Shown one piece after another: positions 1 to 64,000 of a stretch of DNA of 64,000 bases. The notes beneath the pieces were generated by a model. It worked only from the letters and a program-made list of their open reading frames with translations, did not search any database and had not been told where the DNA came from. The position numbers and the translations under genes were made by a program. The DNA lies in the NCBI GenBank assembly GCA_002339085.1, contig DDDX01000033.1:884-64883 (forward strand), given 5' to 3'. This DNA is from Cellvibrionales bacterium UBA1969. Lineage in GTDB: Bacteria; Pseudomonadota; Gammaproteobacteria; Pseudomonadales; UBA7434. Every line of letters begins with the position of its first letter. Position 1 is the stretch's first letter.

Positions 1-235
1 CTTCAAATAATCTTTTAAAAGCATATACTTAAATATTTTTAAGTCGCCATAAGCTTGTTTTTTGCGGGATGGTGTTACGCATCGACTCTCAAAAGTGTTA
101 CTTTCCCACAAAAAGAGGGTTTTTGGTCGTTTAAGGTAACAATTTTACGCTTCATCAGGAAGGAGTAATTGGGCAGCTGGCATATTGTTGGCGCTTCAAG
201 TCGCTAAAACTAAGGTCTGTCCCTAGGGTTGATAA

Positions 236-1354
236 TTATTTGCCGTTAGTCTTGTTTCTCGGAATGGCAAACCGTTGCCGACGTTCCCAAAGGCATTTTC
301 GGCTAATGCCCAGCTTTTTGGCCAATTCGGTTTCGTTCATCGATTCTTGGTTTTCCATCACAAAGCGCTGAAAATAATCCTCTAGGGATAAATCTTCATT
401 CGGGTCAGGCATGGAATCTCGGTTGGTGCTTTGAGACTGTTGAGAAGGCTGATAAAGATCGGCATAGCTACCAATCAAAGGGCGCTGCCCAGTGTTATTA
501 ACCACATTATTGAGGTGAGATGCCTCTATGTCGATCTCAAGTGACGTTGGGTCGATCGCAGCGTGATCAGACATAATAGCGGCGCGTTCAATAATATTCT
601 CAAGCTCGCGTACATTGCCTGGCCAAGAGTAGCTATTAATCGCTTGGACTGCTTCGGGGAGTAAATGTAATCCCGGTTTGTTATGCCGAATAGCTGCTTT
701 TTCTAATAAATATTTGGCGATTTCAAGTAAGTCACTGCCTCGTTGACGGAGGCTGGGTAATTCAATTTTCACAACATTGATACGGTAGTATAGATCAGCT
801 CGAAAATCACCTTTTTGCACCAATTGTCTAAGGTTTCTGTGAGTTGCGGCTACTAGCCTTACATTTACGTGCTGGGATTCGTTGGAGCCGATACGACGAA
901 TTTCACTTTCTTGAATAAAACGCAGTAAACGCGCTTGCGCTTCACAGGGTAGTTCACCAATTTCATCTAGGAATAGGGTGCCGCCTTCAGCTGCCTCGAT
1001 CAGACCGGAACGCTTGCTGGCCGCACCGGTAAAGGCGCCTTTTTCATGGCCAAATAATTCCGCTTCAATTAATGTTTCGGGAATAGCGGCGCAGTTTACA
1101 GCAATAAACGGTTGACTGTGTCGGTCGCTGGCTTGATGGATGCCGCGGGCCACTAACTCTTTGCCTGAACCCGTTTCACCGTGTATTAAAATGGTTGAGC
1201 GAGTGGGGGCCGCCTTCCTTACTCGAGCATAGACAGTTTTCATCGCAGAGCTAGAGCCTATCATGCCGGCTAGCGGCGGGTGATCATCAGCCGTGCTGAC
1301 AAGTTCAGTGGTATTGATATTAGCGGTGATATTACTTGGCATAGATTGGGACAC
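236..1354 (-). CDS. sigma-54-dependent transcriptional activator (bacterial enhancer-binding protein); AAA+ core plus C-terminal HTH, no receiver/sensor domain
   Basis: Walker A GETGSGKE, sigma-54 contact loop EKGAFTGA, Walker B LFLDEIGE and C-terminal HTH ([19 protein letters not shown]). Only ~35 aa precede the AAA+ core, so the architecture is PspF-like. Confidence 0.85.
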
Positions 1355-1475
1355 CCGGTTTTATTTCTGACCGTGCAGTTTAGTGAACCTGCTTACTATG
1401 GATACGGATGGAGCAAACAAAATTATGCATTTAATGTAACCCTTTGTAACAAAAAATGCGACTAATTTTCACTTT

Positions 1476-1498
1476 TTGTGAGTAAATTTAACTCACAA
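1476..1498. promoter_or_regulatory. perfect 8-bp inverted repeat (TTGTGAGT-N7-ACTCACAA), candidate operator between gluQ stop and the sigma-54 activator start
   Basis: Read directly from the sequence. No U-run follows on either strand, so it does not look like an intrinsic terminator. It lies ~120 nt upstream of the activator start codon. Confidence 0.25.
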
Positions 1499-1542
1499 TG
1501 ATTGTCGAGGTATACAGGATATTTTTAATCTATTGATTTGTA

Positions 1543-2439
1543 TCACTTTTCCCTTATTCTTTCGATATCCCAGTGCTCGATAGCCCAAGTTATGATCGCC
1601 TTTATTGGTAATTGCTCAGGACTCAGCGGCAGCGGCTGATTTAATTGCTGCAGTGCCCGCTGCAGATTTTTATTGGCGCATTGGTCGTTTAAAGCGGCGG
1701 CGCCGGTTTGTTTACTCAGCTTTTGCGCACTGTTGTCTAAGGTAATGACGGGTAAGTGGGCATATTTAACCGGCGGTAAATTTAGCGATTGTTGCAAGGC
1801 GATTTGCCATACGGTTGATTCTAATAGATCCGCACCGCGCACCACATGCGTAATCGCTTGTGCTGCATCGTCTATGACAACGGCCAGTTGATAGGCAAAT
1901 AAGGAATCGCGGCGTTTTAATATGCAGTCCCCAAACGTTTGCATATTGAAGGATTGCGGACCCAAGACACGATCGTTGAAACTATATTGTTGTTCACCAC
2001 AATGAAAGCGAATAGCATGACTGGCCGGCGTATGGGCGCTAGCATCGGCATAAGCGACCCTTTTTTTCTGGCGACAAAAGCCTGGATAGGGGCCTGGATA
2101 CTCACGCAATTTAGCGCGCGTGCAGTCGCAGTAATATACTTGGCTTTGGTTGGCCAATTGATCCAGCCCCGCTTGATAATAGACGTTTTTATCGGCTTGG
2201 TAGAAGATATCCCCGTCCCAATCTAGTCCATGGTTGCGCAGGCTTTGAATAATCATTTCACAGGCACCCTCAACATTGCGCAAGGTGTCGACATCTTCAA
2301 TTCGAAGCAACCACTGGCCGTTGTTGGCTTTAGCGTCAAGGTAACTGGCGAGCGCCGCAAACAGTGAGCCTGCATGCAAAGGTCCAGTGGGCGAGGGGGC
2401 AAAGCGACCAATATAGGGTTGAAGCGTTTGGGGTTGCAT
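1543..2439 (-). CDS. gluQ: glutamyl-Q tRNA(Asp) synthetase (truncated GluRS paralogue)
   Basis: N-terminal GRFAPSPTGPLHAGS (class I HIGH-type motif). At 298 aa it is a catalytic domain only. It sits directly downstream of dksA, as in E. coli. Confidence 0.9.
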   Translation of the reverse strand: MQPQTLQPYIGRFAPSPTGPLHAGSLFAALASYLDAKANNGQWLLRIEDVDTLRNVEGACEMIIQSLRNHGLDWDGDIFYQADKNVYYQAGLDQLANQSQVYYCDCTRAKLREYPGPYPGFCRQKKRVAYADASAHTPASHAIRFHCGEQQYSFNDRVLGPQSFNMQTFGDCILKRRDSLFAYQLAVVIDDAAQAITHVVRGADLLESTVWQIALQQSLNLPPVKYAHLPVITLDNSAQKLSKQTGAAALNDQCANKNLQRALQQLNQPLPLSPEQLPIKAIITWAIEHWDIERIREK

Positions 2440-2538
2440 AACCGATGATTATTCCGAATGGCGTGCCTGATTACAAGCGGCTGAGACGGTTGAAGGGTTT
2501 GTTAGTTAACGGCAGGCTTAAAACTGTGAGTGGTTGTG

Positions 2539-2979
2539 TTAGCCCAGTTGCTGCTTTTCTTTAATTTCGTCAAGCGTCTTGCAGTCGATACAAAGTGTTG
2601 CCGTGGGACGGGCTTCTAAGCGTTTAATCCCAATGTCAATGCCGCACATATCGCAAAAGCCGTAATCGTCGCAATCAATAAGATCAATGGTAGCGTCAAT
2701 CTTTCGAATAAGTTTTCGTTCTCGATCACGGGCACGAAGCTCAAGACTGAATTCTTCTTCTTGAGTAGCACGATCGGCGGGGTCAGGAAAATTGGCCGCT
2801 TCGTCTTTCATATGGCTGACGGTGCGATCAACCTCTTCCATTAATTGAGACTTCCAGTTGATCAAAATTGACTTGAAGTGATCCCGCTGGGGTTCACCCA
2901 TGTACTCTTCACCTTTTTTAGGTTTATAAGGAGTGAAATTTTGAAAAGTCTCTGAGCCGGTTTTCTTCTTACGCGCCAT
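2539..2979 (-). CDS. dksA: RNA polymerase-binding transcription factor DksA
   Basis: 146 aa. It has an acidic coiled-coil tip ([11 protein letters not shown]) and a C4 zinc finger (CDMCG...CIDCK). Confidence 0.93.
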
Positions 2980-3203
2980 TTTGAAAATCTCTCGTTCAAT
3001 CGATGATGCAAGGCGGTTTTGAGCAAAAAAGAACCATCTTAAGCTTTAAGAATTGTTTTTGCTTCGTACAAAACTACCTTCTTTAAAAGCGGGGGGAATT
3101 TAGCAGAAAAAATGCCAGCAAGCTACCGATTTTTAGTCTGTTGACGTTAATTTTGCAGTCGATAGCGTCAAGACAGCTAATTTTTTAGTGAGCGAAGGTG
3201 GTA

Positions 3204-3233
3204 TTCACGTGCTTGCTTCGAATGGGGTAGAAT
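3204..3233 (+). promoter_or_regulatory. possible sigma-70 promoter for the aminotransferase gene (-35 TTCACG, 18-nt spacer, -10 TAGAAT)
   Basis: Hexamers read directly from the sequence, ~100 nt upstream of the ATG at 3333. This is a motif match only. Confidence 0.25.
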
Positions 3234-3332
3234 AAAGTTAAAGATCAAATAATGTCTGAGTAACTGATTTATGAGCGTTTTTTTTGTTTTTGGGGTATTT
3301 AATTGCAGGCAGTGCCTACGATGAGGTCGCCG

Positions 3333-4529
3333 ATGAGTCAGCGCGCCGGCGCTATCCAATCCTTTCAAGTGGTTGAAATGTTGGCCCGTGCAAAAGCGCT
3401 AGAGGCACAGGGTCGCGATATTATTCATATGCAAGCGGGTGAGCCTGACTTCACCACGGCCCCCGCTATCATTGAGGCTGGTATCGCAGCTCTGACAAGG
3501 GGTGAGACGCAATACAGCGATGCTAATGGCTTGTGGTCTTTGCGTCAGGCAATCGTTGATTACTACCGGAGCGACTACGGCGTCGAAATTGATCCCAAAC
3601 GCGTCATGATTACGCCAGGCGCCTCAGGCGCTTTATTATTGATTTCAGCTTTACTGGTTGATCGAGACCAGGGCGTACTAATGACTGACCCCGGTTACCC
3701 TTGCAACTCAAATTTTATTCGCCTTGTGGAAGGTGAGTCACAATTAGTGCCGGTGGGCCCTGAGCACGGTTTTCAACTGACGGATGATTTGGTTAATCAG
3801 TATTGGCGTCGAAGTCAAGACGGTCATCCACCCACGGTTGCTGCCTTAGTGGCCAGCCCAGCGAACCCTACTGGTGCGGCATTGTCTCGGGAAGCTTTAG
3901 GCGCATTATTCAAGGCGGTTGATCAACAGGGTGGACAGCTGGTCGTCGATGAAATTTATCATGGTTTAGATTTTCGATCGGTAGGTACACAGCGGGCGAT
4001 CACGTCTATTTTAGAATTGACCGATCAGGCGTTTGTCATTAACAGTTTCTCTAAATATTTTGGAATGACTGGCTGGCGTTTAGGCTGGCTGGTGGCACCT
4101 GAATGGGCCTTGCAAGGCTTAGAGAAGTTGGCGCAAAACCTGTTTATTTCCATGTCGACGATGGCGCAGTACGCCGCCTTGCAGTGTTTCACGCCGGCAA
4201 CACGGGCGTTGCTGGATGCGCGGCGCGATGAGTTTCAGCGCCGCTGCGATGTATTACTGCCTGCTTTAGAGGCGATGGGGTTTATCATTCCGCATTATCC
4301 CGAAGGCGGCCTGTATATTTATGCCGACATAAGCGGCTTTAATGGTCGCTTTGGTACCGACAGTCAGGCGTTTTGTCACCGCTTACTTGAAGAGCATGGT
4401 ATTGCCTTAACCCCTGGTGCTGACTTTGGCGATTATCGCAGTGAAAATATGGTGCGATTTGCGTTTACCACTAGTCTTGAGCGGATAACATTTGCCATCG
4501 AAAAAATGCAACGTATTTTCATGGTATAG
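3333..4529 (+). CDS. PLP-dependent aminotransferase, class I/II (aspartate/aromatic aminotransferase-like)
   Basis: Motifs AGEPDF, ASPANPTG and SFSKYFGMTGWRLGW (PLP-lysine motif). I prefer the start at 3333 because a GAGG lies 6 nt upstream. The track start at 3303 is a TTG, and an ATG at 3321 is also possible. Confidence 0.85.
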   Translation: MSQRAGAIQSFQVVEMLARAKALEAQGRDIIHMQAGEPDFTTAPAIIEAGIAALTRGETQYSDANGLWSLRQAIVDYYRSDYGVEIDPKRVMITPGASGALLLISALLVDRDQGVLMTDPGYPCNSNFIRLVEGESQLVPVGPEHGFQLTDDLVNQYWRRSQDGHPPTVAALVASPANPTGAALSREALGALFKAVDQQGGQLVVDEIYHGLDFRSVGTQRAITSILELTDQAFVINSFSKYFGMTGWRLGWLVAPEWALQGLEKLAQNLFISMSTMAQYAALQCFTPATRALLDARRDEFQRRCDVLLPALEAMGFIIPHYPEGGLYIYADISGFNGRFGTDSQAFCHRLLEEHGIALTPGADFGDYRSENMVRFAFTTSLERITFAIEKMQRIFMV

Positions 4530-4609
4530 CGGTTATACTCGCGCTAATCGATTTTGTTGGGTGACAATGTCCTTTCCGAAAGGCTTTATAGATTAGTCAT
4601 ACTTAAAAA

Positions 4610-7495
4610 ATGAATAGGAATAAACTTCGCATGAGTGCATTGAAGCTTAGTTATAGCGTAGTCGCGGTTATCGCCTTAGTGGCTTGCGGTGGCAGTGATA
4701 ATGAACGTCCAGAACCTGCATACCCTCCCGTGGTGGGGGTTAGTTTTCCACCTGCGATTTCTTCAACTACCAGCGATAGTGTGACAGTTCACTTCACCGC
4801 ACTGGGTCTATCCAATCCGCTGACAACTGTCCAGGCTAGCTTGAATGATGTTGTGCAAGGGGAACCTAAATTACCGAATGCAGAACATCGATATCAATTC
4901 GACGTAGACGGCATGACCGCCGGCAGCCAAAACTTTATTACGATGATAGCCAACGATGCCAATGTTAGTCAGTCAACCACGCATGGCGTAACTTACGGCT
5001 CAACGTGGATGGTTGAGCGCGGTGTGCAATATGACGCTAATAATGATCGCGCGTTCGTGGTCGATGCAGCGCGGAAAGCAGTGCTGGAAATTGATTTAGC
5101 AACGGGTGAAAAAACTGAGCTGTCAGACTCAAATAATGCTTCAGAAGTTACCTTAGTAGCTCCTGAGGACATGGCGCTTGATAAAAATGATGATGGAGAT
5201 GATTTTGCCTGGATTGTTGACAGCGGATCACAGCAGCTTATCAAGATTAATCTTACGGATGGTGATTGGACTCGTTTTTCTGTTGGGGTGAGCGACCTGT
5301 TCAATCAACCAATAGCTATTGCACTCGATGACAACGCTACCACCGCCTTCATCTTGGATATTAAAAATAAAAAAATTCATCGAGTTAATTTAACTAATGG
5401 AGTCGATGCCTCTCTAGATTTTTCTGATAGTCCCTCAGGCATTAATTTAATTGCCCCGCGTGATTTATCCTATGATGGTGATCACAATCGTTTACTTATC
5501 ACGGATGGTGGAACTAATAGCATTATCGCGGTTCCGCTTGACAGTAGCCCCAGAGAAATATTATCTGGCTCTACCGTGCCAAATATTGATAACCTTTTCC
5601 GTGCTGTCCAGCACATTACTTTGAGCGCTGATAACAGCAAGGCTTATGTCAGTGACGCAGTGCTGGCTTCTATTATTGAGGTTGACTTATCGACAGGTCT
5701 ACAAAGTCTGTTGGTTGATGCAGGCGAAGTAGATGGCGATGACACTGTAATTCGTCAGGCTAATACCGATAATCCCTTTGCCTCACCCGGCGCTTTGACG
5801 ATTGGCCCGAATAATCAATTGCTGGTGGTTGATAATAGCTTAGGCGTGATGGTAAAAGTGGCTACGGAAGATAGTAGTGGGGATTTAGATTATAAAGGCC
5901 AGCGTGATTATGTAGCGGCTGGTGCTACGACGCCAGCCGAGGGTGATACGGCCGCCACTTTAACAGCATTGGCTGCCGATCACCTAATGGGCCGTTTATC
6001 TGGCTTGGCCAGTAATGCAAACCAATCGGTAATGTATACGATTGATCGTGACTTTGGTGAAGTAAAGCAATTAGAGCCCGCTTTAAATGTAGTCGTTCCT
6101 ATGGATGATTTAAACTCTAACACGACTTTAGGGAGTAATGGTGAGCTAAGATTTTCCGACAGTGGCTTATTGGCGGCTTTATCCAGCGTGAATACCAGTG
6201 AGGAGGATGGGACCTATGCCGATATAAATTCAACGGGAGGAAGCGGCAGTGATGCTGTGTTTGAACTGACGGTTAACGATGGCGAAGTGACTGCCATTCA
6301 AGTCACAACTACTGGCGAGTCTTATGCTTACGGCGATACATTAACACTGGGCTCGAATGGCGATACCGATTTTAGTAGCCTGTCTTTGATATTGGTTGAC
6401 GATGAAGTGCCGTTCACTGACCCACGTATCCTCGCAAGTCGTTTTGGCGTGAAGTTAGGTCCTTCAGGTCAATTATATGCAGAGAGTGACTGGTTGGTGT
6501 TTGGTGTGACAAAGTCCTCATTAGGTGATTTAACTGAAGGTGAATTTAATAATATTACTGCTCAGAGTAACAGGGACGGAGTGGGCGCTGAATTTAGTAT
6601 CACAGTTAACAGTGAGAAAAAAATTAGTGCCATCGAGGTCGATGCAGTTGGCAGTGGTTATACTAATGGTGAAACGCTCACCTTTGCCGGTGAATATCTT
6701 GGTGCAAGTGGATCGTTTGATCTTATCGTTCAAGAGGTTTTACAAGATATTTATATTGTTGATGCTGCGTCAGAAGATGGACAAGGTTCAGTAATTCAGA
6801 TTAATGCTGCGGGTGTTAATAAAGGTAATCGTACGCTTTTGCCTTCATCTTCATCTGGCGACACTGCACTTATAGATCCTTTGACGGCATTAGTGGTAGA
6901 TAAGACTTTGTATGTTTTAGATAACAGCGGTAAGATAATTTCAGTGTCACTAAGTGAAAACAGTTTGGGTGATCGTAGTTTGTTGGCACCTATTCCTGAT
7001 GCGCGTGCCATGGTGTTGGACGAAACAGGCGAAAATTTTTATGTTGCGACAAACGAAGCGATAAAAAGAGTCAGTATAGCGGATGGTAGTGAGTCATTTT
7101 ATTTGTTGCTGGTTAACGCGGTTGATATTGCTGATTTGTTGCTAGATACAGGTGAGTTGCTTGATGTAAATGGTGTATTAGATGAGACGGACGATCGTTT
7201 GCTCATTTTAGATGGCGGTTTAGGGAAATTGTTTGGTATTGACCTTGCAGATACCTCACCGCTCGATTTAACTTCCGAAACGCCGATCACGGGTCCAACT
7301 ATTCCAAGCTCGGCAAATCCTTTTATTGCCCCAACAAAGATGATCTATGACAGCAATTACCAATGGTTATATGTCTTGGATGAAACCTTACATTCACTTT
7401 TTGTGGTCGATCTTCAAGAGCGTGATTATGGCGATGGTGCGCAGGTCGATGCGCAAAAAGTCGTGATTATGCAGGGCACAGCGCTGAATCAATAA
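4610..7495 (+). CDS. large lipoprotein with ~12 beta-propeller-like blade repeats and an inserted duplicated domain
   Basis: Lipobox LVAC at the end of the signal peptide (ALVACGGS). A recurring unit hhhhD-x6-8-[IV]x[IV]xLxxG appears, e.g. AFVVDAARKAVLEIDLATG, AWIVDSGSQQLIKINLTDG and AYVSDAVLASIIEVDLSTG. The function is unknown. Confidence 0.7.
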   Translation: MNRNKLRMSALKLSYSVVAVIALVACGGSDNERPEPAYPPVVGVSFPPAISSTTSDSVTVHFTALGLSNPLTTVQASLNDVVQGEPKLPNAEHRYQFDVDGMTAGSQNFITMIANDANVSQSTTHGVTYGSTWMVERGVQYDANNDRAFVVDAARKAVLEIDLATGEKTELSDSNNASEVTLVAPEDMALDKNDDGDDFAWIVDSGSQQLIKINLTDGDWTRFSVGVSDLFNQPIAIALDDNATTAFILDIKNKKIHRVNLTNGVDASLDFSDSPSGINLIAPRDLSYDGDHNRLLITDGGTNSIIAVPLDSSPREILSGSTVPNIDNLFRAVQHITLSADNSKAYVSDAVLASIIEVDLSTGLQSLLVDAGEVDGDDTVIRQANTDNPFASPGALTIGPNNQLLVVDNSLGVMVKVATEDSSGDLDYKGQRDYVAAGATTPAEGDTAATLTALAADHLMGRLSGLASNANQSVMYTIDRDFGEVKQLEPALNVVVPMDDLNSNTTLGSNGELRFSDSGLLAALSSVNTSEEDGTYADINSTGGSGSDAVFELTVNDGEVTAIQVTTTGESYAYGDTLTLGSNGDTDFSSLSLILVDDEVPFTDPRILASRFGVKLGPSGQLYAESDWLVFGVTKSSLGDLTEGEFNNITAQSNRDGVGAEFSITVNSEKKISAIEVDAVGSGYTNGETLTFAGEYLGASGSFDLIVQEVLQDIYIVDAASEDGQGSVIQINAAGVNKGNRTLLPSSSSGDTALIDPLTALVVDKTLYVLDNSGKIISVSLSENSLGDRSLLAPIPDARAMVLDETGENFYVATNEAIKRVSIADGSESFYLLLVNAVDIADLLLDTGELLDVNGVLDETDDRLLILDGGLGKLFGIDLADTSPLDLTSETPITGPTIPSSANPFIAPTKMIYDSNYQWLYVLDETLHSLFVVDLQERDYGDGAQVDAQKVVIMQGTALNQ
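6224..6739 (+). repeat. intragenic duplication: two ~62-aa related segments (6224-6409 and 6554-6739) inside the lipoprotein gene
   Basis: The copies align as AVFELTVNDGEVTAIQVTTTGESYAYGDTLTLG versus AEFSITVNSEKKISAIEVDAVGSGYTNGETLTFAG. Both end in LI(L)V..EV. Confidence 0.7.
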
Positions 7496-7513
7496 CGATG
7501 CTCGCTGTATAAT

Positions 7514-7837
7514 TTAGTTCACTAAAAACACTTCCCCGGCTTCAAGCTTAACCTCAAGGCGGCGAAGTTGTTGGCCCGCGCAGGGCCCCGAAACACAGTC
7601 ACCTTCCTCGATGGTAAATAGTGCGCCATGCGTTGAGCATTGAATCAGTGCGCCTTCTTGGTCAAGGAACTGATCCTCTAACCATTCCAGCTCAATGCCT
7701 AAATGTGGGCAGCGATTTTCATAGACAAAAATCACCGCGTCTTTTTTTACCGCAAACAGTTTTTGTTCGCCTATTTCAAAACCTTTTGAGCAGCCTTCTT
7801 CGATATCATCGCTGTGGCATAAACGTTTCATCAGCAA
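7514..7837 (-). CDS. Rieske [2Fe-2S] domain protein
   Basis: CPHLG (C-x-H) and CSTHGALF (C-x-x-H) ligand motifs, 107 aa. Confidence 0.85.
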   Translation of the reverse strand: MLMKRLCHSDDIEEGCSKGFEIGEQKLFAVKKDAVIFVYENRCPHLGIELEWLEDQFLDQEGALIQCSTHGALFTIEEGDCVSGPCAGQQLRRLEVKLEAGEVFLVN

Positions 7838-7849
7838 AGGCTCATTCTA

Positions 7850-8965
7850 CTAATTAGTTAATGCATCAAGGCGTTGTTGCGCTTCTTGCATGATGGCTTG
7901 AATGACGGCCTCGCAGCTTTCTAGCTCATCAATCGCGGCGGCAATTTGCCCGCCGGGCAAGGCGCCTTCAGCCGGTTTTCCCTCAACCCACGTTTTACTG
8001 TACAGCACAGGCGCATTGGCCGACATTAAGGTTTGCGTAGCAGTGAGTCCATCATTACGAAACACCAAAGCGCTTTTTAGTAGGTCGAAAATCGACATGC
8101 CAGTGATTTTGCGGCATTGCCAGCCATTGATTAAGGCAAACAGTAACGCCCGTGCACGTCCTTGGCCTTCAAGTTTGGCCAGCAATTCATTTTGTATTAA
8201 GCGCAGTGGCATGCCATCGAGCGCGTGAGTCACCAATATCTTATCAGTATCATCCACTTCAACGTAGCGCTGTTTGGCCGTCATAGCTACCGGACTGTCA
8301 GTGGTCATTAAAAATCGTGTACCCATGGCAATACCCACCGCCCCGTAAGCTAACGCGGCAACTAAACCGCGGCCATCTTTAAACCCACCGGCGGCTATCA
8401 CGGGTACATTAACCGCATCCACGGTTTGCGGCACAATAATACTGGTCGGTGCTGAGCCAGTATGACCGCCGCCTTCGCCGCCTTGAACCACCACCGCATC
8501 GGCACCAATTTTTACTGCCTTAATAGCATGCTGGGTTTTTCCAACGGTGGGTACCAGTGCAATACCTGCTTGCTTGAAGCGGGCAATCGTATCGGGATTG
8601 GGGCCGCGACCGTAGCTCACGGCGGCGACTTTGTCTTGGTGCTTAAGAATAATGTCGGCAATTTTATCGGCACCTGGGGTAAACATATGGAAGTTCACGC
8701 CAAAACGTTGATTCGTTAACGAGGCGGTTTTTAAAATAGCGGCTTCAACCTCTTCAATCGGAATCGTCACTGCGGCTAAAAATCCAAAGCCGCCAGCATT
8801 ACATGTGGCTGCGACCAGTTCAGGTAAGGCCACATAGCCCATCGCTGTTTGAATAATGGGGTAACGACAACCTAGTAATTCACACAGTTGGGTCGTTAAT
8901 ACCTTATTTGCTTGATTAGCCAAGGTTGGGTTGGTTAGCTTTGAGTCAGTTGAAGATGTGTTCAC
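7850..8965 (-). CDS. nitronate monooxygenase / FabK-like FMN oxidoreductase family
   Basis: YPIIQTAMGYV, NAGGFGFLA, VVVQGGEGGGHTG and VIAAGGFKDGRG...GTRFL, which are typical NMO-family motifs. Confidence 0.82.
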   Translation of the reverse strand: MNTSSTDSKLTNPTLANQANKVLTTQLCELLGCRYPIIQTAMGYVALPELVAATCNAGGFGFLAAVTIPIEEVEAAILKTASLTNQRFGVNFHMFTPGADKIADIILKHQDKVAAVSYGRGPNPDTIARFKQAGIALVPTVGKTQHAIKAVKIGADAVVVQGGEGGGHTGSAPTSIIVPQTVDAVNVPVIAAGGFKDGRGLVAALAYGAVGIAMGTRFLMTTDSPVAMTAKQRYVEVDDTDKILVTHALDGMPLRLIQNELLAKLEGQGRARALLFALINGWQCRKITGMSIFDLLKSALVFRNDGLTATQTLMSANAPVLYSKTWVEGKPAEGALPGGQIAAAIDELESCEAVIQAIMQEAQQRLDALTN

Positions 8966-9186
8966 ATTCGTTACCTTTGGTTTACACTGAAACCAATAAT
9001 ATCAGTGTCAGATGGTCTAGTAAGACGATTATACCCTCTGCAAGCCGATGAGGGGTCACTAAAACGCGCAATCTTAGTTGTCAATACCACTATCTTTTTT
9101 TGTCGAGCTTAGCTTATTATCAGTTTTCGTGTTTTTTAATACATTGAATTAGCCATTTACGCTGAAATTAAAAAGGCAGTCGCAGC

Positions 9187-9888
9187 ATGAATCTAGCACA
9201 ATTAACAGGTCAAGATGAGACCGTACTGGTTAATTATGATGGGTATTTATTGCATGCCGATGTGGTGACCGATTGGGCTGCGCTGCAGCGCGATGCCGCC
9301 CAAGCGGGTTTCGATTTGGCTATAGCCAGTGCCTACCGAAGCTTTAGTCGTCAGTTATTGATTTGGAATGAAAAGGCTAGCGGTGTTCGGCCTCTTTTTG
9401 ACGATAAAGGTCAGCTATTGTCTGTTGAGCAGATGAGTGAAACTGATGTCGTTTTCGCAATATTGCGCTGGTCAGCATTACCAGGTGGTTCGCGCCATCA
9501 CTGGGGCACTGATATTGACGTCTATGATCGCTCGGCCATAGCTCAGAATTATGCTGTTCAACTCAACGAAATAGAAGTCCAATCGGGCGGTGTTTTTGCG
9601 CCTTTGCATAATTGGCTGGATGCGCGAATAGATAAGCAGCAAAGCTATGGTTTTTTTCGGCCCTACACTACGCTTACGTCAACTCAGGAAACTAGGCCAA
9701 CCGGTATTGCCGCCGAGCGATGGCATCTTAGTCATCAACCCAGTGCTGAGCAGTTTTCACAACAGTTAACCTTAAGTGCTTTGTATCAGGTGATTGACGC
9801 TCAAGAGGATATGCAGCTGAAGGCGACTGTTTTAGCCCATTTTGATGAGATTTTCACAACATTTATCAGCGCATCGGCCATTGGCTAA
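9187..9888 (+). CDS. M15-family (VanY-like) D-Ala-D-Ala / LD-carboxypeptidase
   Basis: SAYRSFSRQ and SRHHWGTDIDV zinc-ligand motifs. There is no signal peptide. Confidence 0.72.
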   Translation: MNLAQLTGQDETVLVNYDGYLLHADVVTDWAALQRDAAQAGFDLAIASAYRSFSRQLLIWNEKASGVRPLFDDKGQLLSVEQMSETDVVFAILRWSALPGGSRHHWGTDIDVYDRSAIAQNYAVQLNEIEVQSGGVFAPLHNWLDARIDKQQSYGFFRPYTTLTSTQETRPTGIAAERWHLSHQPSAEQFSQQLTLSALYQVIDAQEDMQLKATVLAHFDEIFTTFISASAIG

Positions 9889-9940
9889 ACAATGAATACT
9901 GACTAAGCTGATCAGCGATTTACTTTATAGGATTTCAATT

Positions 9941-10723
9941 TTGAACAATTCCTTATCGATTTGGAAGAAACTGCATTATCAAGCCTTCGAATTAGCCCAA
10001 GCCGAACCGATGCTTTTCCGTCATTACCATCAGCATATTATCAATCATGAGAATTTTGCTTCGGCATTGGCTTGTCACTTAGCCGTTCAGTTGGGCAATG
10101 AGAGTGTTTCCTCATCAACCTTAGAGAGTTTATTTTTATCAATTTTGACTAAGCATTCCGATATTATTGAATCGGCATTGCAAGATATGGAGGCGTATTA
10201 CCAGCGCGACCCTGCCTGTGATAATTATTGCCGACCGTTTTTATTTTTCAAAGGCTTTTTAGCCATTCAGGCACAACGTCTAGCGCATGCTTTATGGCAT
10301 AGTGATAGGCGCTCATTAGCTCGTTATATTCAACATAAGGTCAGTCTTTTGTGTTGCTGTGATATACACCCTGCGGCGCAATTAGGCAGTGGGCTAATGG
10401 TGGATCATGCAACGGGTCTGGTGATTGGTGAGACGGCTAAGGTCGGAAATAATGTTTCATTGCTTCATGGTGTGACCTTAGGCGGGTCAGGTAATAACGT
10501 TGGTAAGCGTCATCCTACTATAGGCGATGATGTTATGATCAGTGCTGGCGCTAAAGTACTAGGTAGTATTAGTGTAGGTAAGGGGTCTAAAGTGGGGGCG
10601 GGCAGCGTTGTATTAAATACTGTTCCAGCACATGTAACCGTTGCTGGCGTTCCGGCTAAGATTGTGGGTCGACTGTCTGATAAAACACCGTCTTTATCGA
10701 TGGACCAAGATATTAGTTACTAA
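9941..10723 (+). CDS. cysE: serine O-acetyltransferase
   Basis: N-terminal SATase helical domain plus a hexapeptide-repeat region (DIHPAAQLGSGLMVDHATGLVIGETAKVGNNVSLLHGVTLGG). TTG start. Confidence 0.88.
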   Translation: MNNSLSIWKKLHYQAFELAQAEPMLFRHYHQHIINHENFASALACHLAVQLGNESVSSSTLESLFLSILTKHSDIIESALQDMEAYYQRDPACDNYCRPFLFFKGFLAIQAQRLAHALWHSDRRSLARYIQHKVSLLCCCDIHPAAQLGSGLMVDHATGLVIGETAKVGNNVSLLHGVTLGGSGNNVGKRHPTIGDDVMISAGAKVLGSISVGKGSKVGAGSVVLNTVPAHVTVAGVPAKIVGRLSDKTPSLSMDQDISY

Positions 10724-10782
10724 CTATTTCTTCATACTTCGATTCTAACGTGATCGCGTTATGGTTTGTGTTTCTCAAGGAT

Positions 10783-10809
10783 AAATACCGGCCGAGGCCG
10801 GTATTTTAT
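10783..10809. terminator. bidirectional intrinsic terminator between convergent cysE and ppa
   Basis: AAATACCGGC-(CGAG loop)-GCCGGTATTT forms a ~10-bp GC-rich stem. It is flanked by A-run/T-run sequence, so a U-tract follows on both strands. Confidence 0.7.
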
Positions 10810-10827
10810 CTGCACTGCAGAGGAAAA

Positions 10828-11352
10828 TTATTTAACTGCGGCTACCGATTTAACAATTTCTGCTTTTGCTTCAGCGGCGTCAGCCCAACCTTGGACTTTT
10901 ACCCACTTGCCTTTTTCGAGATCTTTGTAGTGTTCAAAGAAATGTTCAATCTGCTGCAATAGTAGAGCGGGCAGATCGGTTGCTTCTTGTACTTCTCGAT
11001 AAATCACAGACAGCTTATCAACCGGAACGGCGATGAGCTTGGCGTCGACACCTGATTCATCTTCCATTTTCAGTACGCCGACAGGACGGCATTTAATGAC
11101 AGCACCGTTGATTAACGGGTAAGGCGTTGGAACTAATACATCGAGTGGGTCGCCATCCTCTGATAAAGTATTAGGAATATAACCGTAGTTGCAAGGATAA
11201 AACATAGCGGTTGCCATGAATCGGTCGACCATAAGTGCGCCAGTGTCCTTATCAACTTCATACTTTACTGGGTCGCTGTTAGCCGGAATTTCAATAATAA
11301 CGTTGATTTCATCAGGAATATTTTTACCTGCAGGGATATCGTTAATACTCAT
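10828..11352 (-). CDS. ppa: inorganic pyrophosphatase (family I)
   Basis: 174 aa, with [33 protein letters not shown] and DAKLIAVP motifs. Confidence 0.95.
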
Positions 11353-11497
11353 AAAATTGATTACCTTTACTCGTCAGATGGATAATTTTAGTGTTAGATT
11401 TGGCTATTTTTGATGCCTAAGGTTGCCGATGGGCGCGGATAATACCAGAGAGCCATGTGATTAGCCAAATTACAGTGTTGAAAAGCCTTTATTAAGC

Positions 11498-12757
11498 TCA
11501 ATCTTGTCTATATTTACCGAGTTTTTTGGTCGTCATTACTTTTTTAAGGCGGGCATATACTGGCAGCCCACGTTTATACGGTGGGTAATCTTCACCTCGG
11601 ATTAAGGGTGATAAATACTCTCTTGCTCTATCGGTGATGTGCCAGCCATCGCGGCTGATAAAATCACGAGGCAGTTTTTTTTCAACATTGGCTACCGTTG
11701 ATAATGAGGCCTCGCCAATTGACCAGCTGTATTTTTTGCCCTTGCCACGGACAATGGTTGGCATTACTCCGGTCTTGCCATCGACTGCTAATGCTACGGC
11801 GGCTTCGCCCAATGCATAGGCTTGATCGACATCGGTTTTTGATGCGATATGACGAGCAGAGCGCTGCAGGTAATCAGCCATTGCCCAGTGATACTTATAG
11901 CCAAATTTGCGCTTGATCATTTCAGCCAAGTTGGGCGCTACGCCGCCGAGTTGCAGGTGGCCAAAAGCATCTTTTGTACTGCTGCCTGATAAGTATTGCC
12001 CCGATTGATCTTGGGTGCCTTCGGAGGCAACAATAACGCAGTAGCCGTATTTCTTAACGGTGCGGTTGACTTGAGTAAGAAATTTCTCTCGGTTAAAAGT
12101 AATTTCAGGAAATAAAATCATGTGTGGTGCATCGCCTTCTTGCTCTGCCGCTAGGCCTGCCGATGCGGCAATCCAGCCGGCGTTTCTGCCCATCACCTCT
12201 AGGATAAATATTTTAGTCGAGGAGGCGCTCATGGATGCGACATCTAAAGCGGCTTCTTTGGTTGAGATGGCGACATATTTGGCTACCGAGCCAAACCCTG
12301 GGCAGTTATCGGTGAATGGTAGATCGTTATCAATAGTTTTAGGTATGCCAATACACTGCAGTGGATAGCCAACTTGTTTGCAGTATTCTGACAGTTTATA
12401 AGTTGTGTCTTGAGAGTCGCCGCCACCGTTATAAAAAAAATAGCCAATATTGTGGGCTTGAAAAACGTCAATCATTCGTTCGTATTCTGCACGATTATCA
12501 GCAAGGCTTTTCAGTTTATAGCGGCAAGAGCCAAATGCTCCGCTAGGCGTATGCAATAGCTGATTAATGGTGCAGGCCGTTTCTTTACTGGTATCGATTA
12601 ACTCTTCGTTAAGCGCGCCAATTATGCCATTATGACCGGCAAAGACCTTGGCGATCTTAGGCTCTACTTTGGCAGCTTGGATAACGCCGCAAGCGGATGC
12701 ATTGATGACTGCGGTAACACCGCCGGATTGAGCGTAAAAAGCATTCTTTTTTGGCAT
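11498..12757 (-). CDS. 6-phosphofructokinase, probably pyrophosphate-dependent type
   Basis: PFK family motifs: AQSGGVTAVINAS, NGGGDSQDT and GIPKTIDNDL. The ~420-aa size and N-terminus resemble the PPi-PFKs of methanotrophs and Xanthomonas, but donor specificity cannot be proven from sequence here. I moved the start to the ATG at 12757, because the 74-aa track extension is low-complexity and overlaps mpl. Confidence 0.8.
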   Translation of the reverse strand: MPKKNAFYAQSGGVTAVINASACGVIQAAKVEPKIAKVFAGHNGIIGALNEELIDTSKETACTINQLLHTPSGAFGSCRYKLKSLADNRAEYERMIDVFQAHNIGYFFYNGGGDSQDTTYKLSEYCKQVGYPLQCIGIPKTIDNDLPFTDNCPGFGSVAKYVAISTKEAALDVASMSASSTKIFILEVMGRNAGWIAASAGLAAEQEGDAPHMILFPEITFNREKFLTQVNRTVKKYGYCVIVASEGTQDQSGQYLSGSSTKDAFGHLQLGGVAPNLAEMIKRKFGYKYHWAMADYLQRSARHIASKTDVDQAYALGEAAVALAVDGKTGVMPTIVRGKGKKYSWSIGEASLSTVANVEKKLPRDFISRDGWHITDRAREYLSPLIRGEDYPPYKRGLPVYARLKKVMTTKKLGKYRQD

Positions 12758-12967
12758 ATTGAGTGCTGTGCTGTGAGCTAGATAATAAAGATACCATTTT
12801 AGACTGACATTAACGTAAAATCTTACATTATCTGTCCGCTTAAAAGGCTTGTAATAGTTTAACTGATTCCTGTAATAATAGCGGAACAGAGGCAGTTTAA
12901 GTGGTGAGCTATAAAGGCTATTACTTTGCTTAATCGTGCTAAGCAATTTATTGGAAGCATAATCTCG

Positions 12968-14350
12968 ATGCATATTCATATTTTAGGTATTTGTGGGTCA
13001 TTTATGGGCAGTTTGGCCTTGTTAGCGCGCGAAGCGGGTCATCAAGTGTCAGGCGCTGATCAGCAGGTCTACCCACCCATGAGTGATCAGTTGCAAGCGG
13101 CAGATATCATCTTGCATGAAGGTTATGATGCCGAGCATTTAGTCAACATGACGCCTGATATTGTTGTGATTGGCAATGCATTATCTCGAGGTAACCCTTC
13201 GGTTGAGTATGTGTTAGAGCATAATTTAGTTTATCAATCAGGGCCGCAGTGGTTGTCTGAGCAGGTATTGAAGGATCGTTGGGTATTAGCTGTTGCCGGC
13301 ACCCATGGTAAAACGACCACCGCTAGTATGCTAGCTTGGATTTTGTCAGAAGCAGGTTTGGCGCCTGGCTATTTAATTGGTGGTGTGCCCTGCAATTTTG
13401 AACGCTCTGCACAATTAGGGACGTCGCCTTATTTTGTAATAGAAGCGGATGAATATGATACTGCTTTTTTTGATAAGCGGAGTAAGTTTGTTCATTATCA
13501 TCCAAGAACATTGGTGTTGAATAACCTCGAGTTTGATCATGCAGATATTTTTTCTGACCTTGCGGCAATTCAAACGCAGTTTCACCATTTGGTGCGAACA
13601 GTGCCTGCAGGGGGTAAAATACTCATGCCTGCAGACACTGCCTTAGAACAGGTGATCGAGCAAGGTTGCTGGAGTCCAATAGAGTATTTATCTTCCGAAA
13701 AAGGTGTATGGCAAATAAGCGGTATGAGTGATGATTTATCCACTTTTTCTGTCTGTTACCGGCCGTCAGAGAGCGAGTTGAATGAAGATCAGCAAGGGCG
13801 TATCGATTGGACGCTGTCAGGGCGTCATAATCAGGCAAATGCCTTGGCGGCAATTGCGGCTGCCAATCACGTAGGGGTCAGTGTCGCAACCGCTTCGGTG
13901 GCATTATCGAATTTTACCAGTGTTAAACGTCGTATGGAAGAAATTGCCTGTATCGATGGGGTAACGGTTTACGATGATTTTGCGCATCATCCCAGTGCGA
14001 TTCAACTGACTTTGGAGGGCTTGCGAGCCAAAGTGGGTGGCGCTCGAATCATTGCAGTCATTGAGCCGCGGTCCAATACCATGCGTATGGGTCATCATGA
14101 TCAAAAGTTATTGGCCGCTACAGATGAAGCTAATGTGCTAGTTTGGTACAGTGAGATAGAAAATCATGCTGATAACTTAAAAGCTCTTTTTGCTGGCAGA
14201 GAACAGGCCAGCGTAATGCATTCCGTTGCTGATATTGTTGATGCTTTATTGATGCAGTTGCACAAGGGTGACCATGTTGTGATCATGAGTAATGGTTCTT
14301 TTAGTGGCATTCATTCACTGTTGATAAATGCCTTGATTCAAAAAAGTTAA
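12968..14350 (+). CDS. mpl: UDP-N-acetylmuramate:L-alanyl-gamma-D-glutamyl-meso-DAP ligase (murein peptide ligase)
   Basis: MHIHILGICGSFMGSLALLA N-terminus and the Mur ligase P-loop AVAGTHGKTTT. I chose the start at the ATG at 12968. Confidence 0.9.
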   Translation: MHIHILGICGSFMGSLALLAREAGHQVSGADQQVYPPMSDQLQAADIILHEGYDAEHLVNMTPDIVVIGNALSRGNPSVEYVLEHNLVYQSGPQWLSEQVLKDRWVLAVAGTHGKTTTASMLAWILSEAGLAPGYLIGGVPCNFERSAQLGTSPYFVIEADEYDTAFFDKRSKFVHYHPRTLVLNNLEFDHADIFSDLAAIQTQFHHLVRTVPAGGKILMPADTALEQVIEQGCWSPIEYLSSEKGVWQISGMSDDLSTFSVCYRPSESELNEDQQGRIDWTLSGRHNQANALAAIAAANHVGVSVATASVALSNFTSVKRRMEEIACIDGVTVYDDFAHHPSAIQLTLEGLRAKVGGARIIAVIEPRSNTMRMGHHDQKLLAATDEANVLVWYSEIENHADNLKALFAGREQASVMHSVADIVDALLMQLHKGDHVVIMSNGSFSGIHSLLINALIQKS

Positions 14351-14422
14351 TCGGCTTTGGGCTGACTGAGAAAACGGTTATTTAATGGCGGCCCATATCG
14401 CTTTTATAATGAGAATATCAAG

Positions 14423-15034
14423 ATGAAAAAAATCACTTTGGCTATTACGGGTGCCTCTGGTGCCCAATACGGTTTTCGTCTGCTACAGGTATTACTTGAT
14501 CAAGGCTGTGAGGTGCACTTGTTGATCTCTGCTGCGGCCAGACAAGTTTGCGCTTTAGAGATGTCGATAGAACTACCTAATGAAAATAAAGCTATACTTG
14601 ATTATTTGGCCAAAAAATTTCAATGTGACACCACTCGTTTGCATTTATATGGCGAGAAGCAATGGGCGGCGTCGGTAGCCTCGGGCTCGAATGCGCCCGA
14701 AGCGATGATTGTCTGTCCTTGTAGCTCGGGAACTCTATCAGCTATTGCAACAGGTGCTAGTGATAACTTAATTGAGCGAGCCGCTGATGTGATACTCAAA
14801 GAGCAAAAGAAATTAATTTTAGTGCACCGTGAAATGCCACTTTCTGTGATTCATCTTGAACATCAGTTGTCATTAGGGCGTTTAGGTGTAGTGATTATGC
14901 CGGCTTCGCCAGGCTTCTATCATCAGCCCGACAGTATCTCTGATTTAATTGATTTTGTTGTGGCCAGAATCCTTGATCACGTGGCTGTAGAACATCAACT
15001 AATGCAGCGCTGGGGTGCCGATAAAAATGTCTAA
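14423..15034 (+). CDS. ubiX: flavin prenyltransferase UbiX
   Basis: ITGASGAQYGFRLL N-terminus, CPCSSGTLSAIA motif, ~200 aa. Confidence 0.9.
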   Translation: MKKITLAITGASGAQYGFRLLQVLLDQGCEVHLLISAAARQVCALEMSIELPNENKAILDYLAKKFQCDTTRLHLYGEKQWAASVASGSNAPEAMIVCPCSSGTLSAIATGASDNLIERAADVILKEQKKLILVHREMPLSVIHLEHQLSLGRLGVVIMPASPGFYHQPDSISDLIDFVVARILDHVAVEHQLMQRWGADKNV

Positions 15035-15104
15035 CGGCAATTGGCGCTTCAGGCATAAGCTTATTTTTGTGATGGATAGTATTTAGTAATATCAGGAGTT
15101 AGTT

Positions 15105-17627
15105 TTGTCTGAATCGATAAATTCAATAACAGCGCCCCGGTTTATGCATTTTTATCAGGCTATCGTATTAGCTAGACCTAAAGTAACAGTAGCCTTTCTG
15201 ATTTTATTGAGTCTTGTTGCAGCTTTTTTTGCTCAAAATTATAAGGTTGATGCCTCGGCTGATGCCTTAGTACTTGAGGGCGATGAGGATCTCGCTTTCT
15301 TTCGAGAGATAGGTAAGCGTTATGCGGCTGAAGATTTCTTTGTCATTGCTTATCAACCGCAACAAGGCTTGTTAAGCCAGCAGTCACTGTCAGCATTAGC
15401 CGCATTGGTTGACGACCTTGGCAGTGTTAACGGTGTGTCATCGGTAATGTCTGTATTAGATGTGCCATTGTTATATTCACCTAAATTAAGGATGAGTGAT
15501 TTAGGTTCGCCATTGAAAACCTTGCGCAATGATACGGTCGATAAAGTGTTAGCTGAAAAAGAGCTGTTAGACAGTCCTATTTATTCCCAGCTGTTGACTA
15601 GCAAAGATATGGATACAACGGCGATTCAGGTGAACCTAACGCGTGATGTCACCTATGTTGAACTAATGGATCGACGCGATAGTTTACGTCAGCAACAACA
15701 ACTGATGCCATTAAGTGTTGATCAACAAGCAAAACTGCTTGACGCCGAAGCCGAGTTTAAAGCGTATGCAACCGCAGCGGCCGTTCGACAGCAGCGACAA
15801 GTGACGGAAGTGCGTGCAATACTTGATTTGCATCGCCCGCAGGCGAAAGCTATCTATCTTGGTGGTTTGCCAATGATAGCCAACGATATGGTTTCATTTG
15901 TTAAAAGTGATTTGCAGACTTTTGGTATAGGTATTATCGCTTTTATTGTTTTGTTGCTAACCGTTATTTTCAGATCCTTTCGCTGGGTGATATTGCCGTT
16001 ACTCAGTTGTATCTTAACGAATATATTTATGCTGGGTTTGTTAGGCTTTCTCGATTGGCGAATGACCGTTATTTCTTCTAATTTTATTGCCTTGTTGTTA
16101 ATTATTACCCTGGCGATTGGCGTGCATTTGGTGGTTCGTTACCTTGAGCTGCAAATGCTTGATGAGAAGGCAGATCAGCAGCAACTGACAATTGCAACAG
16201 TTAGTCAAATGTTACGTCCTTGCCTTTATACAGCATTAACTACTATTGTGGCGTTTATGTCGTTGGTAATTAGCGGTATTCGTCCAGTGATGGATTTTGG
16301 TTGGATGATGACAGTAGGTGTCGTGGTGGCCTTAATGACTACCTTTATTGTGGTGCCGCTCGGTATGAGTTTAGGCCCAGCGCCGGTGGTTGATAAAAAA
16401 TCTAGAGCGGACGAAACTTCCATACTGACCTTATCATTTGCACGTTTTGCGGAGTATCATGGTCAGGTTATTTTATGGTTTTCTGCCACCCTATTTGCGC
16501 TTGCGCTATTCGGTCTTTCGCAACTCAAGGTAGAAAATCGATTTATTGATTATTTTGATGAGTCGACAGAGATTTATCAAGGGATGGAGTTAATTGATAG
16601 CGATCTGGGCGGTACGATACCATTAGAGCTGATATTATTTGCACCAACAGTGAGTGCCGATGAAAGTGTCAATAATAGCGAGGAAGAATTTGACGACTTT
16701 GATGATTTCGATGAGTCAGATTCTACCCCCAACCAGAATTATTGGTTTACTTCAGCCGGCTTAAATAAAATTGAAGCTATTCATAATCATATTGATAAAT
16801 TAACTGAAACCGGCAAGGTATTGTCGTTGGCAACAGTCTATCGTGTTGCAAGAGATCTGCTTGGTGGAAATCTAAATGATATTGAGCTGGCTTTAGCGTA
16901 TAGATCTTTGCCGGCTGCCATTAAGGATGTGGTTGTATCGCCCTATTTACATGAGGGGTCTAATCAGGCACGTATCACGATTCGTGTGAAAGAGACCAGT
17001 CGATCGCTTAATCGAGCAGAGTTGCTAACAGGTATCGATCATTTTATGAGTCAGTCAGGCTACAGTAGAGATGACTATCGTTTAACCGGCATGCTAGTGC
17101 TTTATAACAATATGCTGCAAAGCTTATTTACCTCTCAGATTCTTACCTTAGGTTTAGTTTTTATCGCGATAACAGCCATGTTAATCGTCTTGTTTCAGTC
17201 ATTAAGCCTGGCTTTAATCGGTATTACGCCTAACCTAATGGCGGCGTTATTTGTGCTAGGTGGTATGGGTATAGCCGGCATACCTTTAGATATGATGACC
17301 ATTACTATTGCGGCTATTAGTATTGGTATTGGGGTAGATAATACCATTCATTATATACACCGCTATAGGCGGGAGTTTGCTATAGACCAAGATTATATTG
17401 CGAGCATGCATCGCTCTCATGCCAGTATTGGTCGAGCAATGTATTACACTTCGATTACGATTATTTTTGGTTTTTCTATTTTAACCTTGTCGAACTTTAA
17501 GCCGAGTATTTATTTTGGTTTATTAACGGGTCTAGCGATGCTATCAGCATTACTAGGTTCATTATTATTGTTACCCCGTTTGCTTTTACTGTTTCAGCCA
17601 ATCGGTAAAACAAGTCTACGTTTGTAG
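15105..17627 (+). CDS. RND-superfamily / MMPL-domain exporter (HpnN-like, 2 x 6 TM)
   Basis: Two hydrophobic six-helix bundles, each preceded by a large soluble loop. The SSD-like motif GIGVDNTIHYIHRY is present. There is an acidic insert, EEEFDDFDDFDESDS. TTG start. Confidence 0.78.
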   Translation: MSESINSITAPRFMHFYQAIVLARPKVTVAFLILLSLVAAFFAQNYKVDASADALVLEGDEDLAFFREIGKRYAAEDFFVIAYQPQQGLLSQQSLSALAALVDDLGSVNGVSSVMSVLDVPLLYSPKLRMSDLGSPLKTLRNDTVDKVLAEKELLDSPIYSQLLTSKDMDTTAIQVNLTRDVTYVELMDRRDSLRQQQQLMPLSVDQQAKLLDAEAEFKAYATAAAVRQQRQVTEVRAILDLHRPQAKAIYLGGLPMIANDMVSFVKSDLQTFGIGIIAFIVLLLTVIFRSFRWVILPLLSCILTNIFMLGLLGFLDWRMTVISSNFIALLLIITLAIGVHLVVRYLELQMLDEKADQQQLTIATVSQMLRPCLYTALTTIVAFMSLVISGIRPVMDFGWMMTVGVVVALMTTFIVVPLGMSLGPAPVVDKKSRADETSILTLSFARFAEYHGQVILWFSATLFALALFGLSQLKVENRFIDYFDESTEIYQGMELIDSDLGGTIPLELILFAPTVSADESVNNSEEEFDDFDDFDESDSTPNQNYWFTSAGLNKIEAIHNHIDKLTETGKVLSLATVYRVARDLLGGNLNDIELALAYRSLPAAIKDVVVSPYLHEGSNQARITIRVKETSRSLNRAELLTGIDHFMSQSGYSRDDYRLTGMLVLYNNMLQSLFTSQILTLGLVFIAITAMLIVLFQSLSLALIGITPNLMAALFVLGGMGIAGIPLDMMTITIAAISIGIGVDNTIHYIHRYRREFAIDQDYIASMHRSHASIGRAMYYTSITIIFGFSILTLSNFKPSIYFGLLTGLAMLSALLGSLLLLPRLLLLFQPIGKTSLRL

Positions 17628-17637
17628 GTCACATGGT

Positions 17638-17898
17638 ATGGTTCAGGAATGTCTTGAGGGTTGTGGTGCTTGTTGCATTGCGCCAGCGATTAGCACGCCA
17701 ATTCCTGGTATGCCTGAGGGAAAATCTGCAGGAACTAGGTGCGTGCAATTAGATGAAGCGAATGCTTGCCGGTTGTTCGGTTTACCATCGAGACCGTCTG
17801 TCTGTGAGAGTTTTAAGCCTCAGTTAGAGATGTGCGCTAATGGTCCAGTGCATGCGTTACGTTGGCTTACTGATTTAGAGCGATACACCTTACCGTAA
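17638..17898 (+). CDS. YkgJ-family cysteine-cluster protein
   Basis: 86 aa with CxxCGACC at the N-terminus plus further Cys residues (C..C..C). Confidence 0.65.
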   Translation: MVQECLEGCGACCIAPAISTPIPGMPEGKSAGTRCVQLDEANACRLFGLPSRPSVCESFKPQLEMCANGPVHALRWLTDLERYTLP

Positions 17899-17904
17899 GT
17901 TGCT

Positions 17905-17952
17905 TGGCTAGCGAATTATGATTAAAGTGTTACCTAGCCATCTGTTTTTTTT
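17905..17952 (+). terminator. possible intrinsic terminator after the YkgJ-like gene
   Basis: A 7-bp stem (TGGCTAG/CTAGCCA) followed by T8 at 17945-17952. The loop is long (22 nt), so this is weak. Confidence 0.35.
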
Positions 17953-17973
17953 AGAGGATAAAGAGAAGCTTTT

Positions 17974-18579
17974 GTGTTAAATGATTATCCGCTATTTCCA
18001 TTGCCGTTAGTGGCCTTTCCAGGTTGCCGGCTTCCGCTGCAGATCTTTGAGCCGCGTTACCTCGACTTAGTTAAATTGAGCCTGTCAACTAACCGATCTT
18101 TTGGTATAGTGACTTTATCCTCAAATCAGCCGCAAAATGATTCACCCGTATTCGAGCCTATTGGTACGGCGGTAAAAATTGTTGATTTTAATGAGCAGCC
18201 TAATGGTTTACTAGGTATTGTTTGCGAAGGTGCCCATAAAATTTATGTACGTAGTGCATCCTCAACAGATAATCATTTAATTTGTGCCGATGTTGAGGAA
18301 GTGGTCGATGAGCCGGTGTTGGCAGTTCCACCAGAATTTGAAGATTTAGTGTACGTGTTAGATTCCTTATTCAAGCACCCCTATGTAGAAACTTTAGGTT
18401 ATCCAAGTCGCTCTATTGATGAATGGTTTTTAGATGCGGCTAATCTTGGCTTTTATTTGTCCTATTTATTGCCCTTTTCTACTGAAATTCGTTATCGATT
18501 ATTATCGCTGGAACTTCCTTTTGAGCGATTAATTCTTATTCAATCCCTGCTTGACGATATGGACCCTCAGGACAGTTAG
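17974..18579 (+). CDS. LON peptidase N-terminal (substrate-binding) domain protein
   Basis: LFPLPLVAFPGCRLPLQIFEPRYLDLV is the typical Lon-N start. At 201 aa it has no ATPase or protease domain. GTG start. Confidence 0.8.
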   Translation: MLNDYPLFPLPLVAFPGCRLPLQIFEPRYLDLVKLSLSTNRSFGIVTLSSNQPQNDSPVFEPIGTAVKIVDFNEQPNGLLGIVCEGAHKIYVRSASSTDNHLICADVEEVVDEPVLAVPPEFEDLVYVLDSLFKHPYVETLGYPSRSIDEWFLDAANLGFYLSYLLPFSTEIRYRLLSLELPFERLILIQSLLDDMDPQDS

Positions 18580-18693
18580 AGGTGTAAATTGATCAATCGG
18601 CTGTTGCTGTGGTCGGCATTTATAAAAATCTTGACTACACTATTATGATAATGATTTTAATGAATATTTGAATGTTAGGAAGTCGTAGCCGTT

Positions 18694-19182
18694 ATGTATA
18701 ATTTTATTGATGTTGAGGCTTCTGGTTTTGGTGCTGGGAGCTACCCTATTGAAGTAGGGTTGGCGATGACCAGTGGGCAGATGCATTGCACGCTTATTCG
18801 CCCTGAAGATGATTGGCTGCACTGGAATGAGGAGGCGGAGTCACTGCATGGCATCACCCGCGATATTTTGCTCGTTAATGGTAAGTCGCCGTTAAAGGTT
18901 GCCATGTTAGTCAACGAATGGTTGGATGGTGAGACGGTATATACCGATGCCTGGGGTAATGATTCCTGTTGGTTAGCTTTACTTTATGAAACAGCTAATA
19001 TTCATCAGCGGTTTACAATTGATTCGGTGGCTTCTCTCATCAGTCAGGAGCAGATGTCGCAATGGCATACGACTAAAAATCAAGTTATCAAAGAAATGGA
19101 CCTTAAGCGGCATCGCGCCAGCAGCGATGCTCTAATTTTACAAACTACCTTTGAGCGACTTCAATGCGAAGTGGCTGTCTAA
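18694..19182 (+). CDS. DEDDh-type 3'-5' exonuclease domain protein
   Basis: Exo I DVEASG, Exo II YTDAWGNDSCWL and Exo III HRASSDA. Confidence 0.72.
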   Translation: MYNFIDVEASGFGAGSYPIEVGLAMTSGQMHCTLIRPEDDWLHWNEEAESLHGITRDILLVNGKSPLKVAMLVNEWLDGETVYTDAWGNDSCWLALLYETANIHQRFTIDSVASLISQEQMSQWHTTKNQVIKEMDLKRHRASSDALILQTTFERLQCEVAV

Positions 19183-19211
19183 TATTTGCCCTATCCGCTT
19201 TTTGCAAAGAT

Positions 19212-19245
19212 ATGTAAATGTCTGCTCTTTACATGGCTATTTTTT
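19212..19245 (+). terminator. possible weak terminator after the exonuclease gene
   Basis: ATGTAAA-N9-TTTACAT stem-loop followed by GGCTATTTTTT. The stem is AT-rich. Confidence 0.3.
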
Positions 19246-19468
19246 AATACTTCCTATATTTTAGCGTCTTTAATAGGCGACTTCTTTCAATGGATTAATA
19301 CCAATCGTTGAAAAAATTCAGTAATTTCAATGACAAACAGAATATCTCAACTAAGCTAAATAGGGATTGTGTCTTTGAAGGCGCAGTTTAATAGGCCAAA
19401 AGGATAGGCTACCAGAATAGTATCGATATTCAATTTGCGATCTTAAAACAGGGTTTACGAGGTCTCTA

Positions 19469-20131
19469 ATGGTTAGACAATATTTTCAAACACAATACGA
19501 GGTTGCAAAGACCGAAATCTTGCCAGGCTTGATGAGCTCTATATTATTAATTATATTGATATTTATATCTTTTAACGCCTTCGCTGATGAAAATGCATCA
19601 ATTTTAGAAGAAACAAAACTTCTGTCTGAAGAATCACCGTCTTACTACCAGATTAATGCCGGTGATGTGCTGTCTATAACGGTTTGGAATGACCCATCTT
19701 TTAGTGCTGAGCAATTATTGGTAAGACCTGACGGGTTTATTAGTGCGCCTGTAGTTGGTGAAATAAAAGCCGGTGGTCAAACCATTGACCAATTGCAAAA
19801 AAACCTATCCGAAAGTCTATCGCGGTATCTAAAAGACGAGCCTACAGTCGTTATTACTATTTTAGCCACTAGCGGCAGTCAGGTATTTGTTCTGGGTAAA
19901 GTCAATGCGCCAGGTGCCTATCCATTGACTGGTAACTTTGATGTTACGCAGGCAATTGCCATGGCACGAGGCCTGAATAGTTTTGCTTCTGAAAATAAAA
20001 TTCTCGTATTACGTCGTGACGTTCGCGGCGTGCAACAGGCCATAGAATTTGAATACGGTAAAGTGCGATCAGGGAAAGATTTATCGTCGAATATTTTACT
20101 TAATAGCGGCGATGTTGTGGTAGTACCTTAA
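19469..20131 (+). CDS. periplasmic polysaccharide export protein (Wza-like, short PEP-CTERM-locus type)
   Basis: Signal peptide. Polysaccharide-export motif YQINAGDVLSITVW...VRPDGFISAPVVGEIKAGGQT and a SLBB-like C-terminal part. An alternative start lies at 19532. Confidence 0.85.
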   Translation: MVRQYFQTQYEVAKTEILPGLMSSILLIILIFISFNAFADENASILEETKLLSEESPSYYQINAGDVLSITVWNDPSFSAEQLLVRPDGFISAPVVGEIKAGGQTIDQLQKNLSESLSRYLKDEPTVVITILATSGSQVFVLGKVNAPGAYPLTGNFDVTQAIAMARGLNSFASENKILVLRRDVRGVQQAIEFEYGKVRSGKDLSSNILLNSGDVVVVP

Positions 20132-20266
20132 TTCGGCTTATCTGAGCGGCGTAAGTGAATTGAGTAGATCAACGAATAGAAAAGTTTTAGGCGCGCGTCC
20201 TGATTGCTTCTAGAATTTTTAATGCTATTTAATTGAGCTTTTGTAAACGCAATAAGAAGTTGATTT

Positions 20267-22030
20267 ATGTCTGAAAAGTTAGAATATATGGATTTTGAAG
20301 AGCCTTCAAAATCATTAAAAGACTATTTTAATATGCTTCGGCGGCGTAAGCGCGTATTGGCGATTACTTGGTTAATCGTGGTTATCATTTTTACTTTGCT
20401 AGCCTTTTTATGGCCGCCGACTTATCGCTCTCAAGCAATTATCTTAATAGAGCAACAAGATATCCCCGCTGAACTCGTGCAGACCACTATCACGAGTTAT
20501 GCCCAGCAGCGTATCGAAGAAATTAAGCAACGCATCATGACCATTAGCAATATTATGAATGTGGCGGAAGAGTTTGAATTATACAGCAAGCGTGAGTTTG
20601 ATCGGATGACGCGAACCGAGATTGCCGAAGAGTTTCGTGATGCCGTTTCCATAAAACCGATCAGTGCTGAAGTGGTTGATCCTCGCAGTGGACGGCCTTC
20701 GGAGGCAATTATCGCCTTTAGTTTGGCTTTTGATGGTGATTCTCCTAGTAAAGTGCAAAAAGTGACGAATGAAATCACCACGCTTTATTTAAATGAAAAC
20801 TTGAAAGAGAGAACGGAGCAAACGCAAAGTACGGCTGATTTCTTAACGGCAGAAACAGAAATGCTCTCTAGAGAGCTCGCTAATCTGGATCAAAAAATTG
20901 CTGACTTTAAAGAGCAAAATGAAGGAGCGCTACCAGAACAAAATCAATTTAATATCAGTATTGTTGATCGCACTGAGTTACAGATTAACGATTTAGATTT
21001 TCAATTAAAAGAGTTGAAAAAACGTAAAATAAGATTGGAGGGCGAGTTAACCCAAATCAGCCCTTCGGCACCTACTACCTTAGCTGATGGTAGTGTGATA
21101 TTGGGTGATGCTGATCGATTAAGAGCGGTGCAAAGTCAGTTGCGTCAGCTCAAGTCGATTTATCATGAAGACCATCCAGTGTTGCTCCGTTTAAAAAGAG
21201 AAGAGGCGACGTTGTTGCAAGTCTCAAGTAGTCATGATGCTTATAACGATACTGCAAAACAGCTACAGCAACAGCAAGATAAACTATCGGCCTTGCAGGC
21301 GAAATATACTCAAGATCATCCGCAAATCATTAAAGCTGAGCGAATAGTTAAGCAGTTAGCTGACTCTATTAAAGGGATGGAAAGAAGTTATGAGGCGCCC
21401 AGGGCAGATAACCCTGCTTATTTGTTCGTGAAGACACAATTAGACAGTACCAATGAAGATATTCGCGCTAATACTCAGAAAATTGAATCATTAAATGCAA
21501 AAATAGAGCGCTATGAAGGCTATCTGTCACGAGGGCCGCAGATCGAACAAGATTATCAAACGTTGGTACGTGATTACCAAAATACCTACATGAAATATCA
21601 AGAAATCCGTTCGAAAATGATGTCCGCCGAATTAGCGAAAAATTTAGAGTCAGAGCGAAAGGGTGAGCGTTTTACATTAATACAGCCCCCAGAATTACCT
21701 GTCGATCCGGTAAGCCCTAACCGCACAGCGTTAGTATTAATTGGTTTCATTATGGGGGTGGGTGTTGGCGTTGGTGTCGTTATTTTATTAGAGGCACTAA
21801 GTAATTGTGTCTATAGTCGTACCGACCTAGTTGGTCTGACTGGCAATGCTCCACTTGCGGTTATTAGTTATTTAGAGACTCAAGAAGAGCAGTCGAAGCA
21901 TAATAGGAAGCGGCTTTATATCGTTTTAGGCTTAATACTAGCAGGTATTGTTATTCTGCTGTTATTTCATTTTTTTATAAAACCTTTAGATGTGACTTGG
22001 TATATTTTATTGAGAAAGTTGGGCATGTAA
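20267..22030 (+). CDS. polysaccharide chain-length determinant (Wzz/GumC/EpsF-like PCP)
   Basis: The N-terminal Wzz motif region and a TM helix are followed by a long coiled-coil periplasmic domain. The proline-rich motif PPELPVDPVSPNR precedes the second TM helix. Confidence 0.85.
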   Translation: MSEKLEYMDFEEPSKSLKDYFNMLRRRKRVLAITWLIVVIIFTLLAFLWPPTYRSQAIILIEQQDIPAELVQTTITSYAQQRIEEIKQRIMTISNIMNVAEEFELYSKREFDRMTRTEIAEEFRDAVSIKPISAEVVDPRSGRPSEAIIAFSLAFDGDSPSKVQKVTNEITTLYLNENLKERTEQTQSTADFLTAETEMLSRELANLDQKIADFKEQNEGALPEQNQFNISIVDRTELQINDLDFQLKELKKRKIRLEGELTQISPSAPTTLADGSVILGDADRLRAVQSQLRQLKSIYHEDHPVLLRLKREEATLLQVSSSHDAYNDTAKQLQQQQDKLSALQAKYTQDHPQIIKAERIVKQLADSIKGMERSYEAPRADNPAYLFVKTQLDSTNEDIRANTQKIESLNAKIERYEGYLSRGPQIEQDYQTLVRDYQNTYMKYQEIRSKMMSAELAKNLESERKGERFTLIQPPELPVDPVSPNRTALVLIGFIMGVGVGVGVVILLEALSNCVYSRTDLVGLTGNAPLAVISYLETQEEQSKHNRKRLYIVLGLILAGIVILLLFHFFIKPLDVTWYILLRKLGM

Positions 22031-22074
22031 CAATTGTTCAGTCAGTTTAATGAATTTAATGGTGTGAGACCAAA

Positions 22075-22950
22075 ATGGAACGAATCCAAGAAGCGATAGA
22101 AAAAGCGAAGCGTGAGCGTCAGGGAGTTCAAGGCGTTGATGGTAAAACCGATGATCCTGTGCAAGATGACAAAGGCGAGCATGCATCTGAAACGGTTAGT
22201 AAGGATGGTGTTGTTAAGCAAGAAGATTTATTAGTTGACGCTCAACAAGAAAAACGCTCGGTTAGAGTCAAATACTCACAAACACGCAGTGTCAATATTG
22301 ATGCAGGAACCTTGAAGGATTTACGCATTGTTGCTGGTTTTACGCATGATAAGCGTTCAGAGCCTTATCGACAGTTACGCGGCCAAATATTAAATAAAAT
22401 GCGCGAGAATAGCTGGCAAACATTAGCGATCACTAGTCCTAATGCCGGTGCTGGCAGAACGCTAACAGCAATGAATCTTGCGATTAGTCTCTCTATGGAG
22501 GTGAATCAAACCGTATTATTGGTTGATATGGATTTACGTCAACCTAATGTTGCCACCTGTTTAGGAATTGACGACGTTGAATATGGCCTTGTGGATTATG
22601 TTAACAATGAACGGCCATTAGAGGATATTTTGATTCACCCAGGCTTTGAGCGATTAGTTTTATTACCGGGTACCGTTCAGGATAACGCCTCGTCTGAGAT
22701 CTTAACCTCACCTGAAATGAAAGTTGTGATAGAGGAGCTAATTGCCCGCTACCCTTCACGACTTATTATTTTTGATTTGCCTGCCGTGCTTAGTCATGAT
22801 GATGCCTTAGTATTTGCTCCTACGTGTGATGCGACATTGATGGTGGTTGAAGAGGGTGGCACTAATAAAGACGATCTAGAAAGGGCTTATCAGCTTCTTG
22901 AAGGCGCTAATATCATTGGTTCTGTATTGAATAAAGTCAGATATCCTTAA
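22075..22950 (+). CDS. BY-kinase-like P-loop protein (EpsG/CpsD family), with atypical Walker A
   Basis: ParA/MinD-like fold motifs: Walker A region ITSPNAGAGRT, Walker A' LLVDMDLRQP and Walker B LIIFDLPAV. The Walker-A Lys position is Arg (AGA codon at 22456-22458), and the C-terminus (…LNKVRYP) has no Tyr cluster. Confidence 0.78.
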   Translation: MERIQEAIEKAKRERQGVQGVDGKTDDPVQDDKGEHASETVSKDGVVKQEDLLVDAQQEKRSVRVKYSQTRSVNIDAGTLKDLRIVAGFTHDKRSEPYRQLRGQILNKMRENSWQTLAITSPNAGAGRTLTAMNLAISLSMEVNQTVLLVDMDLRQPNVATCLGIDDVEYGLVDYVNNERPLEDILIHPGFERLVLLPGTVQDNASSEILTSPEMKVVIEELIARYPSRLIIFDLPAVLSHDDALVFAPTCDATLMVVEEGGTNKDDLERAYQLLEGANIIGSVLNKVRYP

Positions 22951-22970
22951 CATTGGAGGTGCAATGAGTT

Positions 22971-23957
22971 ATGTATGAGCAGCACTTTTCCTTAAAAGCT
23001 AAGCCTTTTAGCCTCAGTCCCGATCCAGAATTTATACACTTTTCAGCCAAGCATAAAGTGGCCTACAGTCTGCTTGAATATGGCTTACATGAGCAAAGTG
23101 GTTTAACCGTTATTACCGGCGAAGTAGGCAGCGGGAAAACTACTTTAATTCGATATCTGCTTGCCGATATTGATCAAAGCCAGTTGGCAATTGGATTAAT
23201 TAATAATACTCATGCTTCTTTGGGTGATCTTACGCAATGGATCGCCTTGGCTTTTGATCTTCCGCATGAAGGCAAAGATAAAGTGACATTGTTTCGTGAT
23301 GTGCAAGAGTACTTAATCTCTGAATGGGCTAAAGGAAAACGTGCTGTGCTCATTGTTGACGAAGCGCAAAACATGGAAAAAGAAACGCTCGAAGAGTTGC
23401 GACTCTATACCAACATTAATGCCGATGGCGAGCAGTTTTTACAAATTATTTTAGTTGGTCAACCCGAGTTGAGGGATTTATTGCAGGCGCCTGAACTAGC
23501 TCAAATGGCTCAGCGTGTTTCCGTCGAATATCATATTGAGCCTTTGAGTTGGCAAGACACCGCTAATTATATTCGTCATCGTTTGGTTACCGCCAGTATT
23601 GAAGGTTTAGAAGACCAAGCCAATCACATTTTTGACTCTGTAGCGATGGCAGTTATTTTTTATTTTAGCGGAGGTGTGCCACGCTTAATTAATACCCTTT
23701 CTGATTTTGCTTTAGTCCATGCCTATGCGGTAGATCTTAAAGTTGTCAATTACGAGACGGCGCTTGAAGTGGTGCGCGGTCGAACTATTGGTGGTGTTAA
23801 TCGTTTCAAGAATAATGAGCAGCAGTTATCTTTGATTAGAGAGAAAGTGATTAATGCCGTGGGTATCGATTTAGAGACAGTGTTAGATCAAGAATGTGTA
23901 GACAATAATAATGAAAAAGAAGGTGGCCTGTTAAGCAGTGATGATCTAGTCCTATAA
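22971..23957 (+). CDS. ExeA/GspA-like AAA ATPase (PEP-CTERM/exosortase-locus ATPase type)
   Basis: Walker A GEVGSGKTTL, Walker B AVLIVDEAQN, LILVGQPEL and GGVPRLIN motifs, all typical of the ExeA-like family. Confidence 0.85.
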   Translation: MYEQHFSLKAKPFSLSPDPEFIHFSAKHKVAYSLLEYGLHEQSGLTVITGEVGSGKTTLIRYLLADIDQSQLAIGLINNTHASLGDLTQWIALAFDLPHEGKDKVTLFRDVQEYLISEWAKGKRAVLIVDEAQNMEKETLEELRLYTNINADGEQFLQIILVGQPELRDLLQAPELAQMAQRVSVEYHIEPLSWQDTANYIRHRLVTASIEGLEDQANHIFDSVAMAVIFYFSGGVPRLINTLSDFALVHAYAVDLKVVNYETALEVVRGRTIGGVNRFKNNEQQLSLIREKVINAVGIDLETVLDQECVDNNNEKEGGLLSSDDLVL

Positions 23958-24100
23958 ATTTGATTTAAGATTAATCAAGCGAAGTAGTTTTTATGTGGTA
24001 GTGATCGGCGCAGGGTATTAGCGCTCTATACCGATTGGGATTGGCGTAGAAAATTTGTTAATTGTTATAATACATATTATACAAAAAAGGAAAGTGTTGG

Positions 24101-25336
24101 ATGAAAAGTGCAAGCGAATACCAAAAAGTTTGTGTAATTGGTTTAGGTTATATTGGATTACCTACGGCTTCATTACTTGCCACAAAGGGCTTTGAAGTAG
24201 TCGGTGTTGATATCTCCCAAAAAGTCGTTAACACGATTAATCAAGGTGAAATTCATATTGTTGAACCTGATTTAGATATTTTGGTTAAATCAGCCGTTCA
24301 CTCTGGAAATCTATCGGCTAGCCTTGAGCCTTGTGAGGCCGATGTTTTTATTATCGCGGTACCTACACCATTTAAAGACGGCGGCCCTGATCATATATCA
24401 GGTAAAAAGCCTGACCTATCTTATATCGACTCGGCGACAAAAAAAATCTCACCCTATATTAAGGCAGGTGATTTGGTCATACTTGAATCTACAAGCCCTG
24501 TCGGTACAACGGATGAGGTGGTTGCTAAAATATTAAAGCAAGCAGGGCATGCCATTGGTGAGAATGTCTTTGTGTCGCATTGCCCTGAGAGAGTGTTGCC
24601 GGGCAGGATATTAATTGAATTAGTTGAGAATGATCGTGTTGTTGGTGGTATTAATGAGGAATCAACAAAAGTAACAGTTAATTTTTACGAACGCTTCGTT
24701 CGGGGGGCTGTTCTAGCTACAACAGCAAAAACCGCCGAAATGGTGAAGTTGACTGAAAATTCATCGCGTGATGTGCAGATTGCATTTGCGAATGAGCTCT
24801 CAATGATTTGTGAAACTGAAAATATTGATACATGGGAGGTGATTGAATTGGCCAATCGCCACCCTCGTGTCAATATATTGAATCCTGGCCCAGGAGTAGG
24901 TGGGCACTGTATTGCCGTTGACCCATGGTTTATTGTCGATCGTTCACCTGAAGTTTCTAAGTTAATTCGAACAGCTCGTGAAGTAAATGATGCTAAGCCT
25001 GAATGGGTAATAAATCGAGTTGTGCACTGTGCAAATAAATTCAAAGATCCAATTATTGCTTGTTTAGGATTGGCTTTTAAAGCTGATGTGGACGATTTAA
25101 GAGAATCGCCAGCCTACAATATTGCTAAAGAGATTCAAAGAAAAGAAATTGGAAGATTGATAGTTTGTGAGCCGAATCTAGATGATCATTGTGAATTTGA
25201 TCTCTACGAGCTTGATGATGTTATAGAACAGGCTGACATAATTCTTCTTTTAGTTGATCATAAAATTTTCAATCGATGCAAGGCGTCTGATTTAAGAGAG
25301 AAGTTAGTCATTGATACTAGGGGTATTATTAGATAA
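24101..25336 (+). CDS. wecC: UDP-N-acetyl-D-mannosamine dehydrogenase-like nucleotide-sugar dehydrogenase
   Basis: NAD-binding N-terminus VCVIGLGYIGLPTA. FIIAVPTP and ILESTSPVGTT motifs plus the catalytic GGHCI. wecB is present in the same locus. Confidence 0.78.
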   Translation: MKSASEYQKVCVIGLGYIGLPTASLLATKGFEVVGVDISQKVVNTINQGEIHIVEPDLDILVKSAVHSGNLSASLEPCEADVFIIAVPTPFKDGGPDHISGKKPDLSYIDSATKKISPYIKAGDLVILESTSPVGTTDEVVAKILKQAGHAIGENVFVSHCPERVLPGRILIELVENDRVVGGINEESTKVTVNFYERFVRGAVLATTAKTAEMVKLTENSSRDVQIAFANELSMICETENIDTWEVIELANRHPRVNILNPGPGVGGHCIAVDPWFIVDRSPEVSKLIRTAREVNDAKPEWVINRVVHCANKFKDPIIACLGLAFKADVDDLRESPAYNIAKEIQRKEIGRLIVCEPNLDDHCEFDLYELDDVIEQADIILLLVDHKIFNRCKASDLREKLVIDTRGIIR

Positions 25337-25381
25337 AGAGTACTTATACTTGACCAAGAGAAATGCATTTAGGGAAAAAAG

Positions 25382-26011
25382 ATGATAAATAATTTCTTAA
25401 TAGGTGTTTGTGGAGGATCTGCTTCCGGAAAAACAAGGTTTAGTCTGGAACTAAAGAGAAATCTTAATGAAGAGGTTACTTTAGTGTCACAAGACAACTA
25501 CTACTTTGATAGTTCGCATCTGAATAAAGAAGAAATAGCGAGAAAAAATTTTGATCAACCTCAAGCTATTGATTTAAATAGATTACATATAGACTTAGAG
25601 AAATTAAAAAAAAATCAGACAATTAATTTGCCAATTTATTGTTTTAATAGTCATTGTAGATTAAAAAAAACGAAAAAATTATTTCCAGCTCGGATAATAA
25701 TCGTTGAAGGTTTGTTTTTGTTCGAAAATGAAGTTATCAGAAATATCTTAGATTTGAAAATATTTATAGATGTTGATAGTGATGTTCGCCTTATGAGAAG
25801 AATAGAAAGGGATATTGAGTGTAGAGGCAGGCCATTAAGATCTGTGATTGATCAATATTCTAGAGATGTTAGGCCTATGTATAAGCAGTATATTGAACCA
25901 AAAAAAAAGTACGCCGATATTGTTCTGGAGGGAGAGTCTGAAGAAGACTTAGAAAAAAGCATTATCAATGTAAAAGATAAAATTTATACTCTAATTAAAG
26001 ATGGGAAATAA
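25382..26011 (+). CDS. uridine/cytidine kinase-family P-loop kinase
   Basis: GVCGGSASGKT P-loop, SQDNYYFD, NFDQPQAID, IIIVEGLF, and DSDVRLMRRIERDIECRGR...VIDQY...VRPMY. This is a full Udk-like motif series over 209 aa. Confidence 0.8.
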   Translation: MINNFLIGVCGGSASGKTRFSLELKRNLNEEVTLVSQDNYYFDSSHLNKEEIARKNFDQPQAIDLNRLHIDLEKLKKNQTINLPIYCFNSHCRLKKTKKLFPARIIIVEGLFLFENEVIRNILDLKIFIDVDSDVRLMRRIERDIECRGRPLRSVIDQYSRDVRPMYKQYIEPKKKYADIVLEGESEEDLEKSIINVKDKIYTLIKDGK

Positions 26012-27194
26012 AATGGAAACTATTGCTGAAAAGTTTTCCTATCCATTAGTGTTTGATAGGGTGGTTAACGACTTTATAACGATATGCAAATCTGTTTTCT
26101 GCTCAAAAAAATTAGGCATATTGTTAGTAGGAAGTTCAGCTAGAGGAGAGTTTTGTTGGAGCGGAAATATTGATGCGCCAGTATTTTACAGCGATGTTGA
26201 ATTTATTGTTGTTGTTGATAGATCGGATCTGAAATTTAAAAAAAAATTCCATGATGAAATAAATAAGTTAAATAACTCATTAAGTTTTGGCATAAGGTTT
26301 AAGGTGGATTATGTTATTAATACTTGGTCAGGGATAAAAAAAGCAGATAAAAAAATTTTTATTTTCGATAGTAAAAATAAAGGAATTGATCTTGGTAGCG
26401 AATCGGTTGTTTCGGTGCTGCCTGAGGTGACAATCAAAAACATAAATTTTAGCGAATTAAATGATATTTTATTGCATAGAATGAAGGCGGTTATTGCTGA
26501 TATACCAGAAAGTGTCTTTAGAGGAGAGGGGATATCTTCTGAACTATGCATGTCGATTTCAAAAAATGCACTTGATTCGACAACTTGGTTGTTTCCATAT
26601 GAAGCTGAACAATTATTATCTGGATTTAAAGAGCGCTTAGAAGTATGGGAGGCAAAAAAAAATCAGTTAAAGCTTTTTGATTTTTTTGATGAGTCTCAAT
26701 TATTATTTTTAATGAATTGTGATGCAATGAGAAGCCGAGTTGCTCCTTTGAGAAAGGATGTCGAGTTATTGAATCAATACGTTGAACTGTATGATGGAGC
26801 TTTAGCATATTGTAAAGCTAGGAACAATATCGGTATAGATGTAAATATCGATAGCCCAAATGCAAGTCGAAAAATTTTCTGGGAATATAATCCCCGAAGG
26901 CGTGTTAAGGAGGCGTATTTAATTCTGAGAAATTTTAAAAGTTTTGGATATATAAATATTTTTAGAAATATATTCTTTCCGAGAAAGGGAAGGCAAGCTA
27001 GTTTTTGTTTTTCGATGATTAAGGCTTTAGCCGCTTATATGAATGGCAACGCAGGTGTCTTCGTAAAAGAGGTTGATGCTTCCCATAAAAAATTAAAATT
27101 AATAATGAATGTACAAATCACGGGCGAGGACCCTGTCGAACAATGGCGAAGTTTAAGAAAATCGTACCTTTCAATAAATTCTGTGTTTATTTAA
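26001..27194 (+). CDS. Pol-beta-superfamily nucleotidyltransferase-domain protein with a long uncharacterised C-terminal region
   Basis: GSSARGE (nt 26130-26150) is followed by SDVEFIVVV (DVE at 26193-26201), which is the G-S-x3-G-[DE] ... D-x-[DE] NTase signature. The remaining ~300 aa carry no motif I can assign. An alternative start lies at ATG 26013. Confidence 0.55.
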   Translation: MGNKMETIAEKFSYPLVFDRVVNDFITICKSVFCSKKLGILLVGSSARGEFCWSGNIDAPVFYSDVEFIVVVDRSDLKFKKKFHDEINKLNNSLSFGIRFKVDYVINTWSGIKKADKKIFIFDSKNKGIDLGSESVVSVLPEVTIKNINFSELNDILLHRMKAVIADIPESVFRGEGISSELCMSISKNALDSTTWLFPYEAEQLLSGFKERLEVWEAKKNQLKLFDFFDESQLLFLMNCDAMRSRVAPLRKDVELLNQYVELYDGALAYCKARNNIGIDVNIDSPNASRKIFWEYNPRRRVKEAYLILRNFKSFGYINIFRNIFFPRKGRQASFCFSMIKALAAYMNGNAGVFVKEVDASHKKLKLIMNVQITGEDPVEQWRSLRKSYLSINSVFI

Positions 27195-27198
27195 GATT

Positions 27199-28539
27199 AT
27201 GTTTATAAGAGTAGATGAAGTAAATATTTTATTGAGTCTTGTTGCATCTGTAGTTTTATTTTCTGCAGGTTTTCTTTACGTAATGTCAAATAATGTTGCT
27301 GGTAGGTCATTTTTGCTCAAAGTTTTTTCTATTGCTTTTTTGCTTAGAGTACTGATGGCTTTTGCGCTATATTTTTCGCTAATCTCAATGGGTAGTGATG
27401 GTTATATTATTGAAGATGATCGTGTGTATAACTTTACAGCACTAGCTATAGATAAAGATATCGATCGAGGTAGGGTGGGTTACAAGCAGTACGAAAGTGG
27501 ATTTAAGAATATCGCTTATTTTAATTTTGGTGGCTTTATGTATCATCATTTTGGTTTTGATACTTTGACTATGCGGATAATAAATGCCTTTTTTGGGTCC
27601 GTAGTCGTGCTGCTTGTTTATTACATTATGCTACAAATATTCGATATGAGGATAGCGAGGATATCGGCTTTATTTATGGCTTTTTTGCCAAATTTAATAT
27701 TTTGGTCGGCGTCGCATGTCAAAGACCCTTTAGTTACATTGGTCACAATCTCATTGGTATACATCATGGTCTGTAAATTCAGGCGAGGCCTTAATCCTTT
27801 TGTTTTAGTTTTTTATATTTTTTTTATGTATTTGTTATGGCACTTGAGAAAAGACTATTGTTTTCCTTTGATTGGCGTGGCTATTTTGTGGGGCTTTATT
27901 AGATATACAGCGCTTGGTCGTTTTTTTAATAATCATAAACGCTCAAATTATTTGAAAATGGCTATTATGGTTGTCTTTGCTGTTCCGTTATTTTATACAT
28001 TGCTTTCTTCGCAAGCCGGCACTAACTTTATTGGAACTGTTGATAAGTTTAATCAGATGCAAGAACATTTATCTTCAGAAGGTGCAGCAGGTTTTACTCG
28101 TTATATGAGGATTTCAGGCCCTGGTGATATTTATAAATTACCAGCCGCAATGATATTCACCTCAATGGCACCGCTCCCGAATTTTGGGCCTACAACAGAT
28201 TGGAGGAAATATGGCCACAAAGTATATTCGTTTATTAACTTATCTTTGGTTCTTTTAATGCCACTGGTATTTTTTGGATTTCTTAAGTTTACAAATGTAA
28301 ATATGAAGTTCACAGATGAGCTTCTAGTCAAGTGGCTCCCTTTATTTACTTGGGCCTCAGTAAGTATTTTTTATATGGGTGTTTTAAGATATAAGTCTGG
28401 CCTTCTTCCATATTTTGTAATGTGGGCCTCAGTAGCTTGGGCATATCGGCATCAATACAGTCGGCATATATTATTTATGTATGGAGCAACTATGTCTGCT
28501 GTTTTAGTAATAATACCTGTGGCAACAATCTTCAGGTAA
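27199..28539 (+). CDS. polytopic inner-membrane protein, GT-C/PMT_2-like glycosyltransferase or atypical polymerase
   Basis: About 11-12 hydrophobic helices and an acidic first-loop motif, IIEDDRVY. The segment RIINAFFGSVVVLLVYYIMLQIF...FMAFLPNLIFWS resembles ArnT/PMT_2-type enzymes. The assignment is by pattern only. Confidence 0.45.
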   Translation: MFIRVDEVNILLSLVASVVLFSAGFLYVMSNNVAGRSFLLKVFSIAFLLRVLMAFALYFSLISMGSDGYIIEDDRVYNFTALAIDKDIDRGRVGYKQYESGFKNIAYFNFGGFMYHHFGFDTLTMRIINAFFGSVVVLLVYYIMLQIFDMRIARISALFMAFLPNLIFWSASHVKDPLVTLVTISLVYIMVCKFRRGLNPFVLVFYIFFMYLLWHLRKDYCFPLIGVAILWGFIRYTALGRFFNNHKRSNYLKMAIMVVFAVPLFYTLLSSQAGTNFIGTVDKFNQMQEHLSSEGAAGFTRYMRISGPGDIYKLPAAMIFTSMAPLPNFGPTTDWRKYGHKVYSFINLSLVLLMPLVFFGFLKFTNVNMKFTDELLVKWLPLFTWASVSIFYMGVLRYKSGLLPYFVMWASVAWAYRHQYSRHILFMYGATMSAVLVIIPVATIFR

Positions 28540-28559
28540 AAAAAGTGGAGAATGAATAG

Positions 28560-29666
28560 ATGAAGACACCCATATTAGTAATCTTTGTAGATGCTTTGCC
28601 TTATGACCGTGCCGTGAACATTGTAAATGCTTTAAAAGCAGATACACATTTAAAATCAATACCCGGGGTCGGTTATAGTATCAATGTAAAGGCAGAAATG
28701 TTTGCAGGGTTGAAGCCAGACGATGTCGGATATTTCTGTGAATGGAACTATAATCCTGATAATAGAAGCGTTTGGTGGGTAAATCTGGGAATACCAATTT
28801 TGGAAAGACTTAGTAGTTTTAGCCATTTTATCGATAGGGTGATCCATAAGCTAATCACTTTGGCGCGTGGTGAAAGAATATATGCCATACCATATCGTAT
28901 TTTACCAATGTTAAAATGTTCAGGGTTGACAGCTTATGAGCGTAATTTTGAAGCGCCAACGTTTTTATCAGATGGTAATTTCGAGCGTGTCCTCTACAGC
29001 GAGGAAGGTGTCAATGATAAAAAAGTTTTTGATAAGGCATTAGAAAAGTTACGCAAAGAAAAAAATAATAGATTGTTCGTTTCAACCGCAGAATTAGATG
29101 GTGTAATGCATCACTACGGCATGTCCTGCCAGAGGTATGAAGATCAAATATCATTAATTGAAGAGTCAACTGTCAATTTAATTCAGGAATTTCTCTCTAT
29201 ACATGGTGATCAGGCTAAGTATTTCCTCTTCTCTGATCATGGAATGGCGCCTGTTCTCGAGCCAGTTGATTTTGATATTTCACAGTATTGTGGTCAACCA
29301 GGCAATGAAAGTTATGTTTACGTAATTGATGCTACATTTTATAGGGTATGGATTAATAATGAAGAGCTAAGAACAAAAATTATCGATGCATTTGGCAGTG
29401 TAAATCATGTAGGCCATATTCTAACTGAAGAGGAGCGAATAAAATACGGTCTTGTGGATCGAAGGCATGGCGATATTATATTTTTGTTGAATGAGTCGAA
29501 ACAGTTTGCCCCTAACTTTTTTGGTAAGGAAATTAGTAAGGCAATGCACGGCTATGACCCTGAGCTAAAAAGTCAAGCGGGAGCATTTGTAAGTAATACT
29601 AATAGTGGATTTGGCGGTAACATTTCCTCAATGTCGATTCATGAGACTATTCGAGCTTTCCTGTGA
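28560..29666 (+). CDS. alkaline-phosphatase-superfamily enzyme (type I phosphodiesterase/NPP- or PglZ-like), cytoplasmic
   Basis: ILVIFVDALPYD (metal Asp), GVGYS (candidate nucleophile), ELDGVMHHYG (D..H) and FLFSDHGM (D-H). There is no signal peptide or TM helix. Confidence 0.65.
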   Translation: MKTPILVIFVDALPYDRAVNIVNALKADTHLKSIPGVGYSINVKAEMFAGLKPDDVGYFCEWNYNPDNRSVWWVNLGIPILERLSSFSHFIDRVIHKLITLARGERIYAIPYRILPMLKCSGLTAYERNFEAPTFLSDGNFERVLYSEEGVNDKKVFDKALEKLRKEKNNRLFVSTAELDGVMHHYGMSCQRYEDQISLIEESTVNLIQEFLSIHGDQAKYFLFSDHGMAPVLEPVDFDISQYCGQPGNESYVYVIDATFYRVWINNEELRTKIIDAFGSVNHVGHILTEEERIKYGLVDRRHGDIIFLLNESKQFAPNFFGKEISKAMHGYDPELKSQAGAFVSNTNSGFGGNISSMSIHETIRAFL

Positions 29667-31483
29667 TGCCCGTGATAAATAGAGGGTTAATAATAATATT
29701 CTTTTTTTATTCAGCTAATTTGAACGCTAGCATTTCGCTTTATCAGATTCCAGCTTTCTTTAATTTTCAAAAAGAAATGAATCTTAACGTTGATCTAAAA
29801 AAGCGAATTATTCTCAATCCCGTGATGATTCAATTGTCCGAATTTTCAGAAGCTGAGTACATTAAACAAATAAAAGAAGAAGTGCGAATTGAAGCTTTTA
29901 AGGGTGAGACTATTTATACAAGCTTTATCATAGAGGCCATAAATAAAGATCATAAAATATCCGCAAATCTTTTATTTGAAGAAGAATATTTTAAACCTGA
30001 TAACACTGAAATTAGCTTAGTGAGCAGCTGGTTTCAATCTGGTAGGAATACGACCATTTCAAAAGACAAGCAGTATCTAACACAAGAATTGTTAATTAAA
30101 GATGATTTAGTTGTAGACCTTTCAGATGGTTGGGTTAAAAATGAAGAGAAATGGTACTATCAACCCCCCAAAATTTCTCGATTAGAATCTATAAAGTCTT
30201 CTATTAAAAAGAATGACACCCGCCGCCTTCTAGTCGAGGTTAATGTCCCAGATAACATACCAGCAGATACATATACGATCAAATTATTGATTGAAAATAT
30301 TGATGGTGGAGAGCCATTGAAAAAAATAGCTTTGAAAATAGATGTTAAAGACATATCACTTGACTATAGTTTAAAGGACGCTTATGAGTTGTTTATTTAT
30401 ACAAAGTTGGGGCTAGATTTGAAGGTGGGTAGAGAGAATTCTTTTAATAATGGTCAACAGAATATTGGAGACGGTGAGTATCAGATAGAAAATTATTTCG
30501 CCCATGCTCATCAAATAGAAAAAAAAGGTTTCAATGGTGTTTTTATCATGGATTGGCGTCCTTCATATGTTGAGGATGCGTTGAATATTTTGAATGCTGT
30601 AGGGTTAGATCGAGCTATTATTTATGGGCGCCCTGTTGTAAAAGAAGGCGTTAAAGTTTTGACAGAAGATTTAGTCAAGACAATTAAAAGTAAAGGTTTC
30701 GAACCAATTTTTTACGGCTACGATGAGCCTGGCGGCAATGAGAAAGTTAAGCAGCAGCTAGCTTTAAATTCTCGGTTACATAATCTCGGAGCTAAATCCA
30801 TAAATGCTGTTTTTTGGAATGATATACCTAATATAGAGAAAAATATTATAAATGAAAATCAAGACTTTGATTATTTAACTATCAGTATGGGAAGTAACGG
30901 GCACAGAAAATTTTTTAAGTCTTTACCGATGTTAGGCTCTGAGAATGATATAAAATTTCTTGCTTATTGGCATCCACATGTAGAGAATCCCATGAGGAAT
31001 CGCTTGTTTATGGGGTTTTGGTTATGGGCTAGTGGGTTAGATGGAGTTTCTCCACATGCATATTATATTTTGCCTCATATAGCTCGTTATAATAAAGAAA
31101 GAGAAGATAAGTCGCGGGGTCCGTTATCCCCGTACAATGATTTCTCTATGTGGGACAATCCAAAGGGGATTTTTCGTCAACACTCTACTGTTTACCCTAA
31201 TGAAAAAGGTTTTATTTCAACCTTACAATGGGAGGCAATATCTGAAGGGGTAACAGATTTAGTTATGATAAAGCAATTAGAAAAACTAATTGAGAATGAT
31301 AGGTCGAAACTTAGAGCCCAAAATGGCTTAGAGTTACTACAAGAAATTCGTTCTAATGTTTTGACAGTCAAATCATCTTCATTTACTGATAGGCAAATCA
31401 AAAAATTCAACATTTATATGAATGATTGGAGAGATCGAATTAGAAAACTTATCCTGGAATATAACAAAGAATTAGCTTACTAG
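29663..31483 (+). CDS. hypothetical exported or membrane-anchored protein (606 aa), possibly glycoside-hydrolase-like
   Basis: N-terminal hydrophobic segment LIIIFFFYSANLNA. The start overlaps the upstream stop. The middle region (GFNGVFIMDWRPSYVEDALNILNAVGLDRAIIYG) is compatible with a TIM-barrel-like fold, and the architecture is reminiscent of DUF4091/GH123-type proteins. None of this is verified. Confidence 0.5.
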   Translation: MMPVINRGLIIIFFFYSANLNASISLYQIPAFFNFQKEMNLNVDLKKRIILNPVMIQLSEFSEAEYIKQIKEEVRIEAFKGETIYTSFIIEAINKDHKISANLLFEEEYFKPDNTEISLVSSWFQSGRNTTISKDKQYLTQELLIKDDLVVDLSDGWVKNEEKWYYQPPKISRLESIKSSIKKNDTRRLLVEVNVPDNIPADTYTIKLLIENIDGGEPLKKIALKIDVKDISLDYSLKDAYELFIYTKLGLDLKVGRENSFNNGQQNIGDGEYQIENYFAHAHQIEKKGFNGVFIMDWRPSYVEDALNILNAVGLDRAIIYGRPVVKEGVKVLTEDLVKTIKSKGFEPIFYGYDEPGGNEKVKQQLALNSRLHNLGAKSINAVFWNDIPNIEKNIINENQDFDYLTISMGSNGHRKFFKSLPMLGSENDIKFLAYWHPHVENPMRNRLFMGFWLWASGLDGVSPHAYYILPHIARYNKEREDKSRGPLSPYNDFSMWDNPKGIFRQHSTVYPNEKGFISTLQWEAISEGVTDLVMIKQLEKLIENDRSKLRAQNGLELLQEIRSNVLTVKSSSFTDRQIKKFNIYMNDWRDRIRKLILEYNKELAY

Positions 31484-31494
31484 AAGATATTATA

Positions 31495-32679
31495 ATGGAT
31501 CAACACAAAAAAAATATTTTATTTGTTGAGTATTGTCCCGACCTGAAAGGTGGCGGTGCTCAGCGTGTTTTTTTAGATCTAATGAAGTCAATAAATAAGG
31601 AAAAATATAATATTTTTGCTGCCTTTCCCAGCATTAATAATAGCCAGCTGGCTGCTGAGATTCCAAAAGATGCCATTAGATTTCATTATGATTCGAAGTC
31701 ACCTCAAAAAAATAAAAATAAAATTATGTCTTACTTGATTTTCATTATCTTTATACCTATTAATACAATTATTGGGACTTTTCGCATAAAAAGATATGAT
31801 ATTGAAGTTGTTTATGTTCATTCAATAATCAGTGGCTTTCATTTCTCAATAGCAAAATATTTTGTTAATTTTAAGTTGATTTATCATGAGCATAATCTAG
31901 TTTCACAAAGACCGGCAATGCACCTTTGGCGCTCCATGTTTGATTTTGTGAATTATCAGTCTGATATGGTCATTGCAAACAGCCATGCAACTGCACTTTC
32001 CCTTAAAGAATACGGCAGTGAGGAGAGTAAAATTGCCGTGGTGCATAATGGAATACTTATAGAAGATTTTGATGATAAATTATCAGAGTCTAGAGGAATG
32101 GCTAGATTGGGGTTTAAAAAGGACACTACACCAATAATTGTTGGTATGGTTGGTCATTTTAGACCTTGGAAAGGTCAGCATTACTTTGCAGAGTCTATGA
32201 AGAATGCTAAAAAGTATAATAATGACATTCACTATGTAGTTGTTGGGGGATTTCATGATCAACAATATTATCAGGATGTATGCGAGTATATTGAGCTTGA
32301 AGGTATTTCGGATAATGTAACAATCACAGGCCATCAAGAAAATGTATCTGAGTTAATGGCATGTATGGATATCGTTGTTGTGCCTTCAGTACCAGAGCCA
32401 TTTGGCTTGGTCGTTCTGGAGGCTATGATGATGAAAAAGCCTGTTATTGCATTCAATGTTGGTGGCCCATCTGAAATAATCCAACATGGAGAAACCGGAA
32501 TTTTGGTATCAGAAATTAAAAGTGAAGCACTTGGCGATGAGATTGGAATGCTTTCAAATGACCTGCCCATGCGTGAGAGAATGGGTTTGAAAGGGAGAGA
32601 GTTATTGAGTTCTGACTTCACTTGTAGAGCCCAAGCAAAAAATATTGAGAGTGTTCTTGAGACTCTCTTTATTCAATGA
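31495..32679 (+). CDS. glycosyltransferase family 4 (GT-B, retaining)
   Basis: C-terminal E-x7-E region VPSVPEPFGLVVLEAMMMKKPVIAFNVGGPSEIIQHGETGILV. Confidence 0.85.
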   Translation: MDQHKKNILFVEYCPDLKGGGAQRVFLDLMKSINKEKYNIFAAFPSINNSQLAAEIPKDAIRFHYDSKSPQKNKNKIMSYLIFIIFIPINTIIGTFRIKRYDIEVVYVHSIISGFHFSIAKYFVNFKLIYHEHNLVSQRPAMHLWRSMFDFVNYQSDMVIANSHATALSLKEYGSEESKIAVVHNGILIEDFDDKLSESRGMARLGFKKDTTPIIVGMVGHFRPWKGQHYFAESMKNAKKYNNDIHYVVVGGFHDQQYYQDVCEYIELEGISDNVTITGHQENVSELMACMDIVVVPSVPEPFGLVVLEAMMMKKPVIAFNVGGPSEIIQHGETGILVSEIKSEALGDEIGMLSNDLPMRERMGLKGRELLSSDFTCRAQAKNIESVLETLFIQ

Positions 32680-32701
32680 ATTAATTTTAAAGATAATAAT
32701 T

Positions 32702-33883
32702 ATGAAAAAAAATGTTCATTGTATTCATTACATACCTAAACTCTGTTTAGAAAATGGCGGTGTAGTTCGTTTCATTATTGATATTTGTCAAGTCCTTTCT
32801 GATAGAGGATTGAAAGTCACATTAATTACACAAGATGCTAAGGATGCGCCAGCCAAATGGTCTAATAAAGACTCTAGTCCGAGTATTTTAGAGTTAAAGC
32901 AAGCTCATATTCCTGGAGGATTTATTAATTTTAGGAATCTTAAAAAAGTAAAGCAGTTACTCGATAGTGATGAAAGGAAGGTCATTAATTTTCATATACC
33001 TTGGGTATTAAGTAATTATCAGCTTTCAATGTTAGCTAATAAATTAAAGATACCATATATTGTTACTCCTCATGGGTCATTAGACTCATGGTCAATGAGT
33101 CAGAAAAAACTTAAAAAGAATATTTTTTGGATATTGTTTGGGAAAAAACATTATGAAAATGCTTTTAGTATTCACTATACAGCTGAAAGCGAGCGTGAGC
33201 AGGGAGAGAAATATATAGTAAAAAATAATTTCCACATTATTCCCTGCCTATTTGATGTTTCAGAATTTGAAACCATTCCAGACACCAATTTAGCAAAAAA
33301 CAAATATATCCAAATCAGCAGTAAATTTCCAAATCTTTTATTTTTAAGTAGGATTCATCCGAAAAAAGGTATCGATACACTCATCAAAGCTGCCAATATT
33401 CTCATAAATAAAGGTGTTTATTGTAATATCTTGATAGCTGGTCCAGATGATTTGACAGCTAAAGGCTATAGAAAAAAACTAGAAGAATTAATTGAGGTTA
33501 GTAATCTTTCAGATCGTGTGCACTTTATTGGGATGGTTAAAGGTCAAGAAAAGTTATCCTTATATAATTGTGCAGATGTTTTTGTTTTGCCAACTCACCA
33601 GGAAAACTTTGGGTTTGTGTTAGTTGAAGCGATGGCTTGTGCAACTCCAGTTATAACCTCATTTGGCGTAGATATATGGAGAGAGATTGGGAGAGGCGGC
33701 GCATTGATAACGGATAATACACCTGAAGCTTTTGCCGAAAAAATAGAATTTTTATTATCAGATACAGATACTCTTGTGAATAGAGGAAAGATATCGCGCG
33801 AATGGGTGTTCAGCTCTTTCGATGCAGTGAGACTGGCGGATGAATATTGCGCAATGTATGAGCAATTTCAATCTCTAAACTAG
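32702..33883 (+). CDS. glycosyltransferase family 4 (GT-B)
   Basis: LPTHQENFGFVLVEAMACATPVITS motif. I moved the start to the ATG at 32702, because the track extension overlaps the upstream gene. Confidence 0.85.
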   Translation: MKKNVHCIHYIPKLCLENGGVVRFIIDICQVLSDRGLKVTLITQDAKDAPAKWSNKDSSPSILELKQAHIPGGFINFRNLKKVKQLLDSDERKVINFHIPWVLSNYQLSMLANKLKIPYIVTPHGSLDSWSMSQKKLKKNIFWILFGKKHYENAFSIHYTAESEREQGEKYIVKNNFHIIPCLFDVSEFETIPDTNLAKNKYIQISSKFPNLLFLSRIHPKKGIDTLIKAANILINKGVYCNILIAGPDDLTAKGYRKKLEELIEVSNLSDRVHFIGMVKGQEKLSLYNCADVFVLPTHQENFGFVLVEAMACATPVITSFGVDIWREIGRGGALITDNTPEAFAEKIEFLLSDTDTLVNRGKISREWVFSSFDAVRLADEYCAMYEQFQSLN

Positions 33884-35334
33884 TGATTAAAATGCCTAAT
33901 GAGATAGTTAAAACATCTATTGCATCTTTCTTGCAAAAAATATTTCTTAATTTGTCATCTTTTATTATAACTATTGTTTTATCTAGAATGTTAACTGTTT
34001 CAGAATTTGGCATTTTCTCTCTAGTGAATGCTATTATATTTTTTCTAATAATATTTTTTAGTATTGGGATTCAGGCCTCTATGGCTCGCTTTTTATCTTT
34101 ATCTGATGATCGAGAATATCGGCATAGTGTATTAGCTAAAGGCCTAGGTGTTTTGTTGCCTTGGGTTGTTTTATGCACGGGAATTTATTTGATTTTCTAT
34201 GCCCCTATTATTGACTTTATTTTTCCAGAAGGGGAATTAAAGAATTTTACTCTTATTATATATGCAATCGCTTTAATTGAAGTTGTTCGGTTATTTATTG
34301 AAAAAGCTAGTCACGGCATAAGTAGATTGGGAATTGCCGCAGAGCAGAGTGCTTATACTTCGTTATTACTTGTATTATTATTAGTTTCTGCAGCATATAT
34401 ATATTCTTCCGCTGAGTCGGTTCTATATGCAAAAATTATTGCATTAGCTCTTCCAATTCCTTTTGCATTAACAAAGCTAATATTAGAATTTAAGAAATCA
34501 TTAAATGCTGACGCACCTCATGAACCATCAACTTTGACTATTGTAAGTTATGGGATTCCTCTATCCTTAATATTCTTGGCAGATTATGGTTTTTTGCAAT
34601 TGCCTTTAATTTTTTTAGGAAGTTATCTAGATCCAAGTGCTGTAGGCCTATACTCTATAAGCATTCTAACTTATGTAAGATTGCTTATCGTTCCTCGTGC
34701 TATTGGTAACGGATTAGCTCCTCATATGGCACGAATGAACCATGATCAGAATTGGTTCTCCCTTCTTGAGAAAGGGGTATTATTCGCGCTTATTTTTTCT
34801 ATACCGATAGTTATTATCGGCTGTACGGAAGGTGGTGAGTTGTTGGCACTTATCTTTGGCGAAAAATATAGAGAAGCAAAAGATATTTTTTTATTGCTAT
34901 CTTTATTCTATTTGATGTCATCTTTATTAGGCGTCATAAATCCTATATTAGATTTTTCGGGTCGGGCTAAAACAAGAGCTTTTGGCGTATCAGTCGGATC
35001 TGTTATAAATATTTTATTAAATATATTATGGATTCCAAAATATGGTATTTATGGTGCCGCAATAGCTACTTTAGTCGGTTACTTTATTTTTTTTATTATT
35101 GTAATTGTTAATCTCAAATCTCAGGCAATTAGTGCAATCATTTTGAGCAGACCTATTCATAAGTTGCTATTCTTATGCTCTATGTTATTGGTGATATTTT
35201 TTATTTTTAGGGCTATATTTCCCTCTATTTCATTTTTAATATTATTGATAATTTTGTCTTTAATTTACCCAATATTATTAATTTGCTCAGGAATAGTTAG
35301 TAAATCAGATTTTAGGACTATTTTTAAAAATTGA
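33883..35334 (+). CDS. wzx: Wzx-type oligosaccharide flippase (MOP/polysaccharide biosynthesis protein family)
   Basis: 483 aa with ~12-14 TM helices. The N-terminus IASFLQKIFLNLSSFIITIVLSRMLTVSEFGIF is typical of Wzx/RfbX. An alternative start lies at ATG 33892. Confidence 0.78.
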   Translation: MIKMPNEIVKTSIASFLQKIFLNLSSFIITIVLSRMLTVSEFGIFSLVNAIIFFLIIFFSIGIQASMARFLSLSDDREYRHSVLAKGLGVLLPWVVLCTGIYLIFYAPIIDFIFPEGELKNFTLIIYAIALIEVVRLFIEKASHGISRLGIAAEQSAYTSLLLVLLLVSAAYIYSSAESVLYAKIIALALPIPFALTKLILEFKKSLNADAPHEPSTLTIVSYGIPLSLIFLADYGFLQLPLIFLGSYLDPSAVGLYSISILTYVRLLIVPRAIGNGLAPHMARMNHDQNWFSLLEKGVLFALIFSIPIVIIGCTEGGELLALIFGEKYREAKDIFLLLSLFYLMSSLLGVINPILDFSGRAKTRAFGVSVGSVINILLNILWIPKYGIYGAAIATLVGYFIFFIIVIVNLKSQAISAIILSRPIHKLLFLCSMLLVIFFIFRAIFPSISFLILLIILSLIYPILLICSGIVSKSDFRTIFKN

Positions 35335-35465
35335 CTAAATTTTATGTTCTTTGGGGTTTAGCTTAATGTGATTTTCGTTTTCAGAGTTGGCTTTGTTAAT
35401 GCCAATCTCAGATCTATTATTCAAGGCTTAATGATATTTAAAACAATTTTTGGTGGGATTTATTA

Positions 35466-37574
35466 ATGAAACAAGTGCTTCAAAATCTTAATTCTGGTGA
35501 AACAAATCTTATTGATGTGCCTGTTCCAATGCCTTCTTCTGGCAATCTGCTCTTAAAAACTAGTAAATCACTTGTTTCAGCAGGCACAGAGCGTATGTTA
35601 GTTGATTTTGGAAAATCAAATTTGATTGATAAAGCCCTTTCCCAGCCTGATAAGGTTAAGCAGGTAATAGAGAAGGTTAAGACAGATGGTGTAATGTCAA
35701 CGATAGAGGCTGTAAAAACTAAATTAGACACTCCTCTGCCTCTTGGTTATTGCAATGTAGGCTGTGTTGAAGAAAGTTGTGTTGAGGGATTTTCAGTAGG
35801 TGACCGAGTGGTGTCAAATGGCAAGCACGCGGAATATGTTTCTGTTCCTAAAAATCTTTGTGCAAAAGTTCCTGATAATGTTGATGACGAATCAGCAGCC
35901 TTTACAGTTATAGGTGCCATTGCCTTGCAAGGTATTCGCCTTATAAAGCCATCATTAGGCGAAACGGTTGTTGTAACTGGGTTAGGACTGATCGGTTTAG
36001 TCGCTGTTCAATTGTTACGAGCGCAAGGTTGCCGTGTTTTAGGCATTGATTTTGATGCAGAAAAAGTCGCTATTGCTGAGCAGTTTGGTGTCGAGGTTGT
36101 TAATTTGTCTGAAGGCCAAAACCCTTTAGTCATTGCTGATCAATATAGTCGTGGTCGTGGCGTTGATGCCGTTTTGATAACTGCATCGACTAAAAGTAAT
36201 GAGCCCATTCATCAAGCGGCGACAATGTGCCGTCAGCGAGGGCGAATTGTCTTGGTTGGTGTAGTGGGTATGGAGATGTCTCGCGCTGATTTTTACGAGA
36301 AGGAATTATCCTTTCAAGTATCTTGCTCCTATGGTCCTGGCCGTTATGATCCAAGTTATGAAGAGGACGGAAATGACTATCCATTTGGCTTAGTTCGCTG
36401 GACTGAGCAACGAAACTTTGAAGCAATATTAGACATGATGGCCGATGGACTTATTGACATGAAGCCCCTCATTAGTCACCGCTTTAAGTTGGATGAGGCG
36501 TCAAAGGCTTACGAACTTATCAGCGAGGGTAAACCCCTTGGTGTGTTACTGGAATATCCATGTTCTGAGAATCAAATATCTGAAAGAACGATAGACCTAA
36601 CCCCACCTGCTTTTACTTCATCCGCTCATTCTAAAGCCTGCCTTGGTTTTATTGGGGCGGGCAATTACGCTTCAAGTGTGTTAGTTCCAGCGTTTTCTGC
36701 AACAAGTGCAAGGCTTAAGTCAATCTCCTCGGCTACCGGTGTTAGCAGTGTGCATGTGGGTCGAAAGAATCGAATTGAGCAAGCGACGACTGCATCAGAT
36801 TCCTTACTCGTCGATGAGGATATAAATGCATTAATTATCACGACGCGGCATAATAGCCATGCGGCCTGGATTAAGCGAGGCCTAGAGGCCGGCAAGCATA
36901 TTTTCGTAGAAAAACCTTTAGCTCTTAATCGTTCAGAGCTTGAAGAGCTCTCACAATTATATACAGCCTTAGATAAACCGCCTTTATTGATGGTTGGTTT
37001 TAATCGGCGCTACTCGCCGTTGATCGAACCTCTCGCTCAAGCGCTGAAATGTAAATCTGAGCCAGTATCGATGGTTATGACGGTTAATGCGGGCGAAATT
37101 CCAGCCGATCACTGGATACATGATATGGACGTTGGTGGGGGTCGTATTATCGGAGAGGGTTGTCATTTTATTGATTTATTTCGATATCTTGCTAAAAGCT
37201 CCATAGTTGATGTTCAATCAAAGAAAATGGATTCAGCCTGTGGTGACTCGGTGAGCATACTATTGAGTTTTGAAAATGGATCAGTCGGCACAGTGAATTA
37301 CTTGGCCAATGGTAACAAAGGCTTCCCAAAAGAACGCTTGGAAGTTTTTTGTGGCGGTAGTATTGCACAAGTTGATAATTTTCGATCACTTAAAGTATTT
37401 GGCTGGCCAGGCCTGAAGACAAAACGCTTATGGCGGCAGGATAAAGGGCAGTCTAACTGTACTCAAGAATTTATTCATGCTATCGAGCAAGGTGATTCAT
37501 CAAGGCTAATTCCATTTGATGAATTGTGTGAGGTGGCCAATGCGTGTTTTGATGTTATGGATCAAATTTCCTAG
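35466..37574 (+). CDS. bi-domain oxidoreductase (N-terminal MDR/alcohol-dehydrogenase-like plus C-terminal Gfo/Idh/MocA)
   Basis: A GroES-like N-terminus is followed by the Rossmann motif VVTGLGLIGL. A second Rossmann motif, GFIGAGNYAS, and EKP (FVEKPLAL) are typical of Gfo/Idh/MocA. Confidence 0.85.
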   Translation: MKQVLQNLNSGETNLIDVPVPMPSSGNLLLKTSKSLVSAGTERMLVDFGKSNLIDKALSQPDKVKQVIEKVKTDGVMSTIEAVKTKLDTPLPLGYCNVGCVEESCVEGFSVGDRVVSNGKHAEYVSVPKNLCAKVPDNVDDESAAFTVIGAIALQGIRLIKPSLGETVVVTGLGLIGLVAVQLLRAQGCRVLGIDFDAEKVAIAEQFGVEVVNLSEGQNPLVIADQYSRGRGVDAVLITASTKSNEPIHQAATMCRQRGRIVLVGVVGMEMSRADFYEKELSFQVSCSYGPGRYDPSYEEDGNDYPFGLVRWTEQRNFEAILDMMADGLIDMKPLISHRFKLDEASKAYELISEGKPLGVLLEYPCSENQISERTIDLTPPAFTSSAHSKACLGFIGAGNYASSVLVPAFSATSARLKSISSATGVSSVHVGRKNRIEQATTASDSLLVDEDINALIITTRHNSHAAWIKRGLEAGKHIFVEKPLALNRSELEELSQLYTALDKPPLLMVGFNRRYSPLIEPLAQALKCKSEPVSMVMTVNAGEIPADHWIHDMDVGGGRIIGEGCHFIDLFRYLAKSSIVDVQSKKMDSACGDSVSILLSFENGSVGTVNYLANGNKGFPKERLEVFCGGSIAQVDNFRSLKVFGWPGLKTKRLWRQDKGQSNCTQEFIHAIEQGDSSRLIPFDELCEVANACFDVMDQIS

Positions 37575-37583
37575 ATCAAAGGG

Positions 37584-39278
37584 TTGAGTTGGGTGCTGAA
37601 AAAGATTATTCAATTTCTTCATACGCTTAAGAACTTAAAGCCAACACAGTTGGCTTTTTTCGCATTGCGACGGGGATTCGCGACTGCACTGGTAAAAGCG
37701 AAACAGACTCCTAATCTGAATTCTGACCTGATATTACATAGCCCTGTGGCTACGGTAGGTGTTTATAGAGAGAAATATAAATTCAAATTTTTAAATTTTG
37801 AAAAAGATATATCGGGTGTGCTTACAGATTGGTCGCCATCAGATGTTCCACGTTTATGGCGTTACAATTTACATTATTTTGACTATTTTCGGGATAAGGC
37901 CTGTTCTGAGTCTGAAAAAGCATCGTTAATTGAAGACTGGATTATACGCAATCCGCAAGGTAGTCAACCCGGTTGGGAGCCTTTTACTTGTAGCTTAAGA
38001 TTGGTTAATTGGATTTTTTATACCAAATTCAATCCTAATCAATGCAAACAATCTTTTTTAGATAGCCTTTATCTTCAAGCGCGTTGGCTTGAAAAAAATG
38101 ACGAGCGTCATATTTTAGCGAACCACTATTTTGAAAATTTAAAAGCCTTGTTATTTGCAGGCTGTTTTTTCCTTGGTAAAGATGCTGATCGCTGGCGAGA
38201 TAGAGCATTAGTTGAAATTCCAAAGCAATTACAAGAGCAAACATTACTAGATGGTGGTCATTATGAGCGTTCGCCTCAGTATCATGCCTTAATGCTTGAG
38301 AACTATCTTGATATCTATAATTTAGCCATTAATAACGGTGCTTTACTCAACCAACCATTTATCCAGCAGGTGAAACATCATGCGATTCGTGGTCTGGATT
38401 TTCTGAACACAATTGTTTTTCCAGATAATCAAATTCCATTGTTTAATGACTCGGCATTTAATATGGCGTCATCATTGAGCGATCTTAACAGTTATGCTGA
38501 ACGATTATTTTCTTATCAGCCGCCAGAAAGATCGATTACTTCCTCTATTATTGATAAACCTAATTCTGGTTTCTATGGGATTAAATCGGCTACTGACATG
38601 CTTTTGATGACCTGTGGTGAAATTGTTCCTGTCTATCAACCCGGCCATACTCATTGTGACCTTTTAAGTTTTGAGTTGATGATGGCCTCGAAAAGGGTGA
38701 TTGTTGATACAGGCGTTTATGAGTATGAGCCCGGTGAGCTACGTCATCATGTACGCTCAACTCGGGCACACAATACGATCTCAGTCGATGGCGATGAGCA
38801 ATCCGAGATTTGGGGTGAATTCCGTATCGCTAGACGGGCAAAAAAGCATGCTGCCTCGATTAAACAAATCGCTGATGATGTTTACATTACCGGTGAATAC
38901 AGTGGTTTTTACGGCGACACGGTAGGTTTTCAACCACGATTTAACCATCATCGATTGATCAATGTAAAGTTAGTTAAAGATGCTATCGATAAGGTCACAG
39001 TTGTTGATAAACTAAGAGGAAAGAATGCTCATACAATTGAAAGTCATGTGCATTTCCATCCAGATTTTAGCGCGCATGTTAATGATGATAATACCGTTAC
39101 ACTGAAGTGTCATGGACATGATTTTGCAGTATTAAGCTTTGATTCTCATTGTGATGCAAGGATTGAAAAAACGATTTACTGTCCTGAATTTGGCCTTAAA
39201 CAGCCTATTGATTGTTTGGTTATCTCCCGTTTTGGTGTTTTTCCCACTGAGCTAAGCTATCGGTTACAACGACTTTAA
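37584..39278 (+). CDS. heparinase II/III-like (alginate-lyase superfamily) protein
   Basis: ANHYFENLKAL in an alpha/alpha toroid-type region, and GHTHCDLLSFEL in the heparinase II/III C-terminal motif. TTG start; a GTG at 37593 is possible. Confidence 0.78.
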   Translation: MSWVLKKIIQFLHTLKNLKPTQLAFFALRRGFATALVKAKQTPNLNSDLILHSPVATVGVYREKYKFKFLNFEKDISGVLTDWSPSDVPRLWRYNLHYFDYFRDKACSESEKASLIEDWIIRNPQGSQPGWEPFTCSLRLVNWIFYTKFNPNQCKQSFLDSLYLQARWLEKNDERHILANHYFENLKALLFAGCFFLGKDADRWRDRALVEIPKQLQEQTLLDGGHYERSPQYHALMLENYLDIYNLAINNGALLNQPFIQQVKHHAIRGLDFLNTIVFPDNQIPLFNDSAFNMASSLSDLNSYAERLFSYQPPERSITSSIIDKPNSGFYGIKSATDMLLMTCGEIVPVYQPGHTHCDLLSFELMMASKRVIVDTGVYEYEPGELRHHVRSTRAHNTISVDGDEQSEIWGEFRIARRAKKHAASIKQIADDVYITGEYSGFYGDTVGFQPRFNHHRLINVKLVKDAIDKVTVVDKLRGKNAHTIESHVHFHPDFSAHVNDDNTVTLKCHGHDFAVLSFDSHCDARIEKTIYCPEFGLKQPIDCLVISRFGVFPTELSYRLQRL

Positions 39279-39280
39279 TT

Positions 39281-40501
39281 ATGAACATTCTTTTTTTATC
39301 ACATTATTTCCCACCGGAGGTTAACGCACCCGCTACGCGGACTTATGAGCATTGTAAGCGATGGGTTGAGCAAGGTCATTCGGTTACAGTTGTCAGCTGT
39401 GTACCGCATCACCCCATGGGTGAAGCTTACTCTGGCTATAAGAATAAGTGGTGGTTTGAAGAAAATAAAGACGGCATTCGAGCAATTAAAATAAAAACTT
39501 ACATAACGGCAAACGAAGGGTTTTTGAAGCGCACTCTTAATTACGTTATTTATATGCTTATGACTATTCTGACGGCCCCTTTTTTACCCAAATCCGATAT
39601 GGTGATTTCAACTTCCCCTCAGTTTTTTAATGGCTTGGCCGGTTATTTTGTCTCACGCATTAAGCGCGCCGCTTGGCTGTTAGAAATACGCGATCTTTGG
39701 CCAGAGTCTATTTTGGCTGTTGGGGCGATCAAAAATCGAGCGATCATTGGTTTTTTAGAATGCCTAGAGCGCTTTGCTTATCACAAAGCGAATGCGATCG
39801 TGCCAGTCACTCAGGCTTTTAAAGCTCACATTGTGAATTTAGGTGTGCCCGAAGAAAAAGTGTCAGTCATTCGAAATGGCGTAAATCTGGCTTTATTTGA
39901 GACCGTTACAAAAAATACAATACTCGCAAACGAATGGGGAATAAATGATAAGTTTGTTGCCGCCTATGTGGGTACCCATGGCATGGCGCATGGTCTCGAT
40001 ACGATTTTAGCGGCAGCTGAACGGCTCAGAGATAACCCTGATATTGTATTTTTAATGGTCGGCGATGGTTCAGAACGCGCGCGTCTAACTCAGGCAGTCA
40101 ATGATCGTCAATTAACGAATGTTGTTATGCAAAGACAGCAACCTAAGGCTATGATGCCTAAAATATGGTCAATTACGGATGTAAGCTTGGTGCTACTAAA
40201 ACGGCTCGATTTATTTAAAACCGTGATACCCTCAAAGATCTTTGAGAGTATGGCCATGTCGGTGCCTATCGTTCTAGGCGTTGAAGGTGAAGTAAAAGCC
40301 ATTATTGAACAAGCGCAAACCGGACTTTGTATTGAGCCGGAATCAGCAGAACAGCTGGCTAATGCTTTACTTGAATTAAAAGAAGATCGGGCACTTTATA
40401 CGCAACTCTCAGCTCGTGGAAGGCCTTACGTATCTAGTGAGTTCGATCGAAAAGTCCTTGCAGATCAATACCTTAAAATAATAGAAAAACTCGTCGCTTA
40501 G
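39281..40501 (+). CDS. glycosyltransferase family 4, WbuB/WcaI-like
   Basis: MNILFLSHYFPPEVNAPATRTYEH N-terminus, typical of WbuB-like GTs. The C-terminal motif is PSKIFESMAMSVPIVLG. Confidence 0.85.
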   Translation: MNILFLSHYFPPEVNAPATRTYEHCKRWVEQGHSVTVVSCVPHHPMGEAYSGYKNKWWFEENKDGIRAIKIKTYITANEGFLKRTLNYVIYMLMTILTAPFLPKSDMVISTSPQFFNGLAGYFVSRIKRAAWLLEIRDLWPESILAVGAIKNRAIIGFLECLERFAYHKANAIVPVTQAFKAHIVNLGVPEEKVSVIRNGVNLALFETVTKNTILANEWGINDKFVAAYVGTHGMAHGLDTILAAAERLRDNPDIVFLMVGDGSERARLTQAVNDRQLTNVVMQRQQPKAMMPKIWSITDVSLVLLKRLDLFKTVIPSKIFESMAMSVPIVLGVEGEVKAIIEQAQTGLCIEPESAEQLANALLELKEDRALYTQLSARGRPYVSSEFDRKVLADQYLKIIEKLVA

Positions 40502-40522
40502 TCTACACTTAATTATTGTAAT

Positions 40523-40548
40523 GGAGATGCGATGTCTCCCTAATTTTC
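40523..40548 (+). terminator. possible weak terminator/attenuator between the WbuB-like gene and xrtA
   Basis: GGAGA-N7-TCTCC stem followed by CTAATTTTCG. The stem is only 5 bp. Confidence 0.25.
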
Positions 40549-40599
40549 GTTCAAAAAGCAACCAATTTTTCTTGATTGCCCTAGATTTATAAATGAGTA

Positions 40600-42171
40600 A
40601 TGAATATGGATATAAGATCGATTGTATTAAGTAAACAATCCTTGCTGTTAGTGCTTGCCATCGCATTATTGGCATGGGTTTGTTACGACGGTTTAGCATT
40701 GATGGTGTTGTGGTGGGAGCGAGACGAATACAGTCACGGTTATATGATTCCGCTAGTGGCCTTGTATTTATTATGGCAAAAACGCTATGTATTGGCTGAA
40801 CAAGCAGAATCCGGCTCATACCTAGGCGTGCTGATGTTATTAGGCGCATTAATAGCGTGGTTATTAGGTGAGTTGAGTGCAATCTATGCCATTATTCAAT
40901 ATGCATTTTTTATAGGTTTATTTGGCTTAGCTTTATTATGGGTGGGTGTTCGTGGCACATTGGCGGTTTGGGCGCCTATTTTTTATCTAATTTTCATGAT
41001 CCCACTACCTAATTTCTTATATTTCAATTTATCGCAAGAACTGCAGCTTATCTCATCCAGTATTGGCGTGTTTGTTATTCGTTTATTCGATATATCGGTT
41101 TTTTTAGAGGGCAATGTAATTGATTTAGGCACGTATCAATTACAGGTAGTCGAGGCCTGCAGCGGTCTACGTTATTTATTTCCTTTGATGAGCTTCGGTT
41201 TTTTAATTTCCTATATTTATCGAGGTCCTGTGTGGCAGAAGCTGATTATCTTTTTTTCAACTATTCCTATTACGGTATTGATGAATAGCTTTCGCATCGG
41301 CGTGATTGGCGTGACCGTCGAATACTTTGGCATCGCTGCTGCCGAAGGATTTTTACATGACTTTGAGGGCTGGATCATTTTTATGACCTGCCTAGGTGTG
41401 TTGCTTTTTGAAATCTGGTTATTTTATTTATTTTCATCTAAAGATAAGCCATTTGGTGAATTGTTTGATTTAGATTTTGGTGCGGGTCGAGAAGAAGACA
41501 AACCGAAATTAGTTAAGGTTATTCAGCTAGCGTCTCCTGCCTGGTTAGGTGTTGTGTTGCTAATTTTAGCGGTGCCTACCTCCATGTATTTTGCTGATCG
41601 TCAAGACTTGGTACCCGAACGTAGCGAATTTATTGATTTTCCTGTCGAGCATGAAGGTTGGACAGGACGGCTGGATAAATTAGATACAGACGTTTTAGAT
41701 GTGCTTCAGCTTTCTGATTACCACATTGCTAATTACTATCAAGAGGATGACGCCGCGGTCAACTTCTACGTCGCTTGGTACCAAGAACAGCGTAAGGGCG
41801 CGTCCATTCACTCGCCTAAGTCTTGTTTGCCCGGCGGTGGTTGGCAAATTAAAACGCATACCATTGAAACGGTTGGCGGTATTGAGCGAGGTGGCCAAAG
41901 TTTAGTGGTTAATCGCGTAAATATGCAGATGGGTAATAGTAATCAGCTAGTTTACTACTGGTTTGAGGGCCGCAGTCGCAATATCACTAATGAATACATA
42001 GCCAAATGGTTTGTGTTTTGGGACTCCTTGACTCGTCAACGCACCGATGGCGCCTTAGTACGTCTAGTGACCTATGTGCCCGAGGGCAGTGACATAGCCT
42101 TAGCTGATCAACGAATAGCTAAATTCATAAAAGATTTTGATCCACTGTTACCCGCTTATATTCCTGAATAG
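40600..42171 (+). CDS. xrtA: exosortase A fused to an EpsI-family domain
   Basis: Exosortase motifs ERDEYSHGY, EACSGLRYL (Cys codon 41158-41160), NSFRIG and LHDFEGW. An extra TM helix follows, then an EpsI-like domain (SDYHIANYY...VAWYQEQRKGASIHSPKSCLPGGGW...YYWFEGRSR...DGALVRL). Confidence 0.9.
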   Translation: MNMDIRSIVLSKQSLLLVLAIALLAWVCYDGLALMVLWWERDEYSHGYMIPLVALYLLWQKRYVLAEQAESGSYLGVLMLLGALIAWLLGELSAIYAIIQYAFFIGLFGLALLWVGVRGTLAVWAPIFYLIFMIPLPNFLYFNLSQELQLISSSIGVFVIRLFDISVFLEGNVIDLGTYQLQVVEACSGLRYLFPLMSFGFLISYIYRGPVWQKLIIFFSTIPITVLMNSFRIGVIGVTVEYFGIAAAEGFLHDFEGWIIFMTCLGVLLFEIWLFYLFSSKDKPFGELFDLDFGAGREEDKPKLVKVIQLASPAWLGVVLLILAVPTSMYFADRQDLVPERSEFIDFPVEHEGWTGRLDKLDTDVLDVLQLSDYHIANYYQEDDAAVNFYVAWYQEQRKGASIHSPKSCLPGGGWQIKTHTIETVGGIERGGQSLVVNRVNMQMGNSNQLVYYWFEGRSRNITNEYIAKWFVFWDSLTRQRTDGALVRLVTYVPEGSDIALADQRIAKFIKDFDPLLPAYIPE

Positions 42172-42242
42172 TTTGGTGTTGGTATTAATGAAAATAATAA
42201 ATATGATGCTTGGCGATAAGTCAAAAATAGGAAAACTGTAAA

Positions 42243-43871
42243 GTGGAAATTGCGATTTGCCTTGCCTTAGCACTCTTCTTAAGTACGGCTTTAGTACCCG
42301 TTGCAATACGTTATGCGCCAGTATTAGGCCTAGTAGACCAGCCCGATAACGATCGAAAAATTCATCATAATCCTATACCTCGCTGTGGTGGCTTGGCCAT
42401 TATTGTGGCTGTGTTGTGCTCAGTTGCGTTTTGGCTAAATGACTTATCACAGTTTTACACCTTATTTCTTGGGGCTTTCACTATTGCATTGTTTGGCTTC
42501 TTAGACGATCGTCATGATTTAAACTATAAATGGAAATTTCTGGGTCAGATCATTGCCGTGGCTATTTTTTTAATGGGCAATATAGAGATTACAAAAACGC
42601 CTTTTTTAGGTCTAGGTAATATAGCGCCAATACTGAGTTACGGCATTATGGCGTTGTTTATCTTGGGTGTTACAAATGCGGTGAACTTAACCGATGGCCT
42701 CGATGGTTTAGCGGCAGGGAGTAGCCTTCTGGGTTTGGGTTTTATAGCTTACTTAAGTGTTATGTCTGGTGATTATTCAATTACCCTTATTGTGGCTGCG
42801 GTAGTGGGCTCGATCTTAGGCTTTTTACGCTTCAATACACACCCAGCCAGTGTATTTATGGGCGATGCAGGCAGTCAATTTCTAGGCTACCTAGCCGCCT
42901 GCCTAGCTATTTTAGTTACCCAGTCAGAGGCTTCCGCCGTGAGTCCTGCATTGGCTGTATTAATTGTCGGCATGCCTATTTTAGATACCTTGATGGTGAT
43001 GACACTGCGAATAAAAGACGGAAAGTCGCCATTTTATCCCGATAAACGCCATATTCACCATCAATTACTAGACATAGGTTTAAAGCATTACCAAGCAGTT
43101 GCCGTGCTATATTTGTTGAACTTTTTATTACTATTAACCGCCTATGCTTGTCGATTTGAATCGGATCCTACGGTCATAGCTTGTTATTTGTTTTTTTCAG
43201 TTTCAACATTAGTGGTGATTGTATCGCTGAGAAGGTCAGACATTTTAGCACATAGACGTTCGTTACATTTAGAGAGGGATAGAAGAAATACCTTATTAAG
43301 AAAATTCTCATGGGTCTATCATCATGGGCCTATGGCATTGCAGTATGTACTTGGTATTACTTGGCTGGTGCTGCTTGCATCTGTAGGGCCACAAGATTTT
43401 TCTTTAGGGATTATTTCTTTAATAGCGGTAGCGCTTATTGTTATTACTTTTCGATACGCCGATGAATATCGATTATTTTCACGAGCTATCTTGTACTCAG
43501 CATCAATATTGTCAACATTTGCCGGTGTTTATCAAGTGATGACACTCTCTGTCAATATGGGTTTTGATGTATTATGGGTGGATTTCTTCTTGTTGATACT
43601 CATCATAATGCTTGGCTTATCAATCAGGATGACTCGTAAAGAGTTATTCCATTTAGATACTCAAGATATTTTAGTATTATTGGTACTTTTAGCGGCAAGT
43701 TTTTTAGTAGTTAGTTTTGGCAGTGATAGTTTACTTATTAGTGCCGCTATCCGGGTTTCTGTGATGCTCTATGCTGCTGAGTTTATTATAAACCGCTGCG
43801 ATAAATTAGTTATTTCAAAATTGTTTGCTTTATTTGCATTTTTGGTAATCGGTGTTAAAAGTTTTCTTTAA
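42243..43871 (+). CDS. polyprenyl-phosphate N-acetylhexosamine-1-phosphate transferase (WecA/MraY family) with an extra C-terminal membrane domain
   Basis: DDRHDL, NAVNLTDGLDGLA, VFMGDAGSQFLGY and PDKRHIHH motifs fall in the first ~330 aa. A further ~200 aa of about 6 hydrophobic helices follows. GTG start. Confidence 0.85.
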   Translation: MEIAICLALALFLSTALVPVAIRYAPVLGLVDQPDNDRKIHHNPIPRCGGLAIIVAVLCSVAFWLNDLSQFYTLFLGAFTIALFGFLDDRHDLNYKWKFLGQIIAVAIFLMGNIEITKTPFLGLGNIAPILSYGIMALFILGVTNAVNLTDGLDGLAAGSSLLGLGFIAYLSVMSGDYSITLIVAAVVGSILGFLRFNTHPASVFMGDAGSQFLGYLAACLAILVTQSEASAVSPALAVLIVGMPILDTLMVMTLRIKDGKSPFYPDKRHIHHQLLDIGLKHYQAVAVLYLLNFLLLLTAYACRFESDPTVIACYLFFSVSTLVVIVSLRRSDILAHRRSLHLERDRRNTLLRKFSWVYHHGPMALQYVLGITWLVLLASVGPQDFSLGIISLIAVALIVITFRYADEYRLFSRAILYSASILSTFAGVYQVMTLSVNMGFDVLWVDFFLLILIIMLGLSIRMTRKELFHLDTQDILVLLVLLAASFLVVSFGSDSLLISAAIRVSVMLYAAEFIINRCDKLVISKLFALFAFLVIGVKSFL

Positions 43872-43901
43872 TTATGTCATTATTATAAAGGTGTTATTCC
43901 T

Positions 43902-46298
43902 ATGTTAATTAATAGCCTTCGATCATCTGTTCTTTTTTTATTCTTGACTACACTGTTAATCGCTTGCAGTGGTGGCGAGGACCGTCAAGCTAAATATCTA
44001 GAGCGTGCAAAAAACTATCTTGAATTAGAGAATTATGATAAGGCACGCATTGAGGCAAAAAATGTTTTGCAGATTAACCCTAAAAATGCTGCCGCACGAT
44101 ATGTACTAGGTGAGATTAATTTTATTGATGGCGATATCAGAAAAGCCTATGGTAATTTTCTATCAGTGCTGGATTTAGAGCCTGAAAATATCGAGGCCAA
44201 TATTGCGATGGCGCGTATCTATGTCGGCGTGAGAGATTTCCCTAAAGGGCTAGAGCATTGCGATACGGTTCTGGCAGTCGAGCCTGAGAATGCTGAGGCT
44301 ATGAATTTTAAGGCGCTTTTGCTTTCTGCCAGCGGTGAAGAAGAGCAAGGTCAAATCTTGGCGGAGCAGGCTTTAGCGATTGATCCAGGTTTAACTGAGG
44401 CCCTAGGCGTGGTCGTTCAAAAACTGTTTAATACAGAAGATTTTGACCAGGCCCTTAAGATTTTAGAGCGAGGCCAAGCGGCCAACCCTGAAGAAACGCG
44501 TATTACCTCAATGAAAATATCGTTGTTTGAATCGATGGATAGGCAGGAGGATGTTGAGGCTGAACTCAAAAAGCTTTCTGACCAGTACCCTGAAGAGCAG
44601 CGCTATGCGACAACATTGGCGCGTTATTATATTCGTGAGGGAGAAGTCGATGCTGCTGAGACCACACTACGATCATTTTCTGAATCTAATGAGGAGGATG
44701 TTTCGGCCAAGCTAGCGATCATTTCTTTCTTGCTTCAACAGCGTACTAAAGAAGATGCTATCGCTGAGGCGCAGGCATTGATTAACGACGAGCCTGATCA
44801 AAGCGATTTTTATCTCGCCTTATCAGAATTACACCTATTTACAGGCGATGTTGATGATGGTCGGAAAGTATTAAATGCCTTGATCGACAGAGATCCACGC
44901 AGTGTCGGCTCGATCAATGCCCGTAATGTGCTGGCCGATACTTTCCTAAAAGAGGAAGATAAAGAATCTGCTATGAGTTTGCTTGATGAGGTACTTGATA
45001 TAGAGCCTGAAAATATCACAGCATTATTAAAGCGTGCCCAGATGGTGTTGCTTGATGGTAAGGCAAAAGAAGGGATAGCTAACTTACGTGTAGTGCTAAA
45101 AAATGAGCCTGATTCTCTACCAGCCTTAAAGTTGTTAGCAGGAGCCCAGGAGTTAGAAGGCAGGCTTGATTTGGCGCTGGATAACATGAAAAAAATCATT
45201 GCCCTAGAGGATCCTGTTTTAGAAAGCTTAGCCAATGCTGCTCGTATTGCTCTAGCTCTTGAGCAATATAAGGAAGCTGAAGGTTTTATTCGTGAGGCCT
45301 TGAAATTAGATGAAAACAATACAAGTCTAGTGTCAAATTTAATTCAATTATTAGTTTTAAAAGAAGATTATGATTCGGCTAAAAATTTCGCTGATCAATT
45401 AATCGCTTCTGACACATCTAAAGCCTTAGGCTATTTTTTAAAGGCTAATTTAGAGCTAAGGCTAGAAGAGTTTTCTGCCGCAACGGCTAATCTAAAAAAA
45501 TCCTTAGTAAGTGAGCCGAAAGGTGTTGAATCGTTAACTGCTTTATCCAGGCTGGTTACTCAGGAACAAGGAATTGATAAGGCAGTAAGCTTTGTTGGCG
45601 ATCACTGTAAGCAATATCCCAAGCAGGCACATTGCCATTATATTTTAGGTTCTCTGTTTGCTCAAAATCAGCAGTTTGATAATGCTATTGAGTCAATCGA
45701 GGAGGCCATTAACTTAAATGATCAGTTACAACCGGCGTATCGGCAGTTAGCCAAGATTTATGGTTTTAGGCGAGATGCTGATGCTGTCGCCGAGGTCTTG
45801 GGTCGAGGTTATGAGAAAACTAATGAGCCGTCATTAGCATTTGATCTGGCTTCTTTTTATTACCAAATCCAAAATTATGAAGCGGCCAGCGAGGTTTATG
45901 AAGAATTAATAGAAAATAATGAAGGCGCATTATCGGCGATTAATAACTTAGCTATGATTTATGCTCAGCAGTTGCGTTCGCCTGAAAATTTGAAAAAAGC
46001 GCTGGCCTTAACAGCCGATCTTCAAGACGCTGACAACCCCGCTTTTCTAGACACGGTTGGCTGGGTATTTTATTTAACCGGTGATTATGAACGAGCCTTA
46101 ACCTATGTTCAGGCGGCGGTTGACAAAGTTGGTAGTGCAGGGGAGCTACAATACCATTTGGGGATGATATTTCTGAAAATGGGCGACATTGAAAACGCTA
46201 AGATCCATTTGACGCTTGCCGTTGAAAATGAAAATGCTCGTTATGGAGGCTTGGATATTGCAAAAAGGTCACTGGCTGAACTGCAAGCTGAGGGATGA
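43902..46298 (+). CDS. prsT: PEP-CTERM-system TPR-repeat lipoprotein (PrsT-like)
   Basis: Lipobox LLIACSGG. The 798-aa protein is almost entirely TPR repeats. Its position next to xrtA is typical of exosortase A loci. Confidence 0.8.
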
Positions 46299-47449
46299 AA
46301 GCGGTGAGTTTCAAAGTATTATCGGTGTTTGGTACTCGTCCTGAAGCAATTAAAATGGCGCCAGTTGTGTTGGCGCTTCAGGCCAGCCAACAAGTCGAGG
46401 CAAAGGTATGTGTGACCGCCCAGCATCGTCAAATGTTAGATCAAGTACTGGACCTGTTTAATATCACACCCGATTATGATTTAGACGTGATGCAAGCGAA
46501 TCAAGATCTTTACGATATTACCTCGCGAATTCTATTGGGTCTGCGAGATGTGTTAAAAGAGTATCAGCCTGACTTGGTTCTCGTTCACGGTGACACAACA
46601 ACTTGTTTTGCCGTTAGCTTAGCAGCTTTTTATCAGCAGATTCCAGTTGGCCATGTAGAAGCGGGCCTACGAACGGGTGATCTGTCAGCGCCATTTCCTG
46701 AAGAGGCGAATCGAAGCTTGGTTGGTCGTTTGGCGCAGTTTCACTTTGCACCGACTGAATTATCCCGTCAAAACCTATTAAGTGAGTCGATTGATGATCA
46801 GCAGATTACCGTTACTGGAAATACGGTCATTGATGCCTTGCTATGGGTTAAACAGCGTTTAGCCTCCTATGATGACTCTGTGTGGCAGTCAGCGATTGGC
46901 GGGCCACTTTTTGCTCGTTTGCATAATAACGATACCCCGATGATATTAATTACCGGTCATAGGCGCGAAAACTTTGGCCAGGGTTTTGTTGATTTATGTT
47001 CAGCAATAAAACAGCTGGCCGAAGCGCACAGTGATTGGGAGTTCGTTTATCCAGTTCATTTAAACCCCAATGTACAGCAGCCGGTATATGATATTCTGGC
47101 GGGCTTGGGGAATGTGAGCTTGATCGATCCACAAGATTATTTGCCCTTTACTTGGTTAATGAATCGCAGTGCCTTAATTTTAACCGACTCGGGGGGTATT
47201 CAAGAGGAGGCGCCGTCATTGGGTAAGCCAGTGCTGGTGATGCGTGATGTCACTGAGCGGCCAGAGGCTGTTGAAGCAGGTACGGTGCGTTTAGTTGGCA
47301 CTGACAAGGCTGAAATTATTCAGCACGTCGAAGGCGTTATGCTAGATTCTGCGATCTATGAAGCTATGTCGAAAGCCCATAATCCCTATGGTGATGGCCA
47401 GGCGGCCACACGCATCGTAAAAGTCATCGAATCACTCATTAGCTGCTAA
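46295..47449 (+). CDS. wecB: UDP-N-acetylglucosamine 2-epimerase (non-hydrolysing)
   Basis: [49 protein letters not shown] and NPYGDG. The start overlaps the prsT stop (ATGA). Confidence 0.92.
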
Positions 47450-47463
47450 ATAGACTGCTATCG

Positions 47464-47500
47464 GCCATTTTCCCATAGTTAATAGAATGGCTTTTATTAT
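47464..47500 (+). terminator. possible intrinsic terminator at the end of the EPS locus
   Basis: GCCATT-N16-AATGGC followed by TTTTATTATTTT. The stem is short and the loop long. Confidence 0.3.
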
Positions 47501-47609
47501 TTTCTCTTCAGCAACCGATCTTAAAGTGTTTTTTATCTCGCTTGGCTAGTTACCCAGCCCCAGTGCTGTGAGATAATATTCCTCCAAATTAAGAGGGAGT
47601 CATACTGTT

Positions 47610-48884
47610 GTGGATATGAAGCAATACATGCAGGGCTTAGGTGAGCAAGCCCGCCAAGCCAGTCGCGCCATGTCTGCTGCCGATTCTGGCGCTAAGAATG
47701 CCGCTTTATTAGCCATTGCTCAGCGCATTCAGGCTGACCGCGATGCGCTCATGGCAGCCAATGCTGACGATATGGCGGCAGCTCATGCCAACGGTTTAGA
47801 GCCGGCATTATTAGATCGCTTAGAGCTCACTCCGGCAAGAATTGACGCAATGCTCGAGGGTATCGAGCAAGTTGCTGCCTTAGCGGACCCTGTGGGCGCC
47901 TTAACCGACCTCGTCGCCAGACCGTCGGGTATTCAAGTGGGGAAAATGCGCGTGCCTTTAGGTGTTATAGGCATCATCTATGAGTCGCGTCCTAATGTGA
48001 CAGTCGAAGCGGCAAGCTTATGCCTAAAGTCCGGCAACGCGGTTATTTTGCGAGGTGGCTCTGAGGCACTGCGTTCCAACCGAGCGATTGCCCAGTGCAT
48101 TTGTGATGGGCTGGCCGATGCACAGTTACCGGCAGCGGCGGTTCAAGTGGTTGAAACCAGTGATCGAGCCGCGGTGGGCGAGTTAATCACTATGCCAGAC
48201 TATGTTGATGTCATTGTGCCACGCGGTGGAAAAGGATTGATTGAGCGAATCAGTCAAGATGCCCGCGTACCAGTGATTAAACACCTCGATGGCAATTGCC
48301 ATGTTTACATCGATGACGATGCCGACATTGATATGGCCTTAAACATTGCTGTGAATGCCAAGACCCAGCGTTATGGTACTTGTAATACGGCGGAGTCAGT
48401 GTTAGTGGCGAGTGCTATCGCTACTGAAATTTTGCCGCGTCTAGCTTCAACTTTGCATGCCCATCATGTTGAGATGCGCGTCTGCGAGCGCAGTAAATCG
48501 ATCATCTCTCAGGCCAATAGCGCCTTGCCGTTAGTTGACGCTACCGATAGTGATTGGTATGAAGAGTATTTAGCCCCTATTTTAGCCATTAAAGTGATTG
48601 ATGATGTTGAGCAAGCCATCGAGCATATTAATCATTACAGCTCTCAGCATAGTGAGACGATTGTCACCGATCATTATCAGCGCGCAATGGATTTTATTCG
48701 GCAGGTTGATTCAAGTTCGGTGATGGTCAATGCATCAACGCGATTTGCCGATGGTTTTGAATATGGCTTAGGTGCTGAAATAGGTATCTCAACCGATAAA
48801 ATACACGCTCGTGGGCCAGTGGGTCTCGAAGGCTTAACGTCGCAAAAGTTTGTGGTGCTGGGCAGTGGCCAGATTCGAACCTAA
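47610..48884 (+). CDS. proA: gamma-glutamyl phosphate reductase
   Basis: [20 protein letters not shown] and [11 protein letters not shown] motifs. GTG start; an ATG at 47616 is possible. Confidence 0.93.
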
Positions 48885-49561
48885 TGATACCGGCGGATAG
48901 TCATCACTCGACTGCAGGTATTAAGCGTATTGGTGTCTTTGGCGGTACTTTTGACCCCGTGCATCTGGGGCATATGGGTTCCGCCAAAGCTTTACTGGCC
49001 GCCCAAAATTTAGATCAAATATACTTTATGCCTTGCCAGCAGCATCCGCATGATAAGCAGCCGATGGCAAATGCTGAACAACGCTTGGCTATGTTAAACT
49101 TAGCCGTGCAAGGGCAGTCATCTTTTTCTGTTGACGATCGAGAATTGGCTCGCTCAGGTAAGTCATTTACGGTTGATAGCCTGATTGATATTCGCGAAGA
49201 AGTTGGCGAGCAAGCGGTACTGATATTTTTATTAGGTAGCGATGCGTTTGCTGAGTTTCATCGTTGGCAGCGTTGGGAAGCTATTTTTTCCTTAGCGAAC
49301 GTCGCAGTGATTGAGCGCGCTAACGCGCAATCAGTTCAGGCAATTGAAACAGTGGGGCTTAAGCAAAAAATTAATCAAGCGGTTGATTTTGTAGATACAC
49401 CTTCTGGACAAATGACCATTGCTTCGCTGCCGCCATATCCGGTTTCATCAACCTTATTGCGGGATCAATTATTGCAAGCGTCGGCAAGTTCGTCGCTATT
49501 AACTGAGTTTATGTCGCCCCAAGTATTGGATTATATTTACCAGCAACACTTATATCGTTAG
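48884..49561 (+). CDS. nadD: nicotinate-nucleotide adenylyltransferase
   Basis: GVFGGTFDPVHLGH motif. The start overlaps the proA stop by 1 nt. Confidence 0.9.
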   Translation: MIPADSHHSTAGIKRIGVFGGTFDPVHLGHMGSAKALLAAQNLDQIYFMPCQQHPHDKQPMANAEQRLAMLNLAVQGQSSFSVDDRELARSGKSFTVDSLIDIREEVGEQAVLIFLLGSDAFAEFHRWQRWEAIFSLANVAVIERANAQSVQAIETVGLKQKINQAVDFVDTPSGQMTIASLPPYPVSSTLLRDQLLQASASSSLLTEFMSPQVLDYIYQQHLYR

Positions 49562-49593
49562 CGATATTAAATTTAGGAGTTAATAACACTACA

Positions 49594-49923
49594 GTGAGTA
49601 ATGAAAAATTAAAAAACACCATTATTACGGCTTTAGAGGATCTTAAGGCTAATGATATTGCCGTTTTGTCGGTTGCTGAATCTTCAACGGTAACCGATTG
49701 GATGGTGATCGCTAGTGGCACCTCAAATCGCCATGTAAAGGCCTTGGCTAATAATGTGGAAGTAGAGGCAAAGCAGATTGGCTTTAAGTCCCTTGGTGCT
49801 GAAGGCAATGATACGGCTGAATGGGTATTGGTTGATTTTGGTGATGTGATTGTTCATGTTATGTTGCCAAGCACACGAGAATTTTACGATTTAGAAAGCT
49901 TGTGGACCTTAAAGCCAGTTTAG
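49594..49923 (+). CDS. rsfS: ribosome silencing factor
   Basis: 109 aa. Iojap-like DWMVIASGTSNRHVKALA and WVLVDFGDVIVHVM. GTG start. Confidence 0.9.
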   Translation: MSNEKLKNTIITALEDLKANDIAVLSVAESSTVTDWMVIASGTSNRHVKALANNVEVEAKQIGFKSLGAEGNDTAEWVLVDFGDVIVHVMLPSTREFYDLESLWTLKPV

Positions 49924-49944
49924 TTATTTGGGGTAGGCTTTATT

Positions 49945-50439
49945 ATGCAGATATCTATTATTGCTATTGGTAATAAAATGCCTGCTTGGGTCAATGCCAA
50001 TTGCGATGAATACTTTCGTCGCATGCCAAAGGATTTATCGCTGAAATTAATTGAGTTGCCCGCACAAAAGCGAATTAAAAGCCAATCCATCGATGCTATT
50101 CGACGAAAGGAAACTGAGCAGTTACTTGCCGCCGTGCCAGACAGAAATAATATTGTGGTGCTCGATGAGCGAGGCCAGTCCATTAGCACCCGCTTGTTGG
50201 CAAAAAAACTTCATGATTGGCAGCTGGATGGACGAGATGTTTGCCTGATAATTGGCGGGCCTGATGGAATTGACTTTTCTGTCTTGGCGCAGTGGAAAGT
50301 AGGTAAGACACTGGGTTCTGAATGGCGATGGTCGCTTTCTTCGCTGACTTTTCCGCACCCCTTGGTAAGGGTCATTGTCGCTGAGCAATTGTATCGCGCA
50401 TGGAGCGTGTGTACTGGCCATCCTTATCATAGGGAGTGA
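49945..50439 (+). CDS. rlmH: 23S rRNA (pseudouridine1915-N3)-methyltransferase
   Basis: SPOUT-family C-terminus SLSSLTFPHPLVRVIVAEQLYRAWSVCTGHPYHRE. Confidence 0.92.
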   Translation: MQISIIAIGNKMPAWVNANCDEYFRRMPKDLSLKLIELPAQKRIKSQSIDAIRRKETEQLLAAVPDRNNIVVLDERGQSISTRLLAKKLHDWQLDGRDVCLIIGGPDGIDFSVLAQWKVGKTLGSEWRWSLSSLTFPHPLVRVIVAEQLYRAWSVCTGHPYHRE

Positions 50440-50452
50440 CAGCATCGCCTGA

Positions 50453-52426
50453 ATGGGTACAATATCTTTTATGCAAAATTATGCGGCAGTCAAAGACAGT
50501 GATCATGAGAAGCAAATTTTTGGTCGCAGAATAACGGTATCCATTGCCGTTGTAGCGATTATCTTTCTAGCCTTGGCGGCTCGTTATGCTGAATTGCAAT
50601 TGTTGAATTACCAGACTTTTGTCACTCAGTCAGAAAATAATCGCGTACATGTTCAGGCTGTAGCGCCAAATCGCGGTCTTATTTTTGATAATAATGGTCG
50701 TTTACTTGCAGCCAATCAGCCTAGCTACAATCTTGTTGTCGTTAAGGAGCGGGTCGTTAATCTCGAGCAAGTGTTGTTAGACTTGCAACAGCTATTTGAT
50801 ATTGACGCAAAAAGTATTGCTAAGTTTAAACGTCGTTTGACTCGCGGAACGCCTTATCAAGCGGTCCCCCTGAAGTTTAAACTAACCGAGGATGAGATCA
50901 GTCGTTTTGCAGTCAACCGCTATCGTTTGGCAGGTATTGAAATAAAAGCGCAATTAGTGCGCCATTATCCGCAGGGCGAAAACTTTACACACGTATTAGG
51001 CTATGTTGGACGAATTAATGCTGCTGATCAGGCAGAAATCTCATCGTTAGAAAATAATAAGTCTAATTATGCGGCGACTGATTATATCGGTAAGCTGGGT
51101 ATCGAGCGATTTTATGAGTCAACCTTACATGGTCAGGTAGGTTCTCAGCAGGTTGAAACCAATGCACATGGAAAAGTACTGCGTGTTTTAGGTCAGACCA
51201 AGCCTCAGCCAGGCGTCGACCTACATCTTTATCTCGATGCCGATTTGCAGCAAAGGATAAGCACCTTAATGGGTGATAGAAGGGGTTCAGTGGTAGCGAT
51301 TGATCCTCGCACAGGCGGTGTTCTTGCGATGGTCAGTACACCTTCTTATGATCCCAACCCTTTCGTAACAGGTATCTCGACTATCGACTATGCGAAGTTA
51401 AGAGATTCGATTGATTTGCCGCTTTTTAATCGTTCTTTGCAGGGCCAGTACCCGCCAGGATCGACGATTAAGCCGATTATAGGTTTAGCTGGTCTGCATT
51501 ATCAGGTGATTACCGCTGATTCTACTGTACCTGATCCGGGTTGGTACCAACTGCCAAACGATAGCCGGTTTTATCGCGATTGGAAACGTGAAGGCCATGG
51601 CCATAAGGTTAATTTACATGACTCCATTGCTGAAAGTTGTGATGTATTTTTTTATGACCTCGCTTATCAGTTAGGCGTTGACAAGATCCATGACTTTTCG
51701 AGTTTATTTGGCTTAGGTGTTCGCTCCGGCATTGATTCAACCAGTGAGCGAAGTGGTTTGTTACCTTCGAGGCAATGGAAGAAAGCTAAAAAGCGTGAAC
51801 CTTGGTTTCCCGGTGAAACCTTAAATATTGGTATTGGTCAGGGCTATATGTTGACCACGCCTCTTCAGCTTGCAGTTGCTACGGCCACAATTGCTAATCG
51901 AGGTTATCGACCTACACCGAAGTTAGTGAAAGCATTTGATGGCAATCCTTTTGAGAGGAATAACCCCTATGAGAGTGATCTTGAGCGCAGTGCTCAGCAT
52001 GATGATATGTCTAATAATAGGCCGATCGATTCCATACTGCATTTAAGCCGTGATGTGAGTGATACACATTGGCAGCAGATTATTGATGGCATGGAAGCTG
52101 TAGTCCACGACCCTAAAAAAGGCACTGCTAGGGCTATCAGGCGCGGTCTCAATTATCGGATTGCCGGTAAAACGGGGACTGCGCAAGTCGTTGGTATCGC
52201 TCAAGGCGAAGAGTACGATGCAGACGCACTTTTAGAGAGGCAACGTGATCATGCATTATTTGTTGGCTTCGCCCCGCTAGAGCAGCCGAAGGTAGCAGTG
52301 GCGGTAATTGTTGAGAATGCTGGCGGCGGCAGTACGGTGGCGGCTCCGATTGCCCGTAAGGTATTTGATTGGGTGCTTGAATCGACCGACGAAAAAAAAC
52401 AAATGGCAGTCGTATCAAGATTTTAG
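50453..52426 (+). CDS. mrdA: penicillin-binding protein 2 (elongasome transpeptidase)
   Basis: PGSTIKP (SxxK), SCDVFF (SxD/N) and KTGTAQ (KTG), with an N-terminal membrane anchor. Confidence 0.93.
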   Translation: MGTISFMQNYAAVKDSDHEKQIFGRRITVSIAVVAIIFLALAARYAELQLLNYQTFVTQSENNRVHVQAVAPNRGLIFDNNGRLLAANQPSYNLVVVKERVVNLEQVLLDLQQLFDIDAKSIAKFKRRLTRGTPYQAVPLKFKLTEDEISRFAVNRYRLAGIEIKAQLVRHYPQGENFTHVLGYVGRINAADQAEISSLENNKSNYAATDYIGKLGIERFYESTLHGQVGSQQVETNAHGKVLRVLGQTKPQPGVDLHLYLDADLQQRISTLMGDRRGSVVAIDPRTGGVLAMVSTPSYDPNPFVTGISTIDYAKLRDSIDLPLFNRSLQGQYPPGSTIKPIIGLAGLHYQVITADSTVPDPGWYQLPNDSRFYRDWKREGHGHKVNLHDSIAESCDVFFYDLAYQLGVDKIHDFSSLFGLGVRSGIDSTSERSGLLPSRQWKKAKKREPWFPGETLNIGIGQGYMLTTPLQLAVATATIANRGYRPTPKLVKAFDGNPFERNNPYESDLERSAQHDDMSNNRPIDSILHLSRDVSDTHWQQIIDGMEAVVHDPKKGTARAIRRGLNYRIAGKTGTAQVVGIAQGEEYDADALLERQRDHALFVGFAPLEQPKVAVAVIVENAGGGSTVAAPIARKVFDWVLESTDEKKQMAVVSRF

Positions 52427-52447
52427 CGATCAGCTTATGGGGTTATT

Positions 52448-53593
52448 TTGAATAGTCGATCTGATTTTAGTCGTAATTTACCGGGTGATCCTAGTGCCTT
52501 AAGGGCACAGACGGGCCGATTTCGACGCTGGCGATTAGATCCGCCCTTATTGTTACTGTTGATGTGTTTGGCCGCTTTTGGGTTGTTTATCCTTTATAGT
52601 GCCAGTGGCAAGGATATCGACAGGGTAACTCGTCAATTAATTTATCTTGCGATTGCTTTTTTTGGTCTGGTTGTGGTTGCTCAATTCAAAGTCGAAATTT
52701 TAAAAGTACTAGCGCCTATAGGTTATATTGGTGGCATTGTTTTGCTGTTACTTGTTGCCTGGTTCGGTGACGACTCAAAAGGTGCGCAACGTTGGCTTGA
52801 TGTATTTGGCATTATCCGTTTTCAACCGTCCGAATTAATGAAGATTGTCGTTCCCTTGACGGTTGCATGGTATCTCAGTGAACGGTTATTACCGCCAAGC
52901 ACGAAAACATTGGTGATTAGCTTTTTTATAGCGATTTTCCCGTCAGTCTTAATTGTGTTGCAGCCTGATTTGGGGACTGCCATCTTGATTGCTGCATCAG
53001 GTTTGTTTGTGTTGTGGCTGGCAGGTTTAGGGTGGGGGTATATATTTGCTGCCGTGCTTGCGCTGTTAGGTGCAGCCTGGCCTATTTGGCATTTTCTACT
53101 GCATGGTTATCAGCGACAGAGGATAATGACATTATTCAATCCTGAAAGCGATCGATTGGGAGCGGGATGGAATATTATTCAATCAAAAACGGCGATTGGT
53201 TCGGGCGGCTGGGATGGCAAAGGCTGGCTTAATGGGACACAATCGCAGCTCGATTTCTTACCTGAAAGTCATACTGATTTTATCATTGCGGTTTTGGCCG
53301 AAGAGTTGGGATTTGTTGGAGTATTCCTATTACTGCTGATGTATTTATTGATTATTCTTCGCGGCGCGCAAATAAGCTTGGCGGCTAAAACCACATTTGC
53401 CAGTCTAGTTGCGGGCAGTATTACCTTAACTTTTTTTGTTTATATTGTCGTGAATATGGGCATGGTCTCTGGGTTACTACCGGTGGTGGGTGTGCCGTTG
53501 CCATTAGTGAGTTACGGTGGAACATCATTAGTGACTATGCTGGCCAGTTTTGGTATTTTGATGGCGATTAGTGCTGAAAGTTATCGCCGTTAA
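52448..53593 (+). CDS. rodA: SEDS-family peptidoglycan glycosyltransferase RodA
   Basis: About 10 TM helices. RFQPSELMK, PDLGTA, ESHTDFIIAV and VSYGGTS motifs. TTG start. Confidence 0.93.
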   Translation: MNSRSDFSRNLPGDPSALRAQTGRFRRWRLDPPLLLLLMCLAAFGLFILYSASGKDIDRVTRQLIYLAIAFFGLVVVAQFKVEILKVLAPIGYIGGIVLLLLVAWFGDDSKGAQRWLDVFGIIRFQPSELMKIVVPLTVAWYLSERLLPPSTKTLVISFFIAIFPSVLIVLQPDLGTAILIAASGLFVLWLAGLGWGYIFAAVLALLGAAWPIWHFLLHGYQRQRIMTLFNPESDRLGAGWNIIQSKTAIGSGGWDGKGWLNGTQSQLDFLPESHTDFIIAVLAEELGFVGVFLLLLMYLLIILRGAQISLAAKTTFASLVAGSITLTFFVYIVVNMGMVSGLLPVVGVPLPLVSYGGTSLVTMLASFGILMAISAESYRR

Positions 53594-53711
53594 TTCATTG
53601 TAAAAACTGATTGAATGCTGCCGCAATAGTGATAGGCTAGTCTATGAGTTTTAGTCTAGGTGCAGAAGGCTCAGTTGCGGTTAACGGCATCATTATAAAT
53701 AAGGATAGAGT

Positions 53712-54740
53712 ATGAAATATCGATTACATTCAATGTTGTCAGCTTTAGCGCCAACTTTATCACTTATGGCAATTGCGCTAATCATTATTGTTAGCCCCGT
53801 TAAAGCAGATTATCGACAGCATCCGAGTGCAGTAGCCGTTATCAAGACTCTAGTCGATAAGCATGGTTTTAGCGTTGCTCAAGTAAATGCGATTCTCAAG
53901 CAGGCAGAAACTGAGCAGCGGATACTCGATAGTATGACCAATGCGGCAGAGAAAACGAAAACTTGGACTGCGTATCGAAGCAGTTTTTTGAGCCCCTTTA
54001 GGATCACTAAAGGGGCTGAATTTTTGGTGGCGCATAAGAGCACATTTGATCAGGTTGAGCAAGAATACGGTGTGCCCCGCGAGATAATCACCGCGATATT
54101 AGGAGTAGAAACTAATTACGGTGGTTATACCGGTAAAACGCGAGTGTTGAATGCCTTATCAACCTTAGCATTTGAACATCCTAGAAGAAGCCGTTTTTTC
54201 ACATCAGAGTTGATTGAATACATTGTTTTATGTCGCGAGCAGCAGTGGGATGCTAGTGAGCAACTGGGTTCTTATGCCGGAGCTATGGGCATGAGTCAGT
54301 TTATGCCTAGTAATTATCGTCGATTGGCCGTTGATGGTGATGGTGATGGCGACATCGATTTATTTGAGTCTGTCGATGCGATACATAGCATCGCTAATTA
54401 CTTTATTCATCACGGCTGGCAAAACGCTCAGCCTGTTGCCAGCCGTGTCGCTGTGAGGCAAGATTTCGACGTTGCGCTGATAAGTCGTGGCTTAAAACCG
54501 AATCACAGCGTTGCGCACTTATCTGAAGGCGGGTTTTACCCACAAGATAATATGCCGCCTTCGGTTAAGGCACGGGTGATTCGTTTTAACGACGCCGATG
54601 GTGATGAATTTTGGTTTGGTTATCAAAACTTTTATGCGATAAGTAGGTATAATCCACGTTCAAAATATGCCATGGCTGTCTATCAGTTGAGTTTAGCGAT
54701 TGAAAAACAAGCTAAGGATGCCCCTCAGGTATCTTCTTAA
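53712..54740 (+). CDS. mltB: lytic murein transglycosylase B
   Basis: GVETNYG (catalytic Glu region), GAMGMSQFMPS and the EF-hand-like DGDGDGDIDLF. Confidence 0.88.
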   Translation: MKYRLHSMLSALAPTLSLMAIALIIIVSPVKADYRQHPSAVAVIKTLVDKHGFSVAQVNAILKQAETEQRILDSMTNAAEKTKTWTAYRSSFLSPFRITKGAEFLVAHKSTFDQVEQEYGVPREIITAILGVETNYGGYTGKTRVLNALSTLAFEHPRRSRFFTSELIEYIVLCREQQWDASEQLGSYAGAMGMSQFMPSNYRRLAVDGDGDGDIDLFESVDAIHSIANYFIHHGWQNAQPVASRVAVRQDFDVALISRGLKPNHSVAHLSEGGFYPQDNMPPSVKARVIRFNDADGDEFWFGYQNFYAISRYNPRSKYAMAVYQLSLAIEKQAKDAPQVSS

Positions 54741-54769
54741 GTTTAGGTGAAGCGACTTATAATTTTATT

Positions 54770-55795
54770 GTGGTGCGCCTTCTTGCCGCGGTGTTTGAGA
54801 TGAGTAATTTATGGTTAAAATTAATGATTAGCCGCTATTTTTCTTGTTATGTTAGCCGTTATGGGCGAGCAATGATATATACACTTTTATCGGTCGGGAT
54901 TATTGGCGTGTCCAGTTGCGGGTTTTTTGATGATTTAAGCCAAACCCCTAGTGGCGTCGCAAGAGGCAGTGACAGTGCGCCAAAAACTAAGTTAGATGTG
55001 AAGCGTATAAAGGATGCCGTGCCGCGGGTTGAACCTAAAAGTCGTGGTGGTAATTTCAGCCCTTATACCGTTTTAGGTAAAACCTATACAGTGCTTGATT
55101 CATCAAAGGGGTACAAAGCGCGCGGTGACGCGTCGTGGTATGGGACAAAATTTCATGGCCGGCTTACCTCTAATGGTGAGCGTTATAATATGTATGCTAT
55201 GAGCGCAGCCCATAAATCGCTACCTATACCTACTTACGTTAAAGTTACTAATTTAGAAAACCGCCGTCAAATTATCGTTCGTGTTAATGACCGTGGGCCA
55301 TTTTATCCTGGCCGTATTATAGATCTTTCCTATGCTGGCGCGTCAAAGCTTGACATGCTTAAAAAAGGTACAGCAAGGGTGGAGGTTGAAGCTATTGATC
55401 CTCGTCAGTGGAAAAAAAATCAAAAAAAACAGGTTCAGTTCACTCGTGATGATTCGATTCAGTTACACGCTTTAAAGTCAACTGTCGACGATCAGCTACA
55501 ATCGAGCAATGACTCTGAGACGTCTGTAGATTGGTCCTCGGCTTTACCTGAATTCAACCGTTATTATCTTCAAGTGGCTGCATTCTCTAGCTTAGAAGCG
55601 GCTCAGAGCTTGCAGAATCGCTTACTCCGTCACCTGAATAGCTTGTCTCAATCTGTCAACGTGGTCATTCGACCTTCCGAGCGAGGGGTTTATCGAGTAA
55701 GAATAGGTCCCTTTAGCTCAGAACAAGAAAGTCTGACATTTGAAAAAATATCTGAGTTACAATTCCTTGGTAAGATGCATCTGATTTCAGAATAG
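54770..55795 (+). CDS. rlpA: septal-ring lytic transglycosylase RlpA-family lipoprotein with a C-terminal SPOR domain
   Basis: DPBB domain GDASWYGTKFHGRLTSNGERYNMYAMSAAHKSLPIPTYVKVTNL...VRVNDRGPF, and SPOR YYLQVAAFSS...YRVRIGPF. The likely true start is ATG 54872, which gives the lipobox VSSCG. Confidence 0.88.
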   Translation: MVRLLAAVFEMSNLWLKLMISRYFSCYVSRYGRAMIYTLLSVGIIGVSSCGFFDDLSQTPSGVARGSDSAPKTKLDVKRIKDAVPRVEPKSRGGNFSPYTVLGKTYTVLDSSKGYKARGDASWYGTKFHGRLTSNGERYNMYAMSAAHKSLPIPTYVKVTNLENRRQIIVRVNDRGPFYPGRIIDLSYAGASKLDMLKKGTARVEVEAIDPRQWKKNQKKQVQFTRDDSIQLHALKSTVDDQLQSSNDSETSVDWSSALPEFNRYYLQVAAFSSLEAAQSLQNRLLRHLNSLSQSVNVVIRPSERGVYRVRIGPFSSEQESLTFEKISELQFLGKMHLISE

Positions 55796-55805
55796 AGGTT
55801 TATCC

Positions 55806-56963
55806 GTGGTTAAATTTTACGTTGCTTTATTATTATGTTTTTTAGTGAGTTCTTCACTCGCGAAGGGTTTGCCTGCATTAATTCCGTCGCCACCGCAGCT
55901 GGCAGCGAGCAGTTATTTATTGGTTGATGCTAATAGTGGCAAGGTGATTGTTGAGTCTAATGCAGATCAGCGGTTGCCTCCCGCCAGTTTAACGAAAATG
56001 ATGACCGGTTATATTGCTTCTGCCGAAATCACAAAACAGACTATTAATGCCGAAGATATGGTGCCGATTAGTGTTAAGGCATGGCGAATGAAAGGTTCAA
56101 AAATGTTTATTCGTGAGGGCACGAGTGTTCCGGTTAGAGAATTGTTGAAAGGCGTTATTATTCAATCAGGTAATGATGCCAGTGTTGCCCTTGCTGAATT
56201 TATAGCCGGTGATGAGATGGCTTTTTCTGAAATAATGAATCAACAGGCTCAACTGCTAGGAATGAAACAGACTGAATTCAAAAATTCAACTGGCTGGCCA
56301 GCAGAAGGACACTTAACGACTGCGAGAGATATGACTATTTTAGCGGCACGCTTAATCAAAGACTTTCCTGATCACTATGCGCTGTATTCGCAAAAGGAAT
56401 TTACTTTTAACGATATTACCCAGCTTAATAGGAATGGCTTGCTGTGGCGGGATGCCAGTGTTGATGGCTTGAAAACTGGCTGGACGGAGGAGGCTGGTTA
56501 CTGCTTAGTTGCTTCTGCACAAAAAAATGGTATGCGGCTTGTGTCTGTTGTTATGGGCGCTAAAAGTGAAAGGGCACGTGAGCAAGAAACACAAAAATTA
56601 CTCTCTTATGGTTTTAGATATTATGAAACGCATACTTTATATGAAATGGGTCAGGTAGTTAACTCGAGTGAATTATGGGCTGGGCTTGAGAAGTATTTTG
56701 ATCTCGTTGTAGAAGACGATATTATTTTAACAATTCCGCGTGGTGAAAGAGATTTTCTTGAAGTCAGCATTGAAGTCGATAAAAATATAGTAGCTCCTGT
56801 TATTGCTGGACAAAGCTATGGCATTTTGAATATCAAAAAAGGCGATGAATTGTTGATCCAGCGTAATATAGTTGCTGCTAAGGATGTTGATTCAGCCGGT
56901 TTTCTTTTGCGGTTATGGGATCTGATTATATTGTTTTTTCGAGGTTTGTTAGGACTTAGCTAG
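55806..56963 (+). CDS. dacA: D-alanyl-D-alanine carboxypeptidase (PBP5/6, DacA/DacC type)
   Basis: SLTKMMT (SxxK), SGND and KTGWT motifs, a signal peptide and a C-terminal amphipathic anchor. GTG start with a GAGG 8 nt upstream. Confidence 0.9.
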   Translation: MVKFYVALLLCFLVSSSLAKGLPALIPSPPQLAASSYLLVDANSGKVIVESNADQRLPPASLTKMMTGYIASAEITKQTINAEDMVPISVKAWRMKGSKMFIREGTSVPVRELLKGVIIQSGNDASVALAEFIAGDEMAFSEIMNQQAQLLGMKQTEFKNSTGWPAEGHLTTARDMTILAARLIKDFPDHYALYSQKEFTFNDITQLNRNGLLWRDASVDGLKTGWTEEAGYCLVASAQKNGMRLVSVVMGAKSERAREQETQKLLSYGFRYYETHTLYEMGQVVNSSELWAGLEKYFDLVVEDDIILTIPRGERDFLEVSIEVDKNIVAPVIAGQSYGILNIKKGDELLIQRNIVAAKDVDSAGFLLRLWDLIILFFRGLLGLS

Positions 56964-56971
56964 GAAAAATC

Positions 56972-57271
56972 ATGAGTGAAATCAATAGTAATAAAATCCT
57001 ACCTGACGGCGAAGAGCCGCCTAAGATTGAATTTCCCTGTGATTATCCGATTAAGATTATTGGAGATGCCGATCCCGATTTCGTCGAACTGGTAGTTGGC
57101 ATCGTTTGTAGGCATACCGCTGACTTTGATCCAGCGACCGTTAGTAGCCGTGACAGTAGCAAGGGTAAATTTCGCTCTGTGGCCGTTAATATTATTGCGA
57201 CTGGCGAGTCTCAATTGGAAAAATTATATGCTGATCTAAAAGCTACTGGCCGCGTCAAAATGGTCATTTAA
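56972..57271 (+). CDS. ybeD: YbeD-family (DUF493) protein
   Basis: 99 aa with the motif KIEFPCDYPIKIIG. It holds the conserved position between dacA and lipB. Confidence 0.85.
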   Translation: MSEINSNKILPDGEEPPKIEFPCDYPIKIIGDADPDFVELVVGIVCRHTADFDPATVSSRDSSKGKFRSVAVNIIATGESQLEKLYADLKATGRVKMVI

Positions 57272-57951
57272 TGTTGATCAATCAGCAATTACATGTTCGC
57301 CAATTATTAACTGCTGATAAAAGTCAGGCTTTAGTCAATTATGAGTTAGTGTGGCAGGCGATGAAAACATTTACTCAAACAAGAGATGAGACCACGGTTG
57401 ATCAGTGCTGGCTATTAGAGCATCCCGAAATTTTCACCTTAGGCAGAGCTGGTGCAGAGGAGCACTTATTAGATACTGGTTCTATTCCCGTACTTAGAAT
57501 TGATCGAGGCGGGCAGGTGACTTTTCATGGTCCCGGTCAAATCATGATGTACACATTGATTGATTTAAAGCGAAGAAAACTGACTGTAAGAGGTATGGTC
57601 AATGCACTTGAGGAATCAGTGATTCAGTTGTTGTCTCAATATGATTTGCCTGCTTACAGCGATAAAAGAGCTCCAGGTGTTTATATTGATGGTTGTAAAA
57701 TTGCCGCTTTGGGCTTGCGTATCAGTCGAGGTTGTTCCTATCATGGCTTATGCTTTAATTACGACTTCGATTCGGCGCCGTTTGAACGAATTAACCCCTG
57801 TGGTTTCGCTGAATTACAAGTGACGCAATTAAGCGAGCAGTTGCGCCATTTGCCTCACAAAAAAACGCTTGTCGATCAACTCGTGACATGTTTTTCAGAG
57901 AAACTGGCTTATAGCGAGATTACATATGATTATAGCTTATGGTCAGGCTAA
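57271..57951 (+). CDS. lipB: octanoyltransferase
   Basis: LLEHPEIFTLGRAG, RIDRGGQVTFHGPGQ and KIAALGLRISRGCSYHG motifs. The start overlaps the ybeD stop by 1 nt. Confidence 0.92.
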   Translation: MLINQQLHVRQLLTADKSQALVNYELVWQAMKTFTQTRDETTVDQCWLLEHPEIFTLGRAGAEEHLLDTGSIPVLRIDRGGQVTFHGPGQIMMYTLIDLKRRKLTVRGMVNALEESVIQLLSQYDLPAYSDKRAPGVYIDGCKIAALGLRISRGCSYHGLCFNYDFDSAPFERINPCGFAELQVTQLSEQLRHLPHKKTLVDQLVTCFSEKLAYSEITYDYSLWSG

Positions 57952-58021
57952 CTTTCGCTCTGGAGTCCTTAGTAACCTCTGTAGTAAGATATTCTTTTAA
58001 GGTGAATATAAGGAGCTTCTC

Positions 58022-58450
58022 ATGAGTGAGCAACATCCGGCAAAACGTGTCTCCCTATTGTCTCGCGAATACGTCCATAGCCATAACAAGGCAGGTTGGT
58101 TAGGTTTATTTTCTGAAGATGCGATCATTGAAGACCCGATTGGTGTTTCGCCAATCGATGAGGCTGGTAAAGGTCACCGAGGTGTAGCGGCGAGAGAGGC
58201 ATTTTGGGAAAATAATATTGCCAACAGTGATATTAAAATCGTCATTCATCAGTCATACGCGGCCGGCCTTGAGTGCGCAAATATTGTTACGCTAAACACT
58301 ATTTTAACATTTGGCGGTAAAACCTATAGCCAAGAAGTCAATGGGATATTTACTTATCAAGTAAATGAAGCTGAACAGTTAGTAGCATTGCGCGGCTATT
58401 GGGAAGTTGATGAAATGATGAAAACAATAAAAGAAGTTGCGAATGCTTAA
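58022..58450 (+). CDS. NTF2-like / SnoaL-like (ketosteroid-isomerase-like) protein
   Basis: 142 aa with the pattern W..LFSEDAIIEDP.G and C-terminal beta-strand repeats. A good AAGGAG RBS precedes it. The fold-level call is made by pattern only. Confidence 0.55.
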   Translation: MSEQHPAKRVSLLSREYVHSHNKAGWLGLFSEDAIIEDPIGVSPIDEAGKGHRGVAAREAFWENNIANSDIKIVIHQSYAAGLECANIVTLNTILTFGGKTYSQEVNGIFTYQVNEAEQLVALRGYWEVDEMMKTIKEVANA

Positions 58451-58523
58451 GCTTCATATTAAACAATAGCGACAGCTCAAGTCATAGGTATAAATAAAAT
58501 CAAATCTCTGATTTTATGAGTCG

Positions 58524-59546
58524 TTAAATATGATAATGCTGGGTAGCCATTGGTTTGCCCGCAAGTCCCAGCAGAACCATTTCAATCAGTAACCAAGCGT
58601 TTTCTTTGTCAATGCTTTTACTCATAAGATCTGCTTGAGAAGCTAGCTTTGCCCATTGTTCGAATTCAGCTTTTGACGTTGACTGAACCCGCTTACTGAC
58701 CGCTGACTGTCGCTTGCGTTGCACGCGTAGTGCTCGCATACCGTCATCCATTTTACCTTGCTCCGAAAATTGCTTCAGTTGAGCGAGGGTTCGCAATTGA
58801 TGAGCCATGGCAGCAACTAAGGCGGCAGGTTCAGAGCCTTCTTCTTGCAAATGCCTCAGTGCGCGACAGGCACTTAGCGCATCGCCATCAATAGCATGAT
58901 CAAAACAGTTAAATGCTGAAAATCGTGCGCTGTCTGCGACGGCTTTGCCGATTATGTTTCGCGTTAAAGTAGTTTTTTTGTCAACCAATAATGCTAATTT
59001 TTCTAACTCTTGATTGGCCGCCATTAGATTACCTTCAACTCTCTCGGCCAATAGCTGTGCGGCATCATGCACTAGGGTTAATTGCTGCTGTTTAGCGCGT
59101 CGTTTCAACCAGTTAGGTAATTGCTCGTGGTCGAGAGGGTAGATAGGTATATAGACGCCGTCTTTGTTGACAGCTTTTACCCATCTGGGGCTGCCTTCTA
59201 TTCTTGCGGCAATAATTAATAACACCGTATCCTGAGGTGGATTATTGCAAAAACGTGTAATGGCTTCACTGCCCACTGTACCAATTTTACTGCTGGGCAA
59301 GCGTAATTCTATTAATCGCTGACTGGCAAATAATGACATGGCATTGCAGCTATCTTGCCAGCCATGCCAGTCAAAGCCAGTTTCAAAATTATATCGCTCG
59401 CGATCAACGAATCCACTTTTCGCACAGGCTTGGCGTATTTCATCACAGGCTTCGTTTTGCAGTAATATTTCGTCCCCTGCAACTAAATAGACTTTAGCAA
59501 GTGTTTGCTTAAGATGCTGGCTGAGCTTGTTAGAGTAGATTTGCAT
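58524..59546 (-). CDS. holA: DNA polymerase III subunit delta
   Basis: VYLVAGDEILLQNEACDEIRQ N-terminus, ~340 aa, located directly after lptE. I set the start at ATG 59546, 1 nt after the lptE stop. Confidence 0.85.
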   Translation of the reverse strand: MQIYSNKLSQHLKQTLAKVYLVAGDEILLQNEACDEIRQACAKSGFVDRERYNFETGFDWHGWQDSCNAMSLFASQRLIELRLPSSKIGTVGSEAITRFCNNPPQDTVLLIIAARIEGSPRWVKAVNKDGVYIPIYPLDHEQLPNWLKRRAKQQQLTLVHDAAQLLAERVEGNLMAANQELEKLALLVDKKTTLTRNIIGKAVADSARFSAFNCFDHAIDGDALSACRALRHLQEEGSEPAALVAAMAHQLRTLAQLKQFSEQGKMDDGMRALRVQRKRQSAVSKRVQSTSKAEFEQWAKLASQADLMSKSIDKENAWLLIEMVLLGLAGKPMATQHYHI

Positions 59547-59547
59547 A

Positions 59548-60063
59548 TTAACGGCTATTGAGTCGAATAATATGCAATATTTTAGCAATAATGCGATCAT
59601 CCAACTGCTGCTGAAGACGCTCTTTGGTGCTTTTCTGTGCAGCTACATTGTCTGGGTTTTGCAACTGAATTAGTTCGGCATGAACGCTGGTGGGTGGTAG
59701 GATGACCGATATCGATATGGGTTGGGATGAGGTATCGCTTTTTTGCAGCGATAGCCATTCGATTGTAACGCTTAAACGATGAGCTGTTTGTCCATCACGG
59801 CTATCTGCACTTAAGGTAAGATTTCGGCTATCACGCTCAATAACAGCTAATGTAATACGGCTGTTGGCATAGATAAGAGTATCACTAACGATAATGCCTT
59901 GGCTGCGAAGTTGTTTTTTTAGCTTTAGTGTTAGTAATCGATCACCGTCGATGAAAATCGCTTGTCTATGCTCGCTGATCTCCAGTGGTTTTTGTAACTG
60001 GTAGCCGCAGCCAACCAGACAGAACAATAGGATGATCAATAGCTGATTGCTTAATCGCAGCAT
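59548..60063 (-). CDS. lptE: LPS-assembly lipoprotein LptE
   Basis: Lipobox LVGCGYQLQ, ~170 aa, in the conserved leuS-lptE-holA order. Confidence 0.8.
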   Translation of the reverse strand: MLRLSNQLLIILLFCLVGCGYQLQKPLEISEHRQAIFIDGDRLLTLKLKKQLRSQGIIVSDTLIYANSRITLAVIERDSRNLTLSADSRDGQTAHRLSVTIEWLSLQKSDTSSQPISISVILPPTSVHAELIQLQNPDNVAAQKSTKERLQQQLDDRIIAKILHIIRLNSR

Positions 60064-60127
60064 AAGCTTTAGCCCTTAGATAATAGAGATTTATGCAATA
60101 TTAAGTCTCTAGTCAATATTTAGTGGT

Positions 60128-62791
60128 TTAGTTGGCAACAATATTGATCAGCTTGCCAGGTACAATAATGACTTTGCGAATGGTTTTATTAGTGATAAAT
60201 TTACTCACATTTTCATCTTCTAATGCTAATGATTCTATTTTTTTGTTGTCGGCATCAGCGGCCAATTTTATTTTTGCTCTCACTTTTCCATTGACCTGAA
60301 CGACCATTTCTATAGATGATAAAGTCAATGCTGATGGATCTACAACAGGCCAATCAGCGCAGAGGATATCACAATTCGTTTCAGGCCATAAATCTTGCCA
60401 CAGTTGGTGGCAAATATGCGGGGCAATAGGTGCAAGAAGGCGAACTAACAGACTGGTTCCTTCTGCAGCTATGCCGGCCATATGGCTATCGTTAAGCGCT
60501 TGCTCATGATTGGGAAGTTGGTTAAGAATAGCCATGCAAGCGGCTATAACCGTATTAAACTGACTTTTATTGAAATCAACTAAGGCCTTATCTAAGTTGC
60601 TGTGAATGGAGTGGCGTCGTTCCTGTGCAGCATTAGTAAGCGTTTCAAGCGCAAGGTGGTTGTTGTTATTTAAGTTTCTCTTGCCTTGCTGAATCAGTTC
60701 GCGCTGCTCATTGCAGTAAGTCCACAGGCGCCGAAGAAAACGTTGTGCGCCTGCCACACCATCGTCATTCCATTCTAAGGTCTGTTCGGGTGGGGCGGCA
60801 AACATGGTAAAAACGCGTACGGTGTCAGCACCGTATTGCTCAATCGCTGTTTGTGGATCGATTCCATTATTTTTTGACTTAGACATTTTAGTCATACCGC
60901 CTATTTGAACGGCTTGGCCTGATTTTATTTCATGGGCGCTGAGTATTTTTCCTTTTTCATTACGCTCGAATTGCACATCGCTTGGGTTAAACCATTCCTT
61001 GCCGCCGTCTTCTTTGTTGCGATAAAATGACTCAGCGAGGACCATGCCTTGACAAAGTAAACGTTTAAAGGGTTCGTTGGAACTGACAAAGCCGTCATCA
61101 CGCAATAATTTATGAAAAAAACGGGCATAAAGTAAGTGCAGTATGGCATGCTCAATGCCGCCTACGTATTGGTCGACAGGCAGCCAATAATTGGCCCGTT
61201 CACTGTCGAGAATACCGTCTTGAAAGTCTGGGCAGGTAAAGCGCGCATAGTACCAACTTGATTCCATAAAGGTATCGAAGGTATCCGTTTCATGGACGAC
61301 ACTTTGACCATTAAGTTCAGTTTTACACCACTCGGGATCTGCCTTGATGGGTGAGCGAACACCGTCCATGATGACATCTTCTGGGAGTAAAACAGGCAGT
61401 CGGTCAGCGGGCACCGGTATTTCACCGCCTTCAGGTAAGCTGAGCATTGGAATCGGTGAACCCCAATAACGTTGGCGCGATATGCCCCAGTCGCGCAGTC
61501 GATAATTGGTTTTTACCTCGCCTTTGCCTAAGCTGGATAGCTTGGCCGTAATGGCATTAAAAGCACCGTTAAAATCGAGCCCTGAAAATTCAGCGGAATT
61601 GATGGTTTGGGTATCGCTTTTGCGGCTGTACCATTCTTGCCATTGGCTGCTATCGAATTCGCTGTCATCGAGGCGAGACTCAATCACTTGTTTGATCAAC
61701 AATTCATAGCGATTAGCGAATGCAAAGTCGCGCTCGTCATGCGCCGGCACAGCCATTACAGCACCCGAGCCATAATCCATCAGGACATAATTAGCAATCC
61801 AGACGGGTATCGATTCGCCGGATATTGGGTGAGTGGCAGTCAAACCGGTGGCGATGCCTTTTTTATCCATGACGGCCATGTCAGCTTCAGCCACTGACTG
61901 AGTTTTACATTCGGCAATAAATTCAGCGATAGGGGTATTTTCACTTGCTAAGGCCAATGCTATGGGGTGCTCGGCGGCTAGGCTAAGATAGCTTACGCCC
62001 ATTAATGTATCGGGGCGGGTGGTATAAACGGGAAGGGTATCAAAGCCTGCAATTTCACGATCGAGGCTAAAGCGTATATCGGCACCGCGACTCTTACCGA
62101 TCCAATTTTTTTGCATAGTTTTAACTTGCTCTGGCCACTCGGTCAGCTCGTCTAGACTGCTAATTAACTCGTCTGCATATTCCGTGATTTTGATAAACCA
62201 TTGCGGAATCTCTTTACGCTCAACTAAAGCACCGGAACGCCAGCCACGGCCATCGATCACTTGCTCATTAGCCAATACCGTACAGTCAACCGGGTCCCAG
62301 TTTACAGTGGCCATTTTTTTGTAGACCATGCCTTTCTCGTATAGGCGGGTAAAAAACCATTGTTCCCAGCGATAATAGCCAGGTTCACAGGTTGCAAACT
62401 CGCGCGACCAGTCAAAGCTGAACCCCAGCGACTTGAGTTGCTGCTTCATATAATCAATATTTTGGTAAGTCCACTTTGCGGGTGCCGTTTGATTCTGAAT
62501 AGCTGCATTTTCAGCAGGTAGGCCGAAGGCATCCCAGCCCATAGGATGAAGGACGTTTTTGCCTAACATCCGCTGGTATCGAGCGATTACATCGGTAATG
62601 GTGTAGTTGCGCACATGGCCCATATGCAATTTGCCGCTGGGGTAAGGGAACATGGCTAAGCAGTAAAATTTTTCTCGTGATGGGTCTTCAGTTGTGAGGA
62701 AGCTGGCTTGATCACGCCAGTATTGTTGGGCGTTGGCCTCAATAGTTTGGGGGGAATAAACTGAAGAATTATTTACGTTCGAATCAGTCAT
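60128..62791 (-). CDS. leuS: leucine--tRNA ligase
   Basis: [11 protein letters not shown] (HIGH), KMSKSKNN (KMSKS) and a CP1 editing domain. I prefer the ATG at 62791 over the track TTG at 62803. Confidence 0.95.
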
Positions 62792-62924
62792 AATAAGGGA
62801 CAATCGCCTAGCTTAAACGTTTATTACTCAACTGGTCTTAGAAGGACCAAAATGCGAGTCTAAGCATACCGCGAACCGACCCGCGGGGGCTAGTCTTGTA
62901 AGAGGGAGATATTACGGTTAAACC

Positions 62925-64000
62925 TTACATGCTAGCCGTTGGTGCTTGGTTAGTAATCCAAACCGTTTGGTAGGGCGCTAATGACAAAGTTTCAGTCGCT
63001 AGGTTAATGGCTTGATTGCTGATTAATTCATGCCAATGGTCCATTGCTATCAAATTGACACTCGCTAACGGTAGCTGGTAGGGGAATTTACTTATATTAG
63101 AAATGCAAAAGATGCTTTGCTGACGATCTTGACTTTGGCGCCAGAAACCAAAAATCGTATCCCCTAGGTGTAAAGTGAACTGGGTTGCATTGGGATGAAA
63201 GGCTGATTGGGTTGTACGAATGGCCAATAAAGCCATGAGTTTTTCAAAAACAATAGCCTGCGAGTGTAGTGGGTTCGACAAGCGCTCAGTCAGTTCTTGA
63301 TAGTTCCATTGATGACGATTAATGGCTCTATTATGTCCCTCTTGCGAAACTCTTTCATAGTCATTGCGCGTGCCTAGTAAGCTGTGAATATAAATGCCGG
63401 GTATGCCTTCGAGTCCAAGCATAATAGCGTGTGCGCAGATAAAGCGCTCAATGCCAAATTTATCAGGTCCTTGATCGGTACCTTGTAAGCTATCAAAAAG
63501 TGATATGTTGATTTCATAAGGTTTCTGGCCGCCATCCGCGACTTGACGGTAAGAGACCTTGCCACCAAAGTTTTCCATAATAGCTGAAAGATTATCAATT
63601 TCACGATCGGATAATAGGCCTTCAACAGGGCGTAGACCAATACCATCGTGTGAAGCGATAAAATTAAAATAGCTTGTGCCATTTTGCGCGGGTGGCATAC
63701 TCATCATCCATTGTTTGAGATAATAGCTATTGCCTGCAATAAGACAGTGAATTAATAGCGGCGGCAGTGAAAAGTTGTATATGCAATGAGCCTCATTGGC
63801 ATTACCAAAATATTCAAGATTTTCGCGATTAGGAATATTGGTCTCAGTAATGATAAGCGCTTCTGGTTCAGCATGCTCGATCAATAGTCGCAGCAAGCGA
63901 ACAATTTGGTGTGTTTGGCTCAAATTAAGACATTTGGTGCCAGGTTTTTTCCAAATAAAAGCGACTGCATCTAAGCGGAATATACGAATTCCTCGATCTA
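62925..64000 (-). CDS. GH13 sucrose-phosphorylase-family sugar phosphorylase, 5'-truncated by the window edge
   Basis: The frame stays open upstream of the track TTG start. Translating 63924-63998 gives ...[25 protein letters not shown], which is the GH13 region-II nucleophile motif (RLDAV). Downstream, [16 protein letters not shown] and IASHDGIG are typical of sucrose-phosphorylase-like enzymes. Confidence 0.85.

Follow-up and report, generated by a model that had tools for sequence, protein, structure and literature searches.

ANT-type O-nucleotidyltransferases place a nucleoside monophosphate (NMP) on a sugar hydroxyl, and NPP-type phosphodiesterases classically release NMP, not the nucleoside, from their substrates. 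The alkaline-phosphatase (AP) superfamily also includes mutases such as phosphopentomutase and iPGM, and pairs of a mutase and a nucleotidyltransferase (NTase) are standard in glycan loci. In other exopolysaccharide (EPS) systems, periplasmic glycanases trim or release the polymer. The locus analyzed here, in a 64,000-nucleotide stretch of contig DDDX01000033.1 from Cellvibrionales bacterium UBA1969 (the window), places a uridine/cytidine kinase (g1), a Pol-beta-type NTase (g2), a GT-C-like membrane protein (g3), an NPP-type phosphodiesterase (g4) and an exported protein with a GH123-type fold (g5) in consecutive genes.

Organization of the locus

The module is framed by an XrtA/PEP-CTERM-type EPS locus. 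Its genes run in the order Wza, PCP, Tyr-kinase-like ATPase, pepcterm ATPase, wecC-like dehydrogenase, module, two GT4 glycosyltransferases and Wzx, followed by an ADH/GFO oxidoreductase, a heparinase II/III-like protein, a GT4, XrtA (EpsH+EpsI), a WecA-like PNPT, a TPR protein and wecB. Housekeeping genes (proA, nadD, rlmH, mrdA, rodA and others) begin downstream at 47610.

Features of the EPS locus, with positions in the window
Feature	Length (aa)	Coordinates	Strand	Basis
Whole XrtA/PEP-CTERM-type EPS locus framing the module		19469-47449	+	Pfam and NCBIfam matches
wecC-like UDP-sugar 6-dehydrogenase		24101-25336	+	UDPG_MGDP_dh N, central and C domains
g1, canonical uridine/cytidine kinase (Udk)	209	25382-26011	+	Pfam, NCBIfam and PDB matches
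g2, unnamed Pol-beta-type nucleotidyltransferase family	393	26013-27194	+	motif, AF2 model, profile matches
g3, GT-C-like polytopic membrane protein	446	27199-28539	+	TM segments, loop motif, PMT_2
g4, cytoplasmic NPP-type (AP-superfamily) phosphodiesterase	368	28560-29666	+	Pfam Phosphodiest, PDB profile, residues
g5, exported protein, GH123/DUF4091-type beta-N-acetylhexosaminidase fold	605	29666-31483	+	AF2 model, Foldseek, family profile
Two GT4 glycosyltransferases		31495-33883	+	Pfam Glycos_transf_1/Glyco_transf_4
Wzx-type flippase, end of the low-GC variable block		33883-35334	+	Polysacc_synt, Polysacc_synt_3; ~13 TM segments

All five plus-strand reading frames of the initial annotation are present in the ORF listing, and the junctions it described can be read in the sequence. 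The g1 stop codon (26009-26011) is followed after 1 nt by an in-frame ATG at 26013, where public gene calls start g2; an alternative ATG at 26001 would give a 397-aa protein that overlaps g1 by 11 nt. Gaps of 4 nt and 20 nt separate g3 from g2 and g4, respectively. The TGA of g4 (29664-29666) is overlapped by a GTG-ATG at 29663-29668, in which public calls use the ATG for g5 (29666, 605 aa) and the alternative GTG (29663) would yield 606 aa.

The tight coupling claimed for these genes holds as far as their spacing is concerned, but it is not confined to five: neighbouring genes are only -1 to 45 nt apart all the way from wecC (24101) to wzx (35334), and no plus-strand terminator-like site lies within 24414-34759. 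GC content is 0.32-0.36 over 25-36 kb and 0.40-0.48 in the flanks. The genes from g1 to wzx are 44-67% identical between loci, whereas frame genes are 71-83% identical. Both GT4 genes travel with the module, adjoining it in L004, L005, L009, L011, L028 and L029, and at 57-64% identity they have diverged to the same level as g1-g5. The flippase is 62% identical to its L009 orthologue. The wecC-like gene usually precedes the module, and in L004, L005 (a fragment), L009 and L011 it lies directly 5' of Udk; its product is 73-83% identical across loci, and it therefore belongs to the conserved frame and not to the variable block. In this Wzx-dependent XrtA/PEP-CTERM exopolysaccharide locus, the central region (25382-35334) is variable, low in GC and serotype-like. 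The five genes occupy its 5' part, and what is inherited together in the window is the full eight-gene region.

Proteins of the module

The assignment of g1 as a uridine/cytidine kinase is upheld by its matches to Pfam PRK (143 bits) and to the NCBIfam uridine kinase model PRK05480 (228 bits, cut-off 180), and its best PDB match is the T. thermophilus uridine kinase (E = 3e-44). Module-linked Udks retain every Udk motif and the specificity histidine without variation. They are ordinary enzymes: across clades, they resemble one another no more closely than they resemble a housekeeping Thermus Udk. A nucleoside kinase in such a set suggests either that free nucleoside is produced or that the supply of pyrimidine NTP is limiting.

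The g2 protein combines an N-terminal NTase domain with a helical domain of ~250 aa. Its motif G40-S41..R44-G45-E46..S60-D61-x-E63..D99 is conserved down to 18% identity. In line with the fold first proposed, the residues of the Pol-beta signature (G-S...R-G-E...S-D-x-E...D) show no variation among 10 orthologues, and across 60 family members each is either invariant or at least 90% conserved. A search of 1.84e9 entries retrieves 364 representatives of the family (E <= 1e-3), none of them named, and no Pfam model covers the family; the 60 members give only weak, generic Polbeta/NTP_transf_2 matches. The AF2 model (pLDDT 81) has as its best structural match in the PDB the ANT(3'')(9) enzyme AadA (probability 0.98), and because this match is marginal (E = 0.044, TM 0.31/0.43), the acceptor class is a guess. 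Profile comparison with the PDB finds streptomycin 3''-adenylyltransferase (E = 0.0027). The analogy to LicD/fukutin-type enzymes drawn earlier is not supported: the nearest structure is ANT-type, and 0 of the 60 members match the LicD model.

About ten TM segments are predicted in g3, and its large loops span 58-126, 271-343 and 363-423; the invariant motif G65-x-D67-G68..D73-D74-R75-x-Y77 bears out the description of a GT-C-like protein with an acidic first loop. PMT_2 is matched by six of seven orthologues (best E = 2e-7), with matches on record for those of L011, L028 and L029, and a sequence-profile search finds no relative in the PDB. Pfam and NCBIfam profile searches find no Wzy_C-type protein in the window's EPS locus, of which g3 is the sole candidate polymerase; L025 has a Wzy_C and lacks g3. 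There is an even chance that g3 acts as polymerase or periplasmic transferase in this Wzy-less setting.

The Pfam Phosphodiest model is matched by g4 (30.3 bits, cut-off 23) and by 8/8 members of its family (best E = 1e-14), and the best PDB match of its profile is the Xanthomonas NPP 2gsn (E = 2.6e-9). Residues D11, S40, N42, D180, H184, D226, H227 and H330 are invariant and make up a complete active site with NPP-like metal-ligand spacing, and no signal peptide is found in g4. The earlier view of a leaderless AP-superfamily enzyme that is NPP- or PglZ-like can thus be narrowed: PglZ is matched by 0/8 family members, and judged by sequence g4 appears to be NPP-like and not a PglZ or a sulfatase. 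The conserved motifs of g2 and g4 indicate that the active-site residues of both are under selection.

The fifth protein, initially described as a 606-aa protein without an assignable motif, has a GH123-type glycosidase fold according to structure prediction and a fold search. Its AF2 model (pLDDT 82, pTM 0.87) retrieves only GH123-type structures among the top 22 Foldseek matches in the PDB (E ~1e-19, probability 1.0, TM 0.5-0.6). Its family profile matches 8k2j (E = 1.1e-4), and 10 of 21 family members match GH123_N_2; a DUF4091/GH123_cat Pfam match is not detectable in g5 itself. GH123 enzymes have a DE motif and use substrate-assisted catalysis (PMC11087588). The D353-E354 pair of g5 is invariant, and a Gln apparently occupies the position of the family's conserved Arg. 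With its signal-peptide-like N-terminus, g5 appears on balance to be an exported GH123-type beta-HexNAc-ase that would trim or release a HexNAc/ManNAcA-containing polymer.

Recurrence of the gene set

A gene-neighbourhood survey, as the initial annotation had suggested, finds the module gene set in nine distinct lineages with 37-68% protein identity and locus GC of 32-58%, always in glycan loci. The carriers, known from metagenomes and MAGs, are all uncultured. L001-7 and L009-15 keep the order g1-g2-g3-g4-g5, whereas two occurrences with shuffled genes read GT4-GT4-g5-g4-g2-g3-Wzx (L028) and Udk-g4-g2-g3-Wzx-PyrT-GT4-GT4-g5 (L029). The five genes do fall outside the canonical XrtA/PEP-CTERM set, as first stated, and they form a recurrent functional set.

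At g2 identities of 18-30%, g2-like and g4-like genes are adjacent in L018, L022-24, L025 and L026/27, often with overlapping stop and start codons. The neighbours of these distant pairs are Wza/Wzz/Wzx, WecA/GT4/Wzy_C/Wzx or NeuB/CMP-synthetase/GT2/ABC. Every g2-like gene with downstream sequence adjoins the same g4 subfamily (198-543 bits against the g4 HMM), and all ~18 related loci are polysaccharide loci of Wzx/Wzy or ABC type. The invariable core is g2 plus g4, a cytoplasmic pair of a Pol-beta NTase and a dedicated NPP-type phosphodiesterase subfamily that is adjacent in Wzy-type and ABC-type glycan loci of unrelated taxa.

Udk joins this core in two clades, and an ordinary uridine/cytidine kinase is translationally coupled to the pair in both. 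In L016 and L018-21 (loci of 35-66% GC), Udk immediately precedes g2-like genes, and the coupling of g1 to g2 is replaced in L029 by a coupling to g4, which Udk directly precedes. Its absence from L008, L028 and L022-27 makes it dispensable. The g3 and g5 genes are limited to the window's clade, most simply in ordinary roles as polymerase or periplasmic transferase and as glycanase.

A possible tailoring route and its alternatives

Nucleotide or phosphodiester chemistry on a glycan, one of two roles first suggested for the module, fits every context seen in the ~18 loci. The mechanism that we favour, tentatively, is O-nucleotidylation of a sugar. In this scheme g2 would move UMP or CMP from UTP or CTP to a hydroxyl of a lipid-linked repeat unit or a sugar precursor. 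If g4 then attacks the nucleotidyl phosphodiester on the nucleoside side, uridine or cytidine would be freed, and the phosphate could stay behind as a phosphomonoester of the sugar or move on to a second hydroxyl, forming a phosphodiester or cyclic phosphate. The freed nucleoside would be re-phosphorylated by g1. If g4 instead follows classical NPP regiochemistry, it would merely undo the work of g2 and leave Udk unexplained, which, like the loci that have the pair but no Udk, counts against these steps and leaves them doubtful. The explanation as a whole, a glycan-tailoring core of g2 and g4 acting in this way with g3 and g5 in ordinary roles, is the best available and falls a little short of even chances.

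The pair could alternatively supply a precursor as a non-homologous analogue of manB-manC. Here g4 would be a phospho-sugar mutase or NDP-sugar pyrophosphatase and g2 a sugar-1-phosphate nucleotidylyltransferase, which together make an unusual NDP-sugar, or re-tag one by nucleotide swap, for the adjacent GT, while Udk merely raises UTP/CTP supply. The commonplace mutase-NTase pairs of glycan loci speak for this, as do the GT gene that immediately follows g2 and g4 in L025 and L026 and comes after g5 in the window clade, the 5/8 g4 members that also touch Pfam Metalloenzyme (iPGM and phosphopentomutase; best E = 4.3e-6), and the pair's occurrence irrespective of assembly pathway, in keeping with enzymes that make a precursor in the cytoplasm. 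It is nevertheless unlikely. By its Phosphodiest matches, its top PDB matches and its metal-ligand spacing, g4 is nearer to NPPs than to mutases; we know of no Pol-beta NTase that makes NDP-sugars; the intact base- and ribose-recognition residues of g1 mean that it is not a sugar kinase; and a boost to NTP supply fails to account for Udk being in tight translational coupling with this very pair. Quite improbable is a GlnD-like switch for polymer output, in which g2 uridylylates or adenylylates an assembly protein (e.g., PCP/kinase, flippase, PNPT or GT) or the lipid carrier and g4 removes the NMP. Classical NPP release of NMP and a free hydroxyl would be the exact reverse of the NTase reaction, the pair directly follows a Wzz/GNVR co-polymerase gene in L022-24, and no Wzb-type phosphatase is seen among the Pfam/NCBIfam matches of the window's EPS locus. 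However, the pair belongs to the serotype-like variable block and has diverged along with GTs and Wzx instead of the conserved export machinery, its occurrence with both Wzy-type and ABC-type systems leaves no common protein target, profile searches detect neither sensor nor regulatory domains in the two proteins, and Udk would have no role.

The other role first suggested, nucleotide-based signalling or anti-phage defence within the glycan island, is very improbable. Together, an NTase, a phosphodiesterase and a nucleoside kinase look on the surface like machinery for making and degrading second messengers; in animals, cyclic dinucleotides are broken down by ENPP-type enzymes; and the region is variable, with a low GC content. 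Against this, PADLOC matches none of the five proteins, no effector, sensor or receptor domain accompanies them, and cGAS-type structures rank far below AadA for g2 (probability 0.07 vs 0.98). The genes share their orientation and close spacing with GT and Wzx genes, with which they also co-diverge, and are never found outside glycan loci; the plasmid collection holds no module homologues, and viral proteins give no significant structural match. That five unrelated genes, a housekeeping udk included, were thrown together in a recombination-prone glycan island is scarcely credible: the ordinary character of the Udks and the loci without one would suit such an accident, but the synteny survey contradicts it, since the set recurs across the nine lineages and survives two rearrangements, the g2-g4 adjacency holds down to ~20% g2 identity, and stop and start codons overlap or nearly abut.

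In the EPS locus of a marine bacterium, the cassette probably marks an undescribed route for tailoring surface sugars and not a defence system, and the nearest structural analogues of its NTase, by a weak likeness, are the ANT-type O-nucleotidyltransferases.

Junctions and setting of the five-gene module

The initial annotation described five consecutive plus-strand open reading frames (ORFs) with operon-like junctions, and both their coordinates and each junction are borne out at the nucleotide level. The stop codon of g1 occupies 26009-26011; a g2 start at the in-frame ATG at 26001 overlaps it by 11 nt, and the ATG at 26013 falls 1 nt past it. Public gene calls for identical proteins begin g2 at 26013 (393 aa) and g5 at 29666 (605 aa), which is why the 397-aa form of g2 has no exact database match. 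The g2/g3 and g3/g4 gaps are 4 nt and 20 nt, and the TGA of g4 (29664-29666) is embedded in a GTGATG at 29663-29668. Tight spacing extends beyond these five genes, with every gap from wecC (24101) to the end of wzx (35334) measuring between -1 and 45 nt. The plus strand has no terminator-like site between 24414 and 34759. A promoter and terminator scan yields the same counts as shuffled controls and lends no positive support to operon boundaries, and an Rfam scan of both strands of the whole window (1-64000) finds no family that reaches its gathering score; in particular, no riboswitch precedes the EPS locus.

Features of the window and of related loci, with coordinates counted within each sequence
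Sequence	Feature	Coordinates	Strand	Description
Window	EPS locus	19469-47449		XrtA/PEP-CTERM type
Window	g1	25382-26011	+	Udk-like kinase
Window	g2	26013-27194	+	nucleotidyltransferase (NTase)
Window	g3	27199-28539	+	membrane protein
Window	g4	28560-29666	+	NPP-type phosphodiesterase
Window	g5	29666-31483	+	exported protein
Window	g5 residues 518-525	31217-31240	+	stretch aligned with GH123/DUF4091
Window	variable block	25382-35334		g1 through wzx, low GC
Window	second GT4	32690-33883		glycosyltransferase
Window	frame trio	35466-40501		oxidoreductase fusion, heparinase II/III-like protein, GT4
Window	WecA-like PNPT	42243-43871		542 aa
L008	85-aa ORF	8564-8821		upstream of g2
L018	248-aa ORF	616-1362		between Udk and NTase-like gene
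L019	248-aa ORF	1089-1835		between Udk and NTase-like gene
L025	methyltransferases	15902-20756		four genes
L028	sulfotransferase	335-1363	-	Sulfotransfer_1/_3

The XrtA/PEP-CTERM-type EPS locus that surrounds the module is complete within the window and is followed by housekeeping genes. Its 5' part encodes Wza, PCP, a Tyr-kinase-like ATPase, a PEP-CTERM ATPase and a wecC-like dehydrogenase, and then g1-g5. The middle encodes two GT4 enzymes, Wzx, an ADH/GFO oxidoreductase fusion, a heparinase II/III-like protein and a third GT4, and the 3' end XrtA (EpsH+EpsI), a WecA-like PNPT, a TPR protein and wecB. Matches to Exosortase_EpsH (237.7 bits) and DUF3485 (192.3 bits) place the locus in the XrtA class. 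TIGR03015 pepcterm_ATPase is matched at E = 1.8e-88 with a score (296.5 bits) below its strict cut-off of 324.5, and Poly_export, Wzz/GNVR and AAA_31 matches also occur in the locus. The mechanically called ORF for the second GT4 (32645-33883) opens at the TTG at 32645 and so shares 35 nt with the first GT4; public calls of 393 aa place the start near 32702, and a start at 32690 is used in the table. The WecA-like PNPT has ~16 hydropathy-predicted transmembrane (TM) segments, of which ~5-6 (residues ~360-540) lie past the Glycos_transf_4 domain (74-225) and constitute an unexplained C-terminal membrane extension.

The GC content falls to 0.32-0.36 over 25-36 kb of the window, compared with 0.40-0.48 in the flanks, and this dip coincides with the g1-to-wzx block. 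When the window is compared with L009, a related locus, the conserved frame genes (PEP-CTERM ATPase, wecC, ADH/GFO and third GT4) are 71-83% identical and the genes from g1 through wzx are 44-67% identical. Because the central genes are more diverged than the frame, the inherited unit is the eight-gene central region. Low GC together with the highest divergence is what a region that determines serotype and is exchanged horizontally would show. Downstream of this block, the trio of a 702-aa ADH_zinc_N + GFO_IDH_MocA fusion, the heparinase II/III-like protein and a GT4 is kept in L009/L010. L011 has the first two of these genes, after which its contig stops. This trio appears to be part of the constant frame of this type of XrtA locus.

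Recurrence of the module and its core pair

The proposal that the five genes belong together is upheld by a neighborhood survey with ortholog HMMs, which finds the set in further lineages. The order g1-g2-g3-g4-g5 recurs in six of them (L004, L005-7, L009/10/15, L011/12, L013/14 and L008, all from metagenome or MAG contigs), and their modules are 37-68% identical in protein sequence to that of the window. L008 is without g1 and is cut off within g4 by the end of its contig. In the place of Udk, upstream of g2, it has an 85-aa ORF without a Pfam match, and its neighborhood includes FnlA/B/C-like genes and an exosortase in divergent orientation. Beside the two most distant relatives of g5 the same families occur in a changed order, which reads Udk-g4-g2-g3-Wzx-pyruvyltransferase-GT4-GT4-g5 in L029 and GT4-GT4-g5-g4-g2-g3-Wzx, with no Udk, in L028. 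Survival of the set through rearrangement argues for functional linkage of its genes.

Both g3 and g5 are restricted to the clade of the window. Genes that are only 18-30% identical to the window g2 have a g4-subfamily gene immediately adjacent (198-233 bits against the g4 HMM), often with overlapping stop and start codons, and each of these distant pairs lies in a glycan locus. In L022-24 the order is DegT, PIG-L, Wza, Wzz/GNVR, the g2/g4 pair and then Wzx. The pair is preceded in L025 by WecA-like, epimerase and GT4 genes and followed by GT4, Wzy_C, GT4, methyltransferases and then Wzx. An ABC transporter, two NeuB genes, a CMP-sugar synthetase and a GT2 precede it in L026/27, where further GTs follow. 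In L018 it comes after Udk and a 248-aa ORF. In L016 and L018-21 (35-66% GC) Udk directly precedes the g2-like gene, apart from the 248-aa ORF of L018 and L019, whereas L022-27 have no Udk within 10 kb. A canonical pyrimidine nucleoside kinase is thus a frequent third member beside g2 and g4. The pair recurs in organisms of 25-66% GC with differing assembly pathways, and all of its carriers are uncultured.

The metagenome scan for g2 relatives used a 15-sequence subfamily alignment as its query, and a broad-alignment homology search, in which at least 8 proteins were listed, gave two further distant contexts. Contigs identical to the window sequence come from Tara Oceans and other marine metagenomes. 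Among species-representative genomes, the sole match is one locus in an uncultured gammaproteobacterial MAG, found by a pattern-based scan with the g2 alignment that probably misses divergent members and thus sets only a lower bound. Searches of a plasmid collection by tblastn with g2 and g4 return no match.

Two unrelated lineages have sulfotransferase genes beside the module. The one in L028 is a clear Sulfotransfer_1/_3 gene, and the 248-aa ORF of L018 and L019 has a GYPRSANSF motif and a faint Sulfotransfer_1 signal only (E = 0.027). Polymers in these lineages may be sulfated; a tie of the module itself to sulfation was rejected because none of its components relates to PAPS chemistry. The methyltransferase genes of L025 lie beside the NTase/NPP pair, Wzy_C and GT4 genes, and they could have a bearing on the product, should it be a methylated phosphate or sugar.

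The component proteins

The g2 protein has a Pol-beta NTase signature (G40-S41, R44-G45-E46, S60-D61-x-E63 and D99) of which 10 orthologs all share G40, S41, D61, E63 and D99. Among 60 family members, the most distant only 18% identical, G40 and D61 never vary, and conservation of S41, E63 and D99 is >= 90%. The window protein falls below the curated NTase models (14.8 bits versus a cut-off of 21), and among the 60 members Polbeta is matched in 11 (best E = 0.0087) and NTP_transf_2 in 5 (best E = 0.0064). An exhaustive profile search of 1.84 billion entries recovers 364 representatives at E <= 1e-3 and 241 at <= 1e-10, mostly proteins of 400-450 aa with full-length matches, and none of them is named. 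Neither Pfam nor NCBIfam has a model for the family, the sources checked give it no name, and none of its known carriers is cultured.

The AF2 model of g2 (pLDDT 81, pTM 0.79) comprises an NTase domain and a large helical domain. Its best Foldseek match in the PDB is AadA ANT(3'')(9) (6fzb_B, probability 0.98, E = 0.044, TM 0.31/0.43), and viral structures give no significant match. The family profile reaches streptomycin 3''-adenylyltransferase (AadA 6sxj, E = 0.0027), over 54 residues only, which is its best natural-protein match among solved structures. As in AadA, an N-terminal Pol-beta NTase domain (G-S...D-x-[DE]...D) is followed by a helical substrate domain. ANT-type enzymes (AadA, streptomycin 3''-adenylyltransferase) put NMP on a sugar or cyclitol hydroxyl, and this is the chemistry that we propose for g2. 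However, the match is marginal (~11% identity), g2 is ~130 aa longer, and its bigger helical domain has invariant motifs of its own (NxLDxTTWL, RRR and PRKGxQ). It also occurs in glycan loci, always with an NPP partner, whereas AadA occurs in resistance cassettes. The g2 family lies outside the AadA family proper.

An analogy between g2 and the LicD/fukutin phosphotransferases had also been suggested, and it finds no counterpart in the profiles, where 0 of 60 family members match the LicD model at E <= 1. Both would be NTase-fold enzymes of a glycan locus that create a phosphodiester-linked substituent. Unlike LicD, g2 has the classical G-S triphosphate-binding motif of NTP-using NTases, and no LicA/LicC/TarI-type CDP-alcohol synthesis genes are present.

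The g4 protein matches Phosphodiest (PF01663) with 30.3 bits (cut-off 23), as do all eight family members examined with this model (best E = 1e-14). Its catalytic set (D11, S40, N42, D180, H184, D226, H227 and H330) is invariant, including in the distant partners from L022 and L024. The nearest solved structures to the g4 profile are Xanthomonas NPP (2gsn, E = 2.6e-9) and ENPP4-7, and the D..H, DHG and HGY motifs align with Xanthomonas NPP and ENPP6. A PglZ-like identity, the other possibility raised initially, gains nothing from these searches, since none of the eight members matches PglZ at E <= 1 and PADLOC gives no match; a sulfatase was likewise rejected because none of the eight matches Sulfatase. 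Single-sequence PDB searches give only marginal matches for g2, g4 and g5, and profile searches perform better for g4 and g5.

With the NPP/ENPP enzymes g4 shares the full two-metal site and a Ser/Thr nucleophile at NPP-like spacing. The nucleophile is Ser in g4 versus Thr in known NPPs, the alignment with them is limited to the C-terminal two-thirds, and unlike them g4 forms a dedicated subfamily that is genetically tied to the g2 family. The protein opens directly at its first strand (MKTPILVIFVD, where D11 is a metal ligand), with no signal peptide and no predicted hydrophobic segment, and it is therefore predicted to be cytoplasmic. To our knowledge, characterized NPPs are secreted or ecto-enzymes, so that g4 departs from them in location.

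By sequence, g1 is a canonical uridine/cytidine kinase. It exceeds the curated cut-offs of PF00485 PRK (143.2 bits, cut-off 22) and NF004018 uridine kinase (228.1 bits, cut-off 180), scores slightly below that of TIGR00235 (209.9 bits, cut-off 220.3) and matches the T. thermophilus uridine kinase with E = 3e-44. When nine module-linked Udks are aligned with the latter enzyme, the P-loop, the catalytic Asp in D-x-Y-Y, N-[YF]-D-x-P, the P-x-Y-x-F-x-x-H-x-R nucleoside-binding stretch and the Arg-rich lid are all invariant. They also have an invariant His where the sequences of two Thermus PDB entries have Tyr (3asy) and His (3w8r), at a position that we take to control acceptance of uridine. A sugar kinase was considered and rejected, since the base- and ribose-binding motifs are intact.

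The g3 protein has ~10 hydropathy-predicted TM segments and large loops. Its orthologs share an invariant GxDG...DDRxY motif, which in the window protein places D67, D73-D74-R75 and Y77 in the 58-126 loop. PMT_2 (PF13231) is matched by 6/7 orthologs (best E = 2e-7), with full matches recorded for L011, L028 and L029, although the window protein (17.7 bits) is under the threshold of 26.1. The sequence profile finds no solved relative in the PDB. The resemblance to PMT_2/ArnT GT-C enzymes consists of a polytopic topology and an acidic motif in an early large loop, on which g3 is a putative GT-C-like protein. The window locus encodes no polyprenyl-phosphate-sugar synthase (GT2, ArnC/GtrB type) that would feed a classical GT-C enzyme.

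In position g3 resembles Wzy, because it occupies the variable central region beside wzx where wzy normally lies. Neither g3 nor its orthologs match Wzy_C (PF04932), and no Wzy_C-type polymerase is found in the Wzx-containing window locus or in the near-clade loci. The distant locus L025 has Wzy_C and no member of the g3 family. A polymerase role is plausible because the locus depends on Wzx, lacks Wzy and has no unassigned polytopic protein other than g3; judged from this lack of another candidate and from L025, the chances that g3 is the polymerase are evenly balanced.

No assignable motif had been noted in g5, and a GH123-type fold is now apparent from its AF2 model (pLDDT 82, pTM 0.87) and Foldseek. 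The best 22 PDB matches extend over the full length, and each is to a GH123-type beta-N-acetylgalactosaminidase or hexosaminidase (E 1e-19 to 1e-16, probability 1.0, TM 0.49-0.64, ~600-690 columns). The family profile also reaches 8k2j by sequence (E = 1.1e-4), aligning a stretch of the DUF4091 region. Glyco_hydro_123_N_2 is matched by 10/21 family members (best E = 4.7e-5; the window protein scores 15.3 bits versus a cut-off of 27), and the GH123 catalytic and DUF4091 Pfam models match none of the 21. The N-terminus is signal-peptide-like.

GH123/DUF4091 enzymes consist of a beta-sandwich, a (beta/alpha)8 barrel and DUF4091, with a catalytic DE motif in 94% of sequences (PMC11087588). The domain order predicted for g5 (beta-sandwich, (beta/alpha)8 barrel, C-terminal helices) is that of NgaP, CpNga123, BvGH123 and NgaDssm and of Groups 1-4 of that study. 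A 'vYP..G....WE' stretch of g5 also aligns with these enzymes, at a sequence identity of 10-15%. The candidate for the catalytic pair in g5 is the adjacent D353-E354 ('GYDEPGG'), which is invariant in 21 members and located just past the fourth barrel strand of the model. Residues 518-525 align with the GH123/DUF4091 sequence 'vYPg.dGpl.siR.E' and contain an invariant Gln, Q521, at a position that is Arg in the solved enzymes. A structural Arg is among the nine universally conserved residues listed in PMC11087588, and it is probably the residue that Q521 replaces. GH123 enzymes have a catabolic context, whereas g5 is encoded in a biosynthetic EPS operon. Periplasmic glycanases are encoded in other EPS operons, and by analogy g5 would quite plausibly be their counterpart.

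Proposed chemistry, alternatives and a mechanistic analog

The active sites of g2 and g4 are intact, and the two genes are coupled and sited in the cytoplasmic phase of glycan assembly. GT, PNPT and classical NPP reactions yield UDP or UMP, which need no nucleoside kinase, and for this reason we propose that a nucleoside is released. In the mechanism that we envisage, g2 would add UMP or CMP to a sugar hydroxyl, g4 would cut on the nucleoside side so that phosphate is left or transferred and the nucleoside freed, and g1 would salvage that nucleoside. We regard this three-step scheme as possible but tentative. A broader version is more doubtful, namely that the pair represents an unrecognized and widespread kinase-free route for placing phosphate on bacterial surface glycans. 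There, a new NTase family would O-nucleotidylylate a sugar hydroxyl and a cytoplasmic NPP would expel the nucleoside as leaving group. The product would be a phosphomonoester, a phosphodiester between sugars or a cyclic phosphate, with the nucleoside recycled by a uridine kinase encoded alongside.

Other readings of the same genes have been weighed. It is unlikely that g2 and g4 form a manB/manC-like precursor pair, and a GlnD-like reversible switch is a poor prospect. The initial annotation also entertained a defense or signaling module. A PADLOC-DB scan of all five proteins yields nothing better than E = 0.012, and such a role now seems highly improbable. Chance adjacency of the module genes is scarcely credible, as the same gene set persists through the two rearranged orders of L028 and L029.

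Surface polysaccharide loci are usually read as known enzyme families. Variable tailoring cassettes in EPS loci are known already, and what is new here is the g2/g4 pair and its coupling to Udk; in the literature we found no description of a Udk/NTase/phosphodiesterase module in EPS, capsule, O-antigen, exosortase, GH123 or glycan-nucleotidylation contexts. Should the three-step chemistry prove correct, it would account for the synthesis of some phosphate-bearing marine exopolysaccharides and for the presence of a nucleoside kinase in an EPS operon, and glycan annotation would gain two enzyme families. The kinase-free route, if true, would amount to a new glycan-tailoring logic, nucleoside-leaving-group phosphotransfer, carried out by two new enzyme families. 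Even on conservative readings, the locus has a predicted GH123-like glycanase encoded in a biosynthetic operon and a GT-C-like candidate polymerase for Wzy-less XrtA loci.

A parallel to the proposed g2/g4 scheme is the mannose-6-phosphate pathway, in which GlcNAc-1-phosphotransferase places phosphate as a covered phosphodiester and a second enzyme, the uncovering enzyme, then exposes it. Both systems would form a nucleotide-derived phosphodiester on a sugar hydroxyl from which a second enzyme removes the covering group. The analogy is mechanistic only, because the protein families are unrelated and the covering group, GlcNAc in the mannose-6-phosphate pathway, would be a nucleoside in the g2/g4 scheme.
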